From Verrucomicrobiota bacterium (GTDB lineage: Bacteria; Verrucomicrobiota; Verrucomicrobiia; Limisphaerales; UBA11320): 64,000 bases of DNA. Of the stretch, positions 1 through 64,000 are shown piece by piece. Position numbers and translations under genes: made by a program. The stretch's first letter is position 1. Each line of letters opens with the position of its first letter. Where the stretch lies: positions 39,482 through 103,481 of the forward strand of contig JACQFQ010000065.1 of the NCBI GenBank assembly GCA_016199985.1, in the 5' to 3' direction. The notes below the pieces were generated by a model that saw only the letters and a program-made list of their open reading frames with translations, was not told the origin of the DNA and searched no databases.

Positions 1-624
1 CGAAACGCCGCCCGCGATCGCGAGGTCGCACTGATAGGTGAGCAAGGATTGATGCGCGAGCGTCACGGCGACTAGGGAGCTCGAGCAGGCGGTGTTGACG
101 CTGATCGCGGGCCCGCGCAACCCCAGCTTGTACGCCACCCGAGTCGCGAGATAATCCTTGTCGTTCCCGAGCGTCGCCTGGTCGTGGCCCACCAGGTCCA
201 AAAGGTCCGGACGCGCCCGCAATACGTGCGAAAAGTAGGTGTTGGAGGACGCGCCCGCGAACACTCCCACGGCTCCGGCAAACCGTCCCGAGGCGTATCC
301 GGCGTCCTCCAAAACCTGCCACGCCGACTCGAGGAACACGCGCTGCTGCGGGTCCATCACCTCGGCTTCCCGAGGCTGGATTCCAAAGAACGCCGCGTCG
401 AACCATTCGGCGTCCCGTAAAATGCCCCTCGCCGGAACATAATCGCCCGCGCGACGAAGAGCCTCGGGATCGAGGCCTTCGGAGCGAAGCTCCTCGTCCG
501 TGAAGAACGAGACGCAGTCCCGCGCCGCGATCAGGTTCGCCCAGAACTCAGAAACGGAGCCCGCGCCGGGGAAACGGCCGCTGAGGCCGATGATCGCTAC
601 TCCTTCATGGATGGGACTCTCCAT
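1..624 (-). CDS. Type I polyketide synthase, N-terminal ketosynthase (KS) domain; partial, continues beyond the left window edge
   Basis: Not in the ORF track because it runs off the edge. The minus-strand frame from ATG at 624-622 reads MESPIHEGVAIIGLSGRFPGAGSVSEFWANL...MDPQQRVFLESAW...GPAISVNTACSSSLVAV...AIAGGVS with no stop down to nt 1. This is the typical KS N-terminal half, including the active-site Cys motif TACSSS. The start lies 4 nt after the stop of the upstream NRPS gene. Confidence 0.85.
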   Translation of the reverse strand, partial: MESPIHEGVAIIGLSGRFPGAGSVSEFWANLIAARDCVSFFTDEELRSEGLDPEALRRAGDYVPARGILRDAEWFDAAFFGIQPREAEVMDPQQRVFLESAWQVLEDAGYASGRFAGAVGVFAGASSNTYFSHVLRARPDLLDLVGHDQATLGNDKDYLATRVAYKLGLRGPAISVNTACSSSLVAVTLAHQSLLTYQCDLAIAGGVS

Positions 625-628
625 GGAA

Positions 629-3600
629 TCAAGCGTGCTCCCGGTTGGAACGAAAACGCCGAGTCGCCTCGCGCTGCCGCTTCGCGCGGTTGGCCGACGC
701 GGCCGACGCCGCGGAATCGGGCGAGGAACCCGCGCCTCCCGAGGCCGTCGACGCCAGGTGTCGGGACAAGCCCCTGATCGTGGGATGATGAAACAGCGTC
801 ACCAGCGGAAAATCCAACCCCAGCTCCCCGCGCAGCCGGTGATGCAGCCGGACCATCAGAATCGAATGCGCGCCCAGGTCGAAGAAATTATCCTCAACGC
901 CGATGTTCTCGACCTTCAGCAGCTCCTGGCAAATTCGAGCGATCAATTGCTCGTTCTCGGTCGAGGGCCGCGCCATGCCCGCGGCGCGCTCCAATCTCTG
1001 AATCCCCGGCCGCGGCAGGGCGGCGCGATCGACCTTTCCGTTGTTCGTGAGCGGGACCCGCTCGAGAAACACAAACGCCGAGGGCGTCATGTAGTCGGGA
1101 AGCTGCCTCCGCAGATGCTCGCGGAGGTCCGCAGCTGTCGGAGGTTCGCCCTGCGCGGCCACGTAAGCGGCCAACCGTTTCTCGCCCGGTTCATCCTCCC
1201 GCGCGAGCACCACCGCTTCGCGCACCGCGGGATGCTGGCACAGCACGGACTCGATCTCGCCCAGCTCGATCCGAAATCCGCGGATCTTCACCTGTTGATC
1301 CATTCGGCCCAGATACTCCACATCCCCGCCGACGAGGAAGCGCGCCTGATCGCCCGTTCGATAGAGCCGTCCTCCGGCAGCCCCTTTCCACGGATGCGGA
1401 ACAAAACGCTCCGCGGTCAGCGCGTCGCGCCTCAGATATCCGCGCGCCACCCCATCGCCGCCGACGTAAATCTCGCCCGGCACACCGATCGGCGAAGGAT
1501 TCCCATGCGCGTCGAGGATATGGAACTCCAGATCCGGAATCGGGACGCCGATCACGCTGGGCTTCTCAACATCGGCCATGGAGAGCGGTCGATACGTGAC
1601 ATGCACCGTCGTCTCGGTGATGCCATACATGTTGATCAGCCGCGGCGTCTGGTCGCCGCGCCGTTCAAACCAGGGCTTCAGGCTCCGCATCTCCAGGGCT
1701 TCCCCGCCAAACACGACATATCGCAAGGCCATCGGCTTCGGTCCAGCCAGCCCATCCACGTGGATCAATTGCCTGAACGCCGAGGGAGTCTGGTTCAACA
1801 CCGTCACCCGCTCGCGGACGAGCAGCTCATGGAACATCTCGGGGGAACGGGAGGTCATGTAGGGAACCACCACCAGCCGTCCGCCATAAAGCAACGCGCC
1901 CCAGATCTCCCAGACGCTGAAATCGAAAGCGGCCGAGTGGAACAGCGTCCACACATCGTCGGCGTTGAACCCGAACCAGGACTCCGTCGCGCGCATGAGC
2001 CGCGCGACATTCCGATGCGTCACCATGCATCCCTTCGGCTTGCCGGTGGACCCCGAGGTGTAGATCACGTAAGCCAGATGCTCGGGGGCGACCCGGACAT
2101 CGGGCCCCACATCCCCCGCGCGCCCCGAACACTCGACGTCTTCCACAAACACCACCGTTGTGTTCGCGGGCAGCGGCGGCAGCGAGGCCGCCAGCGATCG
2201 TTGCGTCAGCAGCACCGGCGCCCGCGCGTCCTCGATAATGAAACCCAGTCGTTCCGCGGGGTAACTCAGGTCGATCGGCAGGTAGCCTCCGCCCGCCTTC
2301 AACACAGCCAAAAGCGAAACCACCAGATCGTTCGTCCTCTCCACACAAAGCCCCACCAGCTTGTCCGGACCGATCCCCAGCTCCGCCAATCGATGCGCCA
2401 GCGCGTTCGCTCGTCGATTGAGCCCTTCATAGCTGAGGCTCTCGCGTTCGTCGCTCAGAGCGACGGCTTGCGGCGTTCGCCTGACCTGTCTCTCGAACAG
2501 CTCGTGCAGGCACATCGCCTCGGGATACGACGCCCGGGGATGGCTGAAGCCCGCGTCCAGCATCCGCCTCTCGGACTCCGACAGCATCGGCAGCCGTCCC
2601 AACGCCGCCTCGGGCGTTCGACAACCCGCGGACAGAAGGTTCTCAAAATGCTCCAAAATACGCGCCGCCGTGGCGGGGCAGAACAAGCTCGTGTTGTACT
2701 CCAAACCCAACGCATAGCCCTCCGGTCCGGGCGTCACCTCGAGCACCAGGTCGAACTTCGCGCCGCCATTGTGGGCGCGAAGAGGTTCGGTTTTCAGTCC
2801 TTCAATCGACAATCCGATCGCCGGAGTGTTTTGGAACACCAGCATCACCTGAAACAAGGGCGTGCGGCTCAAATCGCGACCCAGTTGAAGCGCCTCCACC
2901 AGCTGTTCGAAGGGCAGCCCCTCGTGAGCCAGCGCCTCCATCGCCGTCAGGCGAACGCGTCGGACCTGATCGCGGAACGCCGTCTCGCCGGCGACCTCGT
3001 TGCGCACAACGACGGTGTTCACAAAGCATCCCGCCAACTCCTCAAACACGGGATGCGAACGGCCCCACACAGGCGTCCCCACGAGAACATCGGTCTGGCC
3101 GGTGTAGCGATGCAGCAACGCCTGGAAGGTCGCCATCAACACGGCAAACGGAGTCGCTCGCTCGGTCCGCGCCAACGTTTCGACGCTTGCCCGCGTTGAG
3201 GCCGGAACAGTCCGGAACTCCAGCGCGCCTTCGTAGCTCAGCACGGCGGGACGCGGCTTGTCGGTGGGCAGTTCGAGGGACCCCGGGGGGTTCGCCAGCT
3301 GGCGGAGCCAATAGGCCAGATCCTCCGCGCAGCGCCCCGCGCCCAGGCGCTCCCGCTGCCATGCCGCGTAGTCCGAGTAGCGGCGCGTCAACGCAGTCCA
3401 TGCGGGCCTGCCCCCTTGCGCCGCGGCGACGTAGGCCTCCGACCACTCACGCAGCAACACGCTCATCGACCAGCCGTCCGCCGCCATGTGATGCGCCGTC
3501 CACAGGCAGAAATGCTCCCGATCTCCCACCGAGACCACGCGACAGCGGAGCAGCGGGGTCTGCGCCAACGAGAAAGGGGCGCGGGCCGCCTCCTTCACCC

Positions 3601-6007
3601 GTTCCATCGCGGTCTCCTCATCCGGAACCTGGACTCGATCGACGCGGCAAGCCGGCTGGCGATCCAAGCGCGCGACGCGAAGGCCTTCTCGAAATTCGAC
3701 GGCCGTTCGCAGCGGCTCGTGACGCTCCACCACCGCGGCCATGGCGCGCTCCCAGGCGCCAAAGTCCAAAAGGCCCGTGATCCGGAGCCCGACGCAGATG
3801 TTATAGGCTTCTCTGCGCGGGATGAACTCGTCGAGAAAGGCCATCCGCTCCTGCGCCAGCGACAACACCTCTTCTGCGGCGCGAGGCACGGCCTCGCGAT
3901 CGGATCCCAGGCTCGCGTCCCGAAGCAGCGCGGCAAGGCCGACGACGCAAGGCGATTGAAACAGCTGTGACAGAGACAGCCTCACACCCAGCTCAGCGCT
4001 AATCCGGGAAACGATCTGGGCCGCTTGAACAGAATCGCCGCCCAGCTCGAAAAAGTCATCCTCCACGCCAATGGGCGCCACGCGCAGCGCCTCCTCGCAC
4101 AGCGACACCAGGCGGCGCTCAAGCTCCGTTTGCGGAGCCGCGTAAGTCTCCGAGGACAAGCCCCGCTCGCGCAAAAGGGTTCTCCGCATGGCTCGTCGGA
4201 CCGCGGGCTCGGTGTCCAAGGCCTCGGCGATGGCCTGAAAATCGCAGCTCCCCGCCTGCGCGACGGAAGTTGTCGCCGCGCGTTTCCCCAGGAACACCTC
4301 CTCCACGAAGCTCGTCGAGTCGGGAGCAAACGTCAGGCGCGACGCCTCGAGCGCCGAGACCCGGAAGACCCCATCCGATCCTGCGAACGCGCCCAGCCCC
4401 CTCAGGAAGCTCGCCACGGGCTCGTTGCGATCGGTCGCGTTGAATCGGATCGCCAGGGCGTCCAGGCCGGACTCCAGGGCTTCCTTTCCCAAACGAGCGA
4501 GCATGGCGTGCTCGACGCCTTTGCCCAAGGCCCGACAGCTGAGGAGAAAACTCTCCACCACCAAGTCCCGCCCGTCGCGCTGGAACACAGCCAGCCCAAC
4601 CTCGCCATAATCTCCGAACCGATCCGTCGCGCGCGCCAGGAGCGCCGCGTGACCAGGCTGTTCGATCCAGGACTTCAGCTCGGCTGACGTTCGCCTAACC
4701 GTCGTCGTGTTGAATTGATTGGTTCGCTGGGTGAGCTGCGCGGCCCTGTCCAGGGACGTCGCCGAGAGAGGAGCGAAAGAGACCTGGAGCTGGAGGCCGG
4801 CGATAAACTCGCTGAACGAGGCGGCGCTCGCGCGCGATTGTTTGCGTTCGGCAATCTGTCGATACTGCTCGGTGCGGTCGCGGTCGGACTCGGTGGCCGG
4901 CGGCAGATCCAGCGCCCAGAAGTGCTCCAACCGCCGCGCGGCCGCGTCGGCGTCCGCTGGAATGTGAAGCACTGAAACGCCGGGACATCGCGCCTCCACC
5001 TCAGCGCACTCCACCGGGTTGTCGTCGATGAACACGAAGCTGTCGACGCCCAGATCCAATTCGGCGGCAAGCTCGCGCAGGTTCTCCGACTTCGATCGCC
5101 AGTTCACCCTCCACGCGACAAAGTCGGACCGCTTCAGCCGCATCTCCGTCCTCCCGAAGGCGGCCAGCGCGTCCGCCTCCTGATTCTTGCTGAGAAGGGC
5201 AAGCAACATCCCCGATTGTTGACGTGATTTGAGCAGTCGCTGCAGACGCAGCCGTCCCGGACCCAGGACGATGTGGGACGCGCCGCTCTCGCCCACCACG
5301 CCATCCCAGAGCGTCTGATCCGCGTCAACGGCGATGACTTTCCGCGGCGGTTGAAAAAGAGGCCGCACTCGCCGCATCAACAAGGTTCCGAGAACATTCC
5401 AGTAAGCGGTCGAGAACGGGATATGCCACTCGCGGTCGGCCTCAGCGTCCTCCACCAGATCCACGGGGTAAAGCCGAGCCAGTTCATCATGGTCGAGGAC
5501 CACCACCGCCCGCAAACCGCGCAACGAAGCGGCGAGCGACTCTGTCAGGTCTCCCAGAAACGGATCCACGGCCTTTGCAGAGCCTCCAGCGGATGAAGGC
5601 CTCGCGACAAACACCAGCGAGGCTCGAGAGGCTCGAGCCTGGAAGCTGGCGAAAGCGGCCAGCCACTCCGTCGCCGCGGCCTCGATCACACGACGGCGAT
5701 CGGACTCGGCGGCATTGCGACCCCAATCTTCAACGCGGACCAGAAACAGATTCGCCCCGGGAGTCGACGCCGCGCTGTCGTTCCCAGGCATCAGCAACTC
5801 CTGGATGAGGTGATTGTAGGGGGAAAACGAGATAGTGGCATCGGGCCAACCGAGGCGCCGCGACCAGAACTCCAGGGACGGACGAAGGGGCTCCGCCGTG
5901 AAGTTGGCGGATACTCGAAAATAGAACGCCAACCCCGAACGATCCAAGCGATTTTGCGGCTCGGAACGAACCAGGTCGTCGATGGATCGGTGATCAGCAG
6001 CGGGCAT
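629..6007 (-). CDS. Non-ribosomal peptide synthetase loading/first module, domain order FkbH-like - T - C - A - T (1792 aa)
   Basis: ATG at 6007. HAD DxDxT motif VIAVDADQTLWDG and FkbH-type SCRALGKGVE. Carrier motifs FFELGGDSV and FFDLGAHSI. Condensation motif HHMAADGWS. Adenylation cores LAYVIYTSGSTGKPKG, FDFSVWE, NMYGITETTVH, YRTGD, KIRGFRIELGEIE, NGKVDR. Confidence 0.92.
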   Translation of the reverse strand: MPAADHRSIDDLVRSEPQNRLDRSGLAFYFRVSANFTAEPLRPSLEFWSRRLGWPDATISFSPYNHLIQELLMPGNDSAASTPGANLFLVRVEDWGRNAAESDRRRVIEAAATEWLAAFASFQARASRASLVFVARPSSAGGSAKAVDPFLGDLTESLAASLRGLRAVVVLDHDELARLYPVDLVEDAEADREWHIPFSTAYWNVLGTLLMRRVRPLFQPPRKVIAVDADQTLWDGVVGESGASHIVLGPGRLRLQRLLKSRQQSGMLLALLSKNQEADALAAFGRTEMRLKRSDFVAWRVNWRSKSENLRELAAELDLGVDSFVFIDDNPVECAEVEARCPGVSVLHIPADADAAARRLEHFWALDLPPATESDRDRTEQYRQIAERKQSRASAASFSEFIAGLQLQVSFAPLSATSLDRAAQLTQRTNQFNTTTVRRTSAELKSWIEQPGHAALLARATDRFGDYGEVGLAVFQRDGRDLVVESFLLSCRALGKGVEHAMLARLGKEALESGLDALAIRFNATDRNEPVASFLRGLGAFAGSDGVFRVSALEASRLTFAPDSTSFVEEVFLGKRAATTSVAQAGSCDFQAIAEALDTEPAVRRAMRRTLLRERGLSSETYAAPQTELERRLVSLCEEALRVAPIGVEDDFFELGGDSVQAAQIVSRISAELGVRLSLSQLFQSPCVVGLAALLRDASLGSDREAVPRAAEEVLSLAQERMAFLDEFIPRREAYNICVGLRITGLLDFGAWERAMAAVVERHEPLRTAVEFREGLRVARLDRQPACRVDRVQVPDEETAMERVKEAARAPFSLAQTPLLRCRVVSVGDREHFCLWTAHHMAADGWSMSVLLREWSEAYVAAAQGGRPAWTALTRRYSDYAAWQRERLGAGRCAEDLAYWLRQLANPPGSLELPTDKPRPAVLSYEGALEFRTVPASTRASVETLARTERATPFAVLMATFQALLHRYTGQTDVLVGTPVWGRSHPVFEELAGCFVNTVVVRNEVAGETAFRDQVRRVRLTAMEALAHEGLPFEQLVEALQLGRDLSRTPLFQVMLVFQNTPAIGLSIEGLKTEPLRAHNGGAKFDLVLEVTPGPEGYALGLEYNTSLFCPATAARILEHFENLLSAGCRTPEAALGRLPMLSESERRMLDAGFSHPRASYPEAMCLHELFERQVRRTPQAVALSDERESLSYEGLNRRANALAHRLAELGIGPDKLVGLCVERTNDLVVSLLAVLKAGGGYLPIDLSYPAERLGFIIEDARAPVLLTQRSLAASLPPLPANTTVVFVEDVECSGRAGDVGPDVRVAPEHLAYVIYTSGSTGKPKGCMVTHRNVARLMRATESWFGFNADDVWTLFHSAAFDFSVWEIWGALLYGGRLVVVPYMTSRSPEMFHELLVRERVTVLNQTPSAFRQLIHVDGLAGPKPMALRYVVFGGEALEMRSLKPWFERRGDQTPRLINMYGITETTVHVTYRPLSMADVEKPSVIGVPIPDLEFHILDAHGNPSPIGVPGEIYVGGDGVARGYLRRDALTAERFVPHPWKGAAGGRLYRTGDQARFLVGGDVEYLGRMDQQVKIRGFRIELGEIESVLCQHPAVREAVVLAREDEPGEKRLAAYVAAQGEPPTAADLREHLRRQLPDYMTPSAFVFLERVPLTNNGKVDRAALPRPGIQRLERAAGMARPSTENEQLIARICQELLKVENIGVEDNFFDLGAHSILMVRLHHRLRGELGLDFPLVTLFHHPTIRGLSRHLASTASGGAGSSPDSAASAASANRAKRQREATRRFRSNREHA
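758..961 (-). other. Carrier (T/PCP) domain 2 (aa ~1683-1750)
   Basis: DNFFDLGAHSILMVRL, Ser1715. Confidence 0.8.
1013..2515 (-). other. Adenylation (A) domain (aa ~1165-1665), Thr-like specificity code
   Basis: Core motifs A1-A10 are readable. The hand-extracted 10-residue code is D1362 F1363 W1366 N1405 V1432 G1434 M1460 V1468 H1469 K1658 = DFWNVGMVHK. This is 1 residue off the classical Thr code DFWNIGMVHK. Confidence 0.75.
2588..3874 (-). other. Condensation (C) domain (aa ~712-1140)
   Basis: LSLAQERMAFL (C1-like) and HHMAADGWS (HHxxxDG, aa 839-845, nt 3473-3493). Boundaries are approximate. Confidence 0.8.
3923..4135 (-). other. Carrier (T/PCP) domain 1 (aa ~625-695)
   Basis: DDFFELGGDSVQAAQI; the phosphopantetheinyl Ser659 codon is at 4031-4033. 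Confidence 0.8.
4313..5950 (-). other. FkbH-like (HAD-IIIC) domain of the NRPS (aa ~20-565)
   Basis: DADQTLW (HAD motif I, aa 228-234), FIDDNP (aa 326-331), QRTNQFN, LLSCRALGKGVE (Cys491). Boundaries are approximate. Confidence 0.75.
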
Positions 6008-6241
6008 CAGCCTAACCGTCCCGGACGCTCATGTGCGTGACTGGGCGATTTGTTGATACTGGGTTCTGCGCATGATGGCAAGCCTCCGGAAAGGGAGGCG
6101 TTGGAAACATCGGCAGATGACGGCGCGACCTAATGCCCGTCCCTGGTTTTGGACGCTGAGAAGCCCCCTTTTGACGCCCTGGGGAGCTCGCGCAAAGATC
6201 TGGGTTGAGACTCGCGATGCGATGCCGATGTCGCTCTTGGA

Positions 6242-7294
6242 ATGACGGAAGGGGCCCCACGAAGGATCTGTCTGGCAATGCTCGTCGCGGCGCTGTGCGC
6301 TTCGGCTGACGAACCCGCGCCGATTCCTGGCTCGAAGCCGTCGACGAACTCCTCCCCGGAGGCCCTGCTCGCGCGGATCGACGAAGTCCTTCGGGCCATT
6401 CCCGACACCGAGGAGCGCGCCCGCCAGTTCCCGGAAATGAAGGCGCGCTTCCTCGAATCCTATCCGCGGGATCCGTTGCGATGGCAGCTCCGGTTCATGG
6501 AGGCCATGCTGGCGGCCCAAAACGACGAGAGCGAAAAGCAAACGGCGGCGGAGGCGATCTTCAAGGAAATCCTGGACTCCCCCGAGAGCCCCGCCCCCCT
6601 GAAATCCAAGGTCAGCGGCCTGATTCTCGCGTTTCGGTACAAAACATTTCTCGAAAAGAAATGCGCGCTCAAACCGTTCCAGGAGGCGGTGGAGAGCCAC
6701 CTCAAGAGCCATCCCAACGCGGAAGGCAACGACCAATACGCGCGGTGGCTGATGGAGGCCGTCACCCCGATCGAGGCGAACGCTCGCGCCCGGAAGCTGG
6801 AGGAACTCACTCGCAGCGGCATCCCGCATCTGGCGCGCGCGGCCAAGGAGAGGCTGGAGCTGCTCGCGAGACTGGAGGATCTCCGCAAAAAGCCAATGGA
6901 GATGCGATTCACCGCCCTGGATGGACGCGAGGTGGACCTGTGCGCCCTTCGCGGCAAAGTGGTGCTGCTCGATTTCTGGGCGAGCTGGTCGTTGGAGTCT
7001 CTCGCCTTGCTCCCGAGCCGGATTGCCGCCTACTCAAAGCTCAAGGATCGCGGGTTCGAGATCGTGGGCATCTCGTTCGATGAGGACAGGCAGAGTCTTC
7101 TCGAGATGCTCGCGGCGAAACAGATCACGTGGCCGCAGTTCTTCGATGGCAAGGCGCTCCGCAATCCCATGGGCGCGCGATATGGGATCGAGGGGCTGCC
7201 GGTGTCCTGGCTGCTGGATCGGAAAGGAATGGTCGTGAACACGGATCTGGTGACGGGCCTCGAGCGGGAGGTTGAAAAACTGCTGGCCAAGTAG
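6242..7294 (+). CDS. Secreted TlpA/ResA-like thioredoxin-fold protein with a helical N-terminal domain; the CxxC active site is replaced by SxxS
   Basis: Signal-like N-terminus RRICLAMLVAALCASA. The C-terminal 130 aa match the TlpA pattern GKVVLLDFWASW...KDRGFEIVGISFDED...ITWPQFFDG...YGIEGLPVSWLLDRKG, but the motif reads WSLES instead of WCxxC. Confidence 0.75.
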   Translation: MTEGAPRRICLAMLVAALCASADEPAPIPGSKPSTNSSPEALLARIDEVLRAIPDTEERARQFPEMKARFLESYPRDPLRWQLRFMEAMLAAQNDESEKQTAAEAIFKEILDSPESPAPLKSKVSGLILAFRYKTFLEKKCALKPFQEAVESHLKSHPNAEGNDQYARWLMEAVTPIEANARARKLEELTRSGIPHLARAAKERLELLARLEDLRKKPMEMRFTALDGREVDLCALRGKVVLLDFWASWSLESLALLPSRIAAYSKLKDRGFEIVGISFDEDRQSLLEMLAAKQITWPQFFDGKALRNPMGARYGIEGLPVSWLLDRKGMVVNTDLVTGLEREVEKLLAK

Positions 7295-7324
7295 CCCCGC
7301 GGTGGGGAAGGGTCCACGCGTCAC

Positions 7325-8098
7325 ATGTCGACACCTTCGCGCCTGAGAGTTCTGGTCACCGGTTCGGCGGGCCGGCTCGGATCCGCCGCCGTGCGCGCCT
7401 TGAAAGAACGCGGCCACTTCGTTCGCGGATTGGATCAAGTCCCGACGCCCGCGGCTTCCGAATCGTGGGTGGGTTCCCTCTCCGAGCGCGACCTTCTCGC
7501 GCGAGCCACCGAGAGCATGACCGCGCTCGTTCACCTGGCCGCCGCGCCCGACGATTCGGATGAGCCCGATTTCTTCCAGCGCGTTCTGGTGCCCAGCAAC
7601 ATCCTGGGGGTCCATAACATCCTCGAAGCGGCGCGCGAAAGCGGGATTCCGCGCGTCGTCCTGGCCAGCTCAGGACAGGTGAATTGGACGCAGCAATACG
7701 ACGGCCCGTTGCCCGTCCGCGCCGCGGACCCCACAACCCCGCGACATTGGTACGCGGCCACGAAGATGTTTCTCGAGTCGGCGGGCTACAGCCTGGCCAA
7801 GAATCACAACCGATCGGTGATCGCCGCGCGGCTGGGATGGTGTCCCCGGCGCGGTCAGGCGCCCGACATCGCAAAGAGCGCCGTGGCTCAGGACCTGTAC
7901 TTCAGCCCCAAGGACGCTGGACGGTTTTTCGAGCGAGCCGTCTCGGCCGATGTGCCTGTGGGATTTCATGTGCTTTACGCCGCAAGCCTCCCCTTGCGCT
8001 CTTCGATTTTCGAACTGAAGCCCGCGATGGACCTCCTTCAATGGCAGCCGGAGGAGCGCTGGCCCACGGGGGCGGAGGACGACCTTCCGCCATGCTGA
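7325..8098 (+). CDS. NAD(P)-dependent epimerase/dehydratase family (SDR) protein
   Basis: Rossmann motif VLVTGSAGRLGSA near the N-terminus and the YAATK (YxxxK) catalytic motif. Confidence 0.8.
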   Translation: MSTPSRLRVLVTGSAGRLGSAAVRALKERGHFVRGLDQVPTPAASESWVGSLSERDLLARATESMTALVHLAAAPDDSDEPDFFQRVLVPSNILGVHNILEAARESGIPRVVLASSGQVNWTQQYDGPLPVRAADPTTPRHWYAATKMFLESAGYSLAKNHNRSVIAARLGWCPRRGQAPDIAKSAVAQDLYFSPKDAGRFFERAVSADVPVGFHVLYAASLPLRSSIFELKPAMDLLQWQPEERWPTGAEDDLPPC

Positions 8099-8231
8099 TG
8101 CATTCGTCGAGTCCGCGGCGGTCCACTCTCCGTGTCCCCCGGCTAAGAAAGCCGCGAAACACCCGCCGCTCCGCGACCTGATCCTCGTGGCCAGTGGCGC
8201 AGCTCCGACCGCGAATCCTTTTCGCCAAGGC

Positions 8232-9359
8232 CTAAAGTTCGTAGGCGATCAAGACGCACTCAATAAAGGCAATGGCGGCTCCGGTCGATCGGACGACCGC
8301 GCGCAGTTTGTATGTGTGCGTTCCCTTTCCCGGAAAATCGATGAAGGAGAATGCCGAGGGAGGATACTGGATGTTGCCCACCGGGTTGTCGTCTCTTCCG
8401 GCGTACATCGACGTCAGATCCTCCCCGTCCCGAGAAAAAACAAAGCGCCCAATGGGAAAGTCCCCGTTCGACGAGTAGAGATCGACCGCCGACTCCTTCG
8501 CCTTGGGTGGAGAGCCCAGTGTCACGATCACCGGCCGGCCGGTTGTTGTGATCGTCACGTGCAAGTTGGTCACGTCGCTGAGGGTCGTGGCCCCAAAATC
8601 GCCCATAGGGTAGGGGCCAGTGGAGGCGGACATGGCGACGCCCCCCGGAAGATCACTGTTCAGCGGGCGGGGCGCGAGCTTCTCAAAAGTCACCGCGTTC
8701 GCGGCCAGTTGCGCTCCTCCAATGGCGGAGTCCGCGACCTGGTTTGAAGAGATCGTGCGCGCCGCGATCAGGCCGGCGTGTATCTGCAGCGGAGCAATCT
8801 GATTGGAGGTGACGGCGCCATTGGCGATTTGACTGGATGTGATGCTGTTTGTTTGGATCCTCGAGCCGTCCAATCGTCCTCGGGAAGGATCATTCACGCC
8901 AAAGACTGAGCTCCAATCGTAGCCGGCGAGCTTGCGGCTATCCGAGGATTCCTTGGCGAAAACCACGGGAAGAATCGCCTGACGGGGCGACATCGGAGGA
9001 TCGGAAGCGTCGATCACGTTGTCCGGTCCGCCTCCGGGGCCGCCGACGTCAACGGTGATCTCCAGGTAAAGCGGCTGGTCGAAGTCAAAATCAAGAGGAT
9101 TCTTCGAGCCGAGAAGCACGTTCACCAGCCCGCCGTTTATGGTCGTCCGATGCACTTCGCCCGACCACACCGGACTTCCACCGGCGGGCGCGCCAAAAAT
9201 CTTGAATTGCGCCAACCGCGGCCCGTCGCTCACCGCGCGGCCTGAGGGATCGACGAGTCGACCTTGAAAAGGAAGCAGCCGGGGAGCCGCCTGCGCCGAC
9301 GAACGCGATGGGCAAAGACAACATGCCGCAAACGCCGCGAAGAGTAGATAGTTTTTCAT
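8232..9359 (-). CDS. Secreted cell-surface protein with I-x-x-G-A-V-T-x-x-x-I type repeats (tail-fibre-like); function unknown
   Basis: Signal peptide MKNYLLFAAFAACCLCPSRSSAQA. N-terminal LPFQGRLVDPSGRAV...VWSGEVH...GLVNVLLGS pattern. Repeats SITSSQIANGAVTSNQIAPLQI / ISSNQVADSAIGGAQLAANAVTFEKLA. Confidence 0.6.
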   Translation of the reverse strand: MKNYLLFAAFAACCLCPSRSSAQAAPRLLPFQGRLVDPSGRAVSDGPRLAQFKIFGAPAGGSPVWSGEVHRTTINGGLVNVLLGSKNPLDFDFDQPLYLEITVDVGGPGGGPDNVIDASDPPMSPRQAILPVVFAKESSDSRKLAGYDWSSVFGVNDPSRGRLDGSRIQTNSITSSQIANGAVTSNQIAPLQIHAGLIAARTISSNQVADSAIGGAQLAANAVTFEKLAPRPLNSDLPGGVAMSASTGPYPMGDFGATTLSDVTNLHVTITTTGRPVIVTLGSPPKAKESAVDLYSSNGDFPIGRFVFSRDGEDLTSMYAGRDDNPVGNIQYPPSAFSFIDFPGKGTHTYKLRAVVRSTGAAIAFIECVLIAYEL

Positions 9360-9658
9360 GATGAACGAGCCGACGAGTTCACGCCTCCCTGCGCGCCGCG
9401 CTCTAGGACGCCGAGGCTCGCCTCAAGCGGGCATGCAGGTCGAGAAAGATCCTGAGACCGGTCGAGGAAAAGTCAGACGGCGGCCGAACGGATCGACGCT
9501 CCCATCTCTCCTAAGGAAGGGTTCGAATACGGTCAGTTTGTGAGGGTGGACCTTGACCTGGCAAGTTTCGCCCTGCCGTTCATGACTGAATCGCGAGCGG
9601 AGCGCGGCTTGAGACTTCGCGAACGAAGGGCAACCTGGGTCGTCGCCAGACTCGCCGA

Positions 9659-12445
9659 TCAAGTCAGGACGAAACCGCCCACGGATTCGCGCAGCCGCGC
9701 TTCGATGAATTGCTGACGGTGCAGAGACGTGATCTTCCCTCCGTCGCTGTCCATCACATAGAAGCTGTCCAAGGCCGCCCCGTGCTCCGTGATGATCTTC
9801 GCGAGCTGAATATCCAGGCGAAGCTCGGCGAAGACCTCCGCGATCTCGTAGAGCAGGCCGAGGCGATCCTCCGTCTCGATGTCGATGACGGTGCTGTCCT
9901 CGGAGGTGGCATTGTCGAATCGGATCGCGGTCGGCAGCGCCTGCCCCTCCAACCAGGCTCGCTCCAGCCTCTTCGTTGAGGACGAAGGCCGCAGCAGCGC
10001 CTGACGAAAGTCGACCTTCTCCCCGCTCAACGCGCGCAGCAGCAGCTCTTCAAACCGCTGCCGCTCCTCCTTCGTCACCGCGGTCCCCGTGCGTCCGCTC
10101 GTGCTTTCGAAGGAATCCAGGGCCAGGCCGTCGGCCCGGCTGAAAATCTGGGCGCTCAGGATGTTGATCCCCGCGGCCGCGAAGGAGCCGGCGATGCGGC
10201 TGAACAGCCCGGGCCGATCCCATGTGCATGCTCGCAGCCGGGTCAACCCGCGGTCCGGCTCGTTGTGCCAGTCCAGCACGGGCTCCAGCGCCTCCTGGCC
10301 CGCCTCCACCTGCTTGTGCATGAAGCGATGGCTGAGGGTGACGTCGACCGCGATCTGCCGAGCCTGGTAGATGCGGAAGTACCGCCGGGGGAGGTTCTCA
10401 AAATGCGCGCCCACCTCCTCGGGACCGATCGTGCGGGGCAGCATCCTTTGGACCTCCTCTCGCAGGAGCTCCCGCTCGCGCGCCTCCGCCATAAGAAACT
10501 CCGTCTTCCCGGACAGCTGCGTCAGGGCCTTGTTGTGCAGCGTCCAGAGCAACGAGTCCTTGAATCCGTTCCAGAGCCGATCGCTGGTGGCCAGCGAGTC
10601 GACGTAGGTGTGCAACGTGAGGAGGGACAGATGCTCCGCCGACTGCACCACGCCGGCGAAATGGCGCACGACCGCGGGATCCTCCAGGTCGCGGCGCTGG
10701 GACACGACGGCCATCGTGAGGTGTTGCTCGATCAGCAGCCGGAGAGTGTGGGTGAGCGCCCCATCGAGTTCCAGCCGCCGCGCCACGCGCTCGGCCAGCT
10801 TGCTGCCCGAGTCGGAGTGGTTGCCGTCGTGCTCCACCTTGCCCGCGTCATGGAGCAGCAGGGCCAGATACAGCAGATAGGGCTTGTCCAACCCGTGGAG
10901 CAGCTCGGAGTAGGGCTCCTCGATGGGAGCGCTCGGCTTCCACAGGGCGTCCAGCTTCTCGAGGCACATGAGCGTGTGCTCATCCGTGGTGTATTGATGG
11001 AAAAACTCGTGCTGCACCAAATTCGTCAGCCGTCCGAACTCCGGAATGTACTTTCCCAGCAGCCCCGTCTCGTGCATGGCCCGCAGAATGGGGGCGACGC
11101 TGCCCGGATGATTGATGATCTCCAGAAAGCTTTCCCGAACATGGGCGTCCTTGAGGAACGAGCGATCCACGAGGCGAAGATTGTTGCGGATGAGCTGGCT
11201 GAGATCGGGATGGATCTTGAGGCCTCGCTGCTGCGCATGAAGGAACGCGCGCATGAGCCGGCGCGGCTGATCGTTGAAAATGCGCGCCCCGCTGGCGCGG
11301 ATCGTGTCCTGATCGAAACGGAAACCGTCGACGGTCGCGTCTTCATCCGGCTTGCGTTTGAGGGGCAGGAGGCTGCGCAGCGAGATCATGCGCCGGGGCT
11401 TGGGGAGCAGCGCGAGGCGATCCTCCACGTTCCGGGTGATCACGGAGATATTCCGCGAGTGGGTGTAGTAATCCCCCATGAACCTTTCGATGCGCTGGCT
11501 CGGCGAACGATCGGTGTACCCGAGGTGCGTGGCGATCGCCGGCTGAACAGCGCGGGTCAGGGAGTCCTGCGCCCGGTTCACATGGTAGTGGAGGTCCGTC
11601 CGCACCCGGAGGAGGAAATCGTATCCCGTCTCGAGTTGACGCCGCTCCATCTCGGAGATCATGCCCTTCTGCTCCAGCTCCACCAGGGATCGGGTGCCGT
11701 GCTTGAAAAACGCCATCCATCGCAGGTTCTGGAAATCGCGCAGCCCGCCGCTGCCGTTCTTGATGTTGGGCTCCTGCATCGTCGCGGAGTTCCCGTGCCG
11801 GGAGCGACGGCTGTTCTGATCTTCGAGACGGAGGGCGATGTACTCTTGCTCGTGCCCCGCCACGCATTTGACGAGCACCGTGCGCTGATACTTTCTGAAC
11901 AGCTCCTCGTCGCCGATCAACAACCGCGATTCGATCAGCGACGTCTTCGACATCATGTTGGCGTTGGCCACCTGCACGCAGTCGTTGATGTCACGGACCG
12001 AATGCCCCACCTTCAGCCCCAGATTGAAGAGCGGCAACAGCACCCCGTCGAAAAACTTGGAGAGATGAGGGAGCGGCTTGCTCCCGGCCGCCACCTGGCC
12101 GGAGTGAAGCACCATGATGTCGATATCGCTGTGAGGATTGAGCTCCTGCCGTCCGTAACCGCCGATGGCGACCAGAGCGAGCGGTGGAAACTCCCGCTGC
12201 GCCTGGGGGGAAAGCGTGTTGCGCGTTGCGATCCAGAGATGCCTCAGGACTTCATCGAGCACACAGGCGCGCGCCTCGCAAATCTCCAGCCCGCCCCCTC
12301 CCGACCGATGACGGATCCGCAAGCGGGCCGTTTCCACCTTCAGGAAATTCTTGAATCGCTGCTCCTCGTCGGCCACGGAGGCGCCCGGAGGCAGCTTCAG
12401 CTTCTCGGCGGCGCGCGCGCGGATCGACTCGCTCAAACTCTGCAT
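9659..12445 (-). CDS. glnD: [Protein-PII] uridylyltransferase / uridylyl-removing enzyme
   Basis: Nucleotidyltransferase motif AIGGYGRQELNPHSDIDIMVLH, HD domain LLLHDAGK, and two C-terminal ACT-like segments. The 928-aa length is typical. Confidence 0.93.
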   Translation of the reverse strand: MQSLSESIRARAAEKLKLPPGASVADEEQRFKNFLKVETARLRIRHRSGGGGLEICEARACVLDEVLRHLWIATRNTLSPQAQREFPPLALVAIGGYGRQELNPHSDIDIMVLHSGQVAAGSKPLPHLSKFFDGVLLPLFNLGLKVGHSVRDINDCVQVANANMMSKTSLIESRLLIGDEELFRKYQRTVLVKCVAGHEQEYIALRLEDQNSRRSRHGNSATMQEPNIKNGSGGLRDFQNLRWMAFFKHGTRSLVELEQKGMISEMERRQLETGYDFLLRVRTDLHYHVNRAQDSLTRAVQPAIATHLGYTDRSPSQRIERFMGDYYTHSRNISVITRNVEDRLALLPKPRRMISLRSLLPLKRKPDEDATVDGFRFDQDTIRASGARIFNDQPRRLMRAFLHAQQRGLKIHPDLSQLIRNNLRLVDRSFLKDAHVRESFLEIINHPGSVAPILRAMHETGLLGKYIPEFGRLTNLVQHEFFHQYTTDEHTLMCLEKLDALWKPSAPIEEPYSELLHGLDKPYLLYLALLLHDAGKVEHDGNHSDSGSKLAERVARRLELDGALTHTLRLLIEQHLTMAVVSQRRDLEDPAVVRHFAGVVQSAEHLSLLTLHTYVDSLATSDRLWNGFKDSLLWTLHNKALTQLSGKTEFLMAEARERELLREEVQRMLPRTIGPEEVGAHFENLPRRYFRIYQARQIAVDVTLSHRFMHKQVEAGQEALEPVLDWHNEPDRGLTRLRACTWDRPGLFSRIAGSFAAAGINILSAQIFSRADGLALDSFESTSGRTGTAVTKEERQRFEELLLRALSGEKVDFRQALLRPSSSTKRLERAWLEGQALPTAIRFDNATSEDSTVIDIETEDRLGLLYEIAEVFAELRLDIQLAKIITEHGAALDSFYVMDSDGGKITSLHRQQFIEARLRESVGGFVLT

Positions 12446-12600
12446 GAACGGACGCTACCAACATCCCCGCGCGCGGTCACATTCTTTTCCCCCCGGGAGC
12501 AAAGCCCGCGAGCGCGGACCGCTCACGCTCGAACGCGAGATCCCGATCGCCGACCACGGATCTTTCAAGGGCCTCGGGGTTTTGCGGCGCGCAGTCGGGC

Positions 12601-15408
12601 CTAGGGACGCCGCGCGAGCCGAAAGAATCTCTGCGAGAGGGAGGCGGTCGCGTCGGGGATTCGATAAGGGGATGCCGGGTCGCCGGAAACGTCGCGCCAC
12701 GATATGGCGTCGGCAAGGGCGGAGGACTCCTGCAAGCGCCACGGTCCGCTCTCCCAATGCACCCACAAGTCGCGGCCTGTCCAGGTGGCGCGGAGCGGCG
12801 GATCGACGGGGGTCTCGCTCCCCACAAAAAGAGCGCATCCGAACGTGATGTCCGCGCTGCCCGCGGCGTAGTTGTGGACCTCGACCGCAAGCACATTCTC
12901 GCCCGACCTCAAAGCCGCCGCTCCACCTCCTACCACAATAAAGCCGACCGGGCAGGTCGCGTCCCCTCCACAAGTGTACGCGGAGGCCTGGGTCGCGTTG
13001 GTGATCACCGCGGGAGCCGCGGCCATGTTCTCACGATGGATCTCGGTTCCGTTCAAATAGAACACAGCGCCGTCATCGAGATAGTTGCTGAAAACCAAGG
13101 ACGCTCCCGCCGGGTCGCCGTCAAAGGCGAAGCGAGTTCGCATGTAATAGGTGATGAAGGGCAGTTTGTCCTTCGAGTTTGCGGGCATCTCGGTGCGCCG
13201 AGGGCCCACGGCGGGAAGCGGACCGCCCGGTCGGGTATCCACCCACAGAAGGCCAGGACCGGAGGGCCAAGCGTCATCGTTGAAGGCGATCGTTTGCCAC
13301 GCCTGGCCATCCAGGTTCGCGGCGGAGTACTTCCACACCTGCGGAAGGTCGAAAATCAGGATCGGGTCGGGCGAGGGGCTTGTTGTGAAGCCCACGTAGT
13401 CAGGGGGAGCGACCCCGCAAGGGAAGCGCCTCACTTGGCCCAGAGACTCCGACACGATCTGACACACGTAGTGGGTGCGCAACGACAAGCCCGGCAACTC
13501 CACCGCGTGCTCGGTTGTGGGGGCGATCTCGCTGGCCGAGAAGGATCCCAGATCGCTCCCCTTCCCGAACGCCACGTAGCCGGTCGAGGGGGTCGTGGTT
13601 CGCCAAAACACAGTCGCCGATGTTCCGAAGGATTCCACGTGAACGTTCGAAATAAAACCATCCGCGTAGGGCAAGGGCGTCAGCTTGACGACGTCGGCGA
13701 TCAGATTGCGGACTTCCTCGCCGGAGGATTCCGCCACCACTTCAACGAACGTTTCCGCGCCCGCCTCCAGGTTCGTGTCAGCGAGAAGGACCCACTGGTT
13801 GGGGGGGAGGGGCGACGACAAATCGAGCGCCGCCAGGATCTTCCCGGCGCTCTGGAGCGTGTAGCGCAGGTGCGGCGGCGCGTTCGTCGTCTCCGGGGCT
13901 TGGATCCAGACGCTGTAAGGTCTCGAATCGCCGACGGGCAGAGCCCATCGCGCCTGCGCGGTCGCGCCCGCCCCGATCGTCGCTTGGCGGGAGTTGAGGC
14001 CCCAGCTCGCCGCGGCGTGATTGGTCCACGTTCCCGCGATCTCCGTGTAGCCGGGATCCTCGTTGTCGACGTACACGTCATCGGGAACATACCGCAGGAT
14101 GCGGGTGGCGAGATTGCCGGACGGATCCGTGACCGCGATCCCCACTTTCGCGATTTGGTCGCGTCGCCCCGGAAGCGTGATGCGCCACTTTCCCGGACCC
14201 GCCGGCTCGGGCTTCAACAGGCGATAGTGCTGACACAGATCCTTGAACGCCACTACGGGCTGCGGCTGAAAGATCGGCTCGTTGACTTCGAGGGCGAGAG
14301 TCAGGCGGTCGCCCTCGGGAATCTCCTCGACGTCGAGTCGCGGCGGGGTGAAATCGGCCGTCTTCATCCATCGCTGCATCGCCTCCACCGCCGTGCAGTA
14401 GCGGAACTGGACCGTGGGATAGTTCGTCGCGGCGATATGCGCCATGCCATCGACCTTGACGATGTCGTCCAGGAAATTGGACTCGGGCAGGTGCGCCCAG
14501 AAGCAGGCCACCTGATCGATCCCCTTCTCCGCTTCGGCGAAAGTCGCGTTCACGACCTTCTGGGTCAGGGCCGTCATCTTCACGGATCGAACATTCCATC
14601 CAGATCCGTCCCCAGGCGTTTGATAGTTGGTCGTCGAAGGATGGAAGGGAACGAAAGTCGTCGGCGCCTTCGACCAATCATAATTGTTCTCAAGAGGCTC
14701 GGTGGAGTCGGAGCTCTTGATCGGGGAGGCGCAATGGAGGCTGAAGGGCAGGAGCTCGTTCAGCCGGCGCTGCCAGTCATTGTCCATGAAGTGCCAGCCG
14801 CTGCGGAACGAGACAGGGAACAGATCCTCCTCCAGGAAGCTCTGGGCCAGCGCCACGTCGAAGTCGTCCGAGCACTCGAGAAAAGTCTTCGCCTCGTTCC
14901 ACCAGAATTTCCCGTCGCGGTTGTAGTCGCTCCAGAAGAAGGTGTGGTAGTGGGTCGCCTGCTCGTCTCCGAGCGCCCTCATGCTTTCCCCGTGGCGCTT
15001 CCTGAGCAGGTAAAGAGGCATGAGATTCGCGATGGGAGCGTCGGTGTTGTCGGCGGGACGGTTCAAACCGCCCACCAGCGACCACCAGGTCAGCCGGATC
15101 GGAGAGCCGAACGAGTCCACGAAACGCGCGCGGAAGGCGGGATCCATGACCTTGTAGCCGTTCTGCGTCGGCGAGGTGTAGAGGTCCGGCTTGAAATGGC
15201 AGTGATAGCGGGTGAGGTCGAGGCCATCCCAGATCGCCGTGTCGGAACCCACGACCAGATAGACCTTCCCGGGAGGCGTCGCCGCGACGCCCGCCAATGC
15301 CAACGCGAACACCATGGCGAGGGGAAGACCGATCGATCCAGCCCGAGAGGCCATGAGCAGAATCACCCGAAGGGCGAAAGCGACGGATTGTTGCGGGGCG
15401 AGGCGCAC
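12601..15408 (-). CDS. Large secreted multidomain protein (FN3-like and jelly-roll-like modules), function unknown
   Basis: Hydrophobic signal LPLAMVFALALAGVAA. The track start is GTG at 15408; an alternative ATG at 15354 gives MASRAGSIGLPLAMVF. The coding periodicity is clearly better than the antisense ORF 12757-15435. The protein ends ...SLSQRFFRLARRP. Confidence 0.7.
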   Translation of the reverse strand: MRLAPQQSVAFALRVILLMASRAGSIGLPLAMVFALALAGVAATPPGKVYLVVGSDTAIWDGLDLTRYHCHFKPDLYTSPTQNGYKVMDPAFRARFVDSFGSPIRLTWWSLVGGLNRPADNTDAPIANLMPLYLLRKRHGESMRALGDEQATHYHTFFWSDYNRDGKFWWNEAKTFLECSDDFDVALAQSFLEEDLFPVSFRSGWHFMDNDWQRRLNELLPFSLHCASPIKSSDSTEPLENNYDWSKAPTTFVPFHPSTTNYQTPGDGSGWNVRSVKMTALTQKVVNATFAEAEKGIDQVACFWAHLPESNFLDDIVKVDGMAHIAATNYPTVQFRYCTAVEAMQRWMKTADFTPPRLDVEEIPEGDRLTLALEVNEPIFQPQPVVAFKDLCQHYRLLKPEPAGPGKWRITLPGRRDQIAKVGIAVTDPSGNLATRILRYVPDDVYVDNEDPGYTEIAGTWTNHAAASWGLNSRQATIGAGATAQARWALPVGDSRPYSVWIQAPETTNAPPHLRYTLQSAGKILAALDLSSPLPPNQWVLLADTNLEAGAETFVEVVAESSGEEVRNLIADVVKLTPLPYADGFISNVHVESFGTSATVFWRTTTPSTGYVAFGKGSDLGSFSASEIAPTTEHAVELPGLSLRTHYVCQIVSESLGQVRRFPCGVAPPDYVGFTTSPSPDPILIFDLPQVWKYSAANLDGQAWQTIAFNDDAWPSGPGLLWVDTRPGGPLPAVGPRRTEMPANSKDKLPFITYYMRTRFAFDGDPAGASLVFSNYLDDGAVFYLNGTEIHRENMAAAPAVITNATQASAYTCGGDATCPVGFIVVGGGAAALRSGENVLAVEVHNYAAGSADITFGCALFVGSETPVDPPLRATWTGRDLWVHWESGPWRLQESSALADAISWRDVSGDPASPYRIPDATASLSQRFFRLARRP

Positions 15409-15554
15409 GAAGTGTTGGTGGCGACCGCAATGTAGGAGCGAAGCCGGCTAAACGCAAGCCGCCGTGATAGCGCATCCACCGGACGGGTCGCCCCCGGGGC
15501 CGGTCGCGCGAAACGCGACGATCCGCCGACGCCAGACCCGTCAGGAAAGGCTCG

Positions 15555-17186
15555 TCACCCCGCGCGCGGGCCGGAGATGGGCTTGTGGTGGAGGTGCTGG
15601 TGGACGGCGGCGATGAATCCCTTGAACAAGGGATGCGGGCGGTTCGGCTTGCTTTGGAACTCCGGATGAAACTGGCTCGCCATATAGAAGGGATGATCCG
15701 GAAGCTCGATGATCTCCACCAACTTCCCGTCCGGGGATGTGCCACTGAAGACGAATCCGGCCTTCTCGAACTGCTCGCGATAGGCGTTATTGAACTCGTA
15801 GCGATGACGATGTCGCTCCTGGATGAGGAAGGCGCCATAAAGATGCGCGGCTTTCGTGCCGCTCGCGATCTGGCAGGGTTGCGAGCCCAGGCGCATCGTG
15901 CCCCCCTTCCGCACCACGTTCTTCTGCTCGTCCAGAATCGCGATGACCGGATGCGCCGCCGCTTCGTCGAACTCCGTGGAGTGGGCGCCCTTCAAGCCCA
16001 GCACGTTCCGCGCGAATTCAATCGTCGCGATCTGCATGCCCAGGCACAAACCGAGATACGGCAGCTTGTGCTCCCGCGCGTATTGGGCCGCGAGGACCTT
16101 GCCTTCAATGCCCCGCTCGCCAAACCCGCCCGGCACGAGGATCCCGCCAAACCCGCTCAGCATCTTCTCCGCGCCATGCTTCTCGATCTCCTCCGACTCA
16201 ATCTTCTCGATCGTGACGCCGCAATCATTCGCGATGCCCCCATGTATGATCGCCTCGTAAACCGACTTGTACGCGTCGTTCAACTCGATGTATTTCCCCA
16301 CCACGCCGATCCGAACCCGATGCGCCGGGGCGATGAGCTTGCGAATGATGTCCTGCCAGTGGGACATGTTCGCCGGAGGAACCTCCAGATGCAGCAGCTT
16401 GCAAACGAGGTCGTCGAGGCGCTCGCGCTGAAGCATCAGCGGCACCTCGTAGATGGAGTGCTCGACATCCATCTCTTCGATCACGCCCTCGTAGGGCACG
16501 TTGCAAAACAGCGAGATCTTCTGTCGGAGCTCCTTGTTCAAGGGCTGCTCGCATCGGCACACAAGGATGTGCGGCGTGATGCCGATTTCTCGGAGCTTCG
16601 CCACCGACTGCTGGGTGGGCTTGGTCTTGAGCTCTCCCGCCGCCTTGATGAAAGGCACGTAGGTGACGTGAAGAAAAACGACGTTCCCGATGCCGACATC
16701 GAGGGCGAACTCCCGGATCGCCTCGAGAAAGGGCAACCCCTCGATGTCGCCCGTGGTGCCCCCGATCTCCGTGATCACGATGTCGGCCTTCGACACCTGG
16801 CTGATGTCGCGAATCCGCTTCTGAATCTCGTCGGTGACATGCGGAATCACCTGAACGGTCTTGCCGAGGTAGTCGCCGCGCCGCTCCTTGTCCAGGACGG
16901 TTTGATACACCTGTCCGCTGGTCAGGTTGTTGAACCGGGTGAGCTTGGTGTTGGTGAAGCGCTCGTAATGGCCGAGGTCGAGGTCGGTCTCGGCGCCGTC
17001 GTCGAGAACGTAGACCTCGCCGTGCTGATAGGGACTCATGGTCCCGGGATCGAGGTTCATGTAGGGATCGAACTTCTGCAGAGCGACCTTCAGCCCGCGG
17101 TTCTCGAGCAGGGTCCCGAGCGCCGCCGCCGTCAGGCCCTTGCCCAGCGAACTCACCACACCGCCCGTAACAAAAAGATATTTCAT
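15555..17186 (-). CDS. pyrG: CTP synthase
   Basis: [25 protein letters not shown]-terminus. Glutamine amidotransferase half with GLCLGMQ and the HRHRYE motif. Confidence 0.97.
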
Positions 17187-17938
17187 CGCAGTTGTCTCGC
17201 AGCCGACTCCAGCATTGATTCCACCCGCCGGACATCCTCCGGCACATCCACGCCCACGCTCTCGTGCTCCACCCGCGCCACCGCGATCCGGATTCCGTTC
17301 TCCAGCGCCCGCAGCTGCTCAAGCTTCTCAGCCTGCTCCAGCGCGGACACCGGGTATTGCACCAGCTTCAGCAGCGCCTCCCGCCGATATCCGTAAATGC
17401 CCAAGTGCTTCAAAAATGGAAACGCCGCCAAATGTTCCTGGGTGGAACGACCGGCGGCATCACGGAGATACGGAATCGTGCGGCGGGAAAAATATAGGGC
17501 TCGGCCCTCCCGGCTGACAACGACTTTCACCACATTCGCGTTGTCGTAATCCTCCAGGCGGGAGATGAGACAGGCCGCGGTGCTCATTTCGGCGTCCGCC
17601 AGCAGCGAGGCCACCTGGTTGATGACGCCCGGATCGATCAGGGGCTCGTCGCCCTGGATGTTCACAGCCGCGTCGCAAGGAACGCGCGAGACCACCTCGG
17701 CGATCCGATCCGTGCCGCTCGGATGCCCCGATGAGGTCATCTCGACGCGGCAAAAGGGAGCGGCGAACGCGCGGATCCGCTCGTCGTCCGTGGCGACGAT
17801 CACCTCCCGCAGCCCTTTCGCCAGCCGACACCGCTCCACCACCCATTGCAGCAAAGGCTTGCCAGCGATGGGAACCAGCGGCTTGCCAGGGAAGCGGGTG
17901 GACGCGTAGCGGGCCGGAATCACTCCGATCACGTGCAT
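17183..17938 (-). CDS. kdsB: 3-deoxy-manno-octulosonate cytidylyltransferase (CMP-KDO synthetase)
   Basis: [19 protein letters not shown]...NIQGDEP motifs. The stop overlaps the pyrG start (ATGA at 17183-17186). Confidence 0.93.
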
Positions 17939-18120
17939 CGGTGGGCTGATGTAGGGGAATCAAGCCTCCGGCGCAATCTAAAGTCGGCGAAACCTGGCGG
18001 GCCGTCGGGAGGCTCTCCTCTCTCTGCCGCGGCGTCCAGGAACGCTCTGGGGGAATCGATCGTAGGCGGAATCTGCCCGAAATGCCGCCAAAGGGGCCGC
18101 GGCGGTCGCATGAAACAGCG

Positions 18121-18163
18121 CCTCAGAACACAATCAGGCCGCGTTACAATGAACGCGGCCTGA
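18121..18163 (-). terminator. Putative rho-independent terminator of hsp20
   Basis: Perfect 12-bp stem TCAGGCCGCGTT / AACGCGGCCTGA (18134-18145 / 18152-18163) with a 6-nt loop, 38 nt downstream of the hsp20 stop. On the minus strand it is followed by TTGTGTTCT. Confidence 0.45.
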
Positions 18164-18200
18164 CTCCGAGAGCCCGCCAGCCGGGTCGGCGCATCGACCC

Positions 18201-18671
18201 TTACGCCACGCGGACCTCGACCTGCTTGGGTTTTGCCTTCTCGGCCTTGGCCACCCGGACCCGAAGGATCCCGTCCGTAAACTCGGCGGTCACCTTCTCC
18301 TGGTCGGCGTCGTCGGGCAGCGCAAAGCTGCGCGAGAAGCGCCCGTAGAACCTCTCCACGCGATGGAACCTTCTTCCCTCGTCCTCGCGCTCGAATTTCC
18401 TTTGCCCGTCGACGTGAAGCACCCCGTCCTGAACCTTCACGGTAAGATCCTCCTTCTTCACCTCGGGGGCCTCGACCTTGATGAGGTACTCCTTTTCGTC
18501 CTCGATGACGTCCACAAGCGGAGTCCACGAGGTGGGCTGGAGCTTCTCGTCGGTCGACGCGCGAAGCGGTGTGCTCGTGGAACTCAACCCGAGAGCGCCG
18601 GTGAGATGGTTCTGAAGCGCCTCGAGATCTTTCCACGGGTTCCAGCGGTTTTCATATCGGCTGATCAACAT
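18201..18671 (-). CDS. Hsp20/alpha-crystallin family small heat-shock protein
   Basis: WTPLVDVIEDEKEYLIKVEAPEVKKEDLTVKV...GVLHVDGQRK...FYGRFSRSFALP...DGILRVRV: canonical alpha-crystallin domain. Confidence 0.93.
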   Translation of the reverse strand: MLISRYENRWNPWKDLEALQNHLTGALGLSSTSTPLRASTDEKLQPTSWTPLVDVIEDEKEYLIKVEAPEVKKEDLTVKVQDGVLHVDGQRKFEREDEGRRFHRVERFYGRFSRSFALPDDADQEKVTAEFTDGILRVRVAKAEKAKPKQVEVRVA

Positions 18672-18941
18672 AGTATTGGTTCTTTCTGCACCGCGGTTGT
18701 CGCGAGTTCGAGGAGGAGAGCCGCGATATGTCCCGCCGCCTCGACGTCGAGTCGCCCTCGACGCGAGGCTGTTCTATCACGAAGAGTGCCAACGCTGGCC
18801 CCCAGCGAGAGCCCGTGAACCCGCCAAAAAACTCGAATCCGCGCGCCGCGCGACTCTTGAGAGTGAGACGTCCGCGCAACACCCGCCCGCCACCGGAGAC
18901 ATTCTGTCGCGTTTTTCCATCTCTCTCTCTAGCTTGACCGG

Positions 18942-19727
18942 GTGCAGACGAGCGAAGACGCGACATGGCAAGACGTGAGGCAGGATCCGACGGGGTTTCC
19001 CCCGCTCGAATTGAAGAGCGCTCACGTCTGGCGCCTGGAAGTGTCGGCAACCCTGGGCTGGCTGAGGTCCGCCGATCAAATGCTGAACGCCGAGGAGCGT
19101 ATACGAGCCGACCGTTTCCATTTCGAGCAAGACAGGAGCCGGTTCGCCCTCTGTCGCGCGGCTTTGCGCCTTCTCCTGGGTCGCTACCTCGCCGCGGATC
19201 CCGGGTCCATCCGCTTTCAATACGAGGAACACGGCAAGCCCAGGCTATCGGATGACAACAGGCGGTCATCAGGGTCGCTGGAATTCAACGTGTCCCATTC
19301 GGGAGACCTGGCGCTGATGGCATTTGGCCGATCCGGACCTCTGGGTGTGGACGTCGAACGACTACGCGGGGAGATCGAGATGCAAGCCCTGGCTGAGCGG
19401 TTCTTCTCTCCACAGGAGGTGGCCGAGCTGAACGCCCTTCCGCCGGCGGAAAGGGCTGTCGGCTTTTTCAACTGCTGGACGCGCAAGGAGGCCTATGTGA
19501 AAGCGCGGGGACAGGGCCTGAGCTTGGGGCTCGATTCGTTCGCCGTCACCCTCAGGCCGGGGGTCGCTCCGGCGCTCGCGTGGTCGAGGCAAGGATCCGG
19601 GGAGACGTCATCGTGGCGGCTCTGGGATCTCCCGACGCCCGCTGGATACCGCGCGTCCCTGGCCTCCCCGGCCGAGGTCCAGGCCCTACGCCTGTTTTCG
19701 TTCGCTCCCGATGGCCGCTTGTCATGA
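18942..19727 (+). CDS. Sfp-type 4'-phosphopantetheinyl transferase
   Basis: GTG start. ERIRADRFHFEQDRSRF, GKPRL, FNVSHSGDLALMAF, GVDVE, FFNCWTRKEAYVKARG (W/KEA motif). Confidence 0.85.
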   Translation: MQTSEDATWQDVRQDPTGFPPLELKSAHVWRLEVSATLGWLRSADQMLNAEERIRADRFHFEQDRSRFALCRAALRLLLGRYLAADPGSIRFQYEEHGKPRLSDDNRRSSGSLEFNVSHSGDLALMAFGRSGPLGVDVERLRGEIEMQALAERFFSPQEVAELNALPPAERAVGFFNCWTRKEAYVKARGQGLSLGLDSFAVTLRPGVAPALAWSRQGSGETSSWRLWDLPTPAGYRASLASPAEVQALRLFSFAPDGRLS

Positions 19728-19756
19728 GTCGCGTCTCTCTTCCACACTGACCGCGT

Positions 19757-20908
19757 ATGGTGAATGCTGTTACGGGCGCCCGCTGCTGGGTGGAAGTGGA
19801 TCTCGACGCGCTGCGGACCAACCTCGCGTGGATCAAGCATCGCGTGGGCCCCGGGGTCCGCGTGATCACGGTGGTGAAGGCCGACGCCTATGGACACGGA
19901 CTCAAGTCGATCGCCGCGCTGTTGATGCAAAGCGGCACGGATCTGTTCGGCGTTGCGACGCTCGCCGAAGACGCCGCGATCCGCTCGGTCGGCCAGGGCT
20001 GGCCCGTGTTGATGCTGGGCGCCGCGCTGCCGGACGAGTTGGAGTCCGCGATCAAGGACGGCGTGATGCTGACGATTTCCAGCGCCGAGGAGCTGACGCG
20101 CATCGCGACACTCGCCGCCAGCTTGAAGCGAACGGCGGCCGTGCACCTCAAGATCGACACGGGGATGGGACGCCTGGGCGCCAGCCCTGACGAAGCGGGA
20201 AAGCTGGCGCGCATGGTTCGCTCCGCCGGGAACCTGTCTCTCGCCGGCCTCTACACCCACTACGCCAACGTGGAGGAGGAGGCGGCCTACACAAGGAATC
20301 AACGCGAGACATTCCGTCGTTCCCGGGAGCTCGTGAAAGCGGAGGGCGGCGATCCGGAATGGATCCACTGCGCCAACAGCGGCGGTGTGCTGCTCGAACT
20401 GCCCGACGGGTGCAACGCGGTCCGCCCTGGGCTCCTCGTTTACGGGATCATACCGCCCGGCAGCCGGCTCGGCGGCCGCATCGCCGCGCAGAGCTTCGTT
20501 CCCGCGCTCTCGTGGAAGGCCCGAGTGAGCTTCGTGAAGGAGATTCGCGCCGGCGCCCGGCTGAGCTACGGCGGCGCGTTCACCGCGCCCAAGAAGATGC
20601 GCGTGGCGACCGTGAGCGCCGGCTACGGCGACGGCTTCCTGCGCGCCGCGAGCAATCGCGGAGAAGTGCTCATCCAGGGCAGGCACTGCCCCATCCTCGG
20701 CCGCGTGACGATGGATCAGATGATGGTGGACGTCACCCGCCTGGCCTCCGTGATTCCAGGCGAGGAAGTCGTGATGCTGGGGAATCAAGGCGCCGCCTCG
20801 TTGCGAGCCGAGGATCTGGCGACATGGATGGGCACGATTCCATGGGAGGTCCTGACGGGAATCACGTACCGGGTTCCGCGGATTTATAGAGGGAGTCAGG
20901 CCGCCTGA
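19757..20908 (+). CDS. alr: Alanine racemase
   Basis: WVEVDLDALRTNL...ITVVKADAYGHG (PLP-Lys motif), ...YGGAF..., GRVTMDQMMVDV. Confidence 0.93.
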   Translation: MVNAVTGARCWVEVDLDALRTNLAWIKHRVGPGVRVITVVKADAYGHGLKSIAALLMQSGTDLFGVATLAEDAAIRSVGQGWPVLMLGAALPDELESAIKDGVMLTISSAEELTRIATLAASLKRTAAVHLKIDTGMGRLGASPDEAGKLARMVRSAGNLSLAGLYTHYANVEEEAAYTRNQRETFRRSRELVKAEGGDPEWIHCANSGGVLLELPDGCNAVRPGLLVYGIIPPGSRLGGRIAAQSFVPALSWKARVSFVKEIRAGARLSYGGAFTAPKKMRVATVSAGYGDGFLRAASNRGEVLIQGRHCPILGRVTMDQMMVDVTRLASVIPGEEVVMLGNQGAASLRAEDLATWMGTIPWEVLTGITYRVPRIYRGSQAA

Positions 20909-20967
20909 TGTCGCGAAAGATTTTACTGGTTCCGATGGGGCCGCGGAGATATCAACACGCTACGCTC

Positions 20968-21342
20968 ATGAAATCATTGCGATCTCTATTGATCATTTCG
21001 GCCGCGGTCGCGCTCGCTGCAGGATGCAAGACCAAGCACTCGTCGCCGCCGGGCGCGAAGGACGCGACGGCCGCGACGAACGCGCCCCCCGTCGCCAGCG
21101 CCCACCAGGTCACGCCCGGATCTGAAATCCGCGGAGAAATCAGCCGCGTGAACGCCGCGGCGCGCTTCGTGGTTCTGGGATTCCCGGTCGGCGTCATGCC
21201 GTCCAAGGGCTCAGTGCTGGGGGTTTTTCGGCAGGGCGTGAAGGTCGGGGAGATCATGGTTTCCGGTCCTCAGCGCGACACTTTCACGGTGGCCGACATT
21301 CTGAAGGGAGAGTGTCGCGTGGGGGATGAAACGCATCCCTGA
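20968..21342 (+). CDS. Small lipoprotein, function unknown
   Basis: An internal ATG at 20968 gives MKSLRSLLIISAAVALAAGC with lipobox LAAGC. The track ORF starts at 20908, overlapping the alr stop. Confidence 0.6.
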   Translation: MKSLRSLLIISAAVALAAGCKTKHSSPPGAKDATAATNAPPVASAHQVTPGSEIRGEISRVNAAARFVVLGFPVGVMPSKGSVLGVFRQGVKVGEIMVSGPQRDTFTVADILKGECRVGDETHP

Positions 21343-21452
21343 CGCGCCCCCGGATATCGCGGAGCGGCGGGCTGAAGAATTCTGATTGACCCAGGGAGCC
21401 CGGCTGTGACGTGATGATGATTCAATTTCCTCTGACTTTTTGGGATTAAGAA

Positions 21453-24400
21453 ATGGCGAAGGTGTCGAGCAAGAACGGACGTTCCTCACGGTACTCCTCC
21501 AGCACGAAGTACGACGCGCACCACACGGTGCTGTCGAAGACTTACGGCGCGCTGGCGGACCTCAGGCGAGAGCTCGCCGAGCCGAAGTCGCGGGTATCGG
21601 AGCGTGAAGAATTGTTAAAGCTGCTGGCGGATTGCGCGGATTCGCAACGCGCCTGGCTGCTGCTGGAGGACTATTTCGAGCGGCTCTCGCTCTCTCGAAA
21701 GGATTTCGGCGGGCAGGAGTGGTGGGCGCGCATTATGTCGGCCCGCGGCCGCGAGCGGATCGAGGAGGTCGCGATGCTTTTCCTCCGCGCCCAGCGTTCC
21801 CTGCCGACCGAGCTGCAGCCCTTCGCCAACGCGGCGAGGTTCGCGGAGATTGAACAGGCCGAAGCCGAGCACCGCAGCCTCCAGGCCCTTGAGCATTGGA
21901 TGTTCCCTCCCACTCCCACCCATCTCGACTCGCCGCGCGCCAGCATCAAGGTCCTCTGCGAGATCGTCCCGATGCCGGAGAGCCCCACGCTGCACCGCCT
22001 CGACGTTCGCATCAGCCTCAACCGGCCGCGCACCGGGGAGAAGGTGCGATCGATCGCCGAGATCGTGGATCTGCAGACCCGCGCGGCCCACGAACAGGAG
22101 CTGTTTCCCCCCATGGATTGGGATTTCATCCAGTGGGTGACGGCTTTGCACAAAGAGGACCCTCCCGAGTCCGAAGTCCTGTCCCTCACCGGAATGGAGC
22201 TCCTGCGCTGGCTCTGTCGATGGGGAGCGCAGGGTCGGCTCGAGATGTCCAAGAAGCCGCTGCTGTTTGAGGGACAGGTCCTCGGGTTGAACCCGGAGCT
22301 CACGCCGGCGAAGGGCGGATTGGAGTTCACCCACCGGGTCCAGATCGCCCAGGGCGAGCAGAAGAGCTTGTCCGATGTTCGGTTTTTCGCCGGCGAGCCG
22401 GTCATGGCGCTCGTCGATAACCGCGTCTACGTCGTTCGAAACTCGCCTCCCCCGGCGCTGATTGAGTTCTGGGGACGCACTCCGTCGGTCCCCGTCGGCA
22501 AGTTGAGCACCCGGATGCGCTCGCAGCTGCGACGCAGCTTTAGCGGCGCGGGCTCGAGTTGGGATTCCTTGTGCGTCACGCACACAGCGACCGCGCAATT
22601 CGTGTTCGAGCTCGCCGAGGACACCGTTCGCCTTCGCCTGCTCGCGCGGACGGATCGCGCCAAGACCGTCTGGCACTGGACGGGCCAGGAATGGCAGCTG
22701 GATCAGCCCCACGCCGCGACGTCGGACAAGGCCGAGGTATTGGAGGATCCCCGGCTGGACGAAGCGGTCGCGTGGCTGCGCCGACTCGATTGGTTCACGC
22801 CGGAGCCCGGCGTCTGGGTCGGCGACGCGAATGAAAACTTTTTGGGAGTGCTGGCCACCGTCTGGCCATTCAAGCCCGCGTCCGCCGAGTTTCTCGCCAA
22901 TCAGGCTTTCCAACGCCTCTTCATGTCCCCGCGACAGCTGCGTCCCACCTTGATCGTCAAGGGCAGCGGCATCGACTGGTTCACGGTCTCCGCCGAGTGG
23001 GAGCAGGAGGGCATGCGCCTCACGCCCGCGGATCTGCAGCGCCTGCAGAGCGCGACAGGACGCTTCGTCAAGCTGCCCGACGCCGGATGGGTCGAGCTCG
23101 ACACCCGCGCGGTGGCCACGGCGCACGAGGCCATGGCGGACCTCGGACTGGAGACGCTCAGCGCCCAGCCGCAGAAGGTCGGCATGGAGCAGGCGGCGCA
23201 TCTGGACGAGGAGGCCTTCAAGCGCTTTGCCGACACAGGCGAGGCCAAGACGCTCCGATCCAAGCTCGCCGACTTCGAGGGAATTCCCAAGGTGGCGGTG
23301 CCCAAGCAGGTCGACGCCGAGCTGCGACCTTATCAGCACGAGGGCTTCGCCTTCCTTTGCCACCTCACCCAGCTCAAGCTGGGCGGGATCCTGGCCGACG
23401 ACATGGGTCTGGGGAAAACCCTGCAGACCCTCACCTGGCTGGCCTGGCTGCGTGAGAAAAACATCAAGCATCCCAAGCCCGCGCTGGTGATCTGCCCCGC
23501 GTCGGTCCTGCACAACTGGCGTCGGGAGGCGAATCGATTCGCGCCGCAGCTTCGGGTGCTCGTCCTGGAGAGCGGCTCCGCCCGCCACAACCTGCGGAAG
23601 CAAATCCCCCAGCACGACCTGATTGTCACGAACTACTCGCTGCTGCGACGCGACCTCGAAGCGCTCCAAAAATTCCCGTTTGGGGCGCTGATTCTCGACG
23701 AGGCCCAGTTCATCAAGAATCCGACGGCCCAGGTCACGCAATCCGTGAAACAGCTCAAGGCCGACCAGCGGATAGCCCTCACCGGCACCCCGCTCGAGAA
23801 CCGACTGCTGGATCTGTGGAGCATCGCTGATTTCATCCAGCCCGGATACCTGGGAAATCAGGAGCATTTCGCCCAGACCTACGACCCTCGCGGAGAGGGC
23901 GAGGAGGGCGAGATCGCGCAACGCGTCGCGCGGCGCCGCCTGTCGGCCAAGCTGCGTCCGCTCATGCTCCGCCGCTTGAAGCGGCAGGTCGCAAAGGACC
24001 TGCCCGAACGCATCGAGGTCCGGCGCGACTGCGAGCTGGGCGAAGAGCAGCGCAAGCTGTATCTGGCCGAACTGCGCCGCAGCCGGGAGCAGATCATGCA
24101 GGCGGTCGCCGAGAAGGGCCTCATGAAGAGCAAGATTCATGTGCTCGCCGCGCTCACCCGGCTCCGACAAATCTGCTGCCATCCGCGCCTCGTGGGCAGC
24201 GACACCGCCTCGGGGAAGACCGAGACGCTCATGGAGCTTCTCGAGCCCTTGCTGGAGGAAGGCCAGAAGGTTCTCGTCTTCAGCCAATTCGTCCAGATGC
24301 TGCGGCTGATGGAAGGCGAGTGCGCCGCGAGGCAGATTCCAACGCACATTCTCACCGGCGAATCGAAGGAACGTCAGGAGATCGTGCAGTCATTCCAGAA

Positions 24401-24719
24401 CGACCCGCGCTCCGGAGTGTTTCTCCTCAGCTTGCGGGCCGCGGGCACGGGCTTGAATCTCACGACGGCGAGCTATGTGATTCTGTACGATCCGTGGTGG
24501 AATCCCGCGGTCGAAGCGCAGGCGATCGATCGCTCCCACCGAATCGGCCAGACGCGCACCGTCCACGCCTATCGGCTCATCGCCCCTGGCACCGTCGAGG
24601 AGAAGATCTGGGAACTGCAGCAGCGCAAAGCGAGAACCATCTCGGATGTTCTCGGCGAAGAAGGCTTCGCCCGGAGCCTGTCCAAGGACGACCTCGAATA
24701 CCTGTTTTCCGAAGACTGA
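21453..24719 (+). CDS. SNF2-family DEAD/H helicase with a ~620-aa N-terminal extension
   Basis: LRPYQHEGFAFL, ILADDMGLGKTLQT (motif I), LILDEAQFIKN (motif II), LTGTPLENRL, VLVFSQF, LSLRAAGTGLNLTTASYVILYDPWWNPAVEAQAIDRSHRIGQ (helicase C). Confidence 0.9.
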   Translation: MAKVSSKNGRSSRYSSSTKYDAHHTVLSKTYGALADLRRELAEPKSRVSEREELLKLLADCADSQRAWLLLEDYFERLSLSRKDFGGQEWWARIMSARGRERIEEVAMLFLRAQRSLPTELQPFANAARFAEIEQAEAEHRSLQALEHWMFPPTPTHLDSPRASIKVLCEIVPMPESPTLHRLDVRISLNRPRTGEKVRSIAEIVDLQTRAAHEQELFPPMDWDFIQWVTALHKEDPPESEVLSLTGMELLRWLCRWGAQGRLEMSKKPLLFEGQVLGLNPELTPAKGGLEFTHRVQIAQGEQKSLSDVRFFAGEPVMALVDNRVYVVRNSPPPALIEFWGRTPSVPVGKLSTRMRSQLRRSFSGAGSSWDSLCVTHTATAQFVFELAEDTVRLRLLARTDRAKTVWHWTGQEWQLDQPHAATSDKAEVLEDPRLDEAVAWLRRLDWFTPEPGVWVGDANENFLGVLATVWPFKPASAEFLANQAFQRLFMSPRQLRPTLIVKGSGIDWFTVSAEWEQEGMRLTPADLQRLQSATGRFVKLPDAGWVELDTRAVATAHEAMADLGLETLSAQPQKVGMEQAAHLDEEAFKRFADTGEAKTLRSKLADFEGIPKVAVPKQVDAELRPYQHEGFAFLCHLTQLKLGGILADDMGLGKTLQTLTWLAWLREKNIKHPKPALVICPASVLHNWRREANRFAPQLRVLVLESGSARHNLRKQIPQHDLIVTNYSLLRRDLEALQKFPFGALILDEAQFIKNPTAQVTQSVKQLKADQRIALTGTPLENRLLDLWSIADFIQPGYLGNQEHFAQTYDPRGEGEEGEIAQRVARRRLSAKLRPLMLRRLKRQVAKDLPERIEVRRDCELGEEQRKLYLAELRRSREQIMQAVAEKGLMKSKIHVLAALTRLRQICCHPRLVGSDTASGKTETLMELLEPLLEEGQKVLVFSQFVQMLRLMEGECAARQIPTHILTGESKERQEIVQSFQNDPRSGVFLLSLRAAGTGLNLTTASYVILYDPWWNPAVEAQAIDRSHRIGQTRTVHAYRLIAPGTVEEKIWELQQRKARTISDVLGEEGFARSLSKDDLEYLFSED

Positions 24720-24863
24720 CGATCCGACGCCGACGACGAAAATCCCTTGTGCCTTGATCCCGGAGGGCATCCCTCGAGTTTGGGGATTGCACAGAGCTGC
24801 TCCATCGCTCCTTTGTCGGAAAACCGCGTCGCAAGTTTTGTCGACAGGACTATCCGATCGCGA

Positions 24864-25478
24864 TCATCGTGTAGCATTGTTCGCCGTCATTCGCAGAATT
24901 GCTCGGTAAGCATCAATTATTTGCCGAGTCTCTTCCTCAGCATCTAGCTTGGTGTTGTCATCCGCAGACCTCATTTTATCGGGATGGTAACGTTTCAACA
25001 GCTCTCTGTAGCGGCGTTTCACGTCAGCAGTTGATGCGTAAGGCTCAAGTCCAAGAGTGAGATAGTATTGAGCCTCGGGAGGTAGCTCGCCATCTGTAGC
25101 TTCCTGACTGCGTGTAGAAGATTCCGGTTCGACGATAAGATCAACGCCACGGCTCCTTAACCAATTCTGAATTTCCTCCCGAAGGCTTGTAGACATCAAA
25201 AGCCACCCAGATCGCGCCAGCCAAATTATTCCCTCGAGATCACGCAGCTGCGGGATAATGCGCACAGAGTTGATCTGAGGGAGATCACGAACCAGCTGCG
25301 CGAAGCTTATCTTGTGCTTTTGACTATAAAGTTGGGCGAGGATCACACTGGCGCCGTGCACATCCAACGTCAGTATTCTGAACGCTTTCCCTAGATATCC
25401 GAAGGCAACAAGAGATAACCGAGGCCCGCTAATCAGCAGATCTACGATGAGCATTGTGAGGGAGGCGTGTGTGGCCAC
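24864..25478 (-). CDS. J-domain protein (J-domain at the C-terminus; N-terminal ~115 aa unknown)
   Basis: YYLTLGLEPYASTADVKRRYRELLKRYHPDKM... with an intact HPD tripeptide. The gene lies in a low-GC patch. The start is uncertain: GTG at 25478 or ATG at 25454. Confidence 0.75.
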   Translation of the reverse strand: MATHASLTMLIVDLLISGPRLSLVAFGYLGKAFRILTLDVHGASVILAQLYSQKHKISFAQLVRDLPQINSVRIIPQLRDLEGIIWLARSGWLLMSTSLREEIQNWLRSRGVDLIVEPESSTRSQEATDGELPPEAQYYLTLGLEPYASTADVKRRYRELLKRYHPDKMRSADDNTKLDAEEETRQIIDAYRAILRMTANNATR

Positions 25479-25561
25479 GCATTACCTGGATCTCATTCCA
25501 CACGCCGAAAACCGCTCCCCGCCGCCTGTGCCTGATCTTCTCCACGTGCTGTGATTGCCTA

Positions 25562-26323
25562 TCACTCTCTCCCACTGAGGCGACGATGAGAATTGCTGCC
25601 TGCTCTTGAGGCCACGCTCTGGAATTGCATCATCAATCTGCGACCGACGCGAATGTTCTGCTCAACACCGATCCCTTCCACATAGCACCGGCCAAGATTC
25701 CACCCCGCCAAGCGATCCCCGGCATCGTAGGCCGCTTGATACAGCTTAAAGGCTTTCGTGCGGTTTCGCCGTGTACCGAGCGCGTTCTCGTACGCGACGG
25801 CCAAATTGCATAGTGCATTTGCATCAGAATAGTCGGCAGCCTTCCTCCACCAGAAGACGGCTAGTTTTGGATCGGACTCCACACCTTTACCCTCATGAAA
25901 GCACTGCGCCAAGTTAAACATCGCAGTCACATTCTTCTTATTTGCTGCGGCTAGATAAAACTTGAATGCTGTCGCTGGACTCCTTCTCGCACATCCAATT
26001 CCATACTCACTTGCGTATCCCATCCAACAAAGGGCTTGGGAATGTCCCTGCTTGGCTGCGCGCGAATACCATCTCCGTGCGAGCTTCAGATCCTTCTTAA
26101 CTCCAAAACCCGTGAAGTAGGCATGCCCCATGAATGCTGCTGCGTGAGGCGATCCTCGTGCGAGGCAAATCTGGGCAGCGATCAAAGCATGTCGTGCACC
26201 TTGAATTTTCGCAGGGTTCTGGACGCATTCATCAAAGAGCCGCTCCAACCTCGGAGTAGGAAAGTTCCGGATCGCTTCGATAGTTAGAGAATCCAATTGG
26301 GAGCTATTCATGACTGAGATCAC
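25562..26323 (-). CDS. Sel1-like (SLR/TPR-type) repeat protein
   Basis: About 5 tandem Sel1 units: A..W..KAA.QG...A...LG..Y..G.GV..D (for example ARRWYSRAAKQGHSQALCWMGYASEYGIG; AVFWWRKAADYSDANALCNLAVAYENALG). The track start at 26323 is GTG; ATG at 26311 (MNSSQLD) is equally plausible. Confidence 0.85.
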   Translation of the reverse strand: MISVMNSSQLDSLTIEAIRNFPTPRLERLFDECVQNPAKIQGARHALIAAQICLARGSPHAAAFMGHAYFTGFGVKKDLKLARRWYSRAAKQGHSQALCWMGYASEYGIGCARRSPATAFKFYLAAANKKNVTAMFNLAQCFHEGKGVESDPKLAVFWWRKAADYSDANALCNLAVAYENALGTRRNRTKAFKLYQAAYDAGDRLAGWNLGRCYVEGIGVEQNIRVGRRLMMQFQSVASRAGSNSHRRLSGRE

Positions 26324-26635
26324 TTGCAGCGATCCGGATTGGGAAACTTAGGCTTAGACGGCGGAGGTTCTTGTGCCTGCTTAGGAGCCCTTTTAGGCTT
26401 TGGAACAGAATTGGGCGGTCTGCTCCCAGTGAACCGCCGCGGGCACAGGGAGAGACTCGCCCTGATACGGAAGCTGGCACGCACAGGAATCCTTTGCTTC
26501 CGCGCGAACTCCTCCAACTGTGCGAGACTGAAACCGTACGACGATCAGAGCATCGTTATTTGGAAGCCCTTTACGATGCCAGATTGGAAGGATTTCCGAA
26601 ACCGTTGCGGCCACACTTCGGCCCATTATCGATGC

Positions 26636-26671
26636 CAAAAAAATGAGGGGCGCCTTTTGGGGGCGCCCCTC
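26636..26671 (-). terminator. Rho-independent terminator of pnp
   Basis: Perfect 10-bp GC stem GAGGGGCGCC / GGCGCCCCTC (26645-26654 / 26662-26671), 30 nt past the pnp stop. On the minus strand it is followed by a T7 run (plus-strand A-run 26636-26643). Confidence 0.7.
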
Positions 26672-26701
26672 GCGTTCAATCGAACTCAGGGCGAGCCAGC
26701 C

Positions 26702-28840
26702 CTAGGCCTTCTCGGCGATCTCTTTTTCGCGGTCGGCCATGGCGGCTTTGCGGGAGAGGCGGACGCGGCCCTTTTCATCGACGCCCAGGCACTTCACCCA
26801 GATTTCGTCGCCCATCTTCACGATGTCTTCGGTCTGCTTGACGCGGAAGTTCGCAAGCTCGCTGATGTGGCACAGGCCGTCCTTGCCCGGGAGGAACTCA
26901 ACGAAGCAGCCAAATTCCTTGATCGTGACCACCTTGCCCCGATAGACCCTGTTGATCTCCGCCTCGGCGGTCATCCCGCCGATCGCTTCGCGCGCGATCT
27001 TCATGCCTTCCGCGGACGTTGAGTAGATGTTCACCGTGCCGTCGTCCTCGATGTTAATCTCGCAGCCGGACTCGTCGACGATGCGCTTGATGTTCTTGCC
27101 GCCGGGCCCGATCAACGCGCCGATCTTCTCGGGGTTGATCTTGATGGTTTCGATGCGCGGGGCGTACTTGCTCAACTCGGCGCGCGGAGCCGAAATCACT
27201 TCGCTCATGGCCTTCAGGATCACTTCCCGGGCGTCTTTGGCGCGCGCGATCGTTTCCTTCATGATGGCCTGGGGCAAACCTCGCAGCTTGAGGTCCAGCT
27301 GGAATCCGGTGATTCCGTTCGCTGTGCCGGCGATCTTGCAGTCCATGTCGCAGAACGCGTCCTCCCACCCGATGATGTCGGTGAGAAGCTCATACTTGGT
27401 GATGGCGTCCTCCTTGTCGTGTTCAGTGCAGATGCCGATGCTGATGCCCGCCACGGGGCGGATGAGCGGGACGCCGGCGTCCATAAGGGCCAGGGTGCCG
27501 CCGCAGACGCTCGCCATGGAGGTGGAGCCGTTGGACTCCATGATCTCGCTGGTGATGCGAATGGCGTAGGGGTAGGTGCTCAAGGGCAGCATGGGCTCGA
27601 TCGATCGCTCCGCGAGAGCGCCGTGGCCGATCTCCCGGCGGCCGGGGCCGCTGATGCGTCCGGTTTCGCCCACGGAGAAGTTGGGGAAGTTGTAGTGAAG
27701 GATGAACTTTTTCTCGTTCGCTCCGCCGGTGTAGGAGTCGAATTCCTGCGCGTCCTCGGTGGTGCCCAGGGTGACCAAGGAGACCGCCTGCGTCTCGCCG
27801 CGACAGAACAGCGCGGAGCCATGGGCGCGGGGCAGCATGCCGACTTCGCCGCTCAGCGCGCGAATCTGCGTGGAGGTTCGTCCATCGAGGCGCTTGCCTT
27901 GGTTCAGAATCAGGCTGCGAACATTCTCTTTCTGGATGTGGTAAAAGGCTTCCTTGACGACCATGGCCGTGACCTTTTCCGCGCCGTACTTCTCGACAAG
28001 TTTGACGCCCACTTCGTCCGCAATGGCCTTGCACGCCGCCTCGCGGGCCAGCTTGCCCGGGGTCAAGAGGGCCGGGATCATCCGCTCGCCCGCCAGCGCT
28101 TTCGCGTCGTTGAGAATCTCATCGGGGACAAGCGAAAGCTCAATCGTGCGCTTGGGCTTCCCGACCTTGGCCGCGAGCTGCTGCTGCGCCTTGATCAGGG
28201 GAACGCAGGCCTCCTGGGCGGCGACCAACGCGCCGTTGAAATCGTCCTCGGTGATCTCCTTGGCGGAGCCTTCGAACATCACCACATCGCCGCTGGCGTT
28301 GCCGACGTAAATGAGGTCGAGATCGCTCTTTTTCCGCTCCTCGTGCGTGGGGTTGACCACGAACTGGCCGTCGACGCGGCCGAGGCGAACGGCGCCCAGA
28401 GGGCCGTCCCAGGGGATGTCGCTGACTGTGAGAGCGGCGGAAGCGCCGATGATGCTGAGAATGTCAGGATCGTTCTCGCCGTCCGCGCTCAGCAGAACGC
28501 TCTGGACCTGAACTTCGTTAAACCAGCCCTTCGGGAAGAGAGGACGGATGGGTCGGTCGGTGAGTCGGCAGGTGAGGATTTCCTTTTCCGTGGGGCGGCC
28601 CTCGCGTTTGAAGTATCCGCCGGGAAATCGTCCTGCTGCCGCGGCTTTCTCGCGGTAATCGACGGTGAGAGGGAAGAACTCCTGGCCGGGCTTGGCCTTC
28701 GTGGCCGCGACAGCGGCGACGAGGACGATGGTTTCGCCTAATCGGATGGTGACAGACCCGTCGGCCTGCTTGGCCAGCTTGCCTGTTTCGATTGTGACTT
28801 CTTTGTCGCCCGTTTGGGCAGTGATGGTGATATGGTTCAT
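26702..28840 (-). CDS. pnp: Polyribonucleotide nucleotidyltransferase (PNPase)
   Basis: 712 aa. N-terminus ...[13 protein letters not shown], two RNase PH-like halves, KH ([11 protein letters not shown]) and S1 ([27 protein letters not shown]) domains. Confidence 0.97.
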
Positions 28841-28869
28841 GGGTGTTCAACCCATCGGCTTGGAGAAAC

Positions 28870-28911
28870 TTCACTGAAAACCCGCTCGCCGTGAAGAAGG
28901 TGGTCAGTGAA
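28870..28911 (-). promoter_or_regulatory. Stem-loop in the rpsO-pnp intergenic leader (candidate pnp 5' UTR processing/autoregulation hairpin)
   Basis: 8-bp stem TTCACTGA / TCAGTGAA (28870-28877 / 28904-28911), 30-70 nt upstream of the pnp ATG within a 301-nt spacer. The function is inferred by analogy only. Confidence 0.3.
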
Positions 28912-29141
28912 ATTACCCGTCGCCGATTGGATCATTGCGCGGTGGTTTAACTGATAGCCCGTTGGAAGACCGGCGCGCGTCCGGTTACCGCGGGGAGAGG
29001 GTTTCCAGACATGAACCCCTCGAATCTCATCTAACTTTCCTGGCTTTCGCAGTTCAAAATTGGAATGCGGCTCCAGCCGGTTGGCAGCGAGTTGAATCTC
29101 ACCTAAACGGAGTGAGGTCAGCCGGGCTGCGGGCGAGCAAA

Positions 29142-29396
29142 CTACCTGCGCAGTTTCAACTTCTTGGTGATCGCTGAGTAGCGGCTCGTATCGGTCTTAT
29201 GCAGGTAGTCGAGAAGCCGTCGTCGCTGCCCTACCATCATGAGAAGACCACGGCGGGAGCTGTGGTCTTTCTTGTTCTTTTGCAGATGCTCTGTGAGGCT
29301 GTTGATCCGCTCGGTCAGCAACGCGATCTGGACATCGGCGGATCCCGTGTCCTTCTCGTGGAGCTGGAAGCCCTCAATCATTTTGGATTTTTCCAT
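29142..29396 (-). CDS. rpsO: 30S ribosomal protein S15
   Basis: 84 aa. [50 protein letters not shown] is canonical S15. It sits in the conserved rpsO-pnp arrangement. Confidence 0.95.
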
Positions 29397-29398
29397 AT

Positions 29399-29433
29399 TT
29401 TCCGCTTCGTTCTTCGATCTGATAAAGCGGAAA
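29399..29433 (-). promoter_or_regulatory. Hairpin abutting the rpsO start codon (candidate S15 translational operator)
   Basis: 8-bp stem 29399-29406 / 29426-29433 (TTTCCGCT / AGCGGAAA) with a 19-nt loop. The 3' arm ends 2 nt before the ATG on the mRNA strand. Confidence 0.3.
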
Positions 29434-29586
29434 CAATAGGGTTACGAGAGTTTGGGTGTAAAGCACTTTTACCGGGCGCGTCAAGCCTGGGAACAAAGGC
29501 CACTCCGCCAAGGAGTCCGGCACATTTTTCCAGCCTCCGCCGCCTGTTCACATCCTCCAAAAGGCGGTTAGAACGCTCCACTCCTG

Positions 29587-31215
29587 CTATGGAAGAATCC
29601 TCACTCGAAAGAACTTCTGAGCATCGAACGGAGTATTCGTGTCGATCGCGAGCCAGGTCGCTTGGGTGAAAGTCCGGCTGGCGACCGGAACCCAAATGGG
29701 CGTCACAGCGTTGGTCGAAGACTCGAGAGTGTAGGTGCGGCCCACGACTCCCGTGATGCTGAGGCCGGCGTAAAGGCGCATACCGACACAAGCATCCGAG
29801 ACCCTCAGGCTCACCGGCGCGCTGGTGACGCTTCCGAACGAGTTGGTGATCCGGACCGAGTAAAGGCCAGCCTGGCCCGATGTCAGGGACCCCAGGCTCA
29901 ACTTCGCGCCCGTTTCTCCGGCCAGAAGATTCGTTCGGTTGAAGTACCAGCTGTAGGTCAGCGGTTGAGCCCCGTCAGCCTGGACCTCGAAAGCCACGCT
30001 CCCTCCAACGCAATTGGCCTGATCCGCCGGCGCGGACGCAATGACAGGAGAGAAGCGATGGTTCAGCCAGTTGCAGGCATCCGGCCCTCCGTAAGCGCCG
30101 ATGTCTGAGATCGGGCCGCCCTTGGAGAAATTGAAACAGACATCCTGGATGTCCGGATCGCCCGCATCGATGCAGGGGGAGGAGTCGGAGAGAAGAAATT
30201 GGCTCGGATTGTTGATCTTCGGGTCGAGCAGAATGTTGTTGAAGGCGTCACAGGGATCGCCGTTGTGGTTTGCCAGGATAGGAATGCCGTAGATTCCGGG
30301 ATAGTAGTTGAAATTGGTTCCGTTGCCGAAAAAGCAATTATACTGCGTGTCCTGTGGCGTCCACGGGTCTGTTACGGCATACCCATTTCGATAGAAGAGG
30401 TTGTTCCGAATCGAAGCTCCGATGTCGCTAAAGTTATTAGGGCTGGAGATCCCTTGCATGCAGAATGCGAACGTGTTGTTGCGGACGGTTACGTGCGACT
30501 TTGGTGACCTCGGGCCTGAGATGACTAAGGCAGGGTTCCCCGCGCTCTTGAAGATGTTCGCGCTGATGACGGCGTCCATACTCGGTTTCAAAAAAACTCC
30601 TTCATACAGAAAGACACCGCATCCGCCAGAACAATTCTCGAACACGCAGTTGCGAACCGATAGTCCCAAAAAAGCGCTTCCAGACTGACTATCAGAACAG
30701 AAGACATTCATTGCCTGATAGCAGTTGAAGAATTCGCAACTGAATACTTCAAGAGTAGATCTATTGTTGCCGCCCTGCACAACAACCCAGAGCGCGTACT
30801 GAGCGTCAGAGAACCGGACGTAATGGAACTTGTGCGAGCGGGTGGATCCGGGTGGGGACTCAATGTTTTGAAGATAAACGCCATTAAACCGGCTTGCACT
30901 GTTGGCTGCCCGAATCGTGATGGGCGCGTCTGGGGCGCCGACGGCATCCATGCCTCCGAAAACAGCGAGTCGAATATCCGGACCGATGATCACCACCACT
31001 CCAGGCTCGATCCGCAGCACTTGGTTTGAAGCGACAGAGGAAGGTCCCACGAGGACATAGGGGCTCTTGTCCGCTGTCCATGTGCCCGAAACCTCGCCCG
31101 AAAGCACGGTGGCCGCTCGAGAGGGAGTGGTCGCTGCCATCGAGAAGCCGAGCACGCCCGCAAGAACCACGCAGTCCATCAGAAAAAGCCTACGGGAGGT
31201 TTGAACGTTCCTCAT
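29587..31215 (-). CDS. Secreted right-handed beta-helix (PbH1-repeat) protein with C-terminal Ig-like domains
   Basis: Signal MRNVQTSRRLFLMDCVVLAGVLGFSMA from ATG 31215 (alternatives: ATG 31236, TTG 31254). PbH1-like repeats VRNCVFENC / VRNNTFAFC / IRNNLFYRN. Ig-like segment PLTYSWYFNRTNL...GLYSVRITNSFGSVTSAPVSLRV. Ends QKFFRVRILP. Confidence 0.75.
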   Translation of the reverse strand: MRNVQTSRRLFLMDCVVLAGVLGFSMAATTPSRAATVLSGEVSGTWTADKSPYVLVGPSSVASNQVLRIEPGVVVIIGPDIRLAVFGGMDAVGAPDAPITIRAANSASRFNGVYLQNIESPPGSTRSHKFHYVRFSDAQYALWVVVQGGNNRSTLEVFSCEFFNCYQAMNVFCSDSQSGSAFLGLSVRNCVFENCSGGCGVFLYEGVFLKPSMDAVISANIFKSAGNPALVISGPRSPKSHVTVRNNTFAFCMQGISSPNNFSDIGASIRNNLFYRNGYAVTDPWTPQDTQYNCFFGNGTNFNYYPGIYGIPILANHNGDPCDAFNNILLDPKINNPSQFLLSDSSPCIDAGDPDIQDVCFNFSKGGPISDIGAYGGPDACNWLNHRFSPVIASAPADQANCVGGSVAFEVQADGAQPLTYSWYFNRTNLLAGETGAKLSLGSLTSGQAGLYSVRITNSFGSVTSAPVSLRVSDACVGMRLYAGLSITGVVGRTYTLESSTNAVTPIWVPVASRTFTQATWLAIDTNTPFDAQKFFRVRILP

Positions 31216-31821
31216 ACAATGTGGTGGAAGTCTCATAGAATAATGCGAGCCCAAGGAACCACTCGCCCCTTCTGAACGGAATTGATTCTCGAAACTTAAC
31301 GAGGTCCGCGCGAAATGCGAGACAAGAGTTCGCGTCCGTCACTCCGAAGGTGTGGACGCGCACTTTTGTAGCGCGCTTTTTGTAGCGCAGGTTGCCCAAC
31401 CTGCATCCCGACCGATCCACTCCCTTCGCGGTTTCGCACTCCAACGCGCTGCCGACTGGGCAGTTGGTGGCAGGGCAGGCTTGGCAGCGCTGCTACTGCG
31501 CCACAACTGAACGTGGCTCGAGTCTCACTGAACACCAATATCGCAACGCGACGTCGTTCCCTGTCCGGGATCCAGACAGGTCTGTCCAGCCCCGAATCCC
31601 GATCGAAGCGATGAACGCGGAGTCACCATCGCAAGTGCCTGTGGGAAGACGCAACCCAGGCTGGCTCAAGTCCTGCATGACTTGACCTGCGGACCGCGAC
31701 CTGGAGCGACATCGACTCGACGACTCGACTCGACTCAAGACCCCGGAGGGTCATTCAGCAACGCGCAGCCACCTGAAGCCGACAAGACAAGAGAATCCAC
31801 ACACACAACATCTTCCAAGAC

Positions 31822-32469
31822 ATGAAACCCGCCCATTTGAAACTCACCGCTTCCCTCATTCTCGCGCTCGCGACTGTCGCGGCGCTTCCGTCTCTCGCGA
31901 ATGGTCCCGGACGCGGAGGCCGCCCCGTGCATGCGCGCACCCCCGTGGTCCACGAACGCGAAGAGGCCCAACAAGCCCGCATCGAGCAAGGCGTCCGATC
32001 CGGCGAGCTGAGCCAGGGGGAGACGAAACAGCTCAGGAGCGAGGAGAAGGGGATTCGCGATGAAGAGAAGGCCGCGCGCGCCGATGGCGTCGTGACACCG
32101 ACGGAGCGCAGGCAACTGCGCCAGGATCTCAACCAGACGAGCAAGGATATATACCAGGACAAGCACAACGCCGAAAAAGGTGTTCCCATGCCGCCGCCGC
32201 TGCCTCCCCCGCCCGGAGCCGGGCCGAGCTGGCGGCAACATGAGCAGAACCATCGCATCGCCCAAGGCGTGCGATCCGGCCAGCTCACGAAGGAGGAAGC
32301 CCAGAGCCTCCGGCAGGGGGAGAAGTCCGTGCGCGCCGAGAGGAAGGAATTTCGATCCGATGGCCAGTTCACGCCGCAGGAGCGCCAGAAGGTGCGCAGC
32401 GACCTGAACGAACAGAGCCAAAAGATCTACCAGGAAAAGCACGACGGAGACACGGCGCCGAAGAAATAG
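31822..32469 (+). CDS. Secreted protein made of two 64-aa LTxxQ/CpxP-like repeats joined by a proline linker
   Basis: Signal MKPAHLKLTASLILALATVAALPSLANG. Repeat 1 is aa 53-116 and repeat 2 is aa 145-208, 34/64 identical by hand alignment (RI.QGVRSG.L....L...EK..R.E.K..R.DG..TP.ER...R.DLN..S..IYQ.KH). Confidence 0.65.
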   Translation: MKPAHLKLTASLILALATVAALPSLANGPGRGGRPVHARTPVVHEREEAQQARIEQGVRSGELSQGETKQLRSEEKGIRDEEKAARADGVVTPTERRQLRQDLNQTSKDIYQDKHNAEKGVPMPPPLPPPPGAGPSWRQHEQNHRIAQGVRSGQLTKEEAQSLRQGEKSVRAERKEFRSDGQFTPQERQKVRSDLNEQSQKIYQEKHDGDTAPKK

Positions 32470-32545
32470 CGGCTTGCGCCGCGACGCCGAACGCGGACTC
32501 ACTTTTTTGGGACGGACGGTGGGATAGGATGGTTAGGATGATGCG

Positions 32546-32573
32546 CGAGGGCGAACCTGAGGGTTCGCCCTCG
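32546..32573 (+). terminator. Putative terminator between convergent genes
   Basis: Perfect 12-bp stem CGAGGGCGAACC / GGTTCGCCCTCG with loop TGAG, followed by TTGCATT. It lies 77 nt after the 31822-32469 stop. Confidence 0.45.
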
Positions 32574-32598
32574 TTGCATTCCGCCCCCAGTGCCGGGC

Positions 32599-34866
32599 TC
32601 AGGGCCGATGCAGACCGTTGATCGTGTGATAAAGATCGCCCCGAAATGCGTGGCCGTCCGCCCCAGTGAGATTGTACGAGATCTTCATCTGCATCACGGG
32701 CTGGATTTCCGGCAGCGCTAAAACCACCGATCGTCGGTCCTCGGATAGCTTGGCCGAAACGATTCTCATCGCGTCATGCCCCTCCTGGCTGGGATCCTTC
32801 ACTGAGTAGTCCTTCGATCCGTAACTCGAAGTGTATCGGTAGTTCCACTGCTCCACCGCGTAGCTGCCCGGATCCTCGGCAATCGACGGATCCAAGGGCT
32901 CTGCAAACTTCAGATGAACTCCATCTTGATGGGATGAAAGCCCAATGGGGTCGTAGAACTTCCCGCCCGCGTAACGAACGCGCTGCAAACATCCATCGCG
33001 AGGACCCGCCGTCTGCCATCCTTGCGACCCCACCACGTAAAGCTGTCCGTCCTCCGATCGAAAACTCCCTCGCATCGAGCCCGAGATGAAACGCGCTTTC
33101 AATGGAAGCACGCCTCCCTGGGGATGACCGTCCACAGAGTCGCGGTACACGAGGTACAAAGCGCAACGACCGAACGAAAGACTCAGCAGCTGTCCGCTCA
33201 ACGGCCCCCAACGCTTGGGATCCATCGGCGACCAGACCTGGCTGCCCGTCGAATTGTCCACGCTGTGGGGAATCCAGCACAGCGGCGGCTCATAACCCAG
33301 GGGTTGATCCGGGGTTGCATGAGGTCCCCCGAATCCATAGTACGCGCCCTCCTTCACCTGCGAGATCTGCGAGGACGGGGTCCAGTTGCCCTGCTGGGGC
33401 GAGACAGTGATGGTTCCATCCGGTCCCACCGACATGCCGTTCGGATTCCGCCACCCCGTCGCGAGGGTCTTGATGGATCGTCCGTCGCCCGCGATCCGGT
33501 GCGCGCCGATGGGATCGACGAAGTAAAAGTTCCCCGCGGCGTCCAGCTCAAGGCTCGTCACGTAGTCGTGGCCGCCCAGCGAGGTGTGGATCAGGTTGCT
33601 AAAATTGTCGTACGCGTCCGCCTCGCCGTTGCCGTCCCGATCTCGCAGACGCGTGATCTGGTCGCGGCCCAGCACATAGATCTCGCCATTTCGGACGCGC
33701 AATCCCAGCGGTTGAAAGAGCCCCGTGGCAAACCGCCGCCAAGTCAGCTGTCCGAGTTTCTCCGCGATGCCTCCCACCACCCACACATCGCCGTGCAACG
33801 TGCATACCGCGGCGTCTCCGTTCGGCAGGAAATCGACGCCCGAGGTGAACATCAGCGCGCGCCACGGATTGTCGTAGGGAACGGTCAGTGTATCGACGAC
33901 GTACGGTTGGTTCCCCGCTCCATTCGATCCCTGGGTCGCGATGGCGGGCCAGAGAACGGCGCCCGGCTCGGTCCAGCGAGCCAGCGACTCCGGCGGAGCG
34001 GTCGACCGCAAGAGAGCGGAGAGCTCCGTGGAGCGCGCCGGGGGACCTGACCAGAGAAGCACCTTGATCCGTTCGATCTTCGCGCTGGGAGGAAATGTGA
34101 GAATAACCCGGCCTCGCTTATCGGCCTCGGGGCTCAACAACGCGGGGCCCAGCGCGCCCGCCCACGCCAGGACGGAGTCCGTGCTCAACGTCGCCTCAAG
34201 CAACGAGCCTTCCGATCGCTCCTGAGCGCTCGAAGCGCCCTTCAATTCCAAAACCTCCAGCCGCAAAGGCGTCGAGTGGGGCGCCAGTTCGAAGTTGCGG
34301 ACGACGACGAGCCAGTCGCCCCGATCCTCAATCCACGGCATCTCCGAGATGGCCGTCCCATCGACCGCGTAGGACACCGCGACGCGGTTGCTATGCAATG
34401 TCAGGCCGCGGTACTCCGCCCTCGCCCCGCCCCACGCATTCGAACGAGCGCTCGTGAAAAGGATCGGTCCAGCGGGCGAAGGCTCCCCGATGATGCCGAA
34501 CCGGGCCGTGGCGAAACGAAGAAAGCCGCCCGTCCACGCCACGCGTAAATTCGGCGCCGCCGTGTCGTAGCCCACCGTGGCTTGTCCGCGATCGCCCACA
34601 CGAATCGAGAGGCCCTTGGCGATCGTCCCATTCGGCGCGGGTAGAATGCTCTCCAGGAACGGGCCCACATCCGTCTTCTGCCAACGGCCATCCTCCCAAT
34701 CCTTCTCGGTCTGCTTCGCGGGCTCAAGCGTCGGCGGCGCGGAGGTCGCGCCTTGCGCGGCCGGGTTTCCTGGGACGGCGCAGTGCGCGACGAACAAGGC
34801 CGCCAGGAGGCGGGCCCGGCGAGAACGCAGTTTCAGGGCGGGACGAAAGGGGCGGAAGAAACTCAT
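32599..34866 (-). CDS. Secreted beta-propeller protein (sugar-dehydrogenase/NHL-like), 755 aa
   Basis: The true start is taken as ATG 34866 (MSFFRPFRPALKLRSRRARLLAALFVAHCAVPG signal), 2 nt after the upstream stop. The track's 111-aa N-terminal extension overlaps the upstream gene. Repetitive G-D/W blade-like segments. No CxxCH motif. Confidence 0.7.
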   Translation of the reverse strand: MSFFRPFRPALKLRSRRARLLAALFVAHCAVPGNPAAQGATSAPPTLEPAKQTEKDWEDGRWQKTDVGPFLESILPAPNGTIAKGLSIRVGDRGQATVGYDTAAPNLRVAWTGGFLRFATARFGIIGEPSPAGPILFTSARSNAWGGARAEYRGLTLHSNRVAVSYAVDGTAISEMPWIEDRGDWLVVVRNFELAPHSTPLRLEVLELKGASSAQERSEGSLLEATLSTDSVLAWAGALGPALLSPEADKRGRVILTFPPSAKIERIKVLLWSGPPARSTELSALLRSTAPPESLARWTEPGAVLWPAIATQGSNGAGNQPYVVDTLTVPYDNPWRALMFTSGVDFLPNGDAAVCTLHGDVWVVGGIAEKLGQLTWRRFATGLFQPLGLRVRNGEIYVLGRDQITRLRDRDGNGEADAYDNFSNLIHTSLGGHDYVTSLELDAAGNFYFVDPIGAHRIAGDGRSIKTLATGWRNPNGMSVGPDGTITVSPQQGNWTPSSQISQVKEGAYYGFGGPHATPDQPLGYEPPLCWIPHSVDNSTGSQVWSPMDPKRWGPLSGQLLSLSFGRCALYLVYRDSVDGHPQGGVLPLKARFISGSMRGSFRSEDGQLYVVGSQGWQTAGPRDGCLQRVRYAGGKFYDPIGLSSHQDGVHLKFAEPLDPSIAEDPGSYAVEQWNYRYTSSYGSKDYSVKDPSQEGHDAMRIVSAKLSEDRRSVVLALPEIQPVMQMKISYNLTGADGHAFRGDLYHTINGLHRP

Positions 34867-34868
34867 GT

Positions 34869-37800
34869 TCAAGGCATGATGAAGGTTCCATCCGACGTCG
34901 ACAGTCGCAGGAACTCGGGAAGCTTTCGCGGGTCGAGACGAATGAGAATCTCGTGCGTGCCGGCCGCGACCTCGGCGCTGACGGATCCATCGGCGGCCAA
35001 AGTCGCGGGCTTGCCTCCAATCCAGACCGACGCTCCCGCGGCGCCCTCCGCGCGAAGGTTGATTTTCCCCGCGACGGGCGCCTGCAGCTGCGTCGCGGCG
35101 TAAACGCCGACGATGCCCACATATTTCTGCACGCTCGCCGCCTGCCGCAGCTCCTCTTGCGGAACGCGGCCATCCACCCAGGACCAGGCGCTGATCCAAC
35201 CTGGCGCGCTCAAGGGAGTCGCCACCATGCGCTCGAGCCCGAACTGCTCATCCTGATGCAGCCCCGGACGAAGCTTCCATCCGCGGGCCACAGAACCCTT
35301 CGAGGCGTCGAAGGGGCCGGGCTTGCCGAGCTCCGACAGAAAACGGAAGAGATCCAGCCGTTCCTGCGCCGCGACGCCATCGATCAGTCCCGCCGGCATG
35401 AGCGATCCGCCATTGCGCCGGTTCGCGACGTTGTTCTTCGCCACCGAAAACTCCCCGCCCTGGGTGTCTCGCAGCACGATCTGCTCTCCGCTCTCGCGGA
35501 CGAGCAGGCCGCTGAGATCCTGGCCGTCCTTCGTCTCGATGAGGGTCGAGTGAAACCCTTCCTTCACCTTCCGGTTGGGGAACCACACCGACTCGATCAG
35601 GTAATCCATCGGAGCGCTCGCGCCAATGCTTGTCAGGTCGGGGCCGACTTTCCCGCCCGCGCCGCCGATGCTGTGGCACTGCACGCAACCGAGTTGGGCG
35701 CGGCGATAGATGGATTCGCCTCGACGCGCGTCGCCCTGCGACGCGGCGGTGGTCGCCATGCTCTTCAGCTCGGCGTCGGAGAGCGTCGCCTCGCCTTCGC
35801 TCAGATCGGCGCCGCGAGTCAGCGCGAGCACCAGGTCGGGTTCGTTGCGGCCGCTCTCACGCGCCGCGCGCAACCCCGCCCTGGCGACCGACGCCGGGAT
35901 GCCGCTCTTCGGAAGCTGGCGCGTCAAGGACGCGGCCGCGCCCTTGATGGAGAGCAGGGATCTCCAAAGGCCCAGCGCGTCAGGCTCGCTTGCGATGGTG
36001 GGAAGCGCCTGCACGGCCTGTCGAATGCCAGCGTCCAGCCGCATCGACGCCAAAGCGGGGATCGCTTGCCGCCGCACAACGAGGCTCGATCCGGGCTCGC
36101 ACAGCGGCGTCAGCAGCCGCTCGGCCGCGGCGCCGCCGATCTCGCGGAGCGTTTCGAAAATCGCGCTGCGCAAGTCCTCTGGTGTCGCGGGATCTCCCGC
36201 GATGCCCGCCAACGGCGCGAGCTTCTCGCCCGGGATCTTCCACGCGCCCGCCAAACGAATCGCGGACTTCCGCACATTCAAGTCGGTGTGAGCGAAAAGA
36301 GAGGACACAGCCGCCAGGTCGCCCTCGGGCCGCGCGTTGCGAAGCCTCGCGGCTTCCGCCAGCGCGGTGAGGGCGCGAGCGGCCGCGGTGGCTGAGAAGC
36401 CTCCGTCCCGAACGCGGCCGTACAAATTGGAAAGCTCCGCGGACAATCCGGATTGCCCCGCAAGCTCGATCCAGTTCCCCGACCCTTCCTTGTCGAAAGG
36501 GCGGCGGGCCAGGATCTGTCCGAGAACAGCGCCTGCCTGGGCCGGCTCGAGCGCTTTCAATCCGTACTCCAACTGTTTCTCGCGCCCTTCGATCTTCCAG
36601 TCTCCCGACTTGATCGCCGCGATCCAAGGTTCGGCCAGATCATTGATCGTCAGCCACACGGCGTAATCCAGGTGCTTGTCGAGAGGCCGGTCCAGCGCGG
36701 ACAGCGCCACCTCAGCGGCGCGCGCGCCGGGAAACCGGGGCAGCGCGCGAAGCGCCTCCAACCGGACGCGCGGATGCTCGTCCGCGACAGCCTTCGCGAG
36801 CAATTCCAACGGGCGCTGCTTCTGGCTTGATGTCAGCTGCTCCGGCTTCAGAAAACGCTCCGTGCGCGAGGACAGATCGTGTCCCGGCGCCGCGAGTCGA
36901 TGCCCCCAGAAGGCGAGCACCCGCACCGCGGCGGCGCGAACTCGTCCATCGCTGGCCTGCAGCAGCCTCTCCAGGAGCGGCGTGTTCACCACATCCAGGC
37001 TCTGATGCAGCCAGAGCGCTTCAAGCTGCGCCCGCTCATCGGACGCGTTGGCCATCCATTTCTTCAGCGACGGGGTCACCTCCGTCGCGCCGCGTTCGGC
37101 CAGCACACGCCGGGCTTTCTCACGATGAAACCCCGACGCTCCCGTCAGCATCGCCAGCAATTCCGGAGTCCGCGCTTTCGCGAGGTCCGTCTTCGCGATG
37201 GGCCTATGGTCCTTGTGCGTCACCCGCCAGATCCGTCCGTGCTCCTTGTCGCGCCGAGGATCGCGGAAGTCGACTTCTCCGTGCTGGATGATCGGATTCG
37301 ACCAGTCCGCGATGTAGAGCGCGCCGTCGGGCCCGAGCTTCACGTCGATCGGACGAAAGGTCGCATCCTGGCTTCGAACCAGGTCGGGCATCTCTTGCGT
37401 CACGTAGGCCGACCCTTGTTCGCGGATCGCGAATCGCACGACCCGGTGAGCGCGGAAATCGCACGTGATCATGCTGCCCTGCCAGTCGTCCGGAAACGCG
37501 GGGCTGTGGAGAATCTCAAGGCCGCAGAACTTGGGATACGAGCCCGGGCTGACGCTGCCGAGAATCCGCCGGGCGCCGGCGTACGTAAAATACATGGCTT
37601 GCGGCACGACATAGTTGATCCCTTCGCCGCCGGCTCCGTCGGTCGCAAAGGACTGGCCGTAGAGATCCATTTGATGCCCCCAGCTGTTCACCAGGCCTTT
37701 CATATGAACACCGAGCTCCAGCGTGGACGGCCGCAGGTTCAGGATGCCCCCGCTGTTCAGTCGCTGCACCCCGCTAGGCGTTTCCGCGTGGGTGTGAATA

Positions 37801-39590
37801 TAGATCGACTGGTTCATGTAAAGCTGTCCGTCCATGCCCCAGTGCAATGTGTGGAGGATGTGATGCGTGTCCTCGGTGCCAAATCCGGAGAGCACCGTGC
37901 GCCTCTGGTCGGCGCGTCCGTCGCCGTCCGTGTCCTTGAAATGGAGAAGCTCCGTGCTCTGCCCCACATAGACGCCGCCGTCTCCGGGCTCGACACCGGT
38001 GGGGATCAGCAGCCCGTCCGCGAAAACCCGCGATGTCTCGGCAACCCCGTCTCCATCGCGATCCTCCACCACGATGATCGTGTCGTCCGCGCTTTGCCCG
38101 GGCTTGATCTGTGGATAAACCGACGAGCTCGCGATCCAGAGCCGGCCCTGCGCGTCGAAGTTCATGTGAATGGGCTTATGAAGCAGAGGGTTCTCGGCGT
38201 ACAGGTTCGCCACGAGACCCGGCGCCAGCTCGAAGCTGGGACGCGGCTGGGGCGTTTGTGGCGAGCCTTTGGGCTGCGGCGATGACGGCCGGGGCGCGGG
38301 CTTGAACACATAATCGCGGGGCGCCGGGACGATCTCGCATCGGTGCGCCTTCGGACCTCGAAGCTCGGCGATCATCCGTTCCTGCTCCGCGATCAACGGA
38401 TCGAACTCGGGGATCTCTTTCGCGTTCCTTCCCTGCTCGCCTTTGCGGAAGAGGAACAAATAGGTGCTGTTCTCAGGTCGCCAACGGTGGAAGAAGAGCT
38501 CGTTTTTTTTCACGATCGCGGCCCTCAGCGCCTCGGCCTGACGGCCCCAGGGCCCGCCCGCGACCTCCAGCCCCTTTTCCCACGAGCCCGCCTTCCCTGC
38601 CGCGACATCCTCGCCATCGACTCGAAGGACATGCGCCCCGCTCTTCAGCCCCTCGATGGAGATGGAGATGGAGGCCGAGGGCAGGCCGAGTTGATCCCAC
38701 CGCGCCGTGAATTGAAGGCCGCCCGCCGCCGCCTGGATGTCGGTCGCCTTGCATCCTTCCTGCCGCAACAGCGCGGGACCCGACAGGCTCAGGCGCAGCG
38801 ACGGCGTCCCCGGGATCGCGGGCTGCATCGCCCGGCGAATCGCTTCGCCTGCGATCCGATAGCCGCGCTCGTTCAGATGGATTCCGTTGTCGGTGTAGGC
38901 CGAGGCGGGCCGAGTCTTCGCCCTGGATCGTGGCGCGGGCTCCCCCAGCCCCTGGAAGACACTGAAAAGATCAACGAAGAACGCGTCATGGGCGCGCGCC
39001 AGTCTGGCGAGGGCGGCGGTGTACTTCTGCAGATCGAGATTGTGCGACGAGGGATCGGGCAGAGGCTCGCCAAGGTCCTCGTGGCGGATCGGTCCGAGGA
39101 TCACAAGCCGCGGCGGCGCGTTGGAGTTCAGGCGATGGACCTCGCCGATGAGCCGTTCCATCTGCCGCGTAAAGGACTCGATCCCCGAGGCCCCCGCGAA
39201 CGAGGAGGCCATCCCATAGCCCAAGACGACGACCGTCGGTTTCACGGCGGCGATTTGGCCGATGAGATTGGTGAACCAGTGCTCCTCCCCCTTGGTCCAA
39301 TCAAAGCTCGCGCGGGACTGGCCGGTGGGAAGATCGGCGCTCCAGGCAAGGTTGCGGAAGGAGACGCTGCGTTCGGGAAAGGCGGAGGTCAGCGCCTGCT
39401 CGATCCAGCCCTGCGCGCCCTCGCGCTCCAGCAAGGTGTCTCCGACAAACGCCACGCGATCGCCGTCCCTGAGCTCAAACGCGCGAGGCTCGGCTGCCTG
39501 CGCAAACGACGCCAGAGAAGCGGCAAGAATGGGCATGAAGCCGCCGAGACGAAAACGGAACGAGAGCGAACGCGCTATGCCGGAAGCCAT
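34869..39590 (-). CDS. SGNH/GDSL-hydrolase domain fused to a PVC-type membrane-bound-dehydrogenase / HEAT-repeat / cytochrome c (CxxCH) heme-binding protein
   Basis: The start is chosen at ATG 39590 (MASGIARSLSFRFRLGGFMPILAASLASFAQA signal). N-terminal VAFVGDTLLE...VVVLGYGMASS SGNH pattern. Central propeller-like region (DGDGVAE, DTDGDGRAD). HEAT-like helical repeats. Heme motif GCVQCHSIGGAGGKVGPDL at nt 35673-35687. Confidence 0.85.
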   Translation of the reverse strand: MASGIARSLSFRFRLGGFMPILAASLASFAQAAEPRAFELRDGDRVAFVGDTLLEREGAQGWIEQALTSAFPERSVSFRNLAWSADLPTGQSRASFDWTKGEEHWFTNLIGQIAAVKPTVVVLGYGMASSFAGASGIESFTRQMERLIGEVHRLNSNAPPRLVILGPIRHEDLGEPLPDPSSHNLDLQKYTAALARLARAHDAFFVDLFSVFQGLGEPAPRSRAKTRPASAYTDNGIHLNERGYRIAGEAIRRAMQPAIPGTPSLRLSLSGPALLRQEGCKATDIQAAAGGLQFTARWDQLGLPSASISISIEGLKSGAHVLRVDGEDVAAGKAGSWEKGLEVAGGPWGRQAEALRAAIVKKNELFFHRWRPENSTYLFLFRKGEQGRNAKEIPEFDPLIAEQERMIAELRGPKAHRCEIVPAPRDYVFKPAPRPSSPQPKGSPQTPQPRPSFELAPGLVANLYAENPLLHKPIHMNFDAQGRLWIASSSVYPQIKPGQSADDTIIVVEDRDGDGVAETSRVFADGLLIPTGVEPGDGGVYVGQSTELLHFKDTDGDGRADQRRTVLSGFGTEDTHHILHTLHWGMDGQLYMNQSIYIHTHAETPSGVQRLNSGGILNLRPSTLELGVHMKGLVNSWGHQMDLYGQSFATDGAGGEGINYVVPQAMYFTYAGARRILGSVSPGSYPKFCGLEILHSPAFPDDWQGSMITCDFRAHRVVRFAIREQGSAYVTQEMPDLVRSQDATFRPIDVKLGPDGALYIADWSNPIIQHGEVDFRDPRRDKEHGRIWRVTHKDHRPIAKTDLAKARTPELLAMLTGASGFHREKARRVLAERGATEVTPSLKKWMANASDERAQLEALWLHQSLDVVNTPLLERLLQASDGRVRAAAVRVLAFWGHRLAAPGHDLSSRTERFLKPEQLTSSQKQRPLELLAKAVADEHPRVRLEALRALPRFPGARAAEVALSALDRPLDKHLDYAVWLTINDLAEPWIAAIKSGDWKIEGREKQLEYGLKALEPAQAGAVLGQILARRPFDKEGSGNWIELAGQSGLSAELSNLYGRVRDGGFSATAAARALTALAEAARLRNARPEGDLAAVSSLFAHTDLNVRKSAIRLAGAWKIPGEKLAPLAGIAGDPATPEDLRSAIFETLREIGGAAAERLLTPLCEPGSSLVVRRQAIPALASMRLDAGIRQAVQALPTIASEPDALGLWRSLLSIKGAAASLTRQLPKSGIPASVARAGLRAARESGRNEPDLVLALTRGADLSEGEATLSDAELKSMATTAASQGDARRGESIYRRAQLGCVQCHSIGGAGGKVGPDLTSIGASAPMDYLIESVWFPNRKVKEGFHSTLIETKDGQDLSGLLVRESGEQIVLRDTQGGEFSVAKNNVANRRNGGSLMPAGLIDGVAAQERLDLFRFLSELGKPGPFDASKGSVARGWKLRPGLHQDEQFGLERMVATPLSAPGWISAWSWVDGRVPQEELRQAASVQKYVGIVGVYAATQLQAPVAGKINLRAEGAAGASVWIGGKPATLAADGSVSAEVAAGTHEILIRLDPRKLPEFLRLSTSDGTFIMP

Positions 39591-39789
39591 CCGGCGCCAA
39601 CGAGGCGGAAACGAGTCAAAGCCGTGCATGATGAACAATGTTGAAAAGGCCCACAGTTTCGACGGTCTTACGCTACGCGCCCATCCCGGCGCAAGCACGC
39701 AACAACACGCGGACGGCGGAAGCCCAACGCTTCGCGCCACGCGCATGAACCGCTATCGGCGCCGAGCCGTCGAGTTCGGACGCGAACCC

Positions 39790-41295
39790 TCACAGCTTCA
39801 CTTCCCGGTAGCCGCCGCGGGATCGGAAGTAGGCGATCAGGGCGGCGTAGCACAGGAACATGATCATGGGGAGCGTCGCGACTCTCGCGAGGGTGCGATG
39901 GTTGTTCGCGGTTTGCGACGCCTCCACCTCGTCCTTCTCGGCGGCGGTCAGCGCCGCGAGCTTCGCCTTGTCCAGAGGTTCATAGCTCCATCCGAACTTG
40001 GTTTGCGCGGGGCCCGCGACCTTGGCGCGCAAAGCCGGATTCTCCGCCTGCATCCGCTGGTGCAGGGAGTGGTCCTGCAACGCGCCCAGCAAGGGGTTGC
40101 CCAGCACGCCCACCGAGATCATCCCGACGGCCGCGATCGCGCTCAGGGTCAGCGCGCCGCCCTTGGGGAATTGCTCGGACACCACCCCCAGCATGGTGGG
40201 CCAGAAGAAGGTCTTCCCAATCCCGTAGCAGGTGGCCGCCAGAAACACCATCGCCGGAACAGCCCCGGCGCGCGACAGCCAGAAGAGGCCGAACGCCGCG
40301 ATGGCCGAGCATGTCAACAGCAGCCCCAGCGGCGAGATTCGCTTGACGATCGGCCCGGCGCAGAAGCGAAGCGCGAACATGATGGCCGATGTGTAGATGA
40401 GGACGTAGTTCCCCGCGTCGGGCCCCACCGATTTGAGAACAGGGGTCATCAACGCGGCGATCCAGCTATCGGTCCCCAGCTCCGTTGTCGCGAGAAGAAT
40501 CATGATCAAGAGGAGGAACAGGAACATGGGCCGTCCGAAGCTCCTCGCGCGCCACGCGAAAACCGCGGTCGGAGTCAGCGCGATCAGCGCGATCATCGGC
40601 CACTCGAGATGCGCCCCGAAAAGCCGCGCGATCTCATCCATCGCGAAGGCCGCAAAGATCGACACAATCAGGCAGCCGGCCCATCCGAACTCCCGCAGCA
40701 TCTCGGGATAGGACACGCCCGCCGCCACGCGCTCCTGCACCGGCCACTTTTGACCCAGCATCATGAGCCCGTAGATCGCGGTGGGGAGCAGATACAAGCC
40801 CGCCTTCCAACGCCACGCGCTCTCGCCGCCGGCCGTTCCGATCGCGATCGCGAGCAAGCCGCCCAGGACCAATCCTCCCGGCCAGCCCGCGTGAAGCATG
40901 TTCAGGTGATGCGTCTTGCTGCGCGGAAACATGGTCGCCGTGACGGGATTGATGACGGCCTCGACGGCGCCGTTCGCGAGAGCGAACACCCATGCGCCCA
41001 CGTAGAGCCCGGTGTAGCTGGTGGCGGTCATCGTGATCGCGGCGGACGCCACATGTCCGCACCAGGCAAACAACATCACGCGCCCGTATCCCAAGCGATC
41101 GATCACAAGGCTGAACAGCAGGATGCTCAACGCCTGCGGATACAGGCCCGCGCCCAGGATGGAGCCGACCTGGGTCTCGGACAGATTGAAGCGAACGCTC
41201 CATTCCGTGATGAGGAAAGCGCGAACAACGAACCCGATCGCCACAGCGATCAGGGAGATGATGCAGGCGACGAAGAGACGGGTTGGGTTTTGCAT
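39790..41295 (-). CDS. MFS transporter
   Basis: 501 aa with about 12 hydrophobic spans. LVIDRLGYGR (MFS motif A-like) lies after TM2. Confidence 0.85.
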   Translation of the reverse strand: MQNPTRLFVACIISLIAVAIGFVVRAFLITEWSVRFNLSETQVGSILGAGLYPQALSILLFSLVIDRLGYGRVMLFAWCGHVASAAITMTATSYTGLYVGAWVFALANGAVEAVINPVTATMFPRSKTHHLNMLHAGWPGGLVLGGLLAIAIGTAGGESAWRWKAGLYLLPTAIYGLMMLGQKWPVQERVAAGVSYPEMLREFGWAGCLIVSIFAAFAMDEIARLFGAHLEWPMIALIALTPTAVFAWRARSFGRPMFLFLLLIMILLATTELGTDSWIAALMTPVLKSVGPDAGNYVLIYTSAIMFALRFCAGPIVKRISPLGLLLTCSAIAAFGLFWLSRAGAVPAMVFLAATCYGIGKTFFWPTMLGVVSEQFPKGGALTLSAIAAVGMISVGVLGNPLLGALQDHSLHQRMQAENPALRAKVAGPAQTKFGWSYEPLDKAKLAALTAAEKDEVEASQTANNHRTLARVATLPMIMFLCYAALIAYFRSRGGYREVKL

Positions 41296-41349
41296 AGAGG
41301 TTCGTGGCGTTGTGTGAGCGGCAATGAAAGCTTTGCGCCGGGCGGAGCG

Positions 41350-42201
41350 TCAGGTCGGCGCGAGCGCCTTTCTCAGAAAGCGGATCCCCTTCCACGCGAT
41401 CTCCTCGCGGGTCGGCTCGATTCGCCGCCAGATGGAGGCGGCGCGGGCGATGACCTTCACGTCGGAGGTGAATGATTCGATGACCACGTCCCCGTCGTAG
41501 CGGACGGCGCGCAACGCCGCGGCGATGCTCCGCCAATCGATGTCATCGTTGCCGGGCGTCCCGCGATCCGATCCGCAGGCGTGAAAGTGTCCGAGTCTCT
41601 TCCCCGCCTTTCGGATCGCGGCGGCGGGATCCTTTTCCTCGATGTTCATGTGAAACGTGTCGAGATGGAGCTTCAGGGCGGGGCTGCCCACAGTGTCGAT
41701 CATCTCCAAGCCCTGGTCGCACGTGTTGATAAAATCCGTCTCGAAGCGATTGATCGCCTCCAGCGCGACAGACCTCCCGCGCTCGCCGGCATAGTCGCAG
41801 ACCTCCCGCAAATTGCCCGCCACGGTTTTCCACTGTCGTCTCCGCTCAGCGGGCGGGACGGCTTCGGCGCGACCGACCGTCGAGTAGACGACCCCCACCA
41901 AGCTCCGGGCGCCGAGCTCAACCATCCGATCGATCGCCCGCTTCATGAAACGCACGCCAGCCCGCTGGCTCTCGCGCGAGCCGCGGAGGTCCTTGTCGGG
42001 GCCAAGGCACGGCGTGACGGTCCCGCATACGAGGCCGTTGGCGCGGAGGCGATCCGAGATGAACGCGGGATCGAAGCCGTTCAGGTTGTCGATGGGGATC
42101 TCCACGGACTGGAAGCCCCAGCGACTGAATCGCGGGAACCACTGGGCGCTTTGGTTGGTGAAAGGCCAGGTGAACAGGAATGTATTGATCCCAAATCGCA
42201 T
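41350..42201 (-). CDS. Sugar phosphate isomerase/epimerase (xylose isomerase-like TIM barrel)
   Basis: MRFGINTFLF...GFQSVEI...LHLDTFHMNIEE...GHFHACGSDRGTPG: characteristic AP-endonuclease-2/TIM-barrel family pattern. Confidence 0.85.
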   Translation of the reverse strand: MRFGINTFLFTWPFTNQSAQWFPRFSRWGFQSVEIPIDNLNGFDPAFISDRLRANGLVCGTVTPCLGPDKDLRGSRESQRAGVRFMKRAIDRMVELGARSLVGVVYSTVGRAEAVPPAERRRQWKTVAGNLREVCDYAGERGRSVALEAINRFETDFINTCDQGLEMIDTVGSPALKLHLDTFHMNIEEKDPAAAIRKAGKRLGHFHACGSDRGTPGNDDIDWRSIAAALRAVRYDGDVVIESFTSDVKVIARAASIWRRIEPTREEIAWKGIRFLRKALAPT

Positions 42202-42216
42202 GAGGCGCGGGGCTCG

Positions 42217-43092
42217 TTATCGAGAGGGCGACACGACAAGGCCCGCCGCGGGGGTTCCCTCGGGAGTGAGCTTGCCGCAGGACCACAGGAGCCCGTTGGC
42301 GAGGAGCTGCAGGTAGTGCTCAGAGACCGCCGTCTTCATGTCGTGCCCGAGGGTCGTGGCGAAGACGCGCCCCCGGCCAAACTCATACGTCCAGGCGACG
42401 ATGTGTTCGCGTCCGTCCTTCAGGCTCTTCGCCCTGAGCAAGGCATGAGACATCGGATCGATGGAGATGGTCTGATACAGCTCGTCGCCCGGGCTTTTCC
42501 AATCCTCGGGGAAGGACCGCGTGATGGGGCTGGCGGGGTCCAGCTTCACCGTGCTGAGCGGCGCGAAGGGATCGTGAACCTTCGAGCGCATTCCGCAGCA
42601 GGTCTCCCACTCGTGGATGAGCGGAGAACGTCGAAAGGCATGAACAGCGCAGTGGATCATAACGGCCGGCTTGCCCGCTCGAACCGTGTTGAGGGCGTTG
42701 GTGAGGATCCCGTCGGAAACCTCGTCGTCGCAGACATCGTAGACCACGGCGTCGAAGGCCTTGGCGAACCCGGGATCCTTGAGCGAATCGAGGCCGAAGC
42801 GAACGTCGAAGTCCACACGGACTCGACGGGCCAGCTCCCGGGTGAGATGCGGGGCGAGCTTTTGATAATCGTGATATCCGCCGCCGGTCAGGAACAGAAC
42901 GCGCAGCGGCGGCGTCCCCGCGTTCTCCGCGGACGCGGCTCGAAAGGCCGACAACAGGATCGTCGCGGCCGCGAAACACGCGAGCGGCCAGCGGGCGACG
43001 GATCGCGTCAAAAAGGAAACGACGTGGGTCGCGTCAAGGCAAGGCAGGGAAGGATCAGCGAGGCGCCGCGGAGGCCTGAGTGATGAGGGCAT
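42217..43092 (-). CDS. Secreted ThuA-domain protein
   Basis: Signal/anchor WPLACFAAATILLSAFRAASA. LRVLFLTGGGYHDY...KPAVMIHCAVHAFR...VAWTYEFGRGRVFATTLGHD (ThuA signature). Confidence 0.85.
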   Translation of the reverse strand: MPSSLRPPRRLADPSLPCLDATHVVSFLTRSVARWPLACFAAATILLSAFRAASAENAGTPPLRVLFLTGGGYHDYQKLAPHLTRELARRVRVDFDVRFGLDSLKDPGFAKAFDAVVYDVCDDEVSDGILTNALNTVRAGKPAVMIHCAVHAFRRSPLIHEWETCCGMRSKVHDPFAPLSTVKLDPASPITRSFPEDWKSPGDELYQTISIDPMSHALLRAKSLKDGREHIVAWTYEFGRGRVFATTLGHDMKTAVSEHYLQLLANGLLWSCGKLTPEGTPAAGLVVSPSR

Positions 43093-43178
43093 GGCGCTGA
43101 TTCAACACGAAGCGCGCCCCGGGTGAAGCGAAAAAGGGGAGGATCTGGCCGGGCTCGTCCGTGGACGAGGACCTCAGG

Positions 43179-44561
43179 TCACAAGAATTTTCCCGGATTC
43201 AGGATGCCGCGCGGATCGATCGCGCGCTTGATCCGGCGATGGAGTTGGTCGACCTCCGGAGCGATGGCAAGACGCCACCAAGGCTTCTTGGCGAGGCCCA
43301 CGCCGTGCTCGCCGGTGATCACGCCTCCGAGCTTCAGCACGCCCTGGAACAGCTCGTCCAGGGCCGCGTCGGCGCGCCGCTTCGCGCGCGGCTGATCATA
43401 GTCCACCATCAGGTTGACGTGGATGTTTCCGTCCCCGGCATGACCGAAACAGGCGATCGGCAGGCCGTGCTTCTTCTGCAGGCGGGCGCCGAGCTCGAAC
43501 AAATCCTCCAACCGTCCTCTTGGCACCACGACGTCCTCGTTGAGCTTCGTCAGGCCCGTGTCTCGGAGCGCGTACGAAAACTCGCGTCGGACGGCCCACA
43601 AGCGCTCGCAAGCCTCCGCGCCGTGGGCGCGGCGAACCATCACTGGACGCAAGGAGGTCATCAGGCGCTCGAGCTGCCGGACCTCCCCCCGCACGGATCG
43701 CTCCTGTCCATCGAGCTCCGTGATGATCAGCGCCTCGCATCCTTCGAGATCGCGGCTACCCGTCCGTTTTCTTGCGGCCCGCAGCGTGAAAGCGTCGGCG
43801 ATCTCCACGGCGCAAGGCAGGAAGCCGCACTCGAACATTCGCGAGAGGGCTCGAAGCGCGGAGGTCATGCGCGCGAACCCAATGGCGAGCGCGGCGCGGC
43901 AGGGCGGCAGCGGAATCAACTTCAAGGTCGCCTCCGTGATGACGCCCAGCATGCCTTCGCTGCCGACGAACAACCGATGCAGATCGAACCCGGTCTTGTT
44001 CTTGTGCGTGCGGCTGCCCAGGCGAAGCAGCCTTCCGTCCGGCGTCGCGACCTCGAGGCCGAGAACATAATCGCGCGTCACCCCATACTTCAGGCAACGC
44101 GGTCCGCCGGCGTTCGTGGCGATGTTTCCGCCCAGGCTGCAATCGGCCCGGCTCGCGGGGTCCGGCGGGTAGTAAAGTCCCTTTTGCTCCACAGCGGCCT
44201 GGAACTCGGCGGTGATCACCCCGGGTTGGACCACTCCCACGAAGTCGCGCGGATTGATTTCCAAAACGCGATTCATGCGCTCCACGGAAAGCGCGATCCC
44301 GCCGCGGATGGGCACACAGCCTCCGACGTAGCCGTATCCCGCGCCGCGCGGCGTAACGGGAATCCTGTGCGTCGAGGCGAACCGAAGGATGCGGGCGACC
44401 GACTGAGCGCGCCGTGGCAGGGCGACCGCGTCAGGCACGCGGCTCGCGAACCACTTGTCGCCCGCGAATCGCGCCCGCGCCTCCGGCTCCAACAACAGCT
44501 CCCCGGGAGGCATCGCGCGCTGGAGGCGGCGGAGGGCCGCTCGATGGGAGGAGTCTTTCAT
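43179..44561 (-). CDS. FAD-linked oxidase (GlcD/D-lactate dehydrogenase-like)
   Basis: FAD-binding PCMH pattern PRGAGYGYVGG...GGNIATNAGG and C-terminal GHAGDGNIHVNL...GVITGEHGVGLAK. Confidence 0.9.
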   Translation of the reverse strand: MKDSSHRAALRRLQRAMPPGELLLEPEARARFAGDKWFASRVPDAVALPRRAQSVARILRFASTHRIPVTPRGAGYGYVGGCVPIRGGIALSVERMNRVLEINPRDFVGVVQPGVITAEFQAAVEQKGLYYPPDPASRADCSLGGNIATNAGGPRCLKYGVTRDYVLGLEVATPDGRLLRLGSRTHKNKTGFDLHRLFVGSEGMLGVITEATLKLIPLPPCRAALAIGFARMTSALRALSRMFECGFLPCAVEIADAFTLRAARKRTGSRDLEGCEALIITELDGQERSVRGEVRQLERLMTSLRPVMVRRAHGAEACERLWAVRREFSYALRDTGLTKLNEDVVVPRGRLEDLFELGARLQKKHGLPIACFGHAGDGNIHVNLMVDYDQPRAKRRADAALDELFQGVLKLGGVITGEHGVGLAKKPWWRLAIAPEVDQLHRRIKRAIDPRGILNPGKFL

Positions 44562-44574
44562 GGAGAGCGGACCC

Positions 44575-45600
44575 TTACGCGGCTTTCGGCTGCCGCTGAG
44601 CCTCGGACGGCTTCAGCTCAGCGAAGAAGATCACGCCCGCGCCCGTCTGATGAACGCTGACGACCTCCACCATCACCGTCTGCCCGATGAACGCCTGCGC
44701 CTGGTTGACGACGACCATGGCGCCGTCCGGCAGGTAGCCGACGGCCTGCCCGCGCTCCTTGCCCTCGCGCGACATCTTCAATGACAGCGTGTCGCCCGGC
44801 AGCACGACCGGCTTCAGGGCCAGAGCGAGCTGCGCGATATTCACGCAGGGCAGCCGCTGGATCTCGGCGACCTGCGAGAGATTGAAGTCGCTCGTGAACA
44901 ACTTCGCGCCCAGCGCCTGGGCGAGGCGAAGGAGCTTTCCGTCGACGCCCTTCTCCTCGGGATAGTCGGTGTCGTTCAAGCGGACCTCGATCAAGGGGTT
45001 TTGCTGGAGGCGCTGAAGCATCTCCAGACCGCGACGCCCGCGCTGCCTACGGCTGCTATCCGCGGAATCCGCGACCTGCTGCAGCTCCAGCAGCACGAAT
45101 CTCGGGATGATCAACACTCCCTGCAGGCACCGCGATTCCACGAGCGCCGTGATCCGCCCGTCGATGATGGCGCTCGTGTCGAGCACGAGCAGGTCGTCGG
45201 GCTTGTTGTCGCGGGTGAATCGGACGTAGGGGATGATGAGCGCGAGATCCTCCTTGTTGCTGCGCATGGCGAGAATGATCCCGATGTATCCGAAGGCGAG
45301 GAACAGGCCGAGGCGAATCATCCAGCGTTGGCGCTCGTCCGCGAATTCGAACAGGCGGGATTGGTCCGTGAGCCAGGCGATCAGCGCGCCCAGGGCCAGC
45401 CCGAAGGTGGCCGCCGAGAAGGCGCGAAGGGAGAATCCCTTGAGCATCTCGTCGATCGCGATGAGCACGGCGCCCAGGCCCAGCCCGATGAAGGTTCCCT
45501 GCCGTCCGCTCTCGACCAGGGTCGGGTGGACCTGGCTGACCGCGTAGCCTCCCACGGTGCAGAGCAGCAAAAAGAAAATGCGAACGGGCCAGAGGTTCAT
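44575..45600 (-). CDS. Membrane-anchored PIN + TRAM domain protein (YacL-like putative RNase)
   Basis: 4 N-terminal hydrophobic spans. PIN: LVLDTSAIIDGRI...IPRFVLLELQ. TRAM-like C-terminus GQAVGYLPDGAMVVV...GQTVMVEVVSV. The ATG overlaps the upstream stop (ATGA at 45597-45600). Confidence 0.85.
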   Translation of the reverse strand: MNLWPVRIFFLLLCTVGGYAVSQVHPTLVESGRQGTFIGLGLGAVLIAIDEMLKGFSLRAFSAATFGLALGALIAWLTDQSRLFEFADERQRWMIRLGLFLAFGYIGIILAMRSNKEDLALIIPYVRFTRDNKPDDLLVLDTSAIIDGRITALVESRCLQGVLIIPRFVLLELQQVADSADSSRRQRGRRGLEMLQRLQQNPLIEVRLNDTDYPEEKGVDGKLLRLAQALGAKLFTSDFNLSQVAEIQRLPCVNIAQLALALKPVVLPGDTLSLKMSREGKERGQAVGYLPDGAMVVVNQAQAFIGQTVMVEVVSVHQTGAGVIFFAELKPSEAQRQPKAA

Positions 45601-46580
45601 TGTCGGATGAGGCTTCCTCCCTTGCCTCCGGCGTTGTCGACGCCGGAGTCCTTGCGCGGGGCGCGAGGTTTGTACAGCAACCCGTATCGATTGAGATTGC
45701 TGCTGAGCAGAGAGAAATTGAACACGGTCTGTCGCCAGGCCTCGCGGACATCGGCGTCCTTCACAAGGCTGCCCGCCACTCCCTCCCCGGCGCCGAGGCG
45801 CTTGGCGAGATCCTCCACGGACTGGCCCGCCGCCTCGGCGTGCTTCAGCGTTCGATTCAGGCCCTCCCGGTTCTCCGCGACCGTGGCGTTCAGCTCGCGT
45901 CCCAACTGTTCCATGGCGCGGGCGAACGAGAGCAGGTTGCTCACGGCGGTGTTCACAGGGGCGGCGTTCGTCGCCGCCAGTCCATCCAAACGGTCGACGA
46001 GGGCGAGCGACTTCTCCGACAAGCGGCGGAGATTCGCCATCGAGAGGCTGATGTTGCTGAGAGTCGTGTCGTTGAGAACCATTCGATCGATGCGCTGCAC
46101 CGCGTCGTTGATGCGCTGCGCGGTCTGGTCGACGCGCTGGATAAAGCCGGTCGCCGCGCGAGCCGCCTCCTGAAGGTTGAACGGCTCCTCACATTGAACG
46201 ATCGCCCCTTCCATCAGGAGAGGACTGTCTGTGCTTTGCGGATAAACAGCCACGTGCTGGTCGCCCAGAAATCCCGATTGTTCGATGACGAACCGGGCGT
46301 CCTGACGAAGAGGATATCGGCGGTCGAGGCGAAGCTTTAAGACCACAGTTTTGCCGTTCCCAGCCAGGGTGAGCCGCGACACCGACCCGACGCGCACGCC
46401 TCCGACGAGCACCTGCGCCTGCTCCTTGATCCCGCCGACGTTCGCAGTTTGGAGATTCAGCACGTAGCTCGGGTTGAAGATCGAGAGGCCTTTGCTGAAG
46501 CTGAGGATCAACCCCACCAGCAGGAGAAGGGTCACAAAGACAAACAGACCAACTTTCGCCGGAAGTCGTGGATGGCTCAT
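45597..46580 (-). CDS. MlaD/MCE-family protein
   Basis: The start is taken at ATG 46580 (MSHPRLPAKVGLFVFVTLLLLVGLILSF anchor). MCE core ANVGGIKEQAQVLVGGVRVGSVSRLTL...FVIEQSGFLGDQHVAVYP, then a long helical C-terminus. Confidence 0.8.
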   Translation of the reverse strand: MSHPRLPAKVGLFVFVTLLLLVGLILSFSKGLSIFNPSYVLNLQTANVGGIKEQAQVLVGGVRVGSVSRLTLAGNGKTVVLKLRLDRRYPLRQDARFVIEQSGFLGDQHVAVYPQSTDSPLLMEGAIVQCEEPFNLQEAARAATGFIQRVDQTAQRINDAVQRIDRMVLNDTTLSNISLSMANLRRLSEKSLALVDRLDGLAATNAAPVNTAVSNLLSFARAMEQLGRELNATVAENREGLNRTLKHAEAAGQSVEDLAKRLGAGEGVAGSLVKDADVREAWRQTVFNFSLLSSNLNRYGLLYKPRAPRKDSGVDNAGGKGGSLIRQ

Positions 46581-46949
46581 TTTGAAGCGTGTGGATCGGC
46601 GCCCTGTCCCAGCGGTCCGGCTGGGTGCTACCCCCGGATCCCGTCCAGGAGCCATTGGCGGCAACTCGGCAGAAGGTGCCGGATCCAGCGATCGAATCAA
46701 GGAGCATTTCCAACGCGGGACGAACACGAAGGGAGGACGGGCTCAAGGGCGCGTCCCAGGGTTGTGCGGGAAGGGCGAGAGGCTGGGATCGGACACGCCG
46801 AGCGAACGACCCCCATTCCGGTCTTTCCTTGCGCGCAGTTTTCGATAGAAAGGTTGCCAGCTTCCCTCGCAGGACGGACACGGCGGCGTTCACGCCCCAT
46901 CGGTTGTGTCGATCGCCTCCAGCCAGCGAAAGGGTGAAGCGATGAACGC

Positions 46950-48404
46950 ATGATCCGAATCCTCGGCAAACCGAAGCGAACCTGCGCGGGCTGGAGCAGG
47001 AGGGACATGCTGCAGATCGGCGGTCTCTCCCTCCTGGGCATGCATCTGCCCGGCCTCCTTGAGGCCGAGTCGGCGCCCCCGGCCGCGCCGCGCCGCAGCC
47101 AGGCGAAATCCATCATCCTGCTCTACCTGTTCGGGGGCCCCGCGGTTCAGGAAACATTCGATCCCAAGACCGACGCGCCGCGCGAATACCGCGGCGAATT
47201 CGGAAGCATCCCCACCTCGCTGCCCGGCGTTCATTTCTGCGAACACCTCCCGCGAATGGCGAAATGGATGGATCGGTCCACATTGATTCGATCGTTCACG
47301 CACGAATCGAACGATCACAGCGCGGGGCTCCTCCATACGATGACCGGCATGGCGCCCGAGCGGCTGGAGTCGCTGGTTCCGATTCTCGCCAGCCAGGCGC
47401 CGGGCATGAACGCGGTGATCGAGTATCTGGCGCGGCGGGAGAAGCGCTCCCTTCCCGCCTCGGTGTGGATGCCCTGCTATCCCGGGTGGGGCCAGCAGAT
47501 CACGCGGCCCGGGCCCTTCGGCGGCTTTCTCGGACGCCGTTACGACCCGCTCTTCACGAGCTGCGAGATCACGCAAAAGTACGAGCCGAAGAATTTTTAC
47601 GACACGCGGATGGAGCCGATCGGAAAGCTCACCGTTCCCGCCACCGAGCTGATCCCCGAGATCACTCTGGACCGTTTTCACGAACGGCAATCGCTGTCCG
47701 AGCAGCTCGCGACCCGAGTGGACCAGATCGGCCGCAGCGACGAGTTTGATCGCCTGGAGCACTATCAGAAGAAGGCCTTCGAGGTTCTCGCCAACCCCGG
47801 CGCCGGGCGCGGCGCGTGGAACGCGTTCAACCTCGACGACGAGCCCGCCCGGCTCAGGGATCGCTACGGCCGCCACCTGTACGGGGAGGCGGCGCTGACG
47901 GCAAGGCGGCTGGTGGAGCGCGGGGCGCGGTTTGTGACCGTCGCCTGGGAATCGTTTGAGAAACAAGGCAGCGAGCCCACCGCATGGGACACCCACGAGC
48001 GGCATTTTCCGATCATGAAGGATTTCCATCTGCCGACGCTCGACCAGTCCTACTCCGCGCTGTGCGAAGACTTGGAATCCCGAGGCATGCTGGATGAGAC
48101 GCTGGTGGTCGTGATGGGGGAGATGGGTCGCGCCCCGAAGGTCAACGCCGCGGGCGGACGCGATCACTGGTCGTATCTGGGGAACGTCCTGTTGACGGGC
48201 GCGGGAGTGAACAAGGGACTGGTGTATGGAGCGTCGGACGACAAAGGCTTCGGTCCCACATCGCACCCCGTAACACCGGGGGACTTGATCTCGACGCTCT
48301 ACGCGGCGATGGGGATCGACCCCAACGGCTTCATCCATGATTTCGGAGGACGGCCCCGGCCCATCGTGCCCGAAGGCTCGCCGCTGAAAGCGGTGCTCCT
48401 TTAA
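46950..48404 (+). CDS. DUF1501 domain protein (sulfatase-like, Tat signal)
   Basis: Tat-like SRRDMLQIGGLSLLG. LLYLFGGPAVQETFDPK...HESNDHSAG...GEMGRAPKVN..GGRDHW: family-typical blocks. Confidence 0.88.
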   Translation: MIRILGKPKRTCAGWSRRDMLQIGGLSLLGMHLPGLLEAESAPPAAPRRSQAKSIILLYLFGGPAVQETFDPKTDAPREYRGEFGSIPTSLPGVHFCEHLPRMAKWMDRSTLIRSFTHESNDHSAGLLHTMTGMAPERLESLVPILASQAPGMNAVIEYLARREKRSLPASVWMPCYPGWGQQITRPGPFGGFLGRRYDPLFTSCEITQKYEPKNFYDTRMEPIGKLTVPATELIPEITLDRFHERQSLSEQLATRVDQIGRSDEFDRLEHYQKKAFEVLANPGAGRGAWNAFNLDDEPARLRDRYGRHLYGEAALTARRLVERGARFVTVAWESFEKQGSEPTAWDTHERHFPIMKDFHLPTLDQSYSALCEDLESRGMLDETLVVVMGEMGRAPKVNAAGGRDHWSYLGNVLLTGAGVNKGLVYGASDDKGFGPTSHPVTPGDLISTLYAAMGIDPNGFIHDFGGRPRPIVPEGSPLKAVLL

Positions 48405-48445
48405 CGCCGCCACCGGGCCATGGGGCTTCGGGCGGCGCGGCGCAA

Positions 48446-51400
48446 TCAGAGCGCCTGGAGGAGCCCCGCGCCCCAGGTGAAGCCTCCTCCGAACGCGCAC
48501 ATTCCAATCCGATCGCCTTGCTGAAAGCGGTCGGCGGCGTCGGAGAGGCAGAGGGGGATCGAGCTCGACGAAGTGTTCCCGTTGCGGGCGATGTTCGAGA
48601 TCACACGGTCTCCGAGAGATCCCAGCCGGGTCCGCATGGCTTCAAGAATCCGGCCGTTCGCCTGATGAGGGACGATGTGCGCCAGGTCGCCCATGTTGAG
48701 TTCGGCCTGTTCGCATGCGCAGGTCAGGGAATGCATCATGGACCGCACGGCCTCGCTGAAAACCTCCCGTCCGCGCATGGAGACGAATCCGCTGCCGGGA
48801 TTGGGAACGGAGAGCGCCTCGGCTTCGTCAGGCTTGGAGAACAACACCGGGCGTCGCGCGAGAAAGCCCCCAGCCCCCTCCGCGGCGTCGCCGCCCACCA
48901 CCGTCGCGGTGGCCGCGTCGCCGAACAGGATCGCGGTGTCGAAGTCGCGGGGATCGACAACGCGCGACATCTCCTCGGTGGTGACGACCAACACCCGCGA
49001 CCCGGGTTTCGCGAGCACGGCGTCATACCCCACTTGCAAGCAGTAGAGAAACCCGGAGCAGGCCGCGTGGACATCGTAGGCGGCAAGCGCGGTGTGGGGG
49101 TCGCCCGAGGAGAGCGCGGCGTGGATCTGCGACGCCATCGCGGGCGTGACAGAGAGCGGCGTGGTGGTGTGGCAGATGATGGCGTCGAGGTCGGAGAGCT
49201 GAAGCCGGCAGTCGGACAAAGCGCGGGCCGCGGCGGCGACCGCGAGCGTCAGGGCGTTCTCGGTTCCAGCCACGCGACGCCGCGACTCGATGCCGCACAG
49301 CCGGAAGATCTCGTCGGCGCCGCGTCCGGCGAATCGCTCGGCCAGCAGCGCGTTGCTCACCGAGAGCGATCCGGTCACGGCGGACGGCCGGGAGATCCAA
49401 ACCTGATCGGCGGGCCGGGAATCCGCGGCCTGAACTCGCGGCCGCGAGCCCGGGCGCCTGCCGGCGCGCCGGCTCAAGCGGGGCTGGCGCTCGACCGGGC
49501 CGCGGTGAAGCGCCTTCGTTCCGACGACGACCTCTGGCGCGATGCGGGCCACAGGCGTCCCGACCGGCATTTTCTCCGAGACAGGGACCAGCAGTTCCAC
49601 CACCGCGCCATCCACGGGCGAGGCGAGCTCGGTGATCGCCTTATCGCTCTCCAACTCCGCCAGAACGTCGCCGCGACGCACCGATTGCCCGGGCTCGACG
49701 CGCCACTCCACGACCATTGTCTCCTGGTCGGTGGGGCTCGCGCCACGGGCTCGAACCACCACGGTTTCGTCCGACTCAGAGAGCGGACTCGACCACGTCA
49801 CATCGATCTCGAGCAACTCGGCCGCCGCCGTCAGGACGGACTCGAACGAAGGCAGCACCTCGGACTGATTGCTGAATTCGAAGGGCACGAAGGTGTCGGC
49901 GCGGGTGACGCGCCGGACCTGGATGTCGCCGCTCACCGACTCGGCCACGGAGGCGAGGACCTCCGCGGCAAAGCCCGCGGTCAGGTTCTCCTCGTGCACG
50001 ACGATCAGCCGGCGCGTTTTTTCCACCGAGCGAATCACGGCGGCGCGATCCCACGGAGAGACGGAGCAGAGGTCGATGAGATCAGCGGTCAGCCCCAGCG
50101 ATTGCAGGGCGCGGGCGACGCGGCCGCAAATGCCCACCGCGTTGCCCCAGCCGACCAGCGTGAGGTTCTCCCCCGACAGCGTCTGCCGGGCGACTCCGAG
50201 CGCGGCGGATTCGCGCAGCGCGGACTCCGGCGCGAGCTGGTCGCGGGTGTGAAGAAGCGCCTTGGGATAGAAGAACAGGGTCGGACGGCCGGAATCGAAC
50301 GCCGCGTTCAGCAGGCGCGCGGCGTCCGCGGCGTTGCTGGGGATGAGGACGTCCAGTCCCGGCACATGGGCGGCGAGCGTCTCGAAACTTTGCGCGTGGA
50401 ACGGGCCGAGGCCGGGGCGATAACCTCCCGACGGCGCCATCAGGATCATGGGACATTCCCATCCCCCCGCGGTGCGCCAGTACATGGTGGCCATCTCCGA
50501 GATCACCTGGTTCAGGGCGATCGGAAGAAAATCGGAGAACTGCAGCATGGCGACGGGACGATCGCCGGCGAGAGCGCGCCCGACGCTGACGCCCACGATT
50601 GTTGATTCGCTCAGCGGCGCGTTGCGGACGCGTCCCGCGAAGTCTGTCGACAAGCCGCGCGTGACGCCGAAGACGTCGCCCTTGGGATCCTCGATGTCCT
50701 GCCCCAGCAGGCAAACGCGCGCGTCCTCGGCCAGTCGGCGCTCCAGCACTCCGCGGATCGCCTCGGTCATCGTGAGCGTTCCCGCCGCGGAGGCGTCGAC
50801 TCCGAGCAACTGGTTGTGACGGCTTGGGGAGGGCGGGGAGGAAAAGTGGCCCGGACGATCGACGGACAGCCGGTTGGCGGCCGCCCCGGAAGCGGGAAGC
50901 GGGCGCTTGGCATCGAAGACCGCCTTGGGGGATGGGCTCCGACGAGCCGCCTCCACCGCGGCGCGCACCTCGTCGGCGAGCTTCAACTCCAAAGCCTGGA
51001 GCGCCTCTGAGGACACGCCCCACTCGCGGAGTTGGGAGGACAGGTGAGCGAGCGGATCGCCCGTCTTGCGCGCTTCGGCGCGCTCGGTTTCAGAACGATA
51101 GACGCGCTCGTCGTCGGCGTTGGTGTGATCGGATAGTCTCTCGACTTGAAACAGGGCCAGGACGGGACGGGATGTCTTGCGGACAGACTCGACGAGAGCC
51201 TCGACCTTGACCGCGCAAAGGGCGGGATTCCTTCCATCCAGGCGATGAAGAGGCAGGCCGTAGAATTCCTCGGCGTCGCCGTCGGGTCGGGAAAAGAAGG
51301 TGCGTCCGGCGGTCCGCGTGGAAATGCTGAACTGGTTGTCGGCGATCCAGAAAACCACCGGCAGGTCGTCCCGCACCGCCTCGGCGATGGCCTCGAGGAC

Positions 51401-51895
51401 CTCGCCCTGCTGCGTGCTGCCGTCGCCGAGAGAGCAGATCACCACGTCGCCTTTCCCGCGTTCCTTGAGGGCGGCGGCGATACCCGCGGCCTGAAGGGCC
51501 TGATTCCCCACCGGGCCCACGATGGAGAGGATCCGACGGGGAGGGTCGCTGAGGTGCGCCGACATCTGGCGTCCATGCGAATGGGAAGCGACGGTGCCGA
51601 GGAGACTGTGGAAGAATTGGGCGATAGGCGTGCCACGCGCGACCATGAGCGCTTTGTCACGGTAATGCAGATGGAGGTAGTCTCCCGGGCGGAGGAACTC
51701 GGCGAGCAGGGCCGAACCCTCGTGTCCCGCTCCGGAAACGTGGAAGGACGCCTCTCCTTGCGCGATCAACGAAGCCTCGTGCTGATCGATCAGGCGCGCG
51801 GTCAGCATCGCGCGATGGACCCGGAGCCAGAAAGCCGTGTCGACGGGCGCCGAAAGCCGCGGGTTGGCGTCCGAGGATGAAATGGGATTGGCCAT
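48446..51895 (-). CDS. Fusion protein: 2-oxoacid dehydrogenase E1 alpha + E1 beta + lipoyl-attachment domain + FabH-type beta-ketoacyl synthase III (1149 aa)
   Basis: A single uninterrupted ORF with ATG at 51895. See the four domain features below for motifs. No E2 catalytic (DHRxxDG-type) segment is readable. Confidence 0.9.
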   Translation of the reverse strand: MANPISSSDANPRLSAPVDTAFWLRVHRAMLTARLIDQHEASLIAQGEASFHVSGAGHEGSALLAEFLRPGDYLHLHYRDKALMVARGTPIAQFFHSLLGTVASHSHGRQMSAHLSDPPRRILSIVGPVGNQALQAAGIAAALKERGKGDVVICSLGDGSTQQGEVLEAIAEAVRDDLPVVFWIADNQFSISTRTAGRTFFSRPDGDAEEFYGLPLHRLDGRNPALCAVKVEALVESVRKTSRPVLALFQVERLSDHTNADDERVYRSETERAEARKTGDPLAHLSSQLREWGVSSEALQALELKLADEVRAAVEAARRSPSPKAVFDAKRPLPASGAAANRLSVDRPGHFSSPPSPSRHNQLLGVDASAAGTLTMTEAIRGVLERRLAEDARVCLLGQDIEDPKGDVFGVTRGLSTDFAGRVRNAPLSESTIVGVSVGRALAGDRPVAMLQFSDFLPIALNQVISEMATMYWRTAGGWECPMILMAPSGGYRPGLGPFHAQSFETLAAHVPGLDVLIPSNAADAARLLNAAFDSGRPTLFFYPKALLHTRDQLAPESALRESAALGVARQTLSGENLTLVGWGNAVGICGRVARALQSLGLTADLIDLCSVSPWDRAAVIRSVEKTRRLIVVHEENLTAGFAAEVLASVAESVSGDIQVRRVTRADTFVPFEFSNQSEVLPSFESVLTAAAELLEIDVTWSSPLSESDETVVVRARGASPTDQETMVVEWRVEPGQSVRRGDVLAELESDKAITELASPVDGAVVELLVPVSEKMPVGTPVARIAPEVVVGTKALHRGPVERQPRLSRRAGRRPGSRPRVQAADSRPADQVWISRPSAVTGSLSVSNALLAERFAGRGADEIFRLCGIESRRRVAGTENALTLAVAAAARALSDCRLQLSDLDAIICHTTTPLSVTPAMASQIHAALSSGDPHTALAAYDVHAACSGFLYCLQVGYDAVLAKPGSRVLVVTTEEMSRVVDPRDFDTAILFGDAATATVVGGDAAEGAGGFLARRPVLFSKPDEAEALSVPNPGSGFVSMRGREVFSEAVRSMMHSLTCACEQAELNMGDLAHIVPHQANGRILEAMRTRLGSLGDRVISNIARNGNTSSSSIPLCLSDAADRFQQGDRIGMCAFGGGFTWGAGLLQAL
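48449..49402 (-). other. FabH-type KAS III domain (aa ~832-1149)
   Basis: Intact Cys-His-Asn triad: DVHAACSGF (Cys946, nt 49058-49060), IVPHQANGRI (His1077), ARNGNTSSSSIP (Asn1107). C-terminal GGGFTWGA. Confidence 0.85.
49538..49765 (-). other. Lipoyl/biotinyl attachment domain (aa ~711-786)
   Basis: VVEWRVEPGQSVRRGDVLAELESDKAITELASPVDGAVVELLV. The target Lys752 codon (AAG) is at 49640-49642. Confidence 0.8.
49805..50782 (-). other. E1 beta-like (transketolase pyrimidine-binding + C-terminal) region (aa ~372-697)
   Basis: LTMTEAIRGVLERRL..., GQDIEDPKGDVFGVTRGL, RVRNAPLSESTIVGVSVG, GPFHAQSFE, LIDLCSVSPWD. Confidence 0.8.
50906..51853 (-). other. E1 alpha-like TPP-binding region (aa ~15-330)
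   Basis: FHVSGAGHEG..., VVICSLGDGSTQQGEVLEAIAEAVRDDLPVVFWIADNQFSIST (GDG-x(n)-N TPP motif), SDHTNADDERVYR. Confidence 0.8.
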
Positions 51896-52227
51896 GAATG
51901 CGCGAGCGATCCGTGAAACCCGACGATCAGGCCGCTGAGCGAGGAACGAGATTGTGACGCTCTCCGTCCCGGCTCAACGACAAGATCGATGTTTGGCTCT
52001 GCATGACAGTGGCGGAGTATCGAGGCTGGTTCGGTTTCGTCAAGCGCCGGCGCAAGCTTGATTCTTCCGACCCGCTCCTTGTCAAAACGCCGCTGACGCT
52101 CCTCCTCCTCATCGTGATCCCAATCGCGGCCCGATCTCGGGCGCCCGGACAGGGTGAGGATGACGGTTCAGAGCAGGATCAGGATCGCGAGTGGGAACAG
52201 GATCCGTGCGAGACGCCCGCAATCCGA

Positions 52228-52776
52228 TCACTTCGCCGCCAACGCCTCTTCGATCGCCTTCGTCACCTGGGGATCATCGGGCGTTGTGGTGGGCTCGAAG
52301 CGCTTGAGGATCTCGCCGTTCTTCCCGATGAGAAACTTGCCGAAATTCCACTTGATGTCTCCAGGGAACGGAGAGTCTTTACCCACGAGAGCGGCGTAAA
52401 GCGGATGCTGCTGAGCGCCCTTCACGTGCAGCTTGTCGAAGAGCGGGAAGGAGACGTCATACTTCGCGGAACAGAACTGGCGAATCTCCTCATTGGTTCC
52501 AGGCTCCTGGGCTCCGAAGTCATTGCAGGGAAACCCGAGAACGGTGAACCCTTTGGCCTTGTACTGCCGGTGTACTTTTTCGAGAGCCTTGTACTGCGGA
52601 GTCAGGCCGCACTGGGAGGCGACGTTGACCACCAGGAGAACCTTGCCCTTGTAGGCTTTCAGGCTGGTGTCCTTATGATCGAGCGTCTTCAAAGGCACGT
52701 CGTGAACGTTGGGCCCCGCGAAGGCGACAGTCACGAGGAGCGTGAGCAGGATGGAGATCATCGGTAGGAATTTCAT
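52228..52776 (-). CDS. Glutathione peroxidase (Cys-type), with signal peptide
   Basis: ATG 52776 gives MKFLPMISILLTLLVTVAFA. GKVLLVVNVASQCGLT, LGFPCNDFGAQEPG, WNFGKFLI are the three GPx signature blocks. The track's N-terminal extension (to 52902) runs into folC. Confidence 0.9.
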   Translation of the reverse strand: MKFLPMISILLTLLVTVAFAGPNVHDVPLKTLDHKDTSLKAYKGKVLLVVNVASQCGLTPQYKALEKVHRQYKAKGFTVLGFPCNDFGAQEPGTNEEIRQFCSAKYDVSFPLFDKLHVKGAQQHPLYAALVGKDSPFPGDIKWNFGKFLIGKNGEILKRFEPTTTPDDPQVTKAIEEALAAK

Positions 52777-52844
52777 GGCCCGAAGTATTCCAACACAGCC
52801 TGGATTGTCAATGATCCTCGATTTCCCAACTCCGCGCCCACGAT

Positions 52845-54122
52845 TCATCGCAAGCGCCACTCGTTTAGCCCGCGCTCGCCGGGGCGGGCGTCGGCCGTCC
52901 AACCCATCTCCTCGTAAACTTGCCCCACGAGGTACAGCGATCCTGTGATCACCTTGACGCCCTCCGGCGCCGGATCGAGCAGCGCCCTCCGGACGTTCGG
53001 ATAATCCTCAACGGCGATCGACGTTTTCAAACCGCGACAGTGGGCGCTCAGTTCGTCGCAGGTCACGGAACGTTCGCTCTGCACCGAGACCGCGCGCACC
53101 CGGCTGGCGAGAGGCAACAACGCCGCGAGCATCGCGGTCCAGTCCTTGTCCTTCAGAACACCGATCACCAGGCAAATGGATTGCCCCGGGAACACTTCGC
53201 TCAGCGTTTCGGCGAGAACCCGAGCGCCCTCGAGGTTGTGCGCGCCGTCGATCGCCCAGGTTTCCCCGTCTCCGCGGATGACATCGAAACGCCCCGCCCA
53301 GCGGGTCTCGCGCAGGCCAGTGACAATCGCCTCCTCACTGACGGGGATGCGATCGCGCAAGCCGCGCGCCGTCGCCTCCGCCAGAGCGGCGTTGCGGACC
53401 TGATGGGCCCCGGCCAGCCTCAACTCCCCCCAGCGCCGTCGTCGGTTCTCCGCAGCGTCCGCCCCCACCTCGACGATCGCCGCGCGATTCTCAAGCGCCC
53501 TGGATCGAATCACCGCCAGCGCGTCGGGATGATCGACCGCCGTGAAAACCGGGACGCCGGGCTTGATGATGCCCGCCTTCTCAGCCGCGATTTCCCGATG
53601 CGTGTTGCCGAGCCATTGCTGGTGTTCGAGTCCGATGTTCGTGATGACGCTCGCGATCGGCGTGACAATGTTCGTGGCGTCGAGGCGCCCGCCCAGACCG
53701 GTTTCCCAAATGACGAGATCGCAGGCGGTCTTCTTGAAGTGGATCAGCGCCATCGCGGCGCAGAACTCGAAGAAGGTGAGCGGATCCTCCGGCGGGAGCG
53801 CGTCGCAGGCGCGATGCGCCTCCTCGTAGAGCGAGATGGTTTCGGCTTCAGAGATCGCGACGCGTTGAACCTGGATGCGCTCCCCGACATGAACCAAGTG
53901 AGGGGATGTGAAGAGTCCCACACGAAGCCCGGACTGCCGGTAAATGCTTTCCAGGAAAGCGCAAACGCTTCCTTTCCCGTTCGTGCCAGCGACGTGGATG
54001 AATCGGAGATGATCGTGGGGCGATCCCAGGCGCTCTGAAACAACCCGCATTTTATCCAAGCCCATCCGCATCCCGAAGGATCCGAGCGCTTGCAACTTCT
54101 CGATGACTTCAGGGTAGGTCAT
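52845..54122 (-). CDS. folC: Bifunctional folylpolyglutamate synthase / dihydrofolate synthase
   Basis: IHVAGTNGKGSV (P-loop), TSPHL, ...EVGLGGRLDATN-like WETGLGGRLDATN. Confidence 0.92.
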   Translation of the reverse strand: MTYPEVIEKLQALGSFGMRMGLDKMRVVSERLGSPHDHLRFIHVAGTNGKGSVCAFLESIYRQSGLRVGLFTSPHLVHVGERIQVQRVAISEAETISLYEEAHRACDALPPEDPLTFFEFCAAMALIHFKKTACDLVIWETGLGGRLDATNIVTPIASVITNIGLEHQQWLGNTHREIAAEKAGIIKPGVPVFTAVDHPDALAVIRSRALENRAAIVEVGADAAENRRRRWGELRLAGAHQVRNAALAEATARGLRDRIPVSEEAIVTGLRETRWAGRFDVIRGDGETWAIDGAHNLEGARVLAETLSEVFPGQSICLVIGVLKDKDWTAMLAALLPLASRVRAVSVQSERSVTCDELSAHCRGLKTSIAVEDYPNVRRALLDPAPEGVKVITGSLYLVGQVYEEMGWTADARPGERGLNEWRLR

Positions 54123-54308
54123 GCGGTCGCGCGGGTCTGAGCTCTGCCAGGTTCATCGCCACTGTCCTGGTCCTTCATCGTCATCTTGCTCGCAATCGCA
54201 ATCCTCATCCTCCCCTCGATCATGAGGGCGATCAGGAGTAGCAGTAGGAGTAGGAGAGGGAGTGGGAAAAGGCGAGAGCGAATCAGAGCGGGGATCCAAC
54301 AAAGGCGA

Positions 54309-54342
54309 AGGCCCCTCCCGGGATAAATCCCAGAAGGGGCCT
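54309..54342 (-). terminator. Putative terminator of the porin gene
   Basis: Stem AGGCCCCT / AGGGGCCT (54309-54316 / 54335-54342) with an inner GGGAT/ATCCC pairing, 21 nt past the stop. On the minus strand it is followed by TTCGCCTTTGTT. Confidence 0.45.
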
Positions 54343-54362
54343 CGCAAAGGTTCTAAGTCAGA

Positions 54363-55535
54363 TTAGAACTTGTAGATGATGTTCGCAGCGAGCATCAGAG
54401 CGTTGCGGCGATCAGGAGCGCCCGCCGCGTTGGAGCCGTAGTAGCGGCCGGTGCCGTCAGCCTGGTGATCCCAGCGGAACTCGAGGCGGCTGAGAACGTT
54501 CGCCCAGAGGTCGTACTGGATCGTGGCTGTGCCAGCGACAACGCGCGAGGGAAGGCCAGCGCCGAGGCCCTGGCTGTCCTTGTAGTGTTCGCCACGGGCC
54601 AGGAACGTCAGCTTGTCAGTCGCCTTGACGGAGACATAGCCGCCGATGGTGTAGGCATGCGTGCCGGCAACCTTGGCGCCGACGCCGTTGTTGCCCGCGT
54701 AGTCATACGCGAAGCCAACCTTCACGGCGGTCCAAGGCGTATTGAGAGTCGCGCCAGCATAGTAGTTCTGGTGAGCGGTGGTGAGAGCCGCGCTGCCGAC
54801 GCCGTTGATGATGCCGCCGTAGAGGGCGGAACCGGCGAGGAAGCCCCAGCTATCCGGAGCCTTCAAGGTGAGAGAGCCCATCGTGGTCTTATAGCTCTCG
54901 GCGTGACCCACACCCAGACCGGTGCCCAGATAAGTGCGGTTGTTGATCAGAGGAGCGATCGAGTTCGCGACGCCGGCGCTGACGCCGACCAACTCAGTGA
55001 TCTGATAGGACGCGAGAACGCCGGTGTGGCTGGTGGGCTCCAGAAGATAGCCGTAGCTGTGGGAGTAGTGAGGGTTGTTGACGCGCTCAAAGGTTTCGTA
55101 ACCGATGATGGAGTCGAACACACCCACTTTGAAGTTGATGCCGTTGCCAACGGGCGCCCGCAGAGCAACATAAGCCTGCTTGATTCCCGTGTTGCCAGCC
55201 GTCGTGCCGAACAAGGGGAGATCATCGCCGTAACCGAGGTCCACGCGATAACCCGCCGCCCAGTTGTCCTGCGCGTCGAGAGGCTTCTGGATGGTGACCT
55301 GGACGTAGTTCAGGTTGAAACCGTCAGCCCTGCCAGCAGGGATGAACGGGATCGCCGGGACGTTTGCGTTGCCCGTGCCGAAGTTCCAGTTAGCCGAGGT
55401 GTCCACGAAACCGCTGATCGTGGTGGAAGACAGCGCGGTCAGCAAATGCTGGCTCGCCTCTTCCGCTGCTACAACTCCAGGTAGGCTGACCAAACCGACG
55501 GCCGCCAAACCCAGAGTCCATTGATTCATTTTCAT
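54363..55535 (-). CDS. Outer-membrane beta-barrel porin (putative)
   Basis: ATG 55535 gives MKMNQWTLGLAAVGLVSLPGVVAAEE signal. Alternating amphipathic strands throughout. C-terminal ...ANIIYKF (terminal aromatic OMP signature). Confidence 0.7.
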   Translation of the reverse strand: MKMNQWTLGLAAVGLVSLPGVVAAEEASQHLLTALSSTTISGFVDTSANWNFGTGNANVPAIPFIPAGRADGFNLNYVQVTIQKPLDAQDNWAAGYRVDLGYGDDLPLFGTTAGNTGIKQAYVALRAPVGNGINFKVGVFDSIIGYETFERVNNPHYSHSYGYLLEPTSHTGVLASYQITELVGVSAGVANSIAPLINNRTYLGTGLGVGHAESYKTTMGSLTLKAPDSWGFLAGSALYGGIINGVGSAALTTAHQNYYAGATLNTPWTAVKVGFAYDYAGNNGVGAKVAGTHAYTIGGYVSVKATDKLTFLARGEHYKDSQGLGAGLPSRVVAGTATIQYDLWANVLSRLEFRWDHQADGTGRYYGSNAAGAPDRRNALMLAANIIYKF

Positions 55536-56191
55536 TCTCTGTTCCTCTCCCGCGAATGTATGTTTGTTTTTAACGTAACGTTTCTTGAGTTCGGCGAACA
55601 AAAACAGTTTGTCCGCCCCACCAAAACGGTGCATTTGCGCGGTTACATAGGGGAAAACACAAAACCAACGCAATAAGTTTTTTCGTTCTGACGAAGATAA
55701 GTAGGCACTTTTTGCCGCACCAACATCCCCTCGAATCAGAACTTCCATTCGCAGAGCTCCAAAATGGAGCGGTTCCCAGCACCGTAAACCGGTTCCTCAC
55801 TGCGCTGGACCAATCGGTCGGTTCTCCGAGGACATAAGAGGTTTTTTTTATGAGATCACAGCGCCGGCCGAACAGGGCGCCGGGCGATCGAATAGCAGGA
55901 AAGACTTCCTGCAATGTACTGGGGACAGCCCCACTCAACTATGGAATGCGGCGAGGAATGAGGGAGTGCGCAGAGGGCAGGCGGGCGCAAGAACGGGCAG
56001 TCGCATAGGCACGCCCGTCCCTCTGGTGAAGCGATGGCGGGTGGCGCGTTGGAAAGCGGGCACGCGAATCTCGACGAGCGAAACACGCCACTCACCCCAC
56101 GGACGCGAAGGGAGTCCGCGCCCGGTCCGCGCATTTGCGGAAGGAAACACTTTTTCCTCCGTGGAGCGGGTGATAGCGTTGCCGGAGGTTT

Positions 56192-57478
56192 ATGCGCAGT
56201 CGGGCGTTGTTCATTGGATTCGTCGTGCTGAACGCGGCATTCGCGGCCGCGCTGGTTTATTTTGTCATGCGCTCGGGCAGCAGCCCCTCGACCCCGTCGA
56301 TCCCCGGGACGCTGACCGCTTTCCAAACCTCGCCGCCTCCCCCGACCGTCACGGCGCCCCCCTCGACGCAGCCACGATCCAACCCGGTGCCCACGCTCCC
56401 CCCCACCAACGGCGTAGCGCAGAATCCTGCCGGCACGGAGACCCGCCCACCCGCGACGCCGCTGGCCGCCGGGAAGCAATTCGGCTGGAAGGACGTGGAA
56501 TCGAGCAATTACCTCTCTTATCTCAAGAACATCCGCGAGGTGGGCTGTCCCGAGAAGATGGTGAGGCAAATCATCTTCAACGACGGGAACGATCTGTTTA
56601 ACCAGCGCCGGCTCGAAGCCGCGATCACGCACGATTTCAAGTGGTGGCAGCCGGACACCCAATACTCGGCGGGCGGATACAATCCGGAATACCAATCACG
56701 CATGCAGACCCTTGTTCTGGATCGGCGCGAACTGCTGACGCGGCTGCTCGGGGAGAACTGGGAGCAGGAGGACAAGGCGCCTTCCATCGCCACCCACACT
56801 GTGGCGCTTACCGGGCCGGTCCTCGGCGCGCTGCCCCTGGACATCTACATGGGCGTCCAAGAGATCTGCACACGATCCATGTCGCGCCATCAGGACTACA
56901 TGATGGGACGGTTCAACGAAGGCCTCCCCACCAGCCAGGTCGAGCTCGCGCGGCTGCGGGACCAGACGCGGAAGGAGCTGTCGGTGATCCTGGACCGGGA
57001 TCAGCTCGAGGAATTCCTGCTCCGCTTCTCGCACAACGCCAGCAAGCTGCGGCAGGATCTGCGGGGCCTGGGGATCAGCAGCGACGAGTTTAGGCTCATC
57101 TTCCGGGCCACCGACCAGATTGATCACCAGATCCAATTGGAATACGGCGGCGAGGAGGCGCTGAGCCCGAAGCAGCGCGAGCAGATGACGCGGCAGCGCG
57201 AGCAGGCGGTGCAGAACGTCCTGGGCAAGGACCGATACTCCAGGCTCATCCTGAGCCGCGACCCGCTCTACCGGCAGGCGCAGATGATGGTCATGCAATC
57301 CGGCGCCGACGACGCCCTCACCCCTGAGCTCTACGAGATCCTCAGGTCCGCCCAGGCGCGACGCCAGCAAGTCCAGGGGGATCGCCAGATGAGCGCGGAG
57401 GAAAAGCAGAACGCCCTTATCGCCATCAACCAGGAGCAGCTGCAAAAGCAGAGGAAACTGCTCCAGCGAGGCAACTGA
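56192..57478 (+). CDS. Membrane-anchored hypothetical protein (N-terminal TM, Pro/Thr-rich linker, helical C-terminal domain)
   Basis: GGAGG lies 5 nt upstream of the ATG. Anchor FIGFVVLNAAFAAALVYFV, then the linker SPPPPTVTAPPSTQPRSNPVPTLPPT. No recognisable catalytic motif. Confidence 0.6.
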   Translation: MRSRALFIGFVVLNAAFAAALVYFVMRSGSSPSTPSIPGTLTAFQTSPPPPTVTAPPSTQPRSNPVPTLPPTNGVAQNPAGTETRPPATPLAAGKQFGWKDVESSNYLSYLKNIREVGCPEKMVRQIIFNDGNDLFNQRRLEAAITHDFKWWQPDTQYSAGGYNPEYQSRMQTLVLDRRELLTRLLGENWEQEDKAPSIATHTVALTGPVLGALPLDIYMGVQEICTRSMSRHQDYMMGRFNEGLPTSQVELARLRDQTRKELSVILDRDQLEEFLLRFSHNASKLRQDLRGLGISSDEFRLIFRATDQIDHQIQLEYGGEEALSPKQREQMTRQREQAVQNVLGKDRYSRLILSRDPLYRQAQMMVMQSGADDALTPELYEILRSAQARRQQVQGDRQMSAEEKQNALIAINQEQLQKQRKLLQRGN

Positions 57479-57676
57479 GCGACAGCGCATCCACGCAAGC
57501 CGATCCACCAGGCTGGAAAAGCCTCCGCGCTTCCAGACAGCTTGATTTCGAACCGACCCGGCCTAAGCTGCGCGTCAAACTGTCACGGAACCCAGGATGG
57601 CGAGCATGTGGAACAACGGTCAGGAAGTCGCGGATCGGCGGATGGCTCAGGGAAACGGGCCAAGGGGAGGCGCGGC

Positions 57677-58675
57677 ATGATCCGGTCGTTCGCGTTCACG
57701 ACCCAGGGACGACTGCATCTGACGGACGTTGAGACTTTCCTGATGCCCACGCTATTGGCGGACACGAATCTCTTCCTGTGGGTCGACCTCGAAAACCCCA
57801 CGTCGGAAGAGGGCCTGCGCGTTCTGGAGGAAGTCTTCCGTTTTCATCCGCTGTCCGTGGAAGATTGCGTCTCGGTGAGCCCTTCGCCGAAGGTGGAGGA
57901 GTATCAGCCCAAGGAGGACGACCGGTTTCACCCCTATCTCTTCATGGTGATCCACGCGGTGGACTACAGCCGGAAGGACGGGGTGTTCGCGACGAGCGAG
58001 CTGAATTTTTTCCTGGGGAAGAATTTCCTCGTCACGTACCACGCGGCGCCGCTGCGGAGCATCCAAACGACCGAGGAACGCTGCCTCAAGAGCAACGTGC
58101 ACATCGCGCGCGCTCCGGACCGCGTGGCCCACACGCTGCTCGACTCGATCGTGGAGAACTATCGTCCCGCCCTCGACGAGCTCTCGCTGGAGATCTCGGA
58201 GCTGGAGCAGGAGGTGTTGCAGAATCACAGCCAGCGGACGCTGAACCGGATCATCAGCATCAAGAAGGAGGTGCTGCACCTGAAACAGATCATCGGACCT
58301 CAGCGCAAGGTCCTGGCCCGCTTCGCCCGCGGGGAGTTCAAGATGGTGCGGGCGCATCTGGTGCCGTACTACCGCGACGTTTACGACGCGCTCTACCACA
58401 TTGGAGAGATCGCGCAGAACTACACGGACTCCCTCACAGGAATTCTGCAGGTCTACCTGAACATCTCGTCCAACCAGACGGGCGAGGTGGTGAAGCTGCT
58501 GACGTTGATCACGGTCATCACCACGCCGCTCATGCTGATCGGGACGTGGTATGGGATGAACTTCAAGGATATGCCGGAGCTCGGCGCGCCCCACGCCTAC
58601 GCCATCGCGGTTTCCACCATGACCGTCACAACCGTTGCGACGTTCTGGTATTTCAAGCGGCGACGCTGGCTCTGA
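57677..58675 (+). CDS. corA: Magnesium/cobalt transporter CorA
   Basis: ATG 57677 is preceded by AAGGGGAGG. YGMNF (GMN motif) lies between two C-terminal TM helices. The track's 45-aa N-terminal extension was discarded. Confidence 0.9.
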   Translation: MIRSFAFTTQGRLHLTDVETFLMPTLLADTNLFLWVDLENPTSEEGLRVLEEVFRFHPLSVEDCVSVSPSPKVEEYQPKEDDRFHPYLFMVIHAVDYSRKDGVFATSELNFFLGKNFLVTYHAAPLRSIQTTEERCLKSNVHIARAPDRVAHTLLDSIVENYRPALDELSLEISELEQEVLQNHSQRTLNRIISIKKEVLHLKQIIGPQRKVLARFARGEFKMVRAHLVPYYRDVYDALYHIGEIAQNYTDSLTGILQVYLNISSNQTGEVVKLLTLITVITTPLMLIGTWYGMNFKDMPELGAPHAYAIAVSTMTVTTVATFWYFKRRRWL

Positions 58676-58689
58676 TCCCCTTCCCCGCG

Positions 58690-59913
58690 ATGCCACCCAA
58701 CAAGCCCAGTTTTTTTGACAAGATTCTGCCGAAACTCCATCGGCTGGACGACTCAAGCCTCAAGACGGTTGTGGAGCGGCTGGCGGCCGAGCGCAGCTTT
58801 CTCGAAACCCTGTTTCACACCATCGAGGACGGTGTCATGGTGGTGAACGTGAAAGAGCGGATCGTTTTTTTCAACGAGGCGTCCATGCGCATGCTCGGCT
58901 TCGACCGCGAGCAGGCCGAGGACCATTCGATCCGGCGTTTCCTGCCCGACATCGACTGGGATCGGCTCATGCGACTGGACCGCGAAGGGGGCCGACAGGT
59001 GCAGCGCCACGAGATTGAAGTCTCCTACCCGCGTCATCGATTCCTGACGCTGTTTGTATCGCCTCTGGACGGATCCGCCGTCGGCAGCAGCGGATTGGTG
59101 CTGATCCTTCACGACATCACCGAAGCCCGGAAGCAGACGAACGAAGCGATCGAGACCGAGCGCAGCCAGGCGCTCACGCTCCTGGCGGCCAGCGTCGCGC
59201 ATGAAATCGGGAATCCGCTCAACGCCCTCAGCATCCACCTTCAACTCGTGGAACGGGAGATCGCGAAGCTCCAGAAGACGAAAGGACGCTCAAGCGTCAA
59301 GGCGGCGACGCACGGAGGATCCGCGCGGACCCCGGTCGATCGCCTGCAGGAGTACGTGGAGGTGGCCAAGGGGGAGATCCTTCGGCTCGACTACATCGTG
59401 AAGGATTTCCTTCATGCCCTCAGGCCTTCGAAACCCCTTTTGCGAGCAAGCTCCGTCAATGACGTTGTGGGCGAGGCGCTGGGTCTGCTTCGTCCGGAGC
59501 TCGCGAATCGCGGAATTCATGTGCAGGAGCACCTGGGCGAAGGACTGCCCGAAATCCAGCTCGATTCGGGCCAGATCAAGCAGGTGTTGGTGAACCTGAT
59601 CAAGAACGCCATGCAGGCGATGACGAAAGACGGACAGCTGACCCTCCGGACGTCGGCGGCGTCCGAGGGCATCGTGCTCAGCGTCGAGGACACGGGCGGA
59701 GGCATCCCGCCCGAGCAGCTCAACCGGATCTTCGAGCCCTACTACACCACCAAGCAAAAGGGAAGCGGCCTGGGATTGATGATCGTTCAACGCATTATTC
59801 TGGAACATCGGGGGCGCATCGGAGTGGAAAGCCATGTGGGCAAAGGGACGCAGTTCCGCGTCTGGCTTCCCCTGCACGAGCCGCGTCCGCGCCTTCTAGC
59901 CCAAACAACATGA
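58690..59913 (+). CDS. Cytoplasmic PAS-domain sensor histidine kinase (NtrB/AtoS-like)
   Basis: ATG 58690 (MPPNKPSFFDK). PAS: LETLFHTIEDGVMVVN...IVFFNEA. H-box LAASVAHEIGNPLNAL. N/G boxes LVNLIKNAMQAM, DTGGGIP, GSGLGL. The first ~300 aa of track ORF 57778-59913 are an out-of-frame overlap of corA. Confidence 0.88.
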   Translation: MPPNKPSFFDKILPKLHRLDDSSLKTVVERLAAERSFLETLFHTIEDGVMVVNVKERIVFFNEASMRMLGFDREQAEDHSIRRFLPDIDWDRLMRLDREGGRQVQRHEIEVSYPRHRFLTLFVSPLDGSAVGSSGLVLILHDITEARKQTNEAIETERSQALTLLAASVAHEIGNPLNALSIHLQLVEREIAKLQKTKGRSSVKAATHGGSARTPVDRLQEYVEVAKGEILRLDYIVKDFLHALRPSKPLLRASSVNDVVGEALGLLRPELANRGIHVQEHLGEGLPEIQLDSGQIKQVLVNLIKNAMQAMTKDGQLTLRTSAASEGIVLSVEDTGGGIPPEQLNRIFEPYYTTKQKGSGLGLMIVQRIILEHRGRIGVESHVGKGTQFRVWLPLHEPRPRLLAQTT

Positions 59914-61283
59914 GCAAACCAATGCTATTGATCGTGGACGACGAGAAATCCACGCGCGAGGGGCTGAGAACGGCTCTCGAGGACAAATACGACATCTACC
60001 TCGCGGAGGACGCCGCCTCGGCGATGGACCTTTTGGAGCGGGAGCGCTTCGAGGTCATGCTCACGGACTTCCGCCTCCCGAACGAGGACGGGATGAAGCT
60101 CATCCGCCGCGCGAAGTCTCTTTCACGTCCGCCGGTGTGCATCCTGATGACCGCCTACGGATCCGAGGAGCTTGCCGTCGAGGCGATGCGGGACGGGGCC
60201 GACGATTATATCGCGAAGGGACGCTTGCAGATCCCCGAGCTGGAGATGCGGATCGCGCGCGCGCTGCGGCAGCAGGAGCTCGAGAGCGAAAACACGAGCC
60301 TGCGGAAGGCGGTCGACTCCAAGTTCGGCCTCTCGCGCCTGGTGGGGGAGTCCCGGGTGATGAAGGAGCTGCTCGAAACCGTGGAGCAGGTTGCCTCAAG
60401 CAAGACCACGGTCTTGATCCTGGGCGAAAGCGGCACGGGAAAGGAACTCATCGCGAAGGCGATCCACCAGCTCAGCCCCCGGAGCCGCAATCCGTTGGTG
60501 GTGGTCCACTGCGCGGCCCTGCCGCCGGCGCTTCTTGAAAGCGAGCTCTTTGGCCATGAAAAGGGCGCGTTCACCGGCGCGCACGAAAGGCGCGTCGGTC
60601 GTTTTGAACAGGCGCAGGGCGGAACTGTCTTCTTGGATGAAATTGGCGAAATCGACCAGAACATCCAGGTCAAGCTCCTACGCTTCCTGGGGGAACGGAC
60701 GTTTGAGCGGGTGGGATCGAACAAGACCCAGACCGCCGACGTGCGCATTCTCGCCGCCACCAACCGGGATCTCGCGGCGGAGGTCCGGGCCGGACGATTT
60801 CGGGAGGATCTTTTCTACCGGCTCAATGTGGTCCCCATCAAGCTGCCCCCTTTGCGCGAGAGAAAAGAGGATATCCCCTTGATGGCTCCGGTCTTTCTTA
60901 AAGAATTTGCGCGGGAGAACGATAAGCCGGTTGTGGACTTTACTGTGGATGCCATGGAAGCGCTGCTCAAATACTCCTGGCCAGGGAATGTGCGGGAGCT
61001 GCGCGCGGCGATCGAGCGGGCGGTCCTGCTGTGCCGCGGCGACCGCGTTTCGCTCCGGGAATTGCCGGAGTCGATTCGGAACATGGAGCCCCCGGCGACA
61101 TCCGCGTCGCCCGCCGAGGTGGTCGGACAAGGCAGCCTCGCGCTCAAGGACGCGGAGAAGCAGCTCATCATCCGGGCGCTGAAGGAATCCGATGGCAACC
61201 GGACGCTCGCCGCGGAAAAGCTCGGCATGAGCCGGCGAACCCTGCACCGCAAGCTGCACACGTATCAACTCGAGCACCTCTAA
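59910..61283 (+). CDS. Sigma-54-dependent response regulator (NtrC family: REC + AAA+ + Fis HTH)
   Basis: REC: LLIVDDE...MLTDFRLP. AAA+: VLILGESGTGKELIA, GAFTGA, GTVFLDEIGE, RFREDLFYRLNV. HTH: GNRTLAAEKLGMSRRTLHRKL. The ATG overlaps the kinase stop (ATGA). Confidence 0.93.
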   Translation: MSKPMLLIVDDEKSTREGLRTALEDKYDIYLAEDAASAMDLLERERFEVMLTDFRLPNEDGMKLIRRAKSLSRPPVCILMTAYGSEELAVEAMRDGADDYIAKGRLQIPELEMRIARALRQQELESENTSLRKAVDSKFGLSRLVGESRVMKELLETVEQVASSKTTVLILGESGTGKELIAKAIHQLSPRSRNPLVVVHCAALPPALLESELFGHEKGAFTGAHERRVGRFEQAQGGTVFLDEIGEIDQNIQVKLLRFLGERTFERVGSNKTQTADVRILAATNRDLAAEVRAGRFREDLFYRLNVVPIKLPPLRERKEDIPLMAPVFLKEFARENDKPVVDFTVDAMEALLKYSWPGNVRELRAAIERAVLLCRGDRVSLRELPESIRNMEPPATSASPAEVVGQGSLALKDAEKQLIIRALKESDGNRTLAAEKLGMSRRTLHRKLHTYQLEHL

Positions 61284-61300
61284 GGAGAGACCCCCCCCCT

Positions 61301-63115
61301 ATGTCGCAATCCGTCCAGGAGCTGATCCACAATTTCGAGGTCGGCGCAGGAAGAAAGATATTCGCCATTGTGGTGGCCGTGGTGCTGTTGATCGGGCTCG
61401 CCATTTTCTTCGACACGTTTTTCTACCGCAACCTGACCACGCCGGAGGGAATGGAGTCCGCGCAGCTCGCGCGGAATATCGCCGAAGGCAAGGGATACGT
61501 CACCGGCCTGATGAGGCCGTTGGACATCCGTCTTCTCCAAAAAACCGAGAAACCCGCGGACCTTCGCGTCAAGGACGCCACGATTCCCGATCTCCAAAAC
61601 CCGCCCCTCTATCCAGTCATCCTGGCGGGATGGCTGAAGCTCCTGCCCTGGACTTATCGGATCCAAGGCGACGCCAACACTTTCACCCGCTACAACCCCG
61701 ATCTGTGGATCACGGTGCTCCACCAGGTTTTTCTGCTCTGGGCGATCTATCTCATCTACAGTCTGGGGGCCCGACTCTTTGACGCCACCGCGGGTTGCCT
61801 GTGCGCCGCGTTGCTGGCCGGCACATGGCTGTATTGGCAGATGGCTTTCACGGGTCATGGAGGCCTGCTGCTCGTGGTCATTTCCCTCCTGCTGGGGCAT
61901 TGTCTGGCGCGGGCGGAGGAATCGACGGAGGGGGCGACGCCCTCGCCGAAGAAACTGCTGCTCTGGGGAATCCTGGCCGGAGTCTGCGTCGGATTGGGGG
62001 CCCTCACCCGCTACTCCTACATCTGGATGATCGTGCCGGTGTTCCTGTTTTTCTGCTTCCCGCTGAGCGGCCCTCGATTCACGTCCGGCGCGGCCGCGGC
62101 CGTCGCCGTCGCCATCGTGTTCACGCCGTGGATGGCCCGCAACATTCAGGTCTCGGGCTCGCCCTTCGGCTCGGCGGGGCACGCGATCTATCAGGGCACG
62201 GAGACGTTCCCGGAGGACTCCGTGGAGCGGGCTCTCTATCCCAACTTCGAGTCCTTCAACTATCACGAGGTTCGCCGAAAAGCGGTCAACAATGCCCGCG
62301 AAATGCTGCTGCTCGACCTCCCTCGGTGGGGTGGAAACTGGATGGCCATCGTCTCGCTCGTGGGATTGCTCCTGCCTTTCCGCCGTCCGTCCCTGAGCCG
62401 GCTCCGTTGGTTCATCGTCGGATCCGTCGTGGTTCTTTTCATCGCGCAGGCGGGAGGCAAGAGCTACCTGAGCCGGGAAAATCCGGACGTCACCAGCGAA
62501 AACCTCCTGGCGTGGATCGCGCCGCTCGGATTCATTTTCGGCGTCGGCTTCACCATGAGCCTGGTCGACCAGATGGCCTTCTCGCATCCCGGCCAGAAGC
62601 CCCTGCTGCTCGGAGCGATCACCATCCTGTGCTGCTTCCCGATGCTCTTCTCCATCGTGCGGCCCTATCCGTACGTCTCGGCCGTGGTTTACCCGCCGTA
62701 CTTTCCTCCCATCCTTCAGCGGATCGGTCGGATGGACGAGTCAGGCTCAAAAACGCTCTGGGACAAGGAAGTCGTGATGAGCGACGTGCCGGCGGCGGTC
62801 ACCTGGTACTCCCGCTGCGCCTCAATGCCTTTGTCTCTCAACTACAGGGCCGAACCTGCCGAAAAGGTGAAGGACGACTTTTTTGAGCTCAGCGACTATC
62901 GGCGGGAGATCAAGGCGCTCTATCTCACGCAGCGAACGCTGAAGTCGGCGCCCGTGAAAGGCGTCGCGGACGCCGGAAAAGGGACGCGGTCGAAGTGGGA
63001 ACATTTTGTTGGAGCCATGCTGATCCAGCGAAAAGTTCCGGAAGGCTTCCCTCTCCAAGGGTGGGCCGATTTTTACTGGCCTGAGCAGCTGTATTTGGAA
63101 ATGAAAACGAGATGA
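61301..63115 (+). CDS. Polytopic membrane protein, GT-C fold (ArnT/PMT-like glycosyltransferase family 39/83-like), putative
   Basis: ATG 61301 lies 12 nt after AAGGAGAGA. More than 10 hydrophobic spans. First-loop pattern PEGMESAQLARNIAEGKGY resembles the GT-C D/E-x-x-x-A-x-N-x-x-x-G loop. Soluble C-terminal ~110 aa. The family assignment is tentative. Confidence 0.65.
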   Translation: MSQSVQELIHNFEVGAGRKIFAIVVAVVLLIGLAIFFDTFFYRNLTTPEGMESAQLARNIAEGKGYVTGLMRPLDIRLLQKTEKPADLRVKDATIPDLQNPPLYPVILAGWLKLLPWTYRIQGDANTFTRYNPDLWITVLHQVFLLWAIYLIYSLGARLFDATAGCLCAALLAGTWLYWQMAFTGHGGLLLVVISLLLGHCLARAEESTEGATPSPKKLLLWGILAGVCVGLGALTRYSYIWMIVPVFLFFCFPLSGPRFTSGAAAAVAVAIVFTPWMARNIQVSGSPFGSAGHAIYQGTETFPEDSVERALYPNFESFNYHEVRRKAVNNAREMLLLDLPRWGGNWMAIVSLVGLLLPFRRPSLSRLRWFIVGSVVVLFIAQAGGKSYLSRENPDVTSENLLAWIAPLGFIFGVGFTMSLVDQMAFSHPGQKPLLLGAITILCCFPMLFSIVRPYPYVSAVVYPPYFPPILQRIGRMDESGSKTLWDKEVVMSDVPAAVTWYSRCASMPLSLNYRAEPAEKVKDDFFELSDYRREIKALYLTQRTLKSAPVKGVADAGKGTRSKWEHFVGAMLIQRKVPEGFPLQGWADFYWPEQLYLEMKTR

Positions 63116-63133
63116 TCGGCCGCCGCCGGCCGA
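63116..63133 (+). terminator. Weak candidate terminator hairpin
   Basis: 7-bp GC stem TCGGCCG / CGGCCGA with loop CCGC, immediately after the stop codon. The downstream T-tract is poor (AAGTTTTG). Confidence 0.3.
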
Positions 63134-63308
63134 AGTCAGCGCAAGTTTTGAACACAACAGCCCCAAGGGCTTTCTATTTGACACTCTGAGAAACAGTTCG
63201 TTAGAAGCCGTTGGCATCATTCATGATGTGTCTTCCCTCAGGTCGGCAAATTTGGACTGCCAAGAGGATGACAGGCCCACGATGGGCCGCTGGGTGAAGA
63301 AGAAGAAT

Positions 63309-64000
63309 ATGAAGAAAATCATAACGTCCGCAGGATGGCTCGCATTGGGCGTCACAGGGTTGGAAGCCGCTTACGCGCCGGGGCTCACGCCGATCGAATC
63401 AGCGAAGCTCATGACCTATTCGATCACGACGCGCGGGTTCTACGACGACAACATCACCACGATCTCGAAGGCGTTCGGCAAGCCTCAGAACACGTTTGGC
63501 TTCGACATGAGGCCATCGGCGTCGCTGAACCTGACGTCGCTGCCGCAGACGTACATCGGCGCCACCTACACCTACGGCCTGCGCTACTACTTCGACCGCC
63601 TTCCCCACGCCGCCGACCATTCCCACGAATTCAACACCAAGGTCGAGCACGCCTTCAGCGAGCGCTTCAAGCTGAACCTGGAGGAATCCCTGGTCTACGC
63701 GCAGGAGCCCGAGGTCATCGGCGACGCGGGCATCGTCAATCGATCGCCTGCCAGCGCTTTCCGGAACACGGCCGACATCAGCCTCACGGGACAGATTACG
63801 GAGACCTGGGGGGCACGTCTTGCCTACCACAACGCTTGGGTGGCCTACACCGACTCCGGAACCGGGAGCCGCTCCGCGCTGCTGGACCGCATGGAGCACG
63901 AGATACGGATGGAGGGCACCTATCAGCTGAGCCCCAAGCTCGTCGCGCGGTCCGGGTATCGGCTCAGCCTGGTGAACTACAACAGCAGCGACTTCCTCCG
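63309..64000 (+). CDS. Outer-membrane beta-barrel protein (putative), partial; continues past the right window edge
   Basis: Not in the ORF track. ATG 63309 gives MKKIITSAGWLALGVTGLEAAYA signal (an in-frame ATG also exists at 63282). Open to nt 64000. Alternating strand pattern YIGATYTYGLRYYF, RFKLNLEESLVY, ARLAYHNAWVAY, RMEGTYQL, SGYRLSLVNY. The antisense track ORF 63399-63899 is rejected. Confidence 0.6.
   Translation, partial: MKKIITSAGWLALGVTGLEAAYAPGLTPIESAKLMTYSITTRGFYDDNITTISKAFGKPQNTFGFDMRPSASLNLTSLPQTYIGATYTYGLRYYFDRLPHAADHSHEFNTKVEHAFSERFKLNLEESLVYAQEPEVIGDAGIVNRSPASAFRNTADISLTGQITETWGARLAYHNAWVAYTDSGTGSRSALLDRMEHEIRMEGTYQLSPKLVARSGYRLSLVNYNSSDFL

Follow-up and report, generated by a model that had tools for sequence, protein, structure and literature searches.

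FkbH-type loading domains whose carrier feeds a condensation (C) domain are already described for suomilide, dysinosin and the cyanopeptolin oci system. SuoB, DysB and the glyceric-acid loading domain of oci have each been proposed to contain such a loading module; FkbH and a carrier (T) at the start of the NRPS load glycerate, and the C domain joins it to the first amino acid (FkbH ... T-C-A-T). These modules carry an additional O-methyltransferase and/or sulfotransferase and usually an E domain, and the cyanobacterial lines that they begin continue as pure NRPSs making Choi-/Ahp-containing peptides. In the myxobacterial vioprolide, corramycin and cystomanamide systems, an FkbH/HAD domain replaces the adenylation (A) domain of an NRPS module and installs glycerate, and phosphoglycerate handling by the vioprolide FkbH domain has been shown experimentally. 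The vioprolide and corramycin order is FAAL-ACP-C-FkbH-T, in which the C domain makes an ester by O-acylating glycerate as the acceptor unit.

FkbH proteins also act in other settings. In polyketide pathways, the glyceryl-ACP-forming enzymes OzmB, FkbH (FK520) and Tmn16 depend on FkbG/I/K-type partners and supply methoxymalonyl/hydroxymalonyl extender units or serve tetronate formation. Family members reportedly convert bisphosphoglycerate into glyceryl-S-carrier, biochemistry attributed to Dorrestein et al. (2006). For the steps that may follow loading, the relevant enzymes are MycA, ItuA and McyE (mycosubtilin, iturin and microcystin), which are primed by a fatty acyl or polyketide chain. 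Their KS-AT-T-Aminotran_3-C-A-T order turns a β-ketoacyl thioester into a β-aminoacyl unit, which is next coupled to an amino acid.

Here we describe the left end of a 64,000-nucleotide stretch of DNA (the window) that derives from a groundwater Verrucomicrobia MAG. Positions 1–6007 probably hold the beginning of a hybrid NRPS-PKS operon, of two genes or slightly more, from an uncultured bacterium; its product would begin with glycerate, take up Thr and then pass to a PKS. The locus shares its loading logic with SuoB, DysB and oci, but it has no tailoring domain, its predicted amino acid is Thr and its next enzyme is a PKS. As in the vioprolide, corramycin and cystomanamide systems, an FkbH domain would install glycerate in an NRPS module, but in this locus FkbH-T has the role of starter and donor. 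With OzmB, FkbH and Tmn16 it shares the TIGR01686 family, the HAD DxDxT motif, the conserved Cys and the predicted conversion of bisphosphoglycerate to glyceryl-S-carrier, whereas its carrier feeds a C domain and none of the partner genes is found among the genes scanned rightward. The left end of the window carries the opening gene, and part of the next, of an uncharacterised (orphan) but conventional natural-product assembly line, which most likely starts with glycerate, adds threonine and hands the product to a PKS.

Results

Gene 1 appears in the ORF listing as a 1792-aa NRPS with an ATG start. The order FkbH-like/T/C/A/T, read earlier from the sequence alone, was confirmed by HMM scans and motifs, with the FkbH, PP-binding, Condensation, AMP-binding and ketoacyl-synt domains all recovered; the matches of the gene 1 domains and of the ketosynthase (KS) fragment beside them are far beyond chance. 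The features are as follows.

1–624, minus strand: gene 2, N-terminal half of a type I PKS ketosynthase, first 208 codons only, with Cys180 at window 85–87 (PF00109)
629–6007, minus strand: gene 1, NEX-FkbH-T-C-A(Thr)-T (ORF, translation, Pfam and NCBIfam)
5363–6007, minus strand: NEX, the N-terminal part of the gene 1 product before FkbH (conservation, alignments)
4391–5344, minus strand: FkbH domain, HAD phosphatase and acyltransferase subdomains, aa 222–539 (TIGR01686)
3923–4120, minus strand: carrier T1, Ser659 in GGDS, about aa 630–695, borders approximate (Pfam PP-binding, motif)
2558–3868, minus strand: condensation domain, aa 714–1150, HHMAADG at 839–845 (PF00668, 307.8 bits; motif)
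1034–2497, minus strand: adenylation domain, aa 1171–1658, code DFWNVGMVHK, predicted Thr (PF00501, PF13193, TIGR01733)
755–946, minus strand: carrier T2, Ser1715 in GAHS, aa 1688–1751 (best PF00550 stretch, motif)

The catalytic motifs of gene 1 are intact throughout. GC content at its three codon positions is 0.69/0.49/0.78; an 899-aa ORF on the opposite strand (500–3199, plus) has the antisense pattern, 0.77/0.47/0.68. A 1136-aa partial protein in a Verrucomicrobia MAG (P0001) is 100% identical to the gene 1 product, and identical proteins carry the name 'Verrucomicrobia bacterium', in keeping with the PVC-type source proposed in the preliminary description.

The NEX stretch had zero matches to Pfam models in the Pfam scan; it is kept in homologous proteins (xANFTAEP... 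in the alignment), and a NEX domain is described in PMC12304814. The alignment to PDB 3slr (BF1531) begins at residue 222 and includes the HAD part of FkbH, so 3slr likewise has an N-terminal part of about 220 residues. Residues 222–539 span positions 3–318 of the 323-position TIGR01686 profile and score 283.4 bits (E 2e-84), where the curated cutoff is 146.65. HAD motif I (D228-A-D230-Q-T232), motifs II and III (LLSKN and FVFIDDNP) and Cys491 of the acyltransferase subdomain (LSCR) are invariant in an alignment of six homologous proteins, and an [LMFIV]SCR motif is present in most FkbH-bearing matches. The phosphopantetheinyl Ser659 (GGDS) of T1 lies directly downstream. Gene 1 thus has the family HMM match, the HAD motifs, the conserved Cys and the downstream carrier Ser of an FkbH protein, and the loading role assigned to this domain is supported, with DxDxT, Cys491 and Ser659 all intact.

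Could FkbH deliver something other than plain glycerate? Modification on T1 would give either lactate, for which the BryA loading module is the model, or hydroxy-/methoxymalonate, as in the FkbGHIJK pathway; O-methylation or sulfation in trans has models in suomilide, dysinosin and cyanopeptolin. Such tailoring is often found in known FkbH systems, a sulfotransferase gene follows the homologous cassette of locus L162, Acyltransferase_3 and JmjC/cupin genes recur beside the L085, L087 and L163 clusters, and the left flank of our cluster lies off the window. However, the linker between FkbH and T1 is only ~90 aa and holds no extra domain, which excludes a methyltransferase or sulfotransferase in cis. 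The genes scanned across the 58 kb on the right include no FkbG/I/K-like methyltransferase or acyl-ACP dehydrogenase and no sulfotransferase; instead of standing in such a methoxymalonyl/hydroxymalonyl-ACP gene set with its discrete carrier, FkbH shares one protein with an NRPS module, and T1 feeds a C domain and does not serve as an extender-unit carrier. We consider a modified starter unlikely and retain plain glycerate.

Judged from its sequence, the C domain (Pfam Condensation, E 1.5e-91) is of the ordinary elongation type and is predicted to be active; its nearest solved chains are the elongation C domains of 5u89, Txo1/Txo2, TycC (2jgp) and fuscachelin PCP-C. It is very improbable that it makes an ester instead of an amide, either by linking the Thr side-chain hydroxyl to glycerate or with a glycerate hydroxyl as the nucleophile. 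A glycerate ester made by a C domain is documented in vioprolide and proposed for corramycin, and members of this protein family nearly always take a β-hydroxy amino acid (Thr or Ser) as their first, which suggests that the hydroxyl matters. In vioprolide and corramycin, however, FkbH-T is the acceptor behind FAAL-ACP-C, whereas gene 1 opens with it, which leaves only the donor role. Moreover, the canonical HHxxxDG domain in gene 1 is most like standard amide-forming elongation domains, and the C domain just after FkbH in corramycin is itself classed as LCL (the elongation type joining two L residues). An amide is the preferred product.

The A domain (AMP-binding at aa 1171–1525, E 2e-92; AMP-binding_C at aa 1584–1658; TIGR01733, 446.8 bits) contains core motifs A3, A7, A8 and A10, with TSGSTGKPKG starting at 1317, YRTGD at 1549, GRMDQQVKIRG at 1567 and NGKVDR, which holds the A10 lysine, at 1656. 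With HHxxxDG in the C domain and the T serine (GAHS at 1712), gene 1 has the parts of a C-A-T elongation module. The specificity code was read by alignment to GrsA-A, for which the reference fragment gives back DAWTIAAIC and K517. The result, DFWNVGMVHK, is identical at 9/10 positions, with one conservative I-to-V change, to DFWNIGMVHK, which we take to be the threonine code in the 1999 assignment of Stachelhaus et al. The same Thr code occurs in all five homologous loci compared, and NRPSs with N-terminal FkbH among the best matches have it in 54 of 70 cases and a Ser code in 13; both counts are biased, since the query used to rank the matches itself has a Thr A domain. Threonine is therefore the predicted substrate. 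The N-glyceroyl (or lactoyl-type) amino acid anticipated as first intermediate is supported and can be refined to a predicted N-glyceroyl-Thr.

The junction between the genes reads ...cacgct TGA ttcc ATG gag...; the gene 1 stop is at 631–629 and the ATG of gene 2 at 624–622, 4 nt past the stop. A KS gene with TACSSS and 208 codons running off the left edge had been claimed here, and HMM and translation agree. The 208 codons (1–624, minus) are stop-free, contain NTACSSS and match PF00109 ketoacyl-synt positions 2–202 of 252 (195.4 bits, E 1.6e-57) and the type I PKS model NF045894 (188 bits), so that the fragment has both the ketoacyl-synt N-terminal domain and the active-site Cys180 of a ketosynthase. 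The gene is missing from the ORF track because the listing omits ORFs that run off the sequence ends. KSs 50–62% identical to this one lie directly behind NRPS A-T in 33/43 metagenome loci, which makes it a KS of the NRPS-to-PKS junction type.

If only the first 208 codons lie in the window, is the gene whole? The cluster could be decayed or truncated, with a KS that ends soon past the edge or is a pseudogene, in which case gene 1 would yield no more than a shunt product, for example N-glyceroyl-Thr set free by hydrolysis. PKS/NRPS genes in pieces occur among relatives: the Pedosphaera parvula KS is split into ORFs of 326 and 2088 aa, and in L163, where only the first 105 KS codons are visible, the C domains are fragmented. 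Against this, the visible codons are free of stops with coding GC (0.66/0.49/0.80 by codon position), and the fragment is 71% identical, gapless up to the window edge, to the start of the intact 2949-aa gene 2 of L081. The 4-nt coupling to gene 1 and all of the catalytic motifs of gene 1 are also preserved. We regard decay as quite unlikely, slightly less probable than a modified starter, and infer that gene 2 continues intact beyond the edge.

In six independent homologous loci (44–58% identical), the next gene opens with a related KS, at a gap of 1–35 nt or with the genes overlapping, which fits the proposal that the rest of the cluster lies leftward; the closest homolog with genomic context is only 58% identical to gene 1. 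Where the following gene is fully visible, it begins KS-AT-T-aminotransferase-C-A-T (5/5 loci), with the class-III aminotransferase between the PKS carrier and the C domain, as in MycA, ItuA and McyE. In L081, whose KS is the closest to ours, the order is KS-AT-T-Aminotran_3-C-A-T-TE, and the KS-AT-AMT-C-A core recurs in L083, L085, L086 and L087; in all five, gene 2 is a complete ORF that holds the C-terminal half of the KS, its catalytic His-His pair, an AT and a carrier. A TE ends gene 2 in four of the five, the exception being L086, where a separate C-A-T-TE gene is next. The second A domain has a Gly code in L081 (DILQLGVIWK) and L083 (DILQ-GLIYK) and an Ala code, DLFNNALTYK, in L085 and L087. 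The FkbH-T-C-A(Thr)-T cassette also turns up in different surroundings: in L162 a sulfotransferase and NRPS-only modules come after it, and one 2780-aa class adds E-C-T ahead of the KS gene. Gene 1 by itself therefore does not dictate what lies downstream.

To the right of gene 1 are genes for a ResA/TlpA-like redoxin, an SDR, an unknown protein, GlnD, CTP synthase and KdsB. Two features there bear on the cluster.

6008–6277, no strand: intergenic region between gene 1 and the divergent redoxin gene, presumed to hold the promoter (sequence)
18942–19727, plus strand: Sfp-type 4′-phosphopantetheinyl transferase (PF01648 and PF22624)

A cluster boundary near 6 kb is plausible, because the right flank is housekeeping and the upstream genes are not conserved among the homologous loci. 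The longest redoxin ORF starts at ATG 6242; the NCBI start (L158) is 36 nt later, which makes the intergenic gap 270 nt. Of the earlier proposal that both the right boundary and the promoter lie inside the window, the boundary fits the flanking genes, but a sigma-70-like promoter was not found in 6008–6241; nor was any Rfam family found in the divergent region. The transferase is a possible activating enzyme, not necessarily a dedicated one: housekeeping genes stand between it and gene 1, whereas in L085 a PPTase sits directly after the PKS gene. Farther right, at 48446–51895, is an E1alpha-E1beta-lipoyl-FabH fusion protein that occurs PVC-wide.

Discussion

How might the line work? Each step proposed here draws on homology. 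A PPTase, possibly the Sfp-type enzyme at 18942–19727, would convert both T domains to their holo forms. NEX-FkbH would take D-1,3-bisphosphoglycerate (or 3-phosphoglycerate), its HAD site (D228/D230) removing the 3-phosphate and Cys491 holding the glycerate before handing it to Ser659 of T1. With T2 charged at Ser1715 with L-threonine by the A domain, the C domain (HHMAADG) would form N-glyceroyl-Thr-S-T2. The chain would then move to Cys180 of the KS of the translationally coupled gene 2, where one malonate unit would be added.

The later steps are modelled on the homologous loci only, in which gene 2 would be a KS-AT-T-aminotransferase-C-A-T-TE protein of ~2950 aa. Such an enzyme would aminate the β-keto group to give a 3-amino-4-(glyceroylamino)-5-hydroxyhexanoyl unit. 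Since the primer would be N-glyceroyl-Thr, and not the fatty acyl or polyketide chain of MycA, ItuA and McyE, the result would be a vicinal 3,4-diamine. Addition of Gly or Ala would complete a small pseudo-tripeptide, released by hydrolysis or cyclisation; for its linear version with Gly, the predicted formula is C11H21N3O7 (307.138 Da).

Results

The cluster enters the window at its left end as two genes on the minus strand, the first complete and the second cut off by the window edge:

629-6007, minus strand: gene 1, a single ORF encoding a 1792-aa NRPS
gene 1, aa 222-539: FkbH domain (283.4 bits for TIGR01686, whose curated cutoff is 146.65)
gene 1, between the FkbH and Condensation domains: first carrier domain, T1 (PP-binding; Ser659 in GGDS)
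gene 1, aa 714-1150: Condensation (C) domain, with the motif HHMAADG
gene 1, aa 1171-1525: AMP-binding (A) domain, plus AMP-binding_C at aa 1584-1658
gene 1, aa 1688-1751: second carrier domain, T2 (PP-binding; Ser1715)
1-624, minus strand: start of gene 2, a type I PKS ketosynthase (KS)

The FkbH/T/C/A/T order that the preliminary description had read in the 1792-aa protein was borne out by Pfam and NCBIfam profile scans of the gene 1 translation, which recovered the FkbH profile above its cutoff; that description's observation is confirmed in every detail, and its interpretation holds. We judged the integrity of gene 1 by motif searches and by aligning it to five homologs. Its FkbH domain retains HAD motif I (D228-A-D230-Q-T232), SKN, FIDDNP and the conserved cysteine (Cys491 in LSCR), A3, A7, A8 and A10 were all found in the A domain, and GC by codon position (0.69/0.49/0.78) marks the frame as coding. 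An 899-aa ORF antisense to gene 1 (500..3199, plus strand) was rejected as a gene: with a codon-position GC of 0.77/0.47/0.68 it mirrors the true frame and is a shadow ORF of the sort that GC-rich DNA commonly yields. The first ~215 residues of gene 1 are conserved among the homologous proteins and match no model in Pfam; the alignment of PDB 3slr begins only at residue 222, so 3slr likewise has an N-terminal part of ~220 residues. FkbH and T1 are just some 90 residues apart, so gene 1 lacks the methyltransferase and sulfotransferase domains seen in cyanobacterial FkbH loading modules.

TTCC separates the gene 1 stop codon (TGA, 631-629) from the ATG (624-622) of the KS gene, from which 208 codons run to the window edge without a stop. 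This fragment matches PF00109, the N-terminal ketosynthase domain, at 195 bits as well as an NCBIfam type I PKS model, has its active-site cysteine at Cys180 in NTACSSS, and has a codon-position GC (0.66/0.49/0.80) that marks the frame as coding. Sequence and domain match thus agree with the earlier claim of a KS gene with TACSSS that starts 4 nt past the gene 1 stop. The gene is indeed absent from the ORF track, since ORFs running off an end are not listed.

The amino acid added after FkbH can be predicted from the A domain, whose ten-residue specificity code, obtained by alignment to GrsA-A, is DFWNVGMVHK (the GrsA-A reference fragment returns the canonical DAWTIAAIC code plus K517). This differs by one conservative change from DFWNIGMVHK, the threonine code; the A domain is accordingly predicted to take Thr, an assignment that follows established code-to-substrate knowledge. 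A Thr code occupies the same position in five of the five homologous loci examined. Among the best 120 database matches, 70 were NRPSs with an N-terminal FkbH domain, with codes for Thr (54), Ser (13) or another residue (2) and one protein that ends short of the A domain; these numbers favor Thr unduly, since the ranking partly reflects similarity to a Thr A domain. The nearest solved relatives of the C domain (5u89, teixobactin Txo1/Txo2, TycC 2jgp and the fuscachelin PCP-C didomain) are ordinary elongation C domains, and its N-terminal motif LSLAQERMAFL is of the LCL type, found in domains that join two L residues. By default, the C domain would be expected to form an amide, joining the glyceroyl unit on T1 to the Thr amino group on T2.

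Homologs that align with gene 1 along its whole length, at 44-58% identity, are common. A related KS starts the next gene in six independent homologous loci (L081/L082, L083, L085, L086, L087 and L163, in the last of which only the first 105 KS codons were seen, 63% identical to the window KS), a layout that supports the earlier placement of the rest of the cluster to the left. The two genes are separated by 1-35 nt or overlap. Where complete, the next gene encodes 2665-2977 aa in the order KS-AT-T-class-III aminotransferase-C-A-T; a TE ends it in four loci, and L086 instead has a further C-A-T-TE gene. Aligned to the start of the L081 protein, the window KS fragment shows 71% identity and no gaps. 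The second A domain carries a code for Gly in L081 (DILQLGVIWK) and L083 (DILQ-GLIYK) and for Ala in L085 and L087 (DLFNNALTYK). The two-gene operon type recurs in several phyla of uncultured bacteria.

A metagenome scan anchored on the KS returned 69 loci, 54 of them with a KS at least 50% identical to that of the window. These 54 were mostly other NRPS-to-PKS junctions, only two having an aminotransferase domain within 4 kb downstream, and the scan found no FkbH domain upstream of a KS. An NRPS A-T lies directly before KSs 50-62% identical to the window KS in 33 of the 43 metagenome loci with enough upstream sequence, the position expected of a KS that would accept an aminoacyl or peptidyl chain.

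Other arrangements also occur. In one homologous cassette (L162:10001-23101), a 44%-identical FkbH-T-C-A(Thr)-T gene lies within a larger NRPS-only cluster, with genes for a C-TauD protein, a C-A-T protein and an SDR before it and, after it, a sulfotransferase encoded on its own and two C-A-T genes. The glycerate-Thr starter cassette is thus reused in different assembly lines and is not tied to one continuation. By analogy with cyanopeptolins, the glycerate in the L162 cluster is probably sulfated. A large sister class of the gene 1 protein, seen at L087:15317-18346 and in about 45 proteins of ~2780 aa, adds E-C-T to FkbH-T-C-A(Thr or Ser)-T before the KS gene. Its E domain matches TIGR01720, and its extra C-T pair, which has no A domain, might serve to dehydrate the beta-hydroxy residue, or it may be loaded in trans. 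Acyl_transf_3 membrane acyltransferase genes adjoin the L085 and L163 clusters and JmjC/Cupin_8 genes adjoin those of L087 and L163; these neighbors, which may be tailoring enzymes, are not found in every homologous locus, and none is seen to the right of the window cluster.

The Verrucomicrobium Pedosphaera parvula Ellin514 was considered as a cultured stand-in and rejected, as it has a related KS in a different cluster without FkbH. Its KS (L088:10001-17257, ABOX02000002.1), 61% identical to the window KS, is divided between two ORFs, one of 326 aa and one of 2088 aa (KS C-terminal half-AT-C-A-...), reflecting either a frameshift or a sequencing error. Since no NRPS or FkbH gene lies upstream, this assembly line appears to start with the KS.

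Going rightward from gene 1, the genes encode, in this order, a divergent thioredoxin-fold protein (ResA/TlpA-like), a short-chain dehydrogenase/epimerase, a 375-aa protein that matched no family, GlnD, a Golvesin_C-domain protein, CTP synthase, KdsB, an Sfp-type PPTase and alanine racemase. As the genes upstream of homologous clusters vary from locus to locus and the right flank of the window cluster is housekeeping in character, the cluster plausibly ends at about 6 kb. The preliminary description had placed both this boundary and the promoter in 6008-6241. The boundary is supported by the flanking genes not being conserved; the promoter is not, since no sigma-70-like match was found in 6008-6241 and the only one (5841-5813) falls within the coding region. 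No terminator was detected in the intergenic region, which spans 270 nt if the NCBI start of the divergent gene is used, and Rfam and tRNA scans of the window returned nothing. The redoxin, which looks like a ResA/TlpA thiol-disulfide oxidoreductase, the SDR and the 375-aa protein were rejected as tailoring enzymes, as they are not conserved beside homologous clusters. The Sfp-type 4'-phosphopantetheinyl transferase (18942-19727, plus strand; PF01648 and PF22624) is located 13 kb rightward of the NRPS, beyond the housekeeping genes for GlnD, CTP synthase and KdsB, and may activate the assembly line; in L085 a PPTase directly follows the PKS gene.

Nearly identical DNA is present in a second assembly. 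A 1136-aa partial protein from the Verrucomicrobia MAG GCA_016178445.1 covers the N-terminal 63% of gene 1 at 100% identity, and its contig, JACOTJ010000332.1 (8313 bp), corresponds to window 2599-10911 at 99.96% identity. Together with the protein encoded at 48446-51895, likewise 100% identical to a Verrucomicrobia protein and also encoded, as locus tag HYR88_02260, on a 105-kb contig, it upholds the view that this is a PVC genome. The contig ends inside the C domain and so cannot extend the window leftward; the SDR gene was found only on contigs of 8.3 kb or less, and walking left from it gave nothing beyond the C domain. An exact 40-mer from the left window edge had no match among metagenome contigs, and an exact look-up found no identical full-length protein for gene 1. 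A protein search with the 208-aa KS fragment gave no 100% match, the best being 72% identical among listed matches that were all 357 aa or shorter, as long PKS proteins seem to go unranked for so short a query. When a genome collection was scanned with the whole gene 1 protein, all 80 loci matched only from about residue 460-625 onward; these are generic C-A-T modules, the FkbH part was covered in none of them, and the source genome is not among the 80.

Discussion

How might this assembly line operate? FkbH would dephosphorylate bisphosphoglycerate at its HAD site and hold the product as a thioester on Cys491 before passing it to the phosphopantetheine arm of T1. The A domain would load Thr onto T2, and the C domain would then form N-glyceroyl-Thr-S-T2. 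This chain would be taken up by the KS and extended with malonate. Going by the homologous loci and the known logic of MycA/McyE-type modules, the beta-keto group would then be transaminated to give a 3-amino-4-(glyceroylamino)-5-hydroxyhexanoyl unit, which would be condensed with Gly or Ala and released by the TE. For the linear Gly product, the formula calculated from the proposed structure is C11H21N3O7 (307.138 Da). Release could be by hydrolysis or by cyclization, in the latter case with the newly formed amine or a hydroxyl of Thr or glycerate as the nucleophile.

FkbH domains at the start of an NRPS have been proposed to load glycerate for the following C domain in SuoB of suomilide (PMC8609519) and DysB of dysinosin (PMC6520454), and a glyceric-acid loading domain has been proposed at the NRPS start in the oci cyanopeptolin clusters (PMC2533009). 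In vioprolide, corramycin and cystomanamide, FkbH domains lie inside NRPS modules (PMC8949500, PMC10099666); the C domain after the corramycin FkbH module was likewise classed as LCL. Unlike all of these, the window locus comes from Verrucomicrobia, has no tailoring domains, is predicted to use Thr and passes directly to a PKS that is probably aminating. Our literature searches, incomplete in coverage, turned up no paper on the two-gene layout or its product.

The locus is an orphan whose logic will not surprise a specialist, and it changes no concept; both FkbH-primed NRPSs and aminotransferase-containing PKS modules are already established. What we add is a sharper and concrete structural prediction for it: an N-glyceroyl-threonine primer made from glycerate and Thr, malonate extension, likely beta-amination and a Gly or Ala cap. 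We know of almost no characterized natural products from this phylum.

We tentatively suggest that the window cluster belongs to a widely spread, undescribed and compact family in soil and groundwater Acidobacteriota, Verrucomicrobiota and Pseudomonadota, in which FkbH-T-C-A(Thr or Ser)-T, sometimes with E-C-T, is followed by KS-AT-T-aminotransferase-C-A-T-TE and whose products would be small peptides derived from a glyceroyl-(beta-hydroxy amino acid) and carrying a vicinal 3,4-diamine. We could match this scaffold to no characterized natural product. If the suggestion is correct, the near-constant Thr/Ser would imply a conserved role for the hydroxyl, for example in cyclization or metal binding. 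As many uncultured bacteria of soil and groundwater carry this compact operon, one heterologous expression could assign the product of the whole family.

Other Features of the Window

Unrelated to the NRPS-PKS finding, a protein that may be the most interesting item in the window is encoded by a single 1149-aa ORF at 48446-51895 (minus strand). It joins the E1alpha (aa 28-324) and E1beta (374-676) parts of a 2-oxoacid dehydrogenase and a lipoyl domain (723-785, with the lipoyl lysine in ESDKA) to a FabH-type KAS III (~846-1147; Cys in AACSG, His in PHQAN and Asn in NGNTSS), and a domain search found no E2 catalytic domain. Full-length relatives with 47-85% identity occur throughout the PVC group (Pirellulales, Gemmataceae, Phycisphaeraceae, the cultured Lignipirellula cremea, Kiritimatiellae and Verrucomicrobiales). 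We found no report of an E1alpha-E1beta-lipoyl-FabH fusion in the literature, of which our coverage was incomplete. One idea is that KAS III receives the acyl group made on the lipoyl arm directly, with no acyl-CoA step, and uses it as a primer for fatty acids, perhaps branched-chain ones.

GC content falls to 0.56-0.59 at 24001-32000, compared with about 0.64 elsewhere. The genes there include

24864-25478: DnaJ-domain protein
25562-26323: Sel1-repeat protein
29587-31254: beta-helix/Ig-domain protein

These three have a weak third-position GC bias (0.51-0.67) and may be recently acquired; PNPase (26702-28840), which lies amid them, has the normal bias.

At 32599-39746 (minus strand) are genes for a 1625-aa GDSL-lipase/DUF7133/HEAT-repeat protein (34869-39746) and an 866-aa DUF6797 protein (32599-35199). 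As their longest ORFs overlap by 331 nt, the 866-aa protein probably starts further downstream. A similar ThuA/DUF7133/HEAT protein adjoins the Pedosphaera PKS locus.

Follow-up and report, generated by a model that had tools for sequence, protein, structure and literature searches.

What does a single polypeptide do when it joins the E1 component of a 2-oxoacid dehydrogenase to a lipoyl domain and a FabH-type condensing enzyme (KAS III), with no E2 core? This question is raised by a gene in the window, the whole 64-kb stretch of DNA that was analysed. The gene and its parts are listed below.

48446 to 51895, minus strand: whole gene, E1α-E1β-lipoyl-KAS III fusion, 1149 aa (single ORF, six Pfam domains)
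50924 to 51814, minus strand: E1α (TPP/PP-binding), residues 28-324 (Pfam E1_dh, PDB 1um9_A)
50777 to 50923, minus strand: α-β connector, residues 325-373 (variable, low conservation)
49793 to 50776, minus strand: E1β (Pyr domain and C-terminal domain), residues 374-701 (Pfam Transket_pyr, Transketolase_C)
49535 to 49762, minus strand: lipoyl domain, residues about 712-787 (Pfam Biotin_lipoyl, 1e-14)
49406 to 49534, minus strand: Arg/Pro-rich linker, residues 788-830 (conserved motif, predicted structure)
48449 to 49405, minus strand: KAS III (FabH-type) condensing domain, residues 831-1149 (Pfam ACP_syn_III, ACP_syn_III_C)
52016 to 52043, minus strand: sigma-70-like promoter match in the upstream spacer (consensus scan, weak evidence)

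Gene and domain organization

The original prediction described four regions, E1α, E1β, lipoyl and KAS III, in one ORF of 1149 codons. The frame was read through without interruption to its stop codon, and the Pfam domains lie in the same order: E1_dh (residues 28-324, E = 1.9e-42), Transket_pyr (374-548, 4e-25), Transketolase_C (569-676, 7.5e-23), Biotin_lipoyl (723-785, 1e-14), ACP_syn_III (940-1007, 5e-19) and ACP_syn_III_C (1061-1147, 4e-26). As anticipated, 2-oxoacid_dh gave no Pfam match in the protein even at an E value of 0.1, and neither of the E2-core motif strings DHR and H[RK]xxDG was found in it. The catalytic codons had also been placed correctly (K752 at 49640-49642, C946 at 49058-49060, H1077 at 48665-48667 and N1107 at 48575-48577). 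In the AF2 model of the fusion (mean pLDDT 90.5, pTM 0.74), just three segments are flexible.

Residue conservation was counted over 193 non-identical sequences. Y78, R79, G157, N187, H257, E430, H500, K752, C946, H1077 and N1107 are invariant in all 193, so no module is a relic, and by this measure the E1, lipoyl and KAS III modules are all under strict purifying selection.

The gene is isolated, as had been described. A 332-nt spacer separates it from the upstream glutathione peroxidase gene (52228-52902, minus strand), and its downstream neighbor is a convergent DUF1501 gene (46950-48404, plus strand). The promoter-like site matches 9 of 12 consensus positions; the scan of the upstream spacer found one such site where 0.3 were expected. 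No E2 core, E3, FabD/F/G or free ACP gene is among the annotated ORFs of the window, and tblastn of the window with E. coli ACP returned no match. The earlier statement that no E2, E3 or ACP gene lies in the 64 kb was therefore right for E2, E3 and free ACP genes; it overlooked phosphopantetheine-carrier domains, which are present inside an NRPS-like ORF (629-6007, minus strand) unrelated to the fusion. A gene for an Sfp-type PPTase is found at 18942-19727.

Distribution of the family

The identical protein is in NCBI (HYR88_02260, from a Verrucomicrobia MAG), and 119 further full-length homologues carry the same six domains (120 in all). Relatives are encoded in at least 581 species-representative genomes, mostly of Planctomycetota, Verrucomicrobiota, Kiritimatiellia and Lentisphaerae, together with MAGs labelled Spirochaetes, and in the best 80 loci the match covers nearly the full length. 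The fusion is a large, automatically annotated family and no one-off. The window is part of a metagenome-assembled genome and one relative (L087) has three separate genes, so separate E1, lipoyl-protein and fabH genes might have been joined by an assembly error or a frameshift. This explanation is ruled out with near certainty, and read mapping was not needed for it: besides the identical NCBI protein, the 119 homologues and the at least 581 genomes, the fusion is uninterrupted in independent assemblies that include complete chromosomes (CP036433 of Lignipirellula cremea, OZ247499 and OZ260084), and the spacing of its junctions is constant.

No conserved neighbors of the fusion gene were found. 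E3, lipoate ligase and FAS genes are not linked to it in any of 83 loci, and these partners are therefore assumed. No paper describing this enzyme was found in the literature, in agreement with the original prediction, which knew of no characterised enzyme of this architecture.

E1 and lipoyl regions

The E1α region has the landmarks Y78-R79-D80 and G108-R-Q-M, the TPP-Mg motif G157-D-G...N187 (51335-51427) and the catalytic H257 (51125-51127). Its closest PDB match is 1um9_A, the branched-chain E1α of T. thermophilus (E = 1e-36), and the GRQM motif is common to both. In E1β, the TPP-activating E430 is at 50606-50608 and the catalytic H500 at 50396-50398; this region aligned over its full length with 1um9_B (E = 1e-50), and Foldseek gave a TM of 0.93 normalised to 1um9_B. 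Residues 343-363 of the connector between them are predicted to be disordered (pLDDT < 50). Alignments to 1um9 and 1w85 showed that both histidines for reductive acylation of the lipoyl group are kept in E1; PDB entry 1ols states the role of His-α and His-β' in its title.

The lipoyl domain is predicted to be all-β (pLDDT 83-97), with K752 in the motif E-S-D-K-A. Across the 193 sequences, the residues around this lysine are D/T/S-K-A/S and never the biotinyl M-K-M. The distance from P682 to K752 is 70 aa in 172 of the 193, i.e., a tether of fixed length from E1β. The linker that follows contains the motif P800...P805-x-L-x-R-R (49466-49498), in which P805 is conserved in 181, L807 in 139, R809 in 133 and R/K810 in 161 of the 193 sequences. 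Residues 804-809 are predicted to form a β-strand (pLDDT about 86) and residues 815-826 to be disordered. No E3_binding match, and hence no PSBD, was detected in the linker of the window protein.

KAS III domain and its CoA site

The KAS III domain resembles FabH closely (E = 1e-45 to PDB 2ebd; Foldseek TM about 0.9 to FabH structures), and it scored 247.6 bits with NCBIfam PRK09352, for which the cutoff is 249. The C946/H1077/N1107 triad is intact, the pantetheine-tunnel residues N247, G209, M207 and F213 are retained, and Lys257 is present as Arg. The ACP-docking Arg249 corresponds to R1082 (48650-48652) and is kept in 181 of the 193 sequences.

In E. coli FabH, the adenine of CoA is held by T28, W32 and R151 (PMC4606726). 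In the fusion clade these are replaced, T28 by R/M/K, W32 by D/E and R151 by F/L/P; in the window protein, E862 (49310-49312) is at the position of W32 and F985 (48941-48943) at that of R151. The same search yielded about 57 stand-alone FabH cluster representatives, of which 49 retain both W32 and R151. Two deep-branching fusions retain W32. In a neighbor-joining tree, one split separates all 49 of these FabHs from 54 of the 55 lipoyl-linked domains. With the adenine residues lost, CoA must be bound in another way or not bound; this does not establish lipoyl-lysine as the donor.

Split and extended relatives

Rare relatives cast light on the nature of the fusion. In a split form (L085), the E1α-β gene and a lipoyl-linker-KAS III gene overlap by ATGA in a two-gene operon. 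The linker of the split homologue (P0176, lipoyl-PSBD-KAS III) had the Geobacillus E2p PSBD as its sole PDB matches, with its whole 43-45 residues aligned. Judged by sequence, the split form has the layout of an E2 with KAS III in place of the core. This bears on the possibility that the classical route is merely co-localised here, with E1 acylating its own lipoyl domain and a separate E2 core elsewhere turning this into acyl-CoA for the KAS III domain to use as usual. A lipoyl domain that stands alone can work with an E2 core in trans, and PVC (Planctomycetota-Verrucomicrobiota-Chlamydiota) genomes have other 2-oxoacid dehydrogenase complexes. However, no E2 core gene adjoins the fusion in 83 loci, T28, W32 and R151 are lost, and the split form fuses its lipoyl-PSBD part to KAS III and not to an E2 core. 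We consider a co-localised classical route very unlikely.

In another relative (P0161, 1942 aa), the same fusion is extended by a PKS-type KR and a PP-binding ACP, and a small ACP gene directly follows P0199 and P0195, which suggests that the clade works on ACP-bound chemistry. The KAS III-like domain could instead be a mere acyltransferase, a surrogate E2 core that takes the acyl group off the lipoyl arm and hands it to free CoA or holo-ACP without condensation, in a compact 2-oxoacid dehydrogenase that forms acyl-CoA or acyl-ACP. The domain does occupy the exact place of the E2 core in P0176; moreover, FabH has a reversible first half-reaction, in which an acyl group is exchanged between a thiol and Cys112, and several KAS III-like proteins act as acyltransferases. 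Yet H1077 and N1107, which no step but malonyl decarboxylation and condensation requires, are invariant, the lost adenine-binding residues argue against CoA as the acceptor, and a KR directly after KAS III in the extended variant implies a 3-keto product. A role without condensation is thus rather improbable.

The destination of the product might also differ. Some relatives have a dedicated ACP and a methyltransferase next door, and such genes, like KR-ACP in cis, are as in secondary-metabolite loci. Canonical FabH co-exists in PVC lineages; it is common in Gemmatales, and in Opitutaceae it lies in an rpmF-plsX-fabH locus. Simply starting fatty acids therefore does not require the fusion, which is probably an extra starter enzyme and need not be the sole one. 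The same chemistry could feed a specialised lipid or polyketide and not bulk membrane fatty acids. On the other hand, the ACP-linked relatives fall in a separate PHQGS subclade, no ACP, KR or tailoring genes are linked to the window gene or in its 83 closest loci, and a gene found in hundreds of species and set among housekeeping genes suits a core function. We regard a specialised product as unlikely.

Proposed mechanism

We think it reasonably likely that the fusion is a self-contained acyl-chain starter module, a 2-oxoacid dehydrogenase system in which a FabH-type condensing enzyme takes the place of the E2 core, with lipoyl-to-KAS III transfer followed by condensation with malonyl-ACP; its chemical steps, substrate and product destination are those we infer below. 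Of the two alternatives in the original prediction, the first, in which the lipoyl arm delivers the acyl group directly to the cysteine of KAS III, is favored by all the comparative tests, i.e., the strict selection on all three modules, the retained triad and Arg249, the lost adenine residues, the split form and the KR/ACP relatives.

The fused E1α-β would decarboxylate a 2-oxoacid using TPP and reductively acylate the lipoyl group on K752. A branched-chain 2-oxoacid, or another short aliphatic one, is the probable substrate, though it may instead be pyruvate or 2-oxobutyrate; many planctomycetes are reported to have mainly straight-chain fatty acids, a poor fit to a purely branched-chain role. 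The acyl-dihydrolipoyl-lysine arm, instead of acyl-CoA, would enter the pantetheine tunnel of KAS III and pass the acyl group to C946. Malonyl-ACP would dock at the conserved Arg patch and be decarboxylated by H1077/N1107, condensation would follow, and the 3-ketoacyl-ACP product would go into type II elongation. A free dihydrolipoamide dehydrogenase (E3), its gene lying elsewhere, would re-oxidise the dihydrolipoyl arm in trans. The net reaction would be 2-oxoacid + malonyl-ACP + NAD+ -> 3-ketoacyl-ACP + 2 CO2 + NADH, with no CoA thioester intermediate, an apparent supply of keto-acid-derived starters to lipid synthesis without coenzyme A.

Comparison with known systems

The branched-chain 2-oxoacid dehydrogenase complex (E1α2-β2/E2/E3), which supplies FabH in the priming of branched-chain fatty acids, shares with the fusion the E1 chemistry and residues, the lipoyl swinging arm and a final FabH-type condensing enzyme with a Cys/His/Asn triad. 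The fusion differs in that it has no E2 core, the window protein has no PSBD and all parts are on one chain; its KAS III lacks the CoA adenine-binding residues, and no free acyl-CoA is expected.

E2 dihydrolipoyl acyltransferases (lipoyl-PSBD-core) are similar to P0176, which has an E2-like start with an N-terminal lipoyl domain and a PSBD-like segment and is translationally coupled to the E1 gene. Their C-terminus is a 2-oxoacid_dh core (DHRxxDG), whereas the fusion family has a thiolase-fold KAS III there; of the PSBD, the window protein retains only the short P-x-L-x-R-R motif.

FabH/KAS III enzymes (E. coli 1HN9, Aquifex 2EBD and S. aureus 1ZOW) are 32-37% identical to the fusion domain (TM about 0.9), and the triad, the oxyanion and tunnel residues and the ACP-docking Arg249 are common to both. 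The fusion domain, however, lies behind E1 and lipoyl regions, has T28/W32/R151 replaced and forms a separate neighbor-joining clade, and its gene is not in an rpmF-plsX-fabH locus like that of the canonical Opitutaceae FabH.

A precedent for a ThDP -> lipoyl -> ACP hand-off without CoA is QncN/QncL/QncM (PMC6335953). In this system and SclQ1-4, which make glycolicacyl-ACP for tetrahydroisoquinoline and scleric acid, the lipoyl domain that is loaded by a ThDP enzyme is fused behind E1β-like Pyr and transketolase-C domains (PMC6335953), as in the fusion layout. The Qnc system lies in a secondary-metabolite cluster, unlike the fusion gene, and its donor is a ketose phosphate, whereas that of the fusion is proposed to be a 2-oxoacid. 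At its end QncL has an acyltransferase domain of the E2 type, which loads an ACP, whereas the fusion has a decarboxylative condensing enzyme there.

Domain organization of the fusion protein

The minus-strand ORF at 48446-51895 is unbroken over 1149 codons plus the stop, with a GC3 of 0.83 and a codon-position GC as in real genes of this 64% GC window. Six Pfam domains were found on the encoded protein. They follow the order E1 alpha, E1 beta, lipoyl domain and KAS III that the original prediction had claimed, and its residue numbers and coordinates were all right when derived again.

Table. Pfam domains of the fusion protein, by residue number
28-324: E1_dh
374-548: Transket_pyr
569-676: Transketolase_C
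723-785: Biotin_lipoyl (E 1e-14)
940-1007: ACP_syn_III
1061-1147: ACP_syn_III_C

The absence of an E2 core, also claimed from the sequence, was borne out: the 2-oxoacid_dh profile had no Pfam match in the protein even at E 0.1, and a DHRxxDG-type motif is absent. Searches of the window and of 83 related loci gave no 2-oxoacid_dh domain either. The AF2 model of the protein is confident (mean pLDDT 90.5, pTM 0.74), and its predicted domains match 1um9_B and FabH structures with TM about 0.9. No solved PDB chain among the structure matches spans the whole architecture.

Distribution of the fusion

A Verrucomicrobia MAG in NCBI encodes an identical protein, HYR88_02260. In the best 120 database matches, identity is 47-85% and coverage 96-100%, and all of them have the six-domain architecture. 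They come from Planctomycetota, Verrucomicrobiales and Kiritimatiellae, the planctomycete carriers including Lignipirellula cremea, Gemmataceae, Pirellulales, Phycisphaeraceae and Rubripirellula. They carry automatic names only, such as "2-oxoisovalerate dehydrogenase E1 component", "beta-ketoacyl-ACP synthase 3" and "TPP-dependent enzyme". The phyletic spread of the architecture was searched in a scan with one genome per species, in which relatives were found in at least 581 genomes; the best 80 of these relatives are all full length. The scan added Lentisphaerales, Limisphaerales and about 20 MAGs labelled Spirochaetaceae or Spirochaetales.

The recurrence of the same fusion in independent assemblies clears the worry, raised with the original prediction, that a frameshift or an assembly error had joined separate genes. 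Since the full-length fusion is the same across many genomes, resequencing is needless. The fusion is genuine, monocistronic and ancient.

Many full-length copies were observed in MAGs labelled Spirochaetaceae, Spirochaetales or Spirochaetota, and single copies in MAGs labelled Nitrospirales, Bdellovibrionales, Chromatiaceae, Xenococcus, Beijerinckiaceae and Limnocylindria (loci L010, L016, L019, L020, L022, L027, L028, L036, L048, L051, L056, L063, L072, L076, L077, L079 and L083). Either the fusion is spread wider than the Planctomycetota-Verrucomicrobiota-Chlamydiota (PVC) group, or these bins are mislabelled.

Genomic surroundings

The neighbours of the fusion in the window are unrelated genes. 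A convergent DUF1501 gene lies downstream; upstream are a glutathione peroxidase gene, a Mur-ligase-family gene and a porin gene, and the spacer on this side contains a weak sigma-70-like match. Further genes in the window encode MlaD, PIN-TRAM, an FAD oxidase, ThuA, an MFS protein, CTP synthase, KdsB, alanine racemase, PNPase, CorA and others. No riboswitch, other Rfam family or tRNA was found in the window.

The original prediction had stated that no E2, E3 or ACP gene lies within the 64 kb. This stands for genes, as no E2, E3, FAS or free ACP gene was found in the window, but carrier domains do exist there, all of them inside an NRPS-like ORF. This ORF and an Sfp-type gene 13 kb from it bear no relation to the fusion. 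The other features observed in the window are as follows.

629-6007, minus strand: NRPS-like ORF of 1792 aa, the first ~700 aa without a Pfam match, then Condensation, AMP-binding and PP-binding (two carrier stretches)
18942-19727, plus strand: Sfp-type 4'-phosphopantetheinyl transferase gene
24000-32000: GC falls from about 0.65 to 0.56-0.59; the PNPase gene (26702-28840, minus strand) lies within this stretch
24720-26700 and 28840-31822: no ORF passed the codon-GC filter
32599-35199, minus strand: ORF of 866 aa, DUF6797
34869-39746, minus strand: ORF of 1625 aa, GDSL lipase, DUF7133 and HEAT repeats
20908-21342, 31822-32469 and 56192-57478: ORFs without a Pfam match

Since the ORFs 32599-35199 and 34869-39746 overlap by about 330 nt, the start of the former, the downstream one, is probably mis-assigned.

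Across the family, no conserved neighbourhood was found in three contexts read by hand or in an all-versus-all clustering of the flanking ORFs of 83 loci, where no flanking family occurred in more than 12 of the 83. No second FabH or ACP was found within 6-10 kb, and tblastn with E. coli FabH and ACP matched the fusion alone.

The E1 part

The E1 parts can be aligned over their whole length with both the branched-chain E1 of T. thermophilus and the PDH E1 of Geobacillus. The TPP-Mg motif GDG-X(26-28)-N is found in the alpha part as G157-D-G...N187; in the alignment of 193 non-identical full-length fusion sequences D158 is kept in 188, and Y78, R79, G157, N187, H257, E430 and H500 are invariant. 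H257 and H500, the residues for reductive acylation, and the TPP-activating E430 align with their counterparts in 1um9 and 1w85. In the PDB, the alpha part matches the branched-chain E1 of T. thermophilus best, and the GRQM motif that both contain is a hint at the substrate and no proof of it. The best NCBIfam matches of the E1 part are PDH E1 models, with scores far under their cutoffs.

The lipoyl domain and its linkers

The lysine K752 is invariant in all 193 sequences and lies in a D/T/S-K-A/S motif. A biotinyl carrier, the other reading of the Biotin_lipoyl match, is not supported, as the M-K-M motif is absent from these sequences. The domain is a lipoyl domain as in E2 dihydrolipoyl acyltransferases, with K752 as the predicted modification site.

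The connection from E1 beta to this lysine is fixed, with 70 residues from P682 to K752 in 172 of the 193 sequences. The linker between the lipoyl and KAS III domains is variable except for a conserved P...P-x-L-x-R-R motif at residues 800-810 (49466-49498), which AF2 predicts as an ordered beta-strand (pLDDT about 86). This motif could be a remnant of a peripheral-subunit-binding domain (PSBD) or a tether. The E3_binding profile gave no match to a PSBD in the linker of the window protein, and a PSBD match by regular expression in fused proteins was traced to the helix that E1 beta ordinarily has at its C-terminus. A PSBD-like segment is confined to two split relatives, P0176 and P0275.

The KAS III domain and its CoA site

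The triad C946, H1077 and N1107 is invariant in the 193 sequences, and Foldseek with the predicted model found the thiolase fold of the domain, with TM about 0.9 to FabH structures. R1082 is kept in 181 of the 193 and is the equivalent of R249, the ACP-docking arginine of E. coli FabH. Given this conservation in the E1, lipoyl and KAS III modules, all three are predicted to be functional.

In structures of E. coli FabH with CoA, Trp32 and Arg151 sandwich the adenine and Thr28 forms a hydrogen bond to it, while the pantetheine touches Arg36, Asn210 and Asn247 (PMC4606726). With an E. coli FabH sequence identical to 1HN9 as the reference, the window protein was found to have R858, E862 and F985 in place of T28, W32 and R151, respectively. 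Among the 193 sequences, the W32 position is Asp or Glu and never Trp, and the R151 position is most commonly Phe, Leu, Pro or Tyr and not Arg. The T28 equivalent in the family is Arg, Met or Lys. The tunnel residues are retained, along with the triad and the Arg249 equivalent.

As a control, 1.84 billion cluster representatives were searched with the same KAS III domain. Among the matches were about 57 stand-alone FabHs with lengths of 300-345 aa, and 49 of them contain both W32 and R151, mostly with T28 and R36. A neighbour-joining tree placed these 49 apart from 54 of the 55 lipoyl-linked domains. The KAS III domain scored 247.6 bits against a cutoff of 249 for NF006829, and 210.6 bits against a cutoff of 292 for TIGR00747. 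A change of F87 to Thr or Ser in the primer pocket was rejected as a specificity marker, because the position varies in canonical FabH representatives too. Since the adenine residues kept by most of the stand-alone FabHs are lost, while the tunnel, the triad and the Arg249 equivalent are retained, the domain resembles a condensing enzyme for which malonyl-ACP is still a substrate but which no longer holds the nucleotide end of acyl-CoA.

The PVC group also has canonical FabH with the T28/W32/R151 signature: one gene is part of an rpmF-plsX-fabH locus in Opitutaceae (L090, 320-2685) and another is solitary in Zavarzinella (L089, 8001-9020). Many examples come from Gemmatales, including Zavarzinella formosa and Telmatocola sphagniphila, and relatives are present in Gemmata and Fimbriiglobus too. 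Since the fusion was found in a Gemmataceae MAG as well, it is probably an extra starter enzyme, judged at the level of the group.

Variant relatives

Several relatives divide or extend the architecture, and shorter forms of 770-850 aa consist of E1 beta, lipoyl domain and KAS III, with E1 alpha separate.

L085, 6875-10302 (Logan SRR25758331, 38% GC): two-gene form, an E1 alpha-beta gene and a lipoyl-PSBD-KAS III gene (P0176)
L084, 10001-15829 (GCA_029777335.1): P0161, 1942 aa, E1 alpha-beta-lipoyl-KAS III followed by a PKS-type KR, a PP-binding ACP and a tail of ~250 residues
L086, 633-3288: P0199, E1 beta-lipoyl-KAS III, then a small ACP gene
L088, 105-2341 (short contig): P0195, stand-alone KAS III, then a small ACP gene and a SAM methyltransferase gene
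L087, 3531-6951 (ENA ERZ25039470): E1 alpha-beta, a 212-aa lipoyl protein and a 316-aa KAS III as three adjacent or overlapping genes

In the two-gene form the genes overlap by ATGA, and an alpha/beta hydrolase gene comes after them. The N-terminus of P0176 is E2-like (MNLTVPQLGEG...ETDKS). The sole PDB matches of its linker are the Geobacillus E2p PSBD, over the whole 43-45 residues, with E-values of 0.08-1.3 that are weak because the segment is short; the segment recurs in P0275. P0176 is a predicted E2 whose core was replaced by KAS III, and this split form would be a clear case of catalytic-domain replacement in a multienzyme-complex scaffold. No domain was assigned to the tail of P0161. 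P0199 and P0195, each directly followed by an ACP gene of 83-86 aa, are members of a PHQGS subclade with changes at the equivalents of N247 and R249, the latter being lost. Either the three genes at L087 are genuinely separate, or indel errors in the long-read contig make them look so. Together, the split, KR-ACP and ACP-adjacent relatives link the lipoyl domain with KAS III, and KAS III with ACP-bound 3-keto chemistry.

Proposed mechanism

From the architecture, the conservation and the residue patterns we infer every chemical step of the following scheme. The 2-oxoacid would be decarboxylated in a TPP-dependent reaction, and the lipoyl group on K752 would be reductively acylated. The acyl unit would then pass to C946 by thioester exchange via the pantetheine tunnel and be condensed with malonyl-ACP in a decarboxylative reaction. 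The lipoyl arm would be re-oxidised by free E3, which is assumed by analogy with the glycine-cleavage H protein, a protein oxidised by E3 without a PSBD.

We propose that the lipoyl-lysine arm, and not CoA, is the acyl donor for a FabH-type enzyme. It would give a hitherto unrecognised, CoA-independent chain start from 2-oxoacids, which would have arisen by a swap of the E2 core of a 2-oxoacid dehydrogenase for KAS III. Planctomycetota, Verrucomicrobiota, Kiritimatiellia and Lentisphaerae, and apparently some Spirochaetes, would use it, and it may be their main route to branched or odd-chain lipids. We rate the chances for and against this proposal as even.

If it is true, the lipoyl arm would have three kinds of acceptor, namely E2 cores, the T protein of glycine cleavage and, newly, the cysteine of a condensing enzyme, and type II fatty-acid synthesis would have a new entry without acyl-CoA. 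PVC bacteria abound in soil, water and guts, and lipid starters from amino-acid-derived keto acids would be explained in a large part of this superphylum. Hundreds of automatic annotations, including "hypothetical protein", would be corrected, and a compact one-polypeptide part would become available for engineering branched and odd-chain fatty acids from 2-oxoacids.

Comparison with known systems

No published description or assay of the fusion architecture was found in full-text literature searches. In papers on verrucomicrobial, Akkermansia and anammox lipids, either the classical BCKDH and FabH route is taken for granted or canonical FabH alone is listed. Both the 2-oxoacid dehydrogenase scaffold and the KAS III joined to it are known, and public entries carry automatic names; the proposed hand-off step would be mechanistically new. 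In E1 enzymes of the heterotetramer type (PDH and BCKDH), alpha and beta are separate and a separate E2 has the core, whereas in the fusion alpha and beta are one chain and the E2 core is absent.

The closest precedent is the glycolicacyl-ACP system QncN/QncL/QncM, in which the unit goes from ThDP to lipoyl to ACP without CoA (PMC6335953). In Qnc the acyltransferase domain is of the E2 type and a dedicated ACP is adjacent, whereas the fusion lacks an acyltransferase domain and no ACP gene was found close to it in the window; an adjacent ACP gene is confined to the relatives at L086 and L088. Qnc also joins E1 beta-like domains to a lipoyl domain with a catalytic domain behind it, and the order of the fusion is equal up to the lipoyl domain (PMC6335953).
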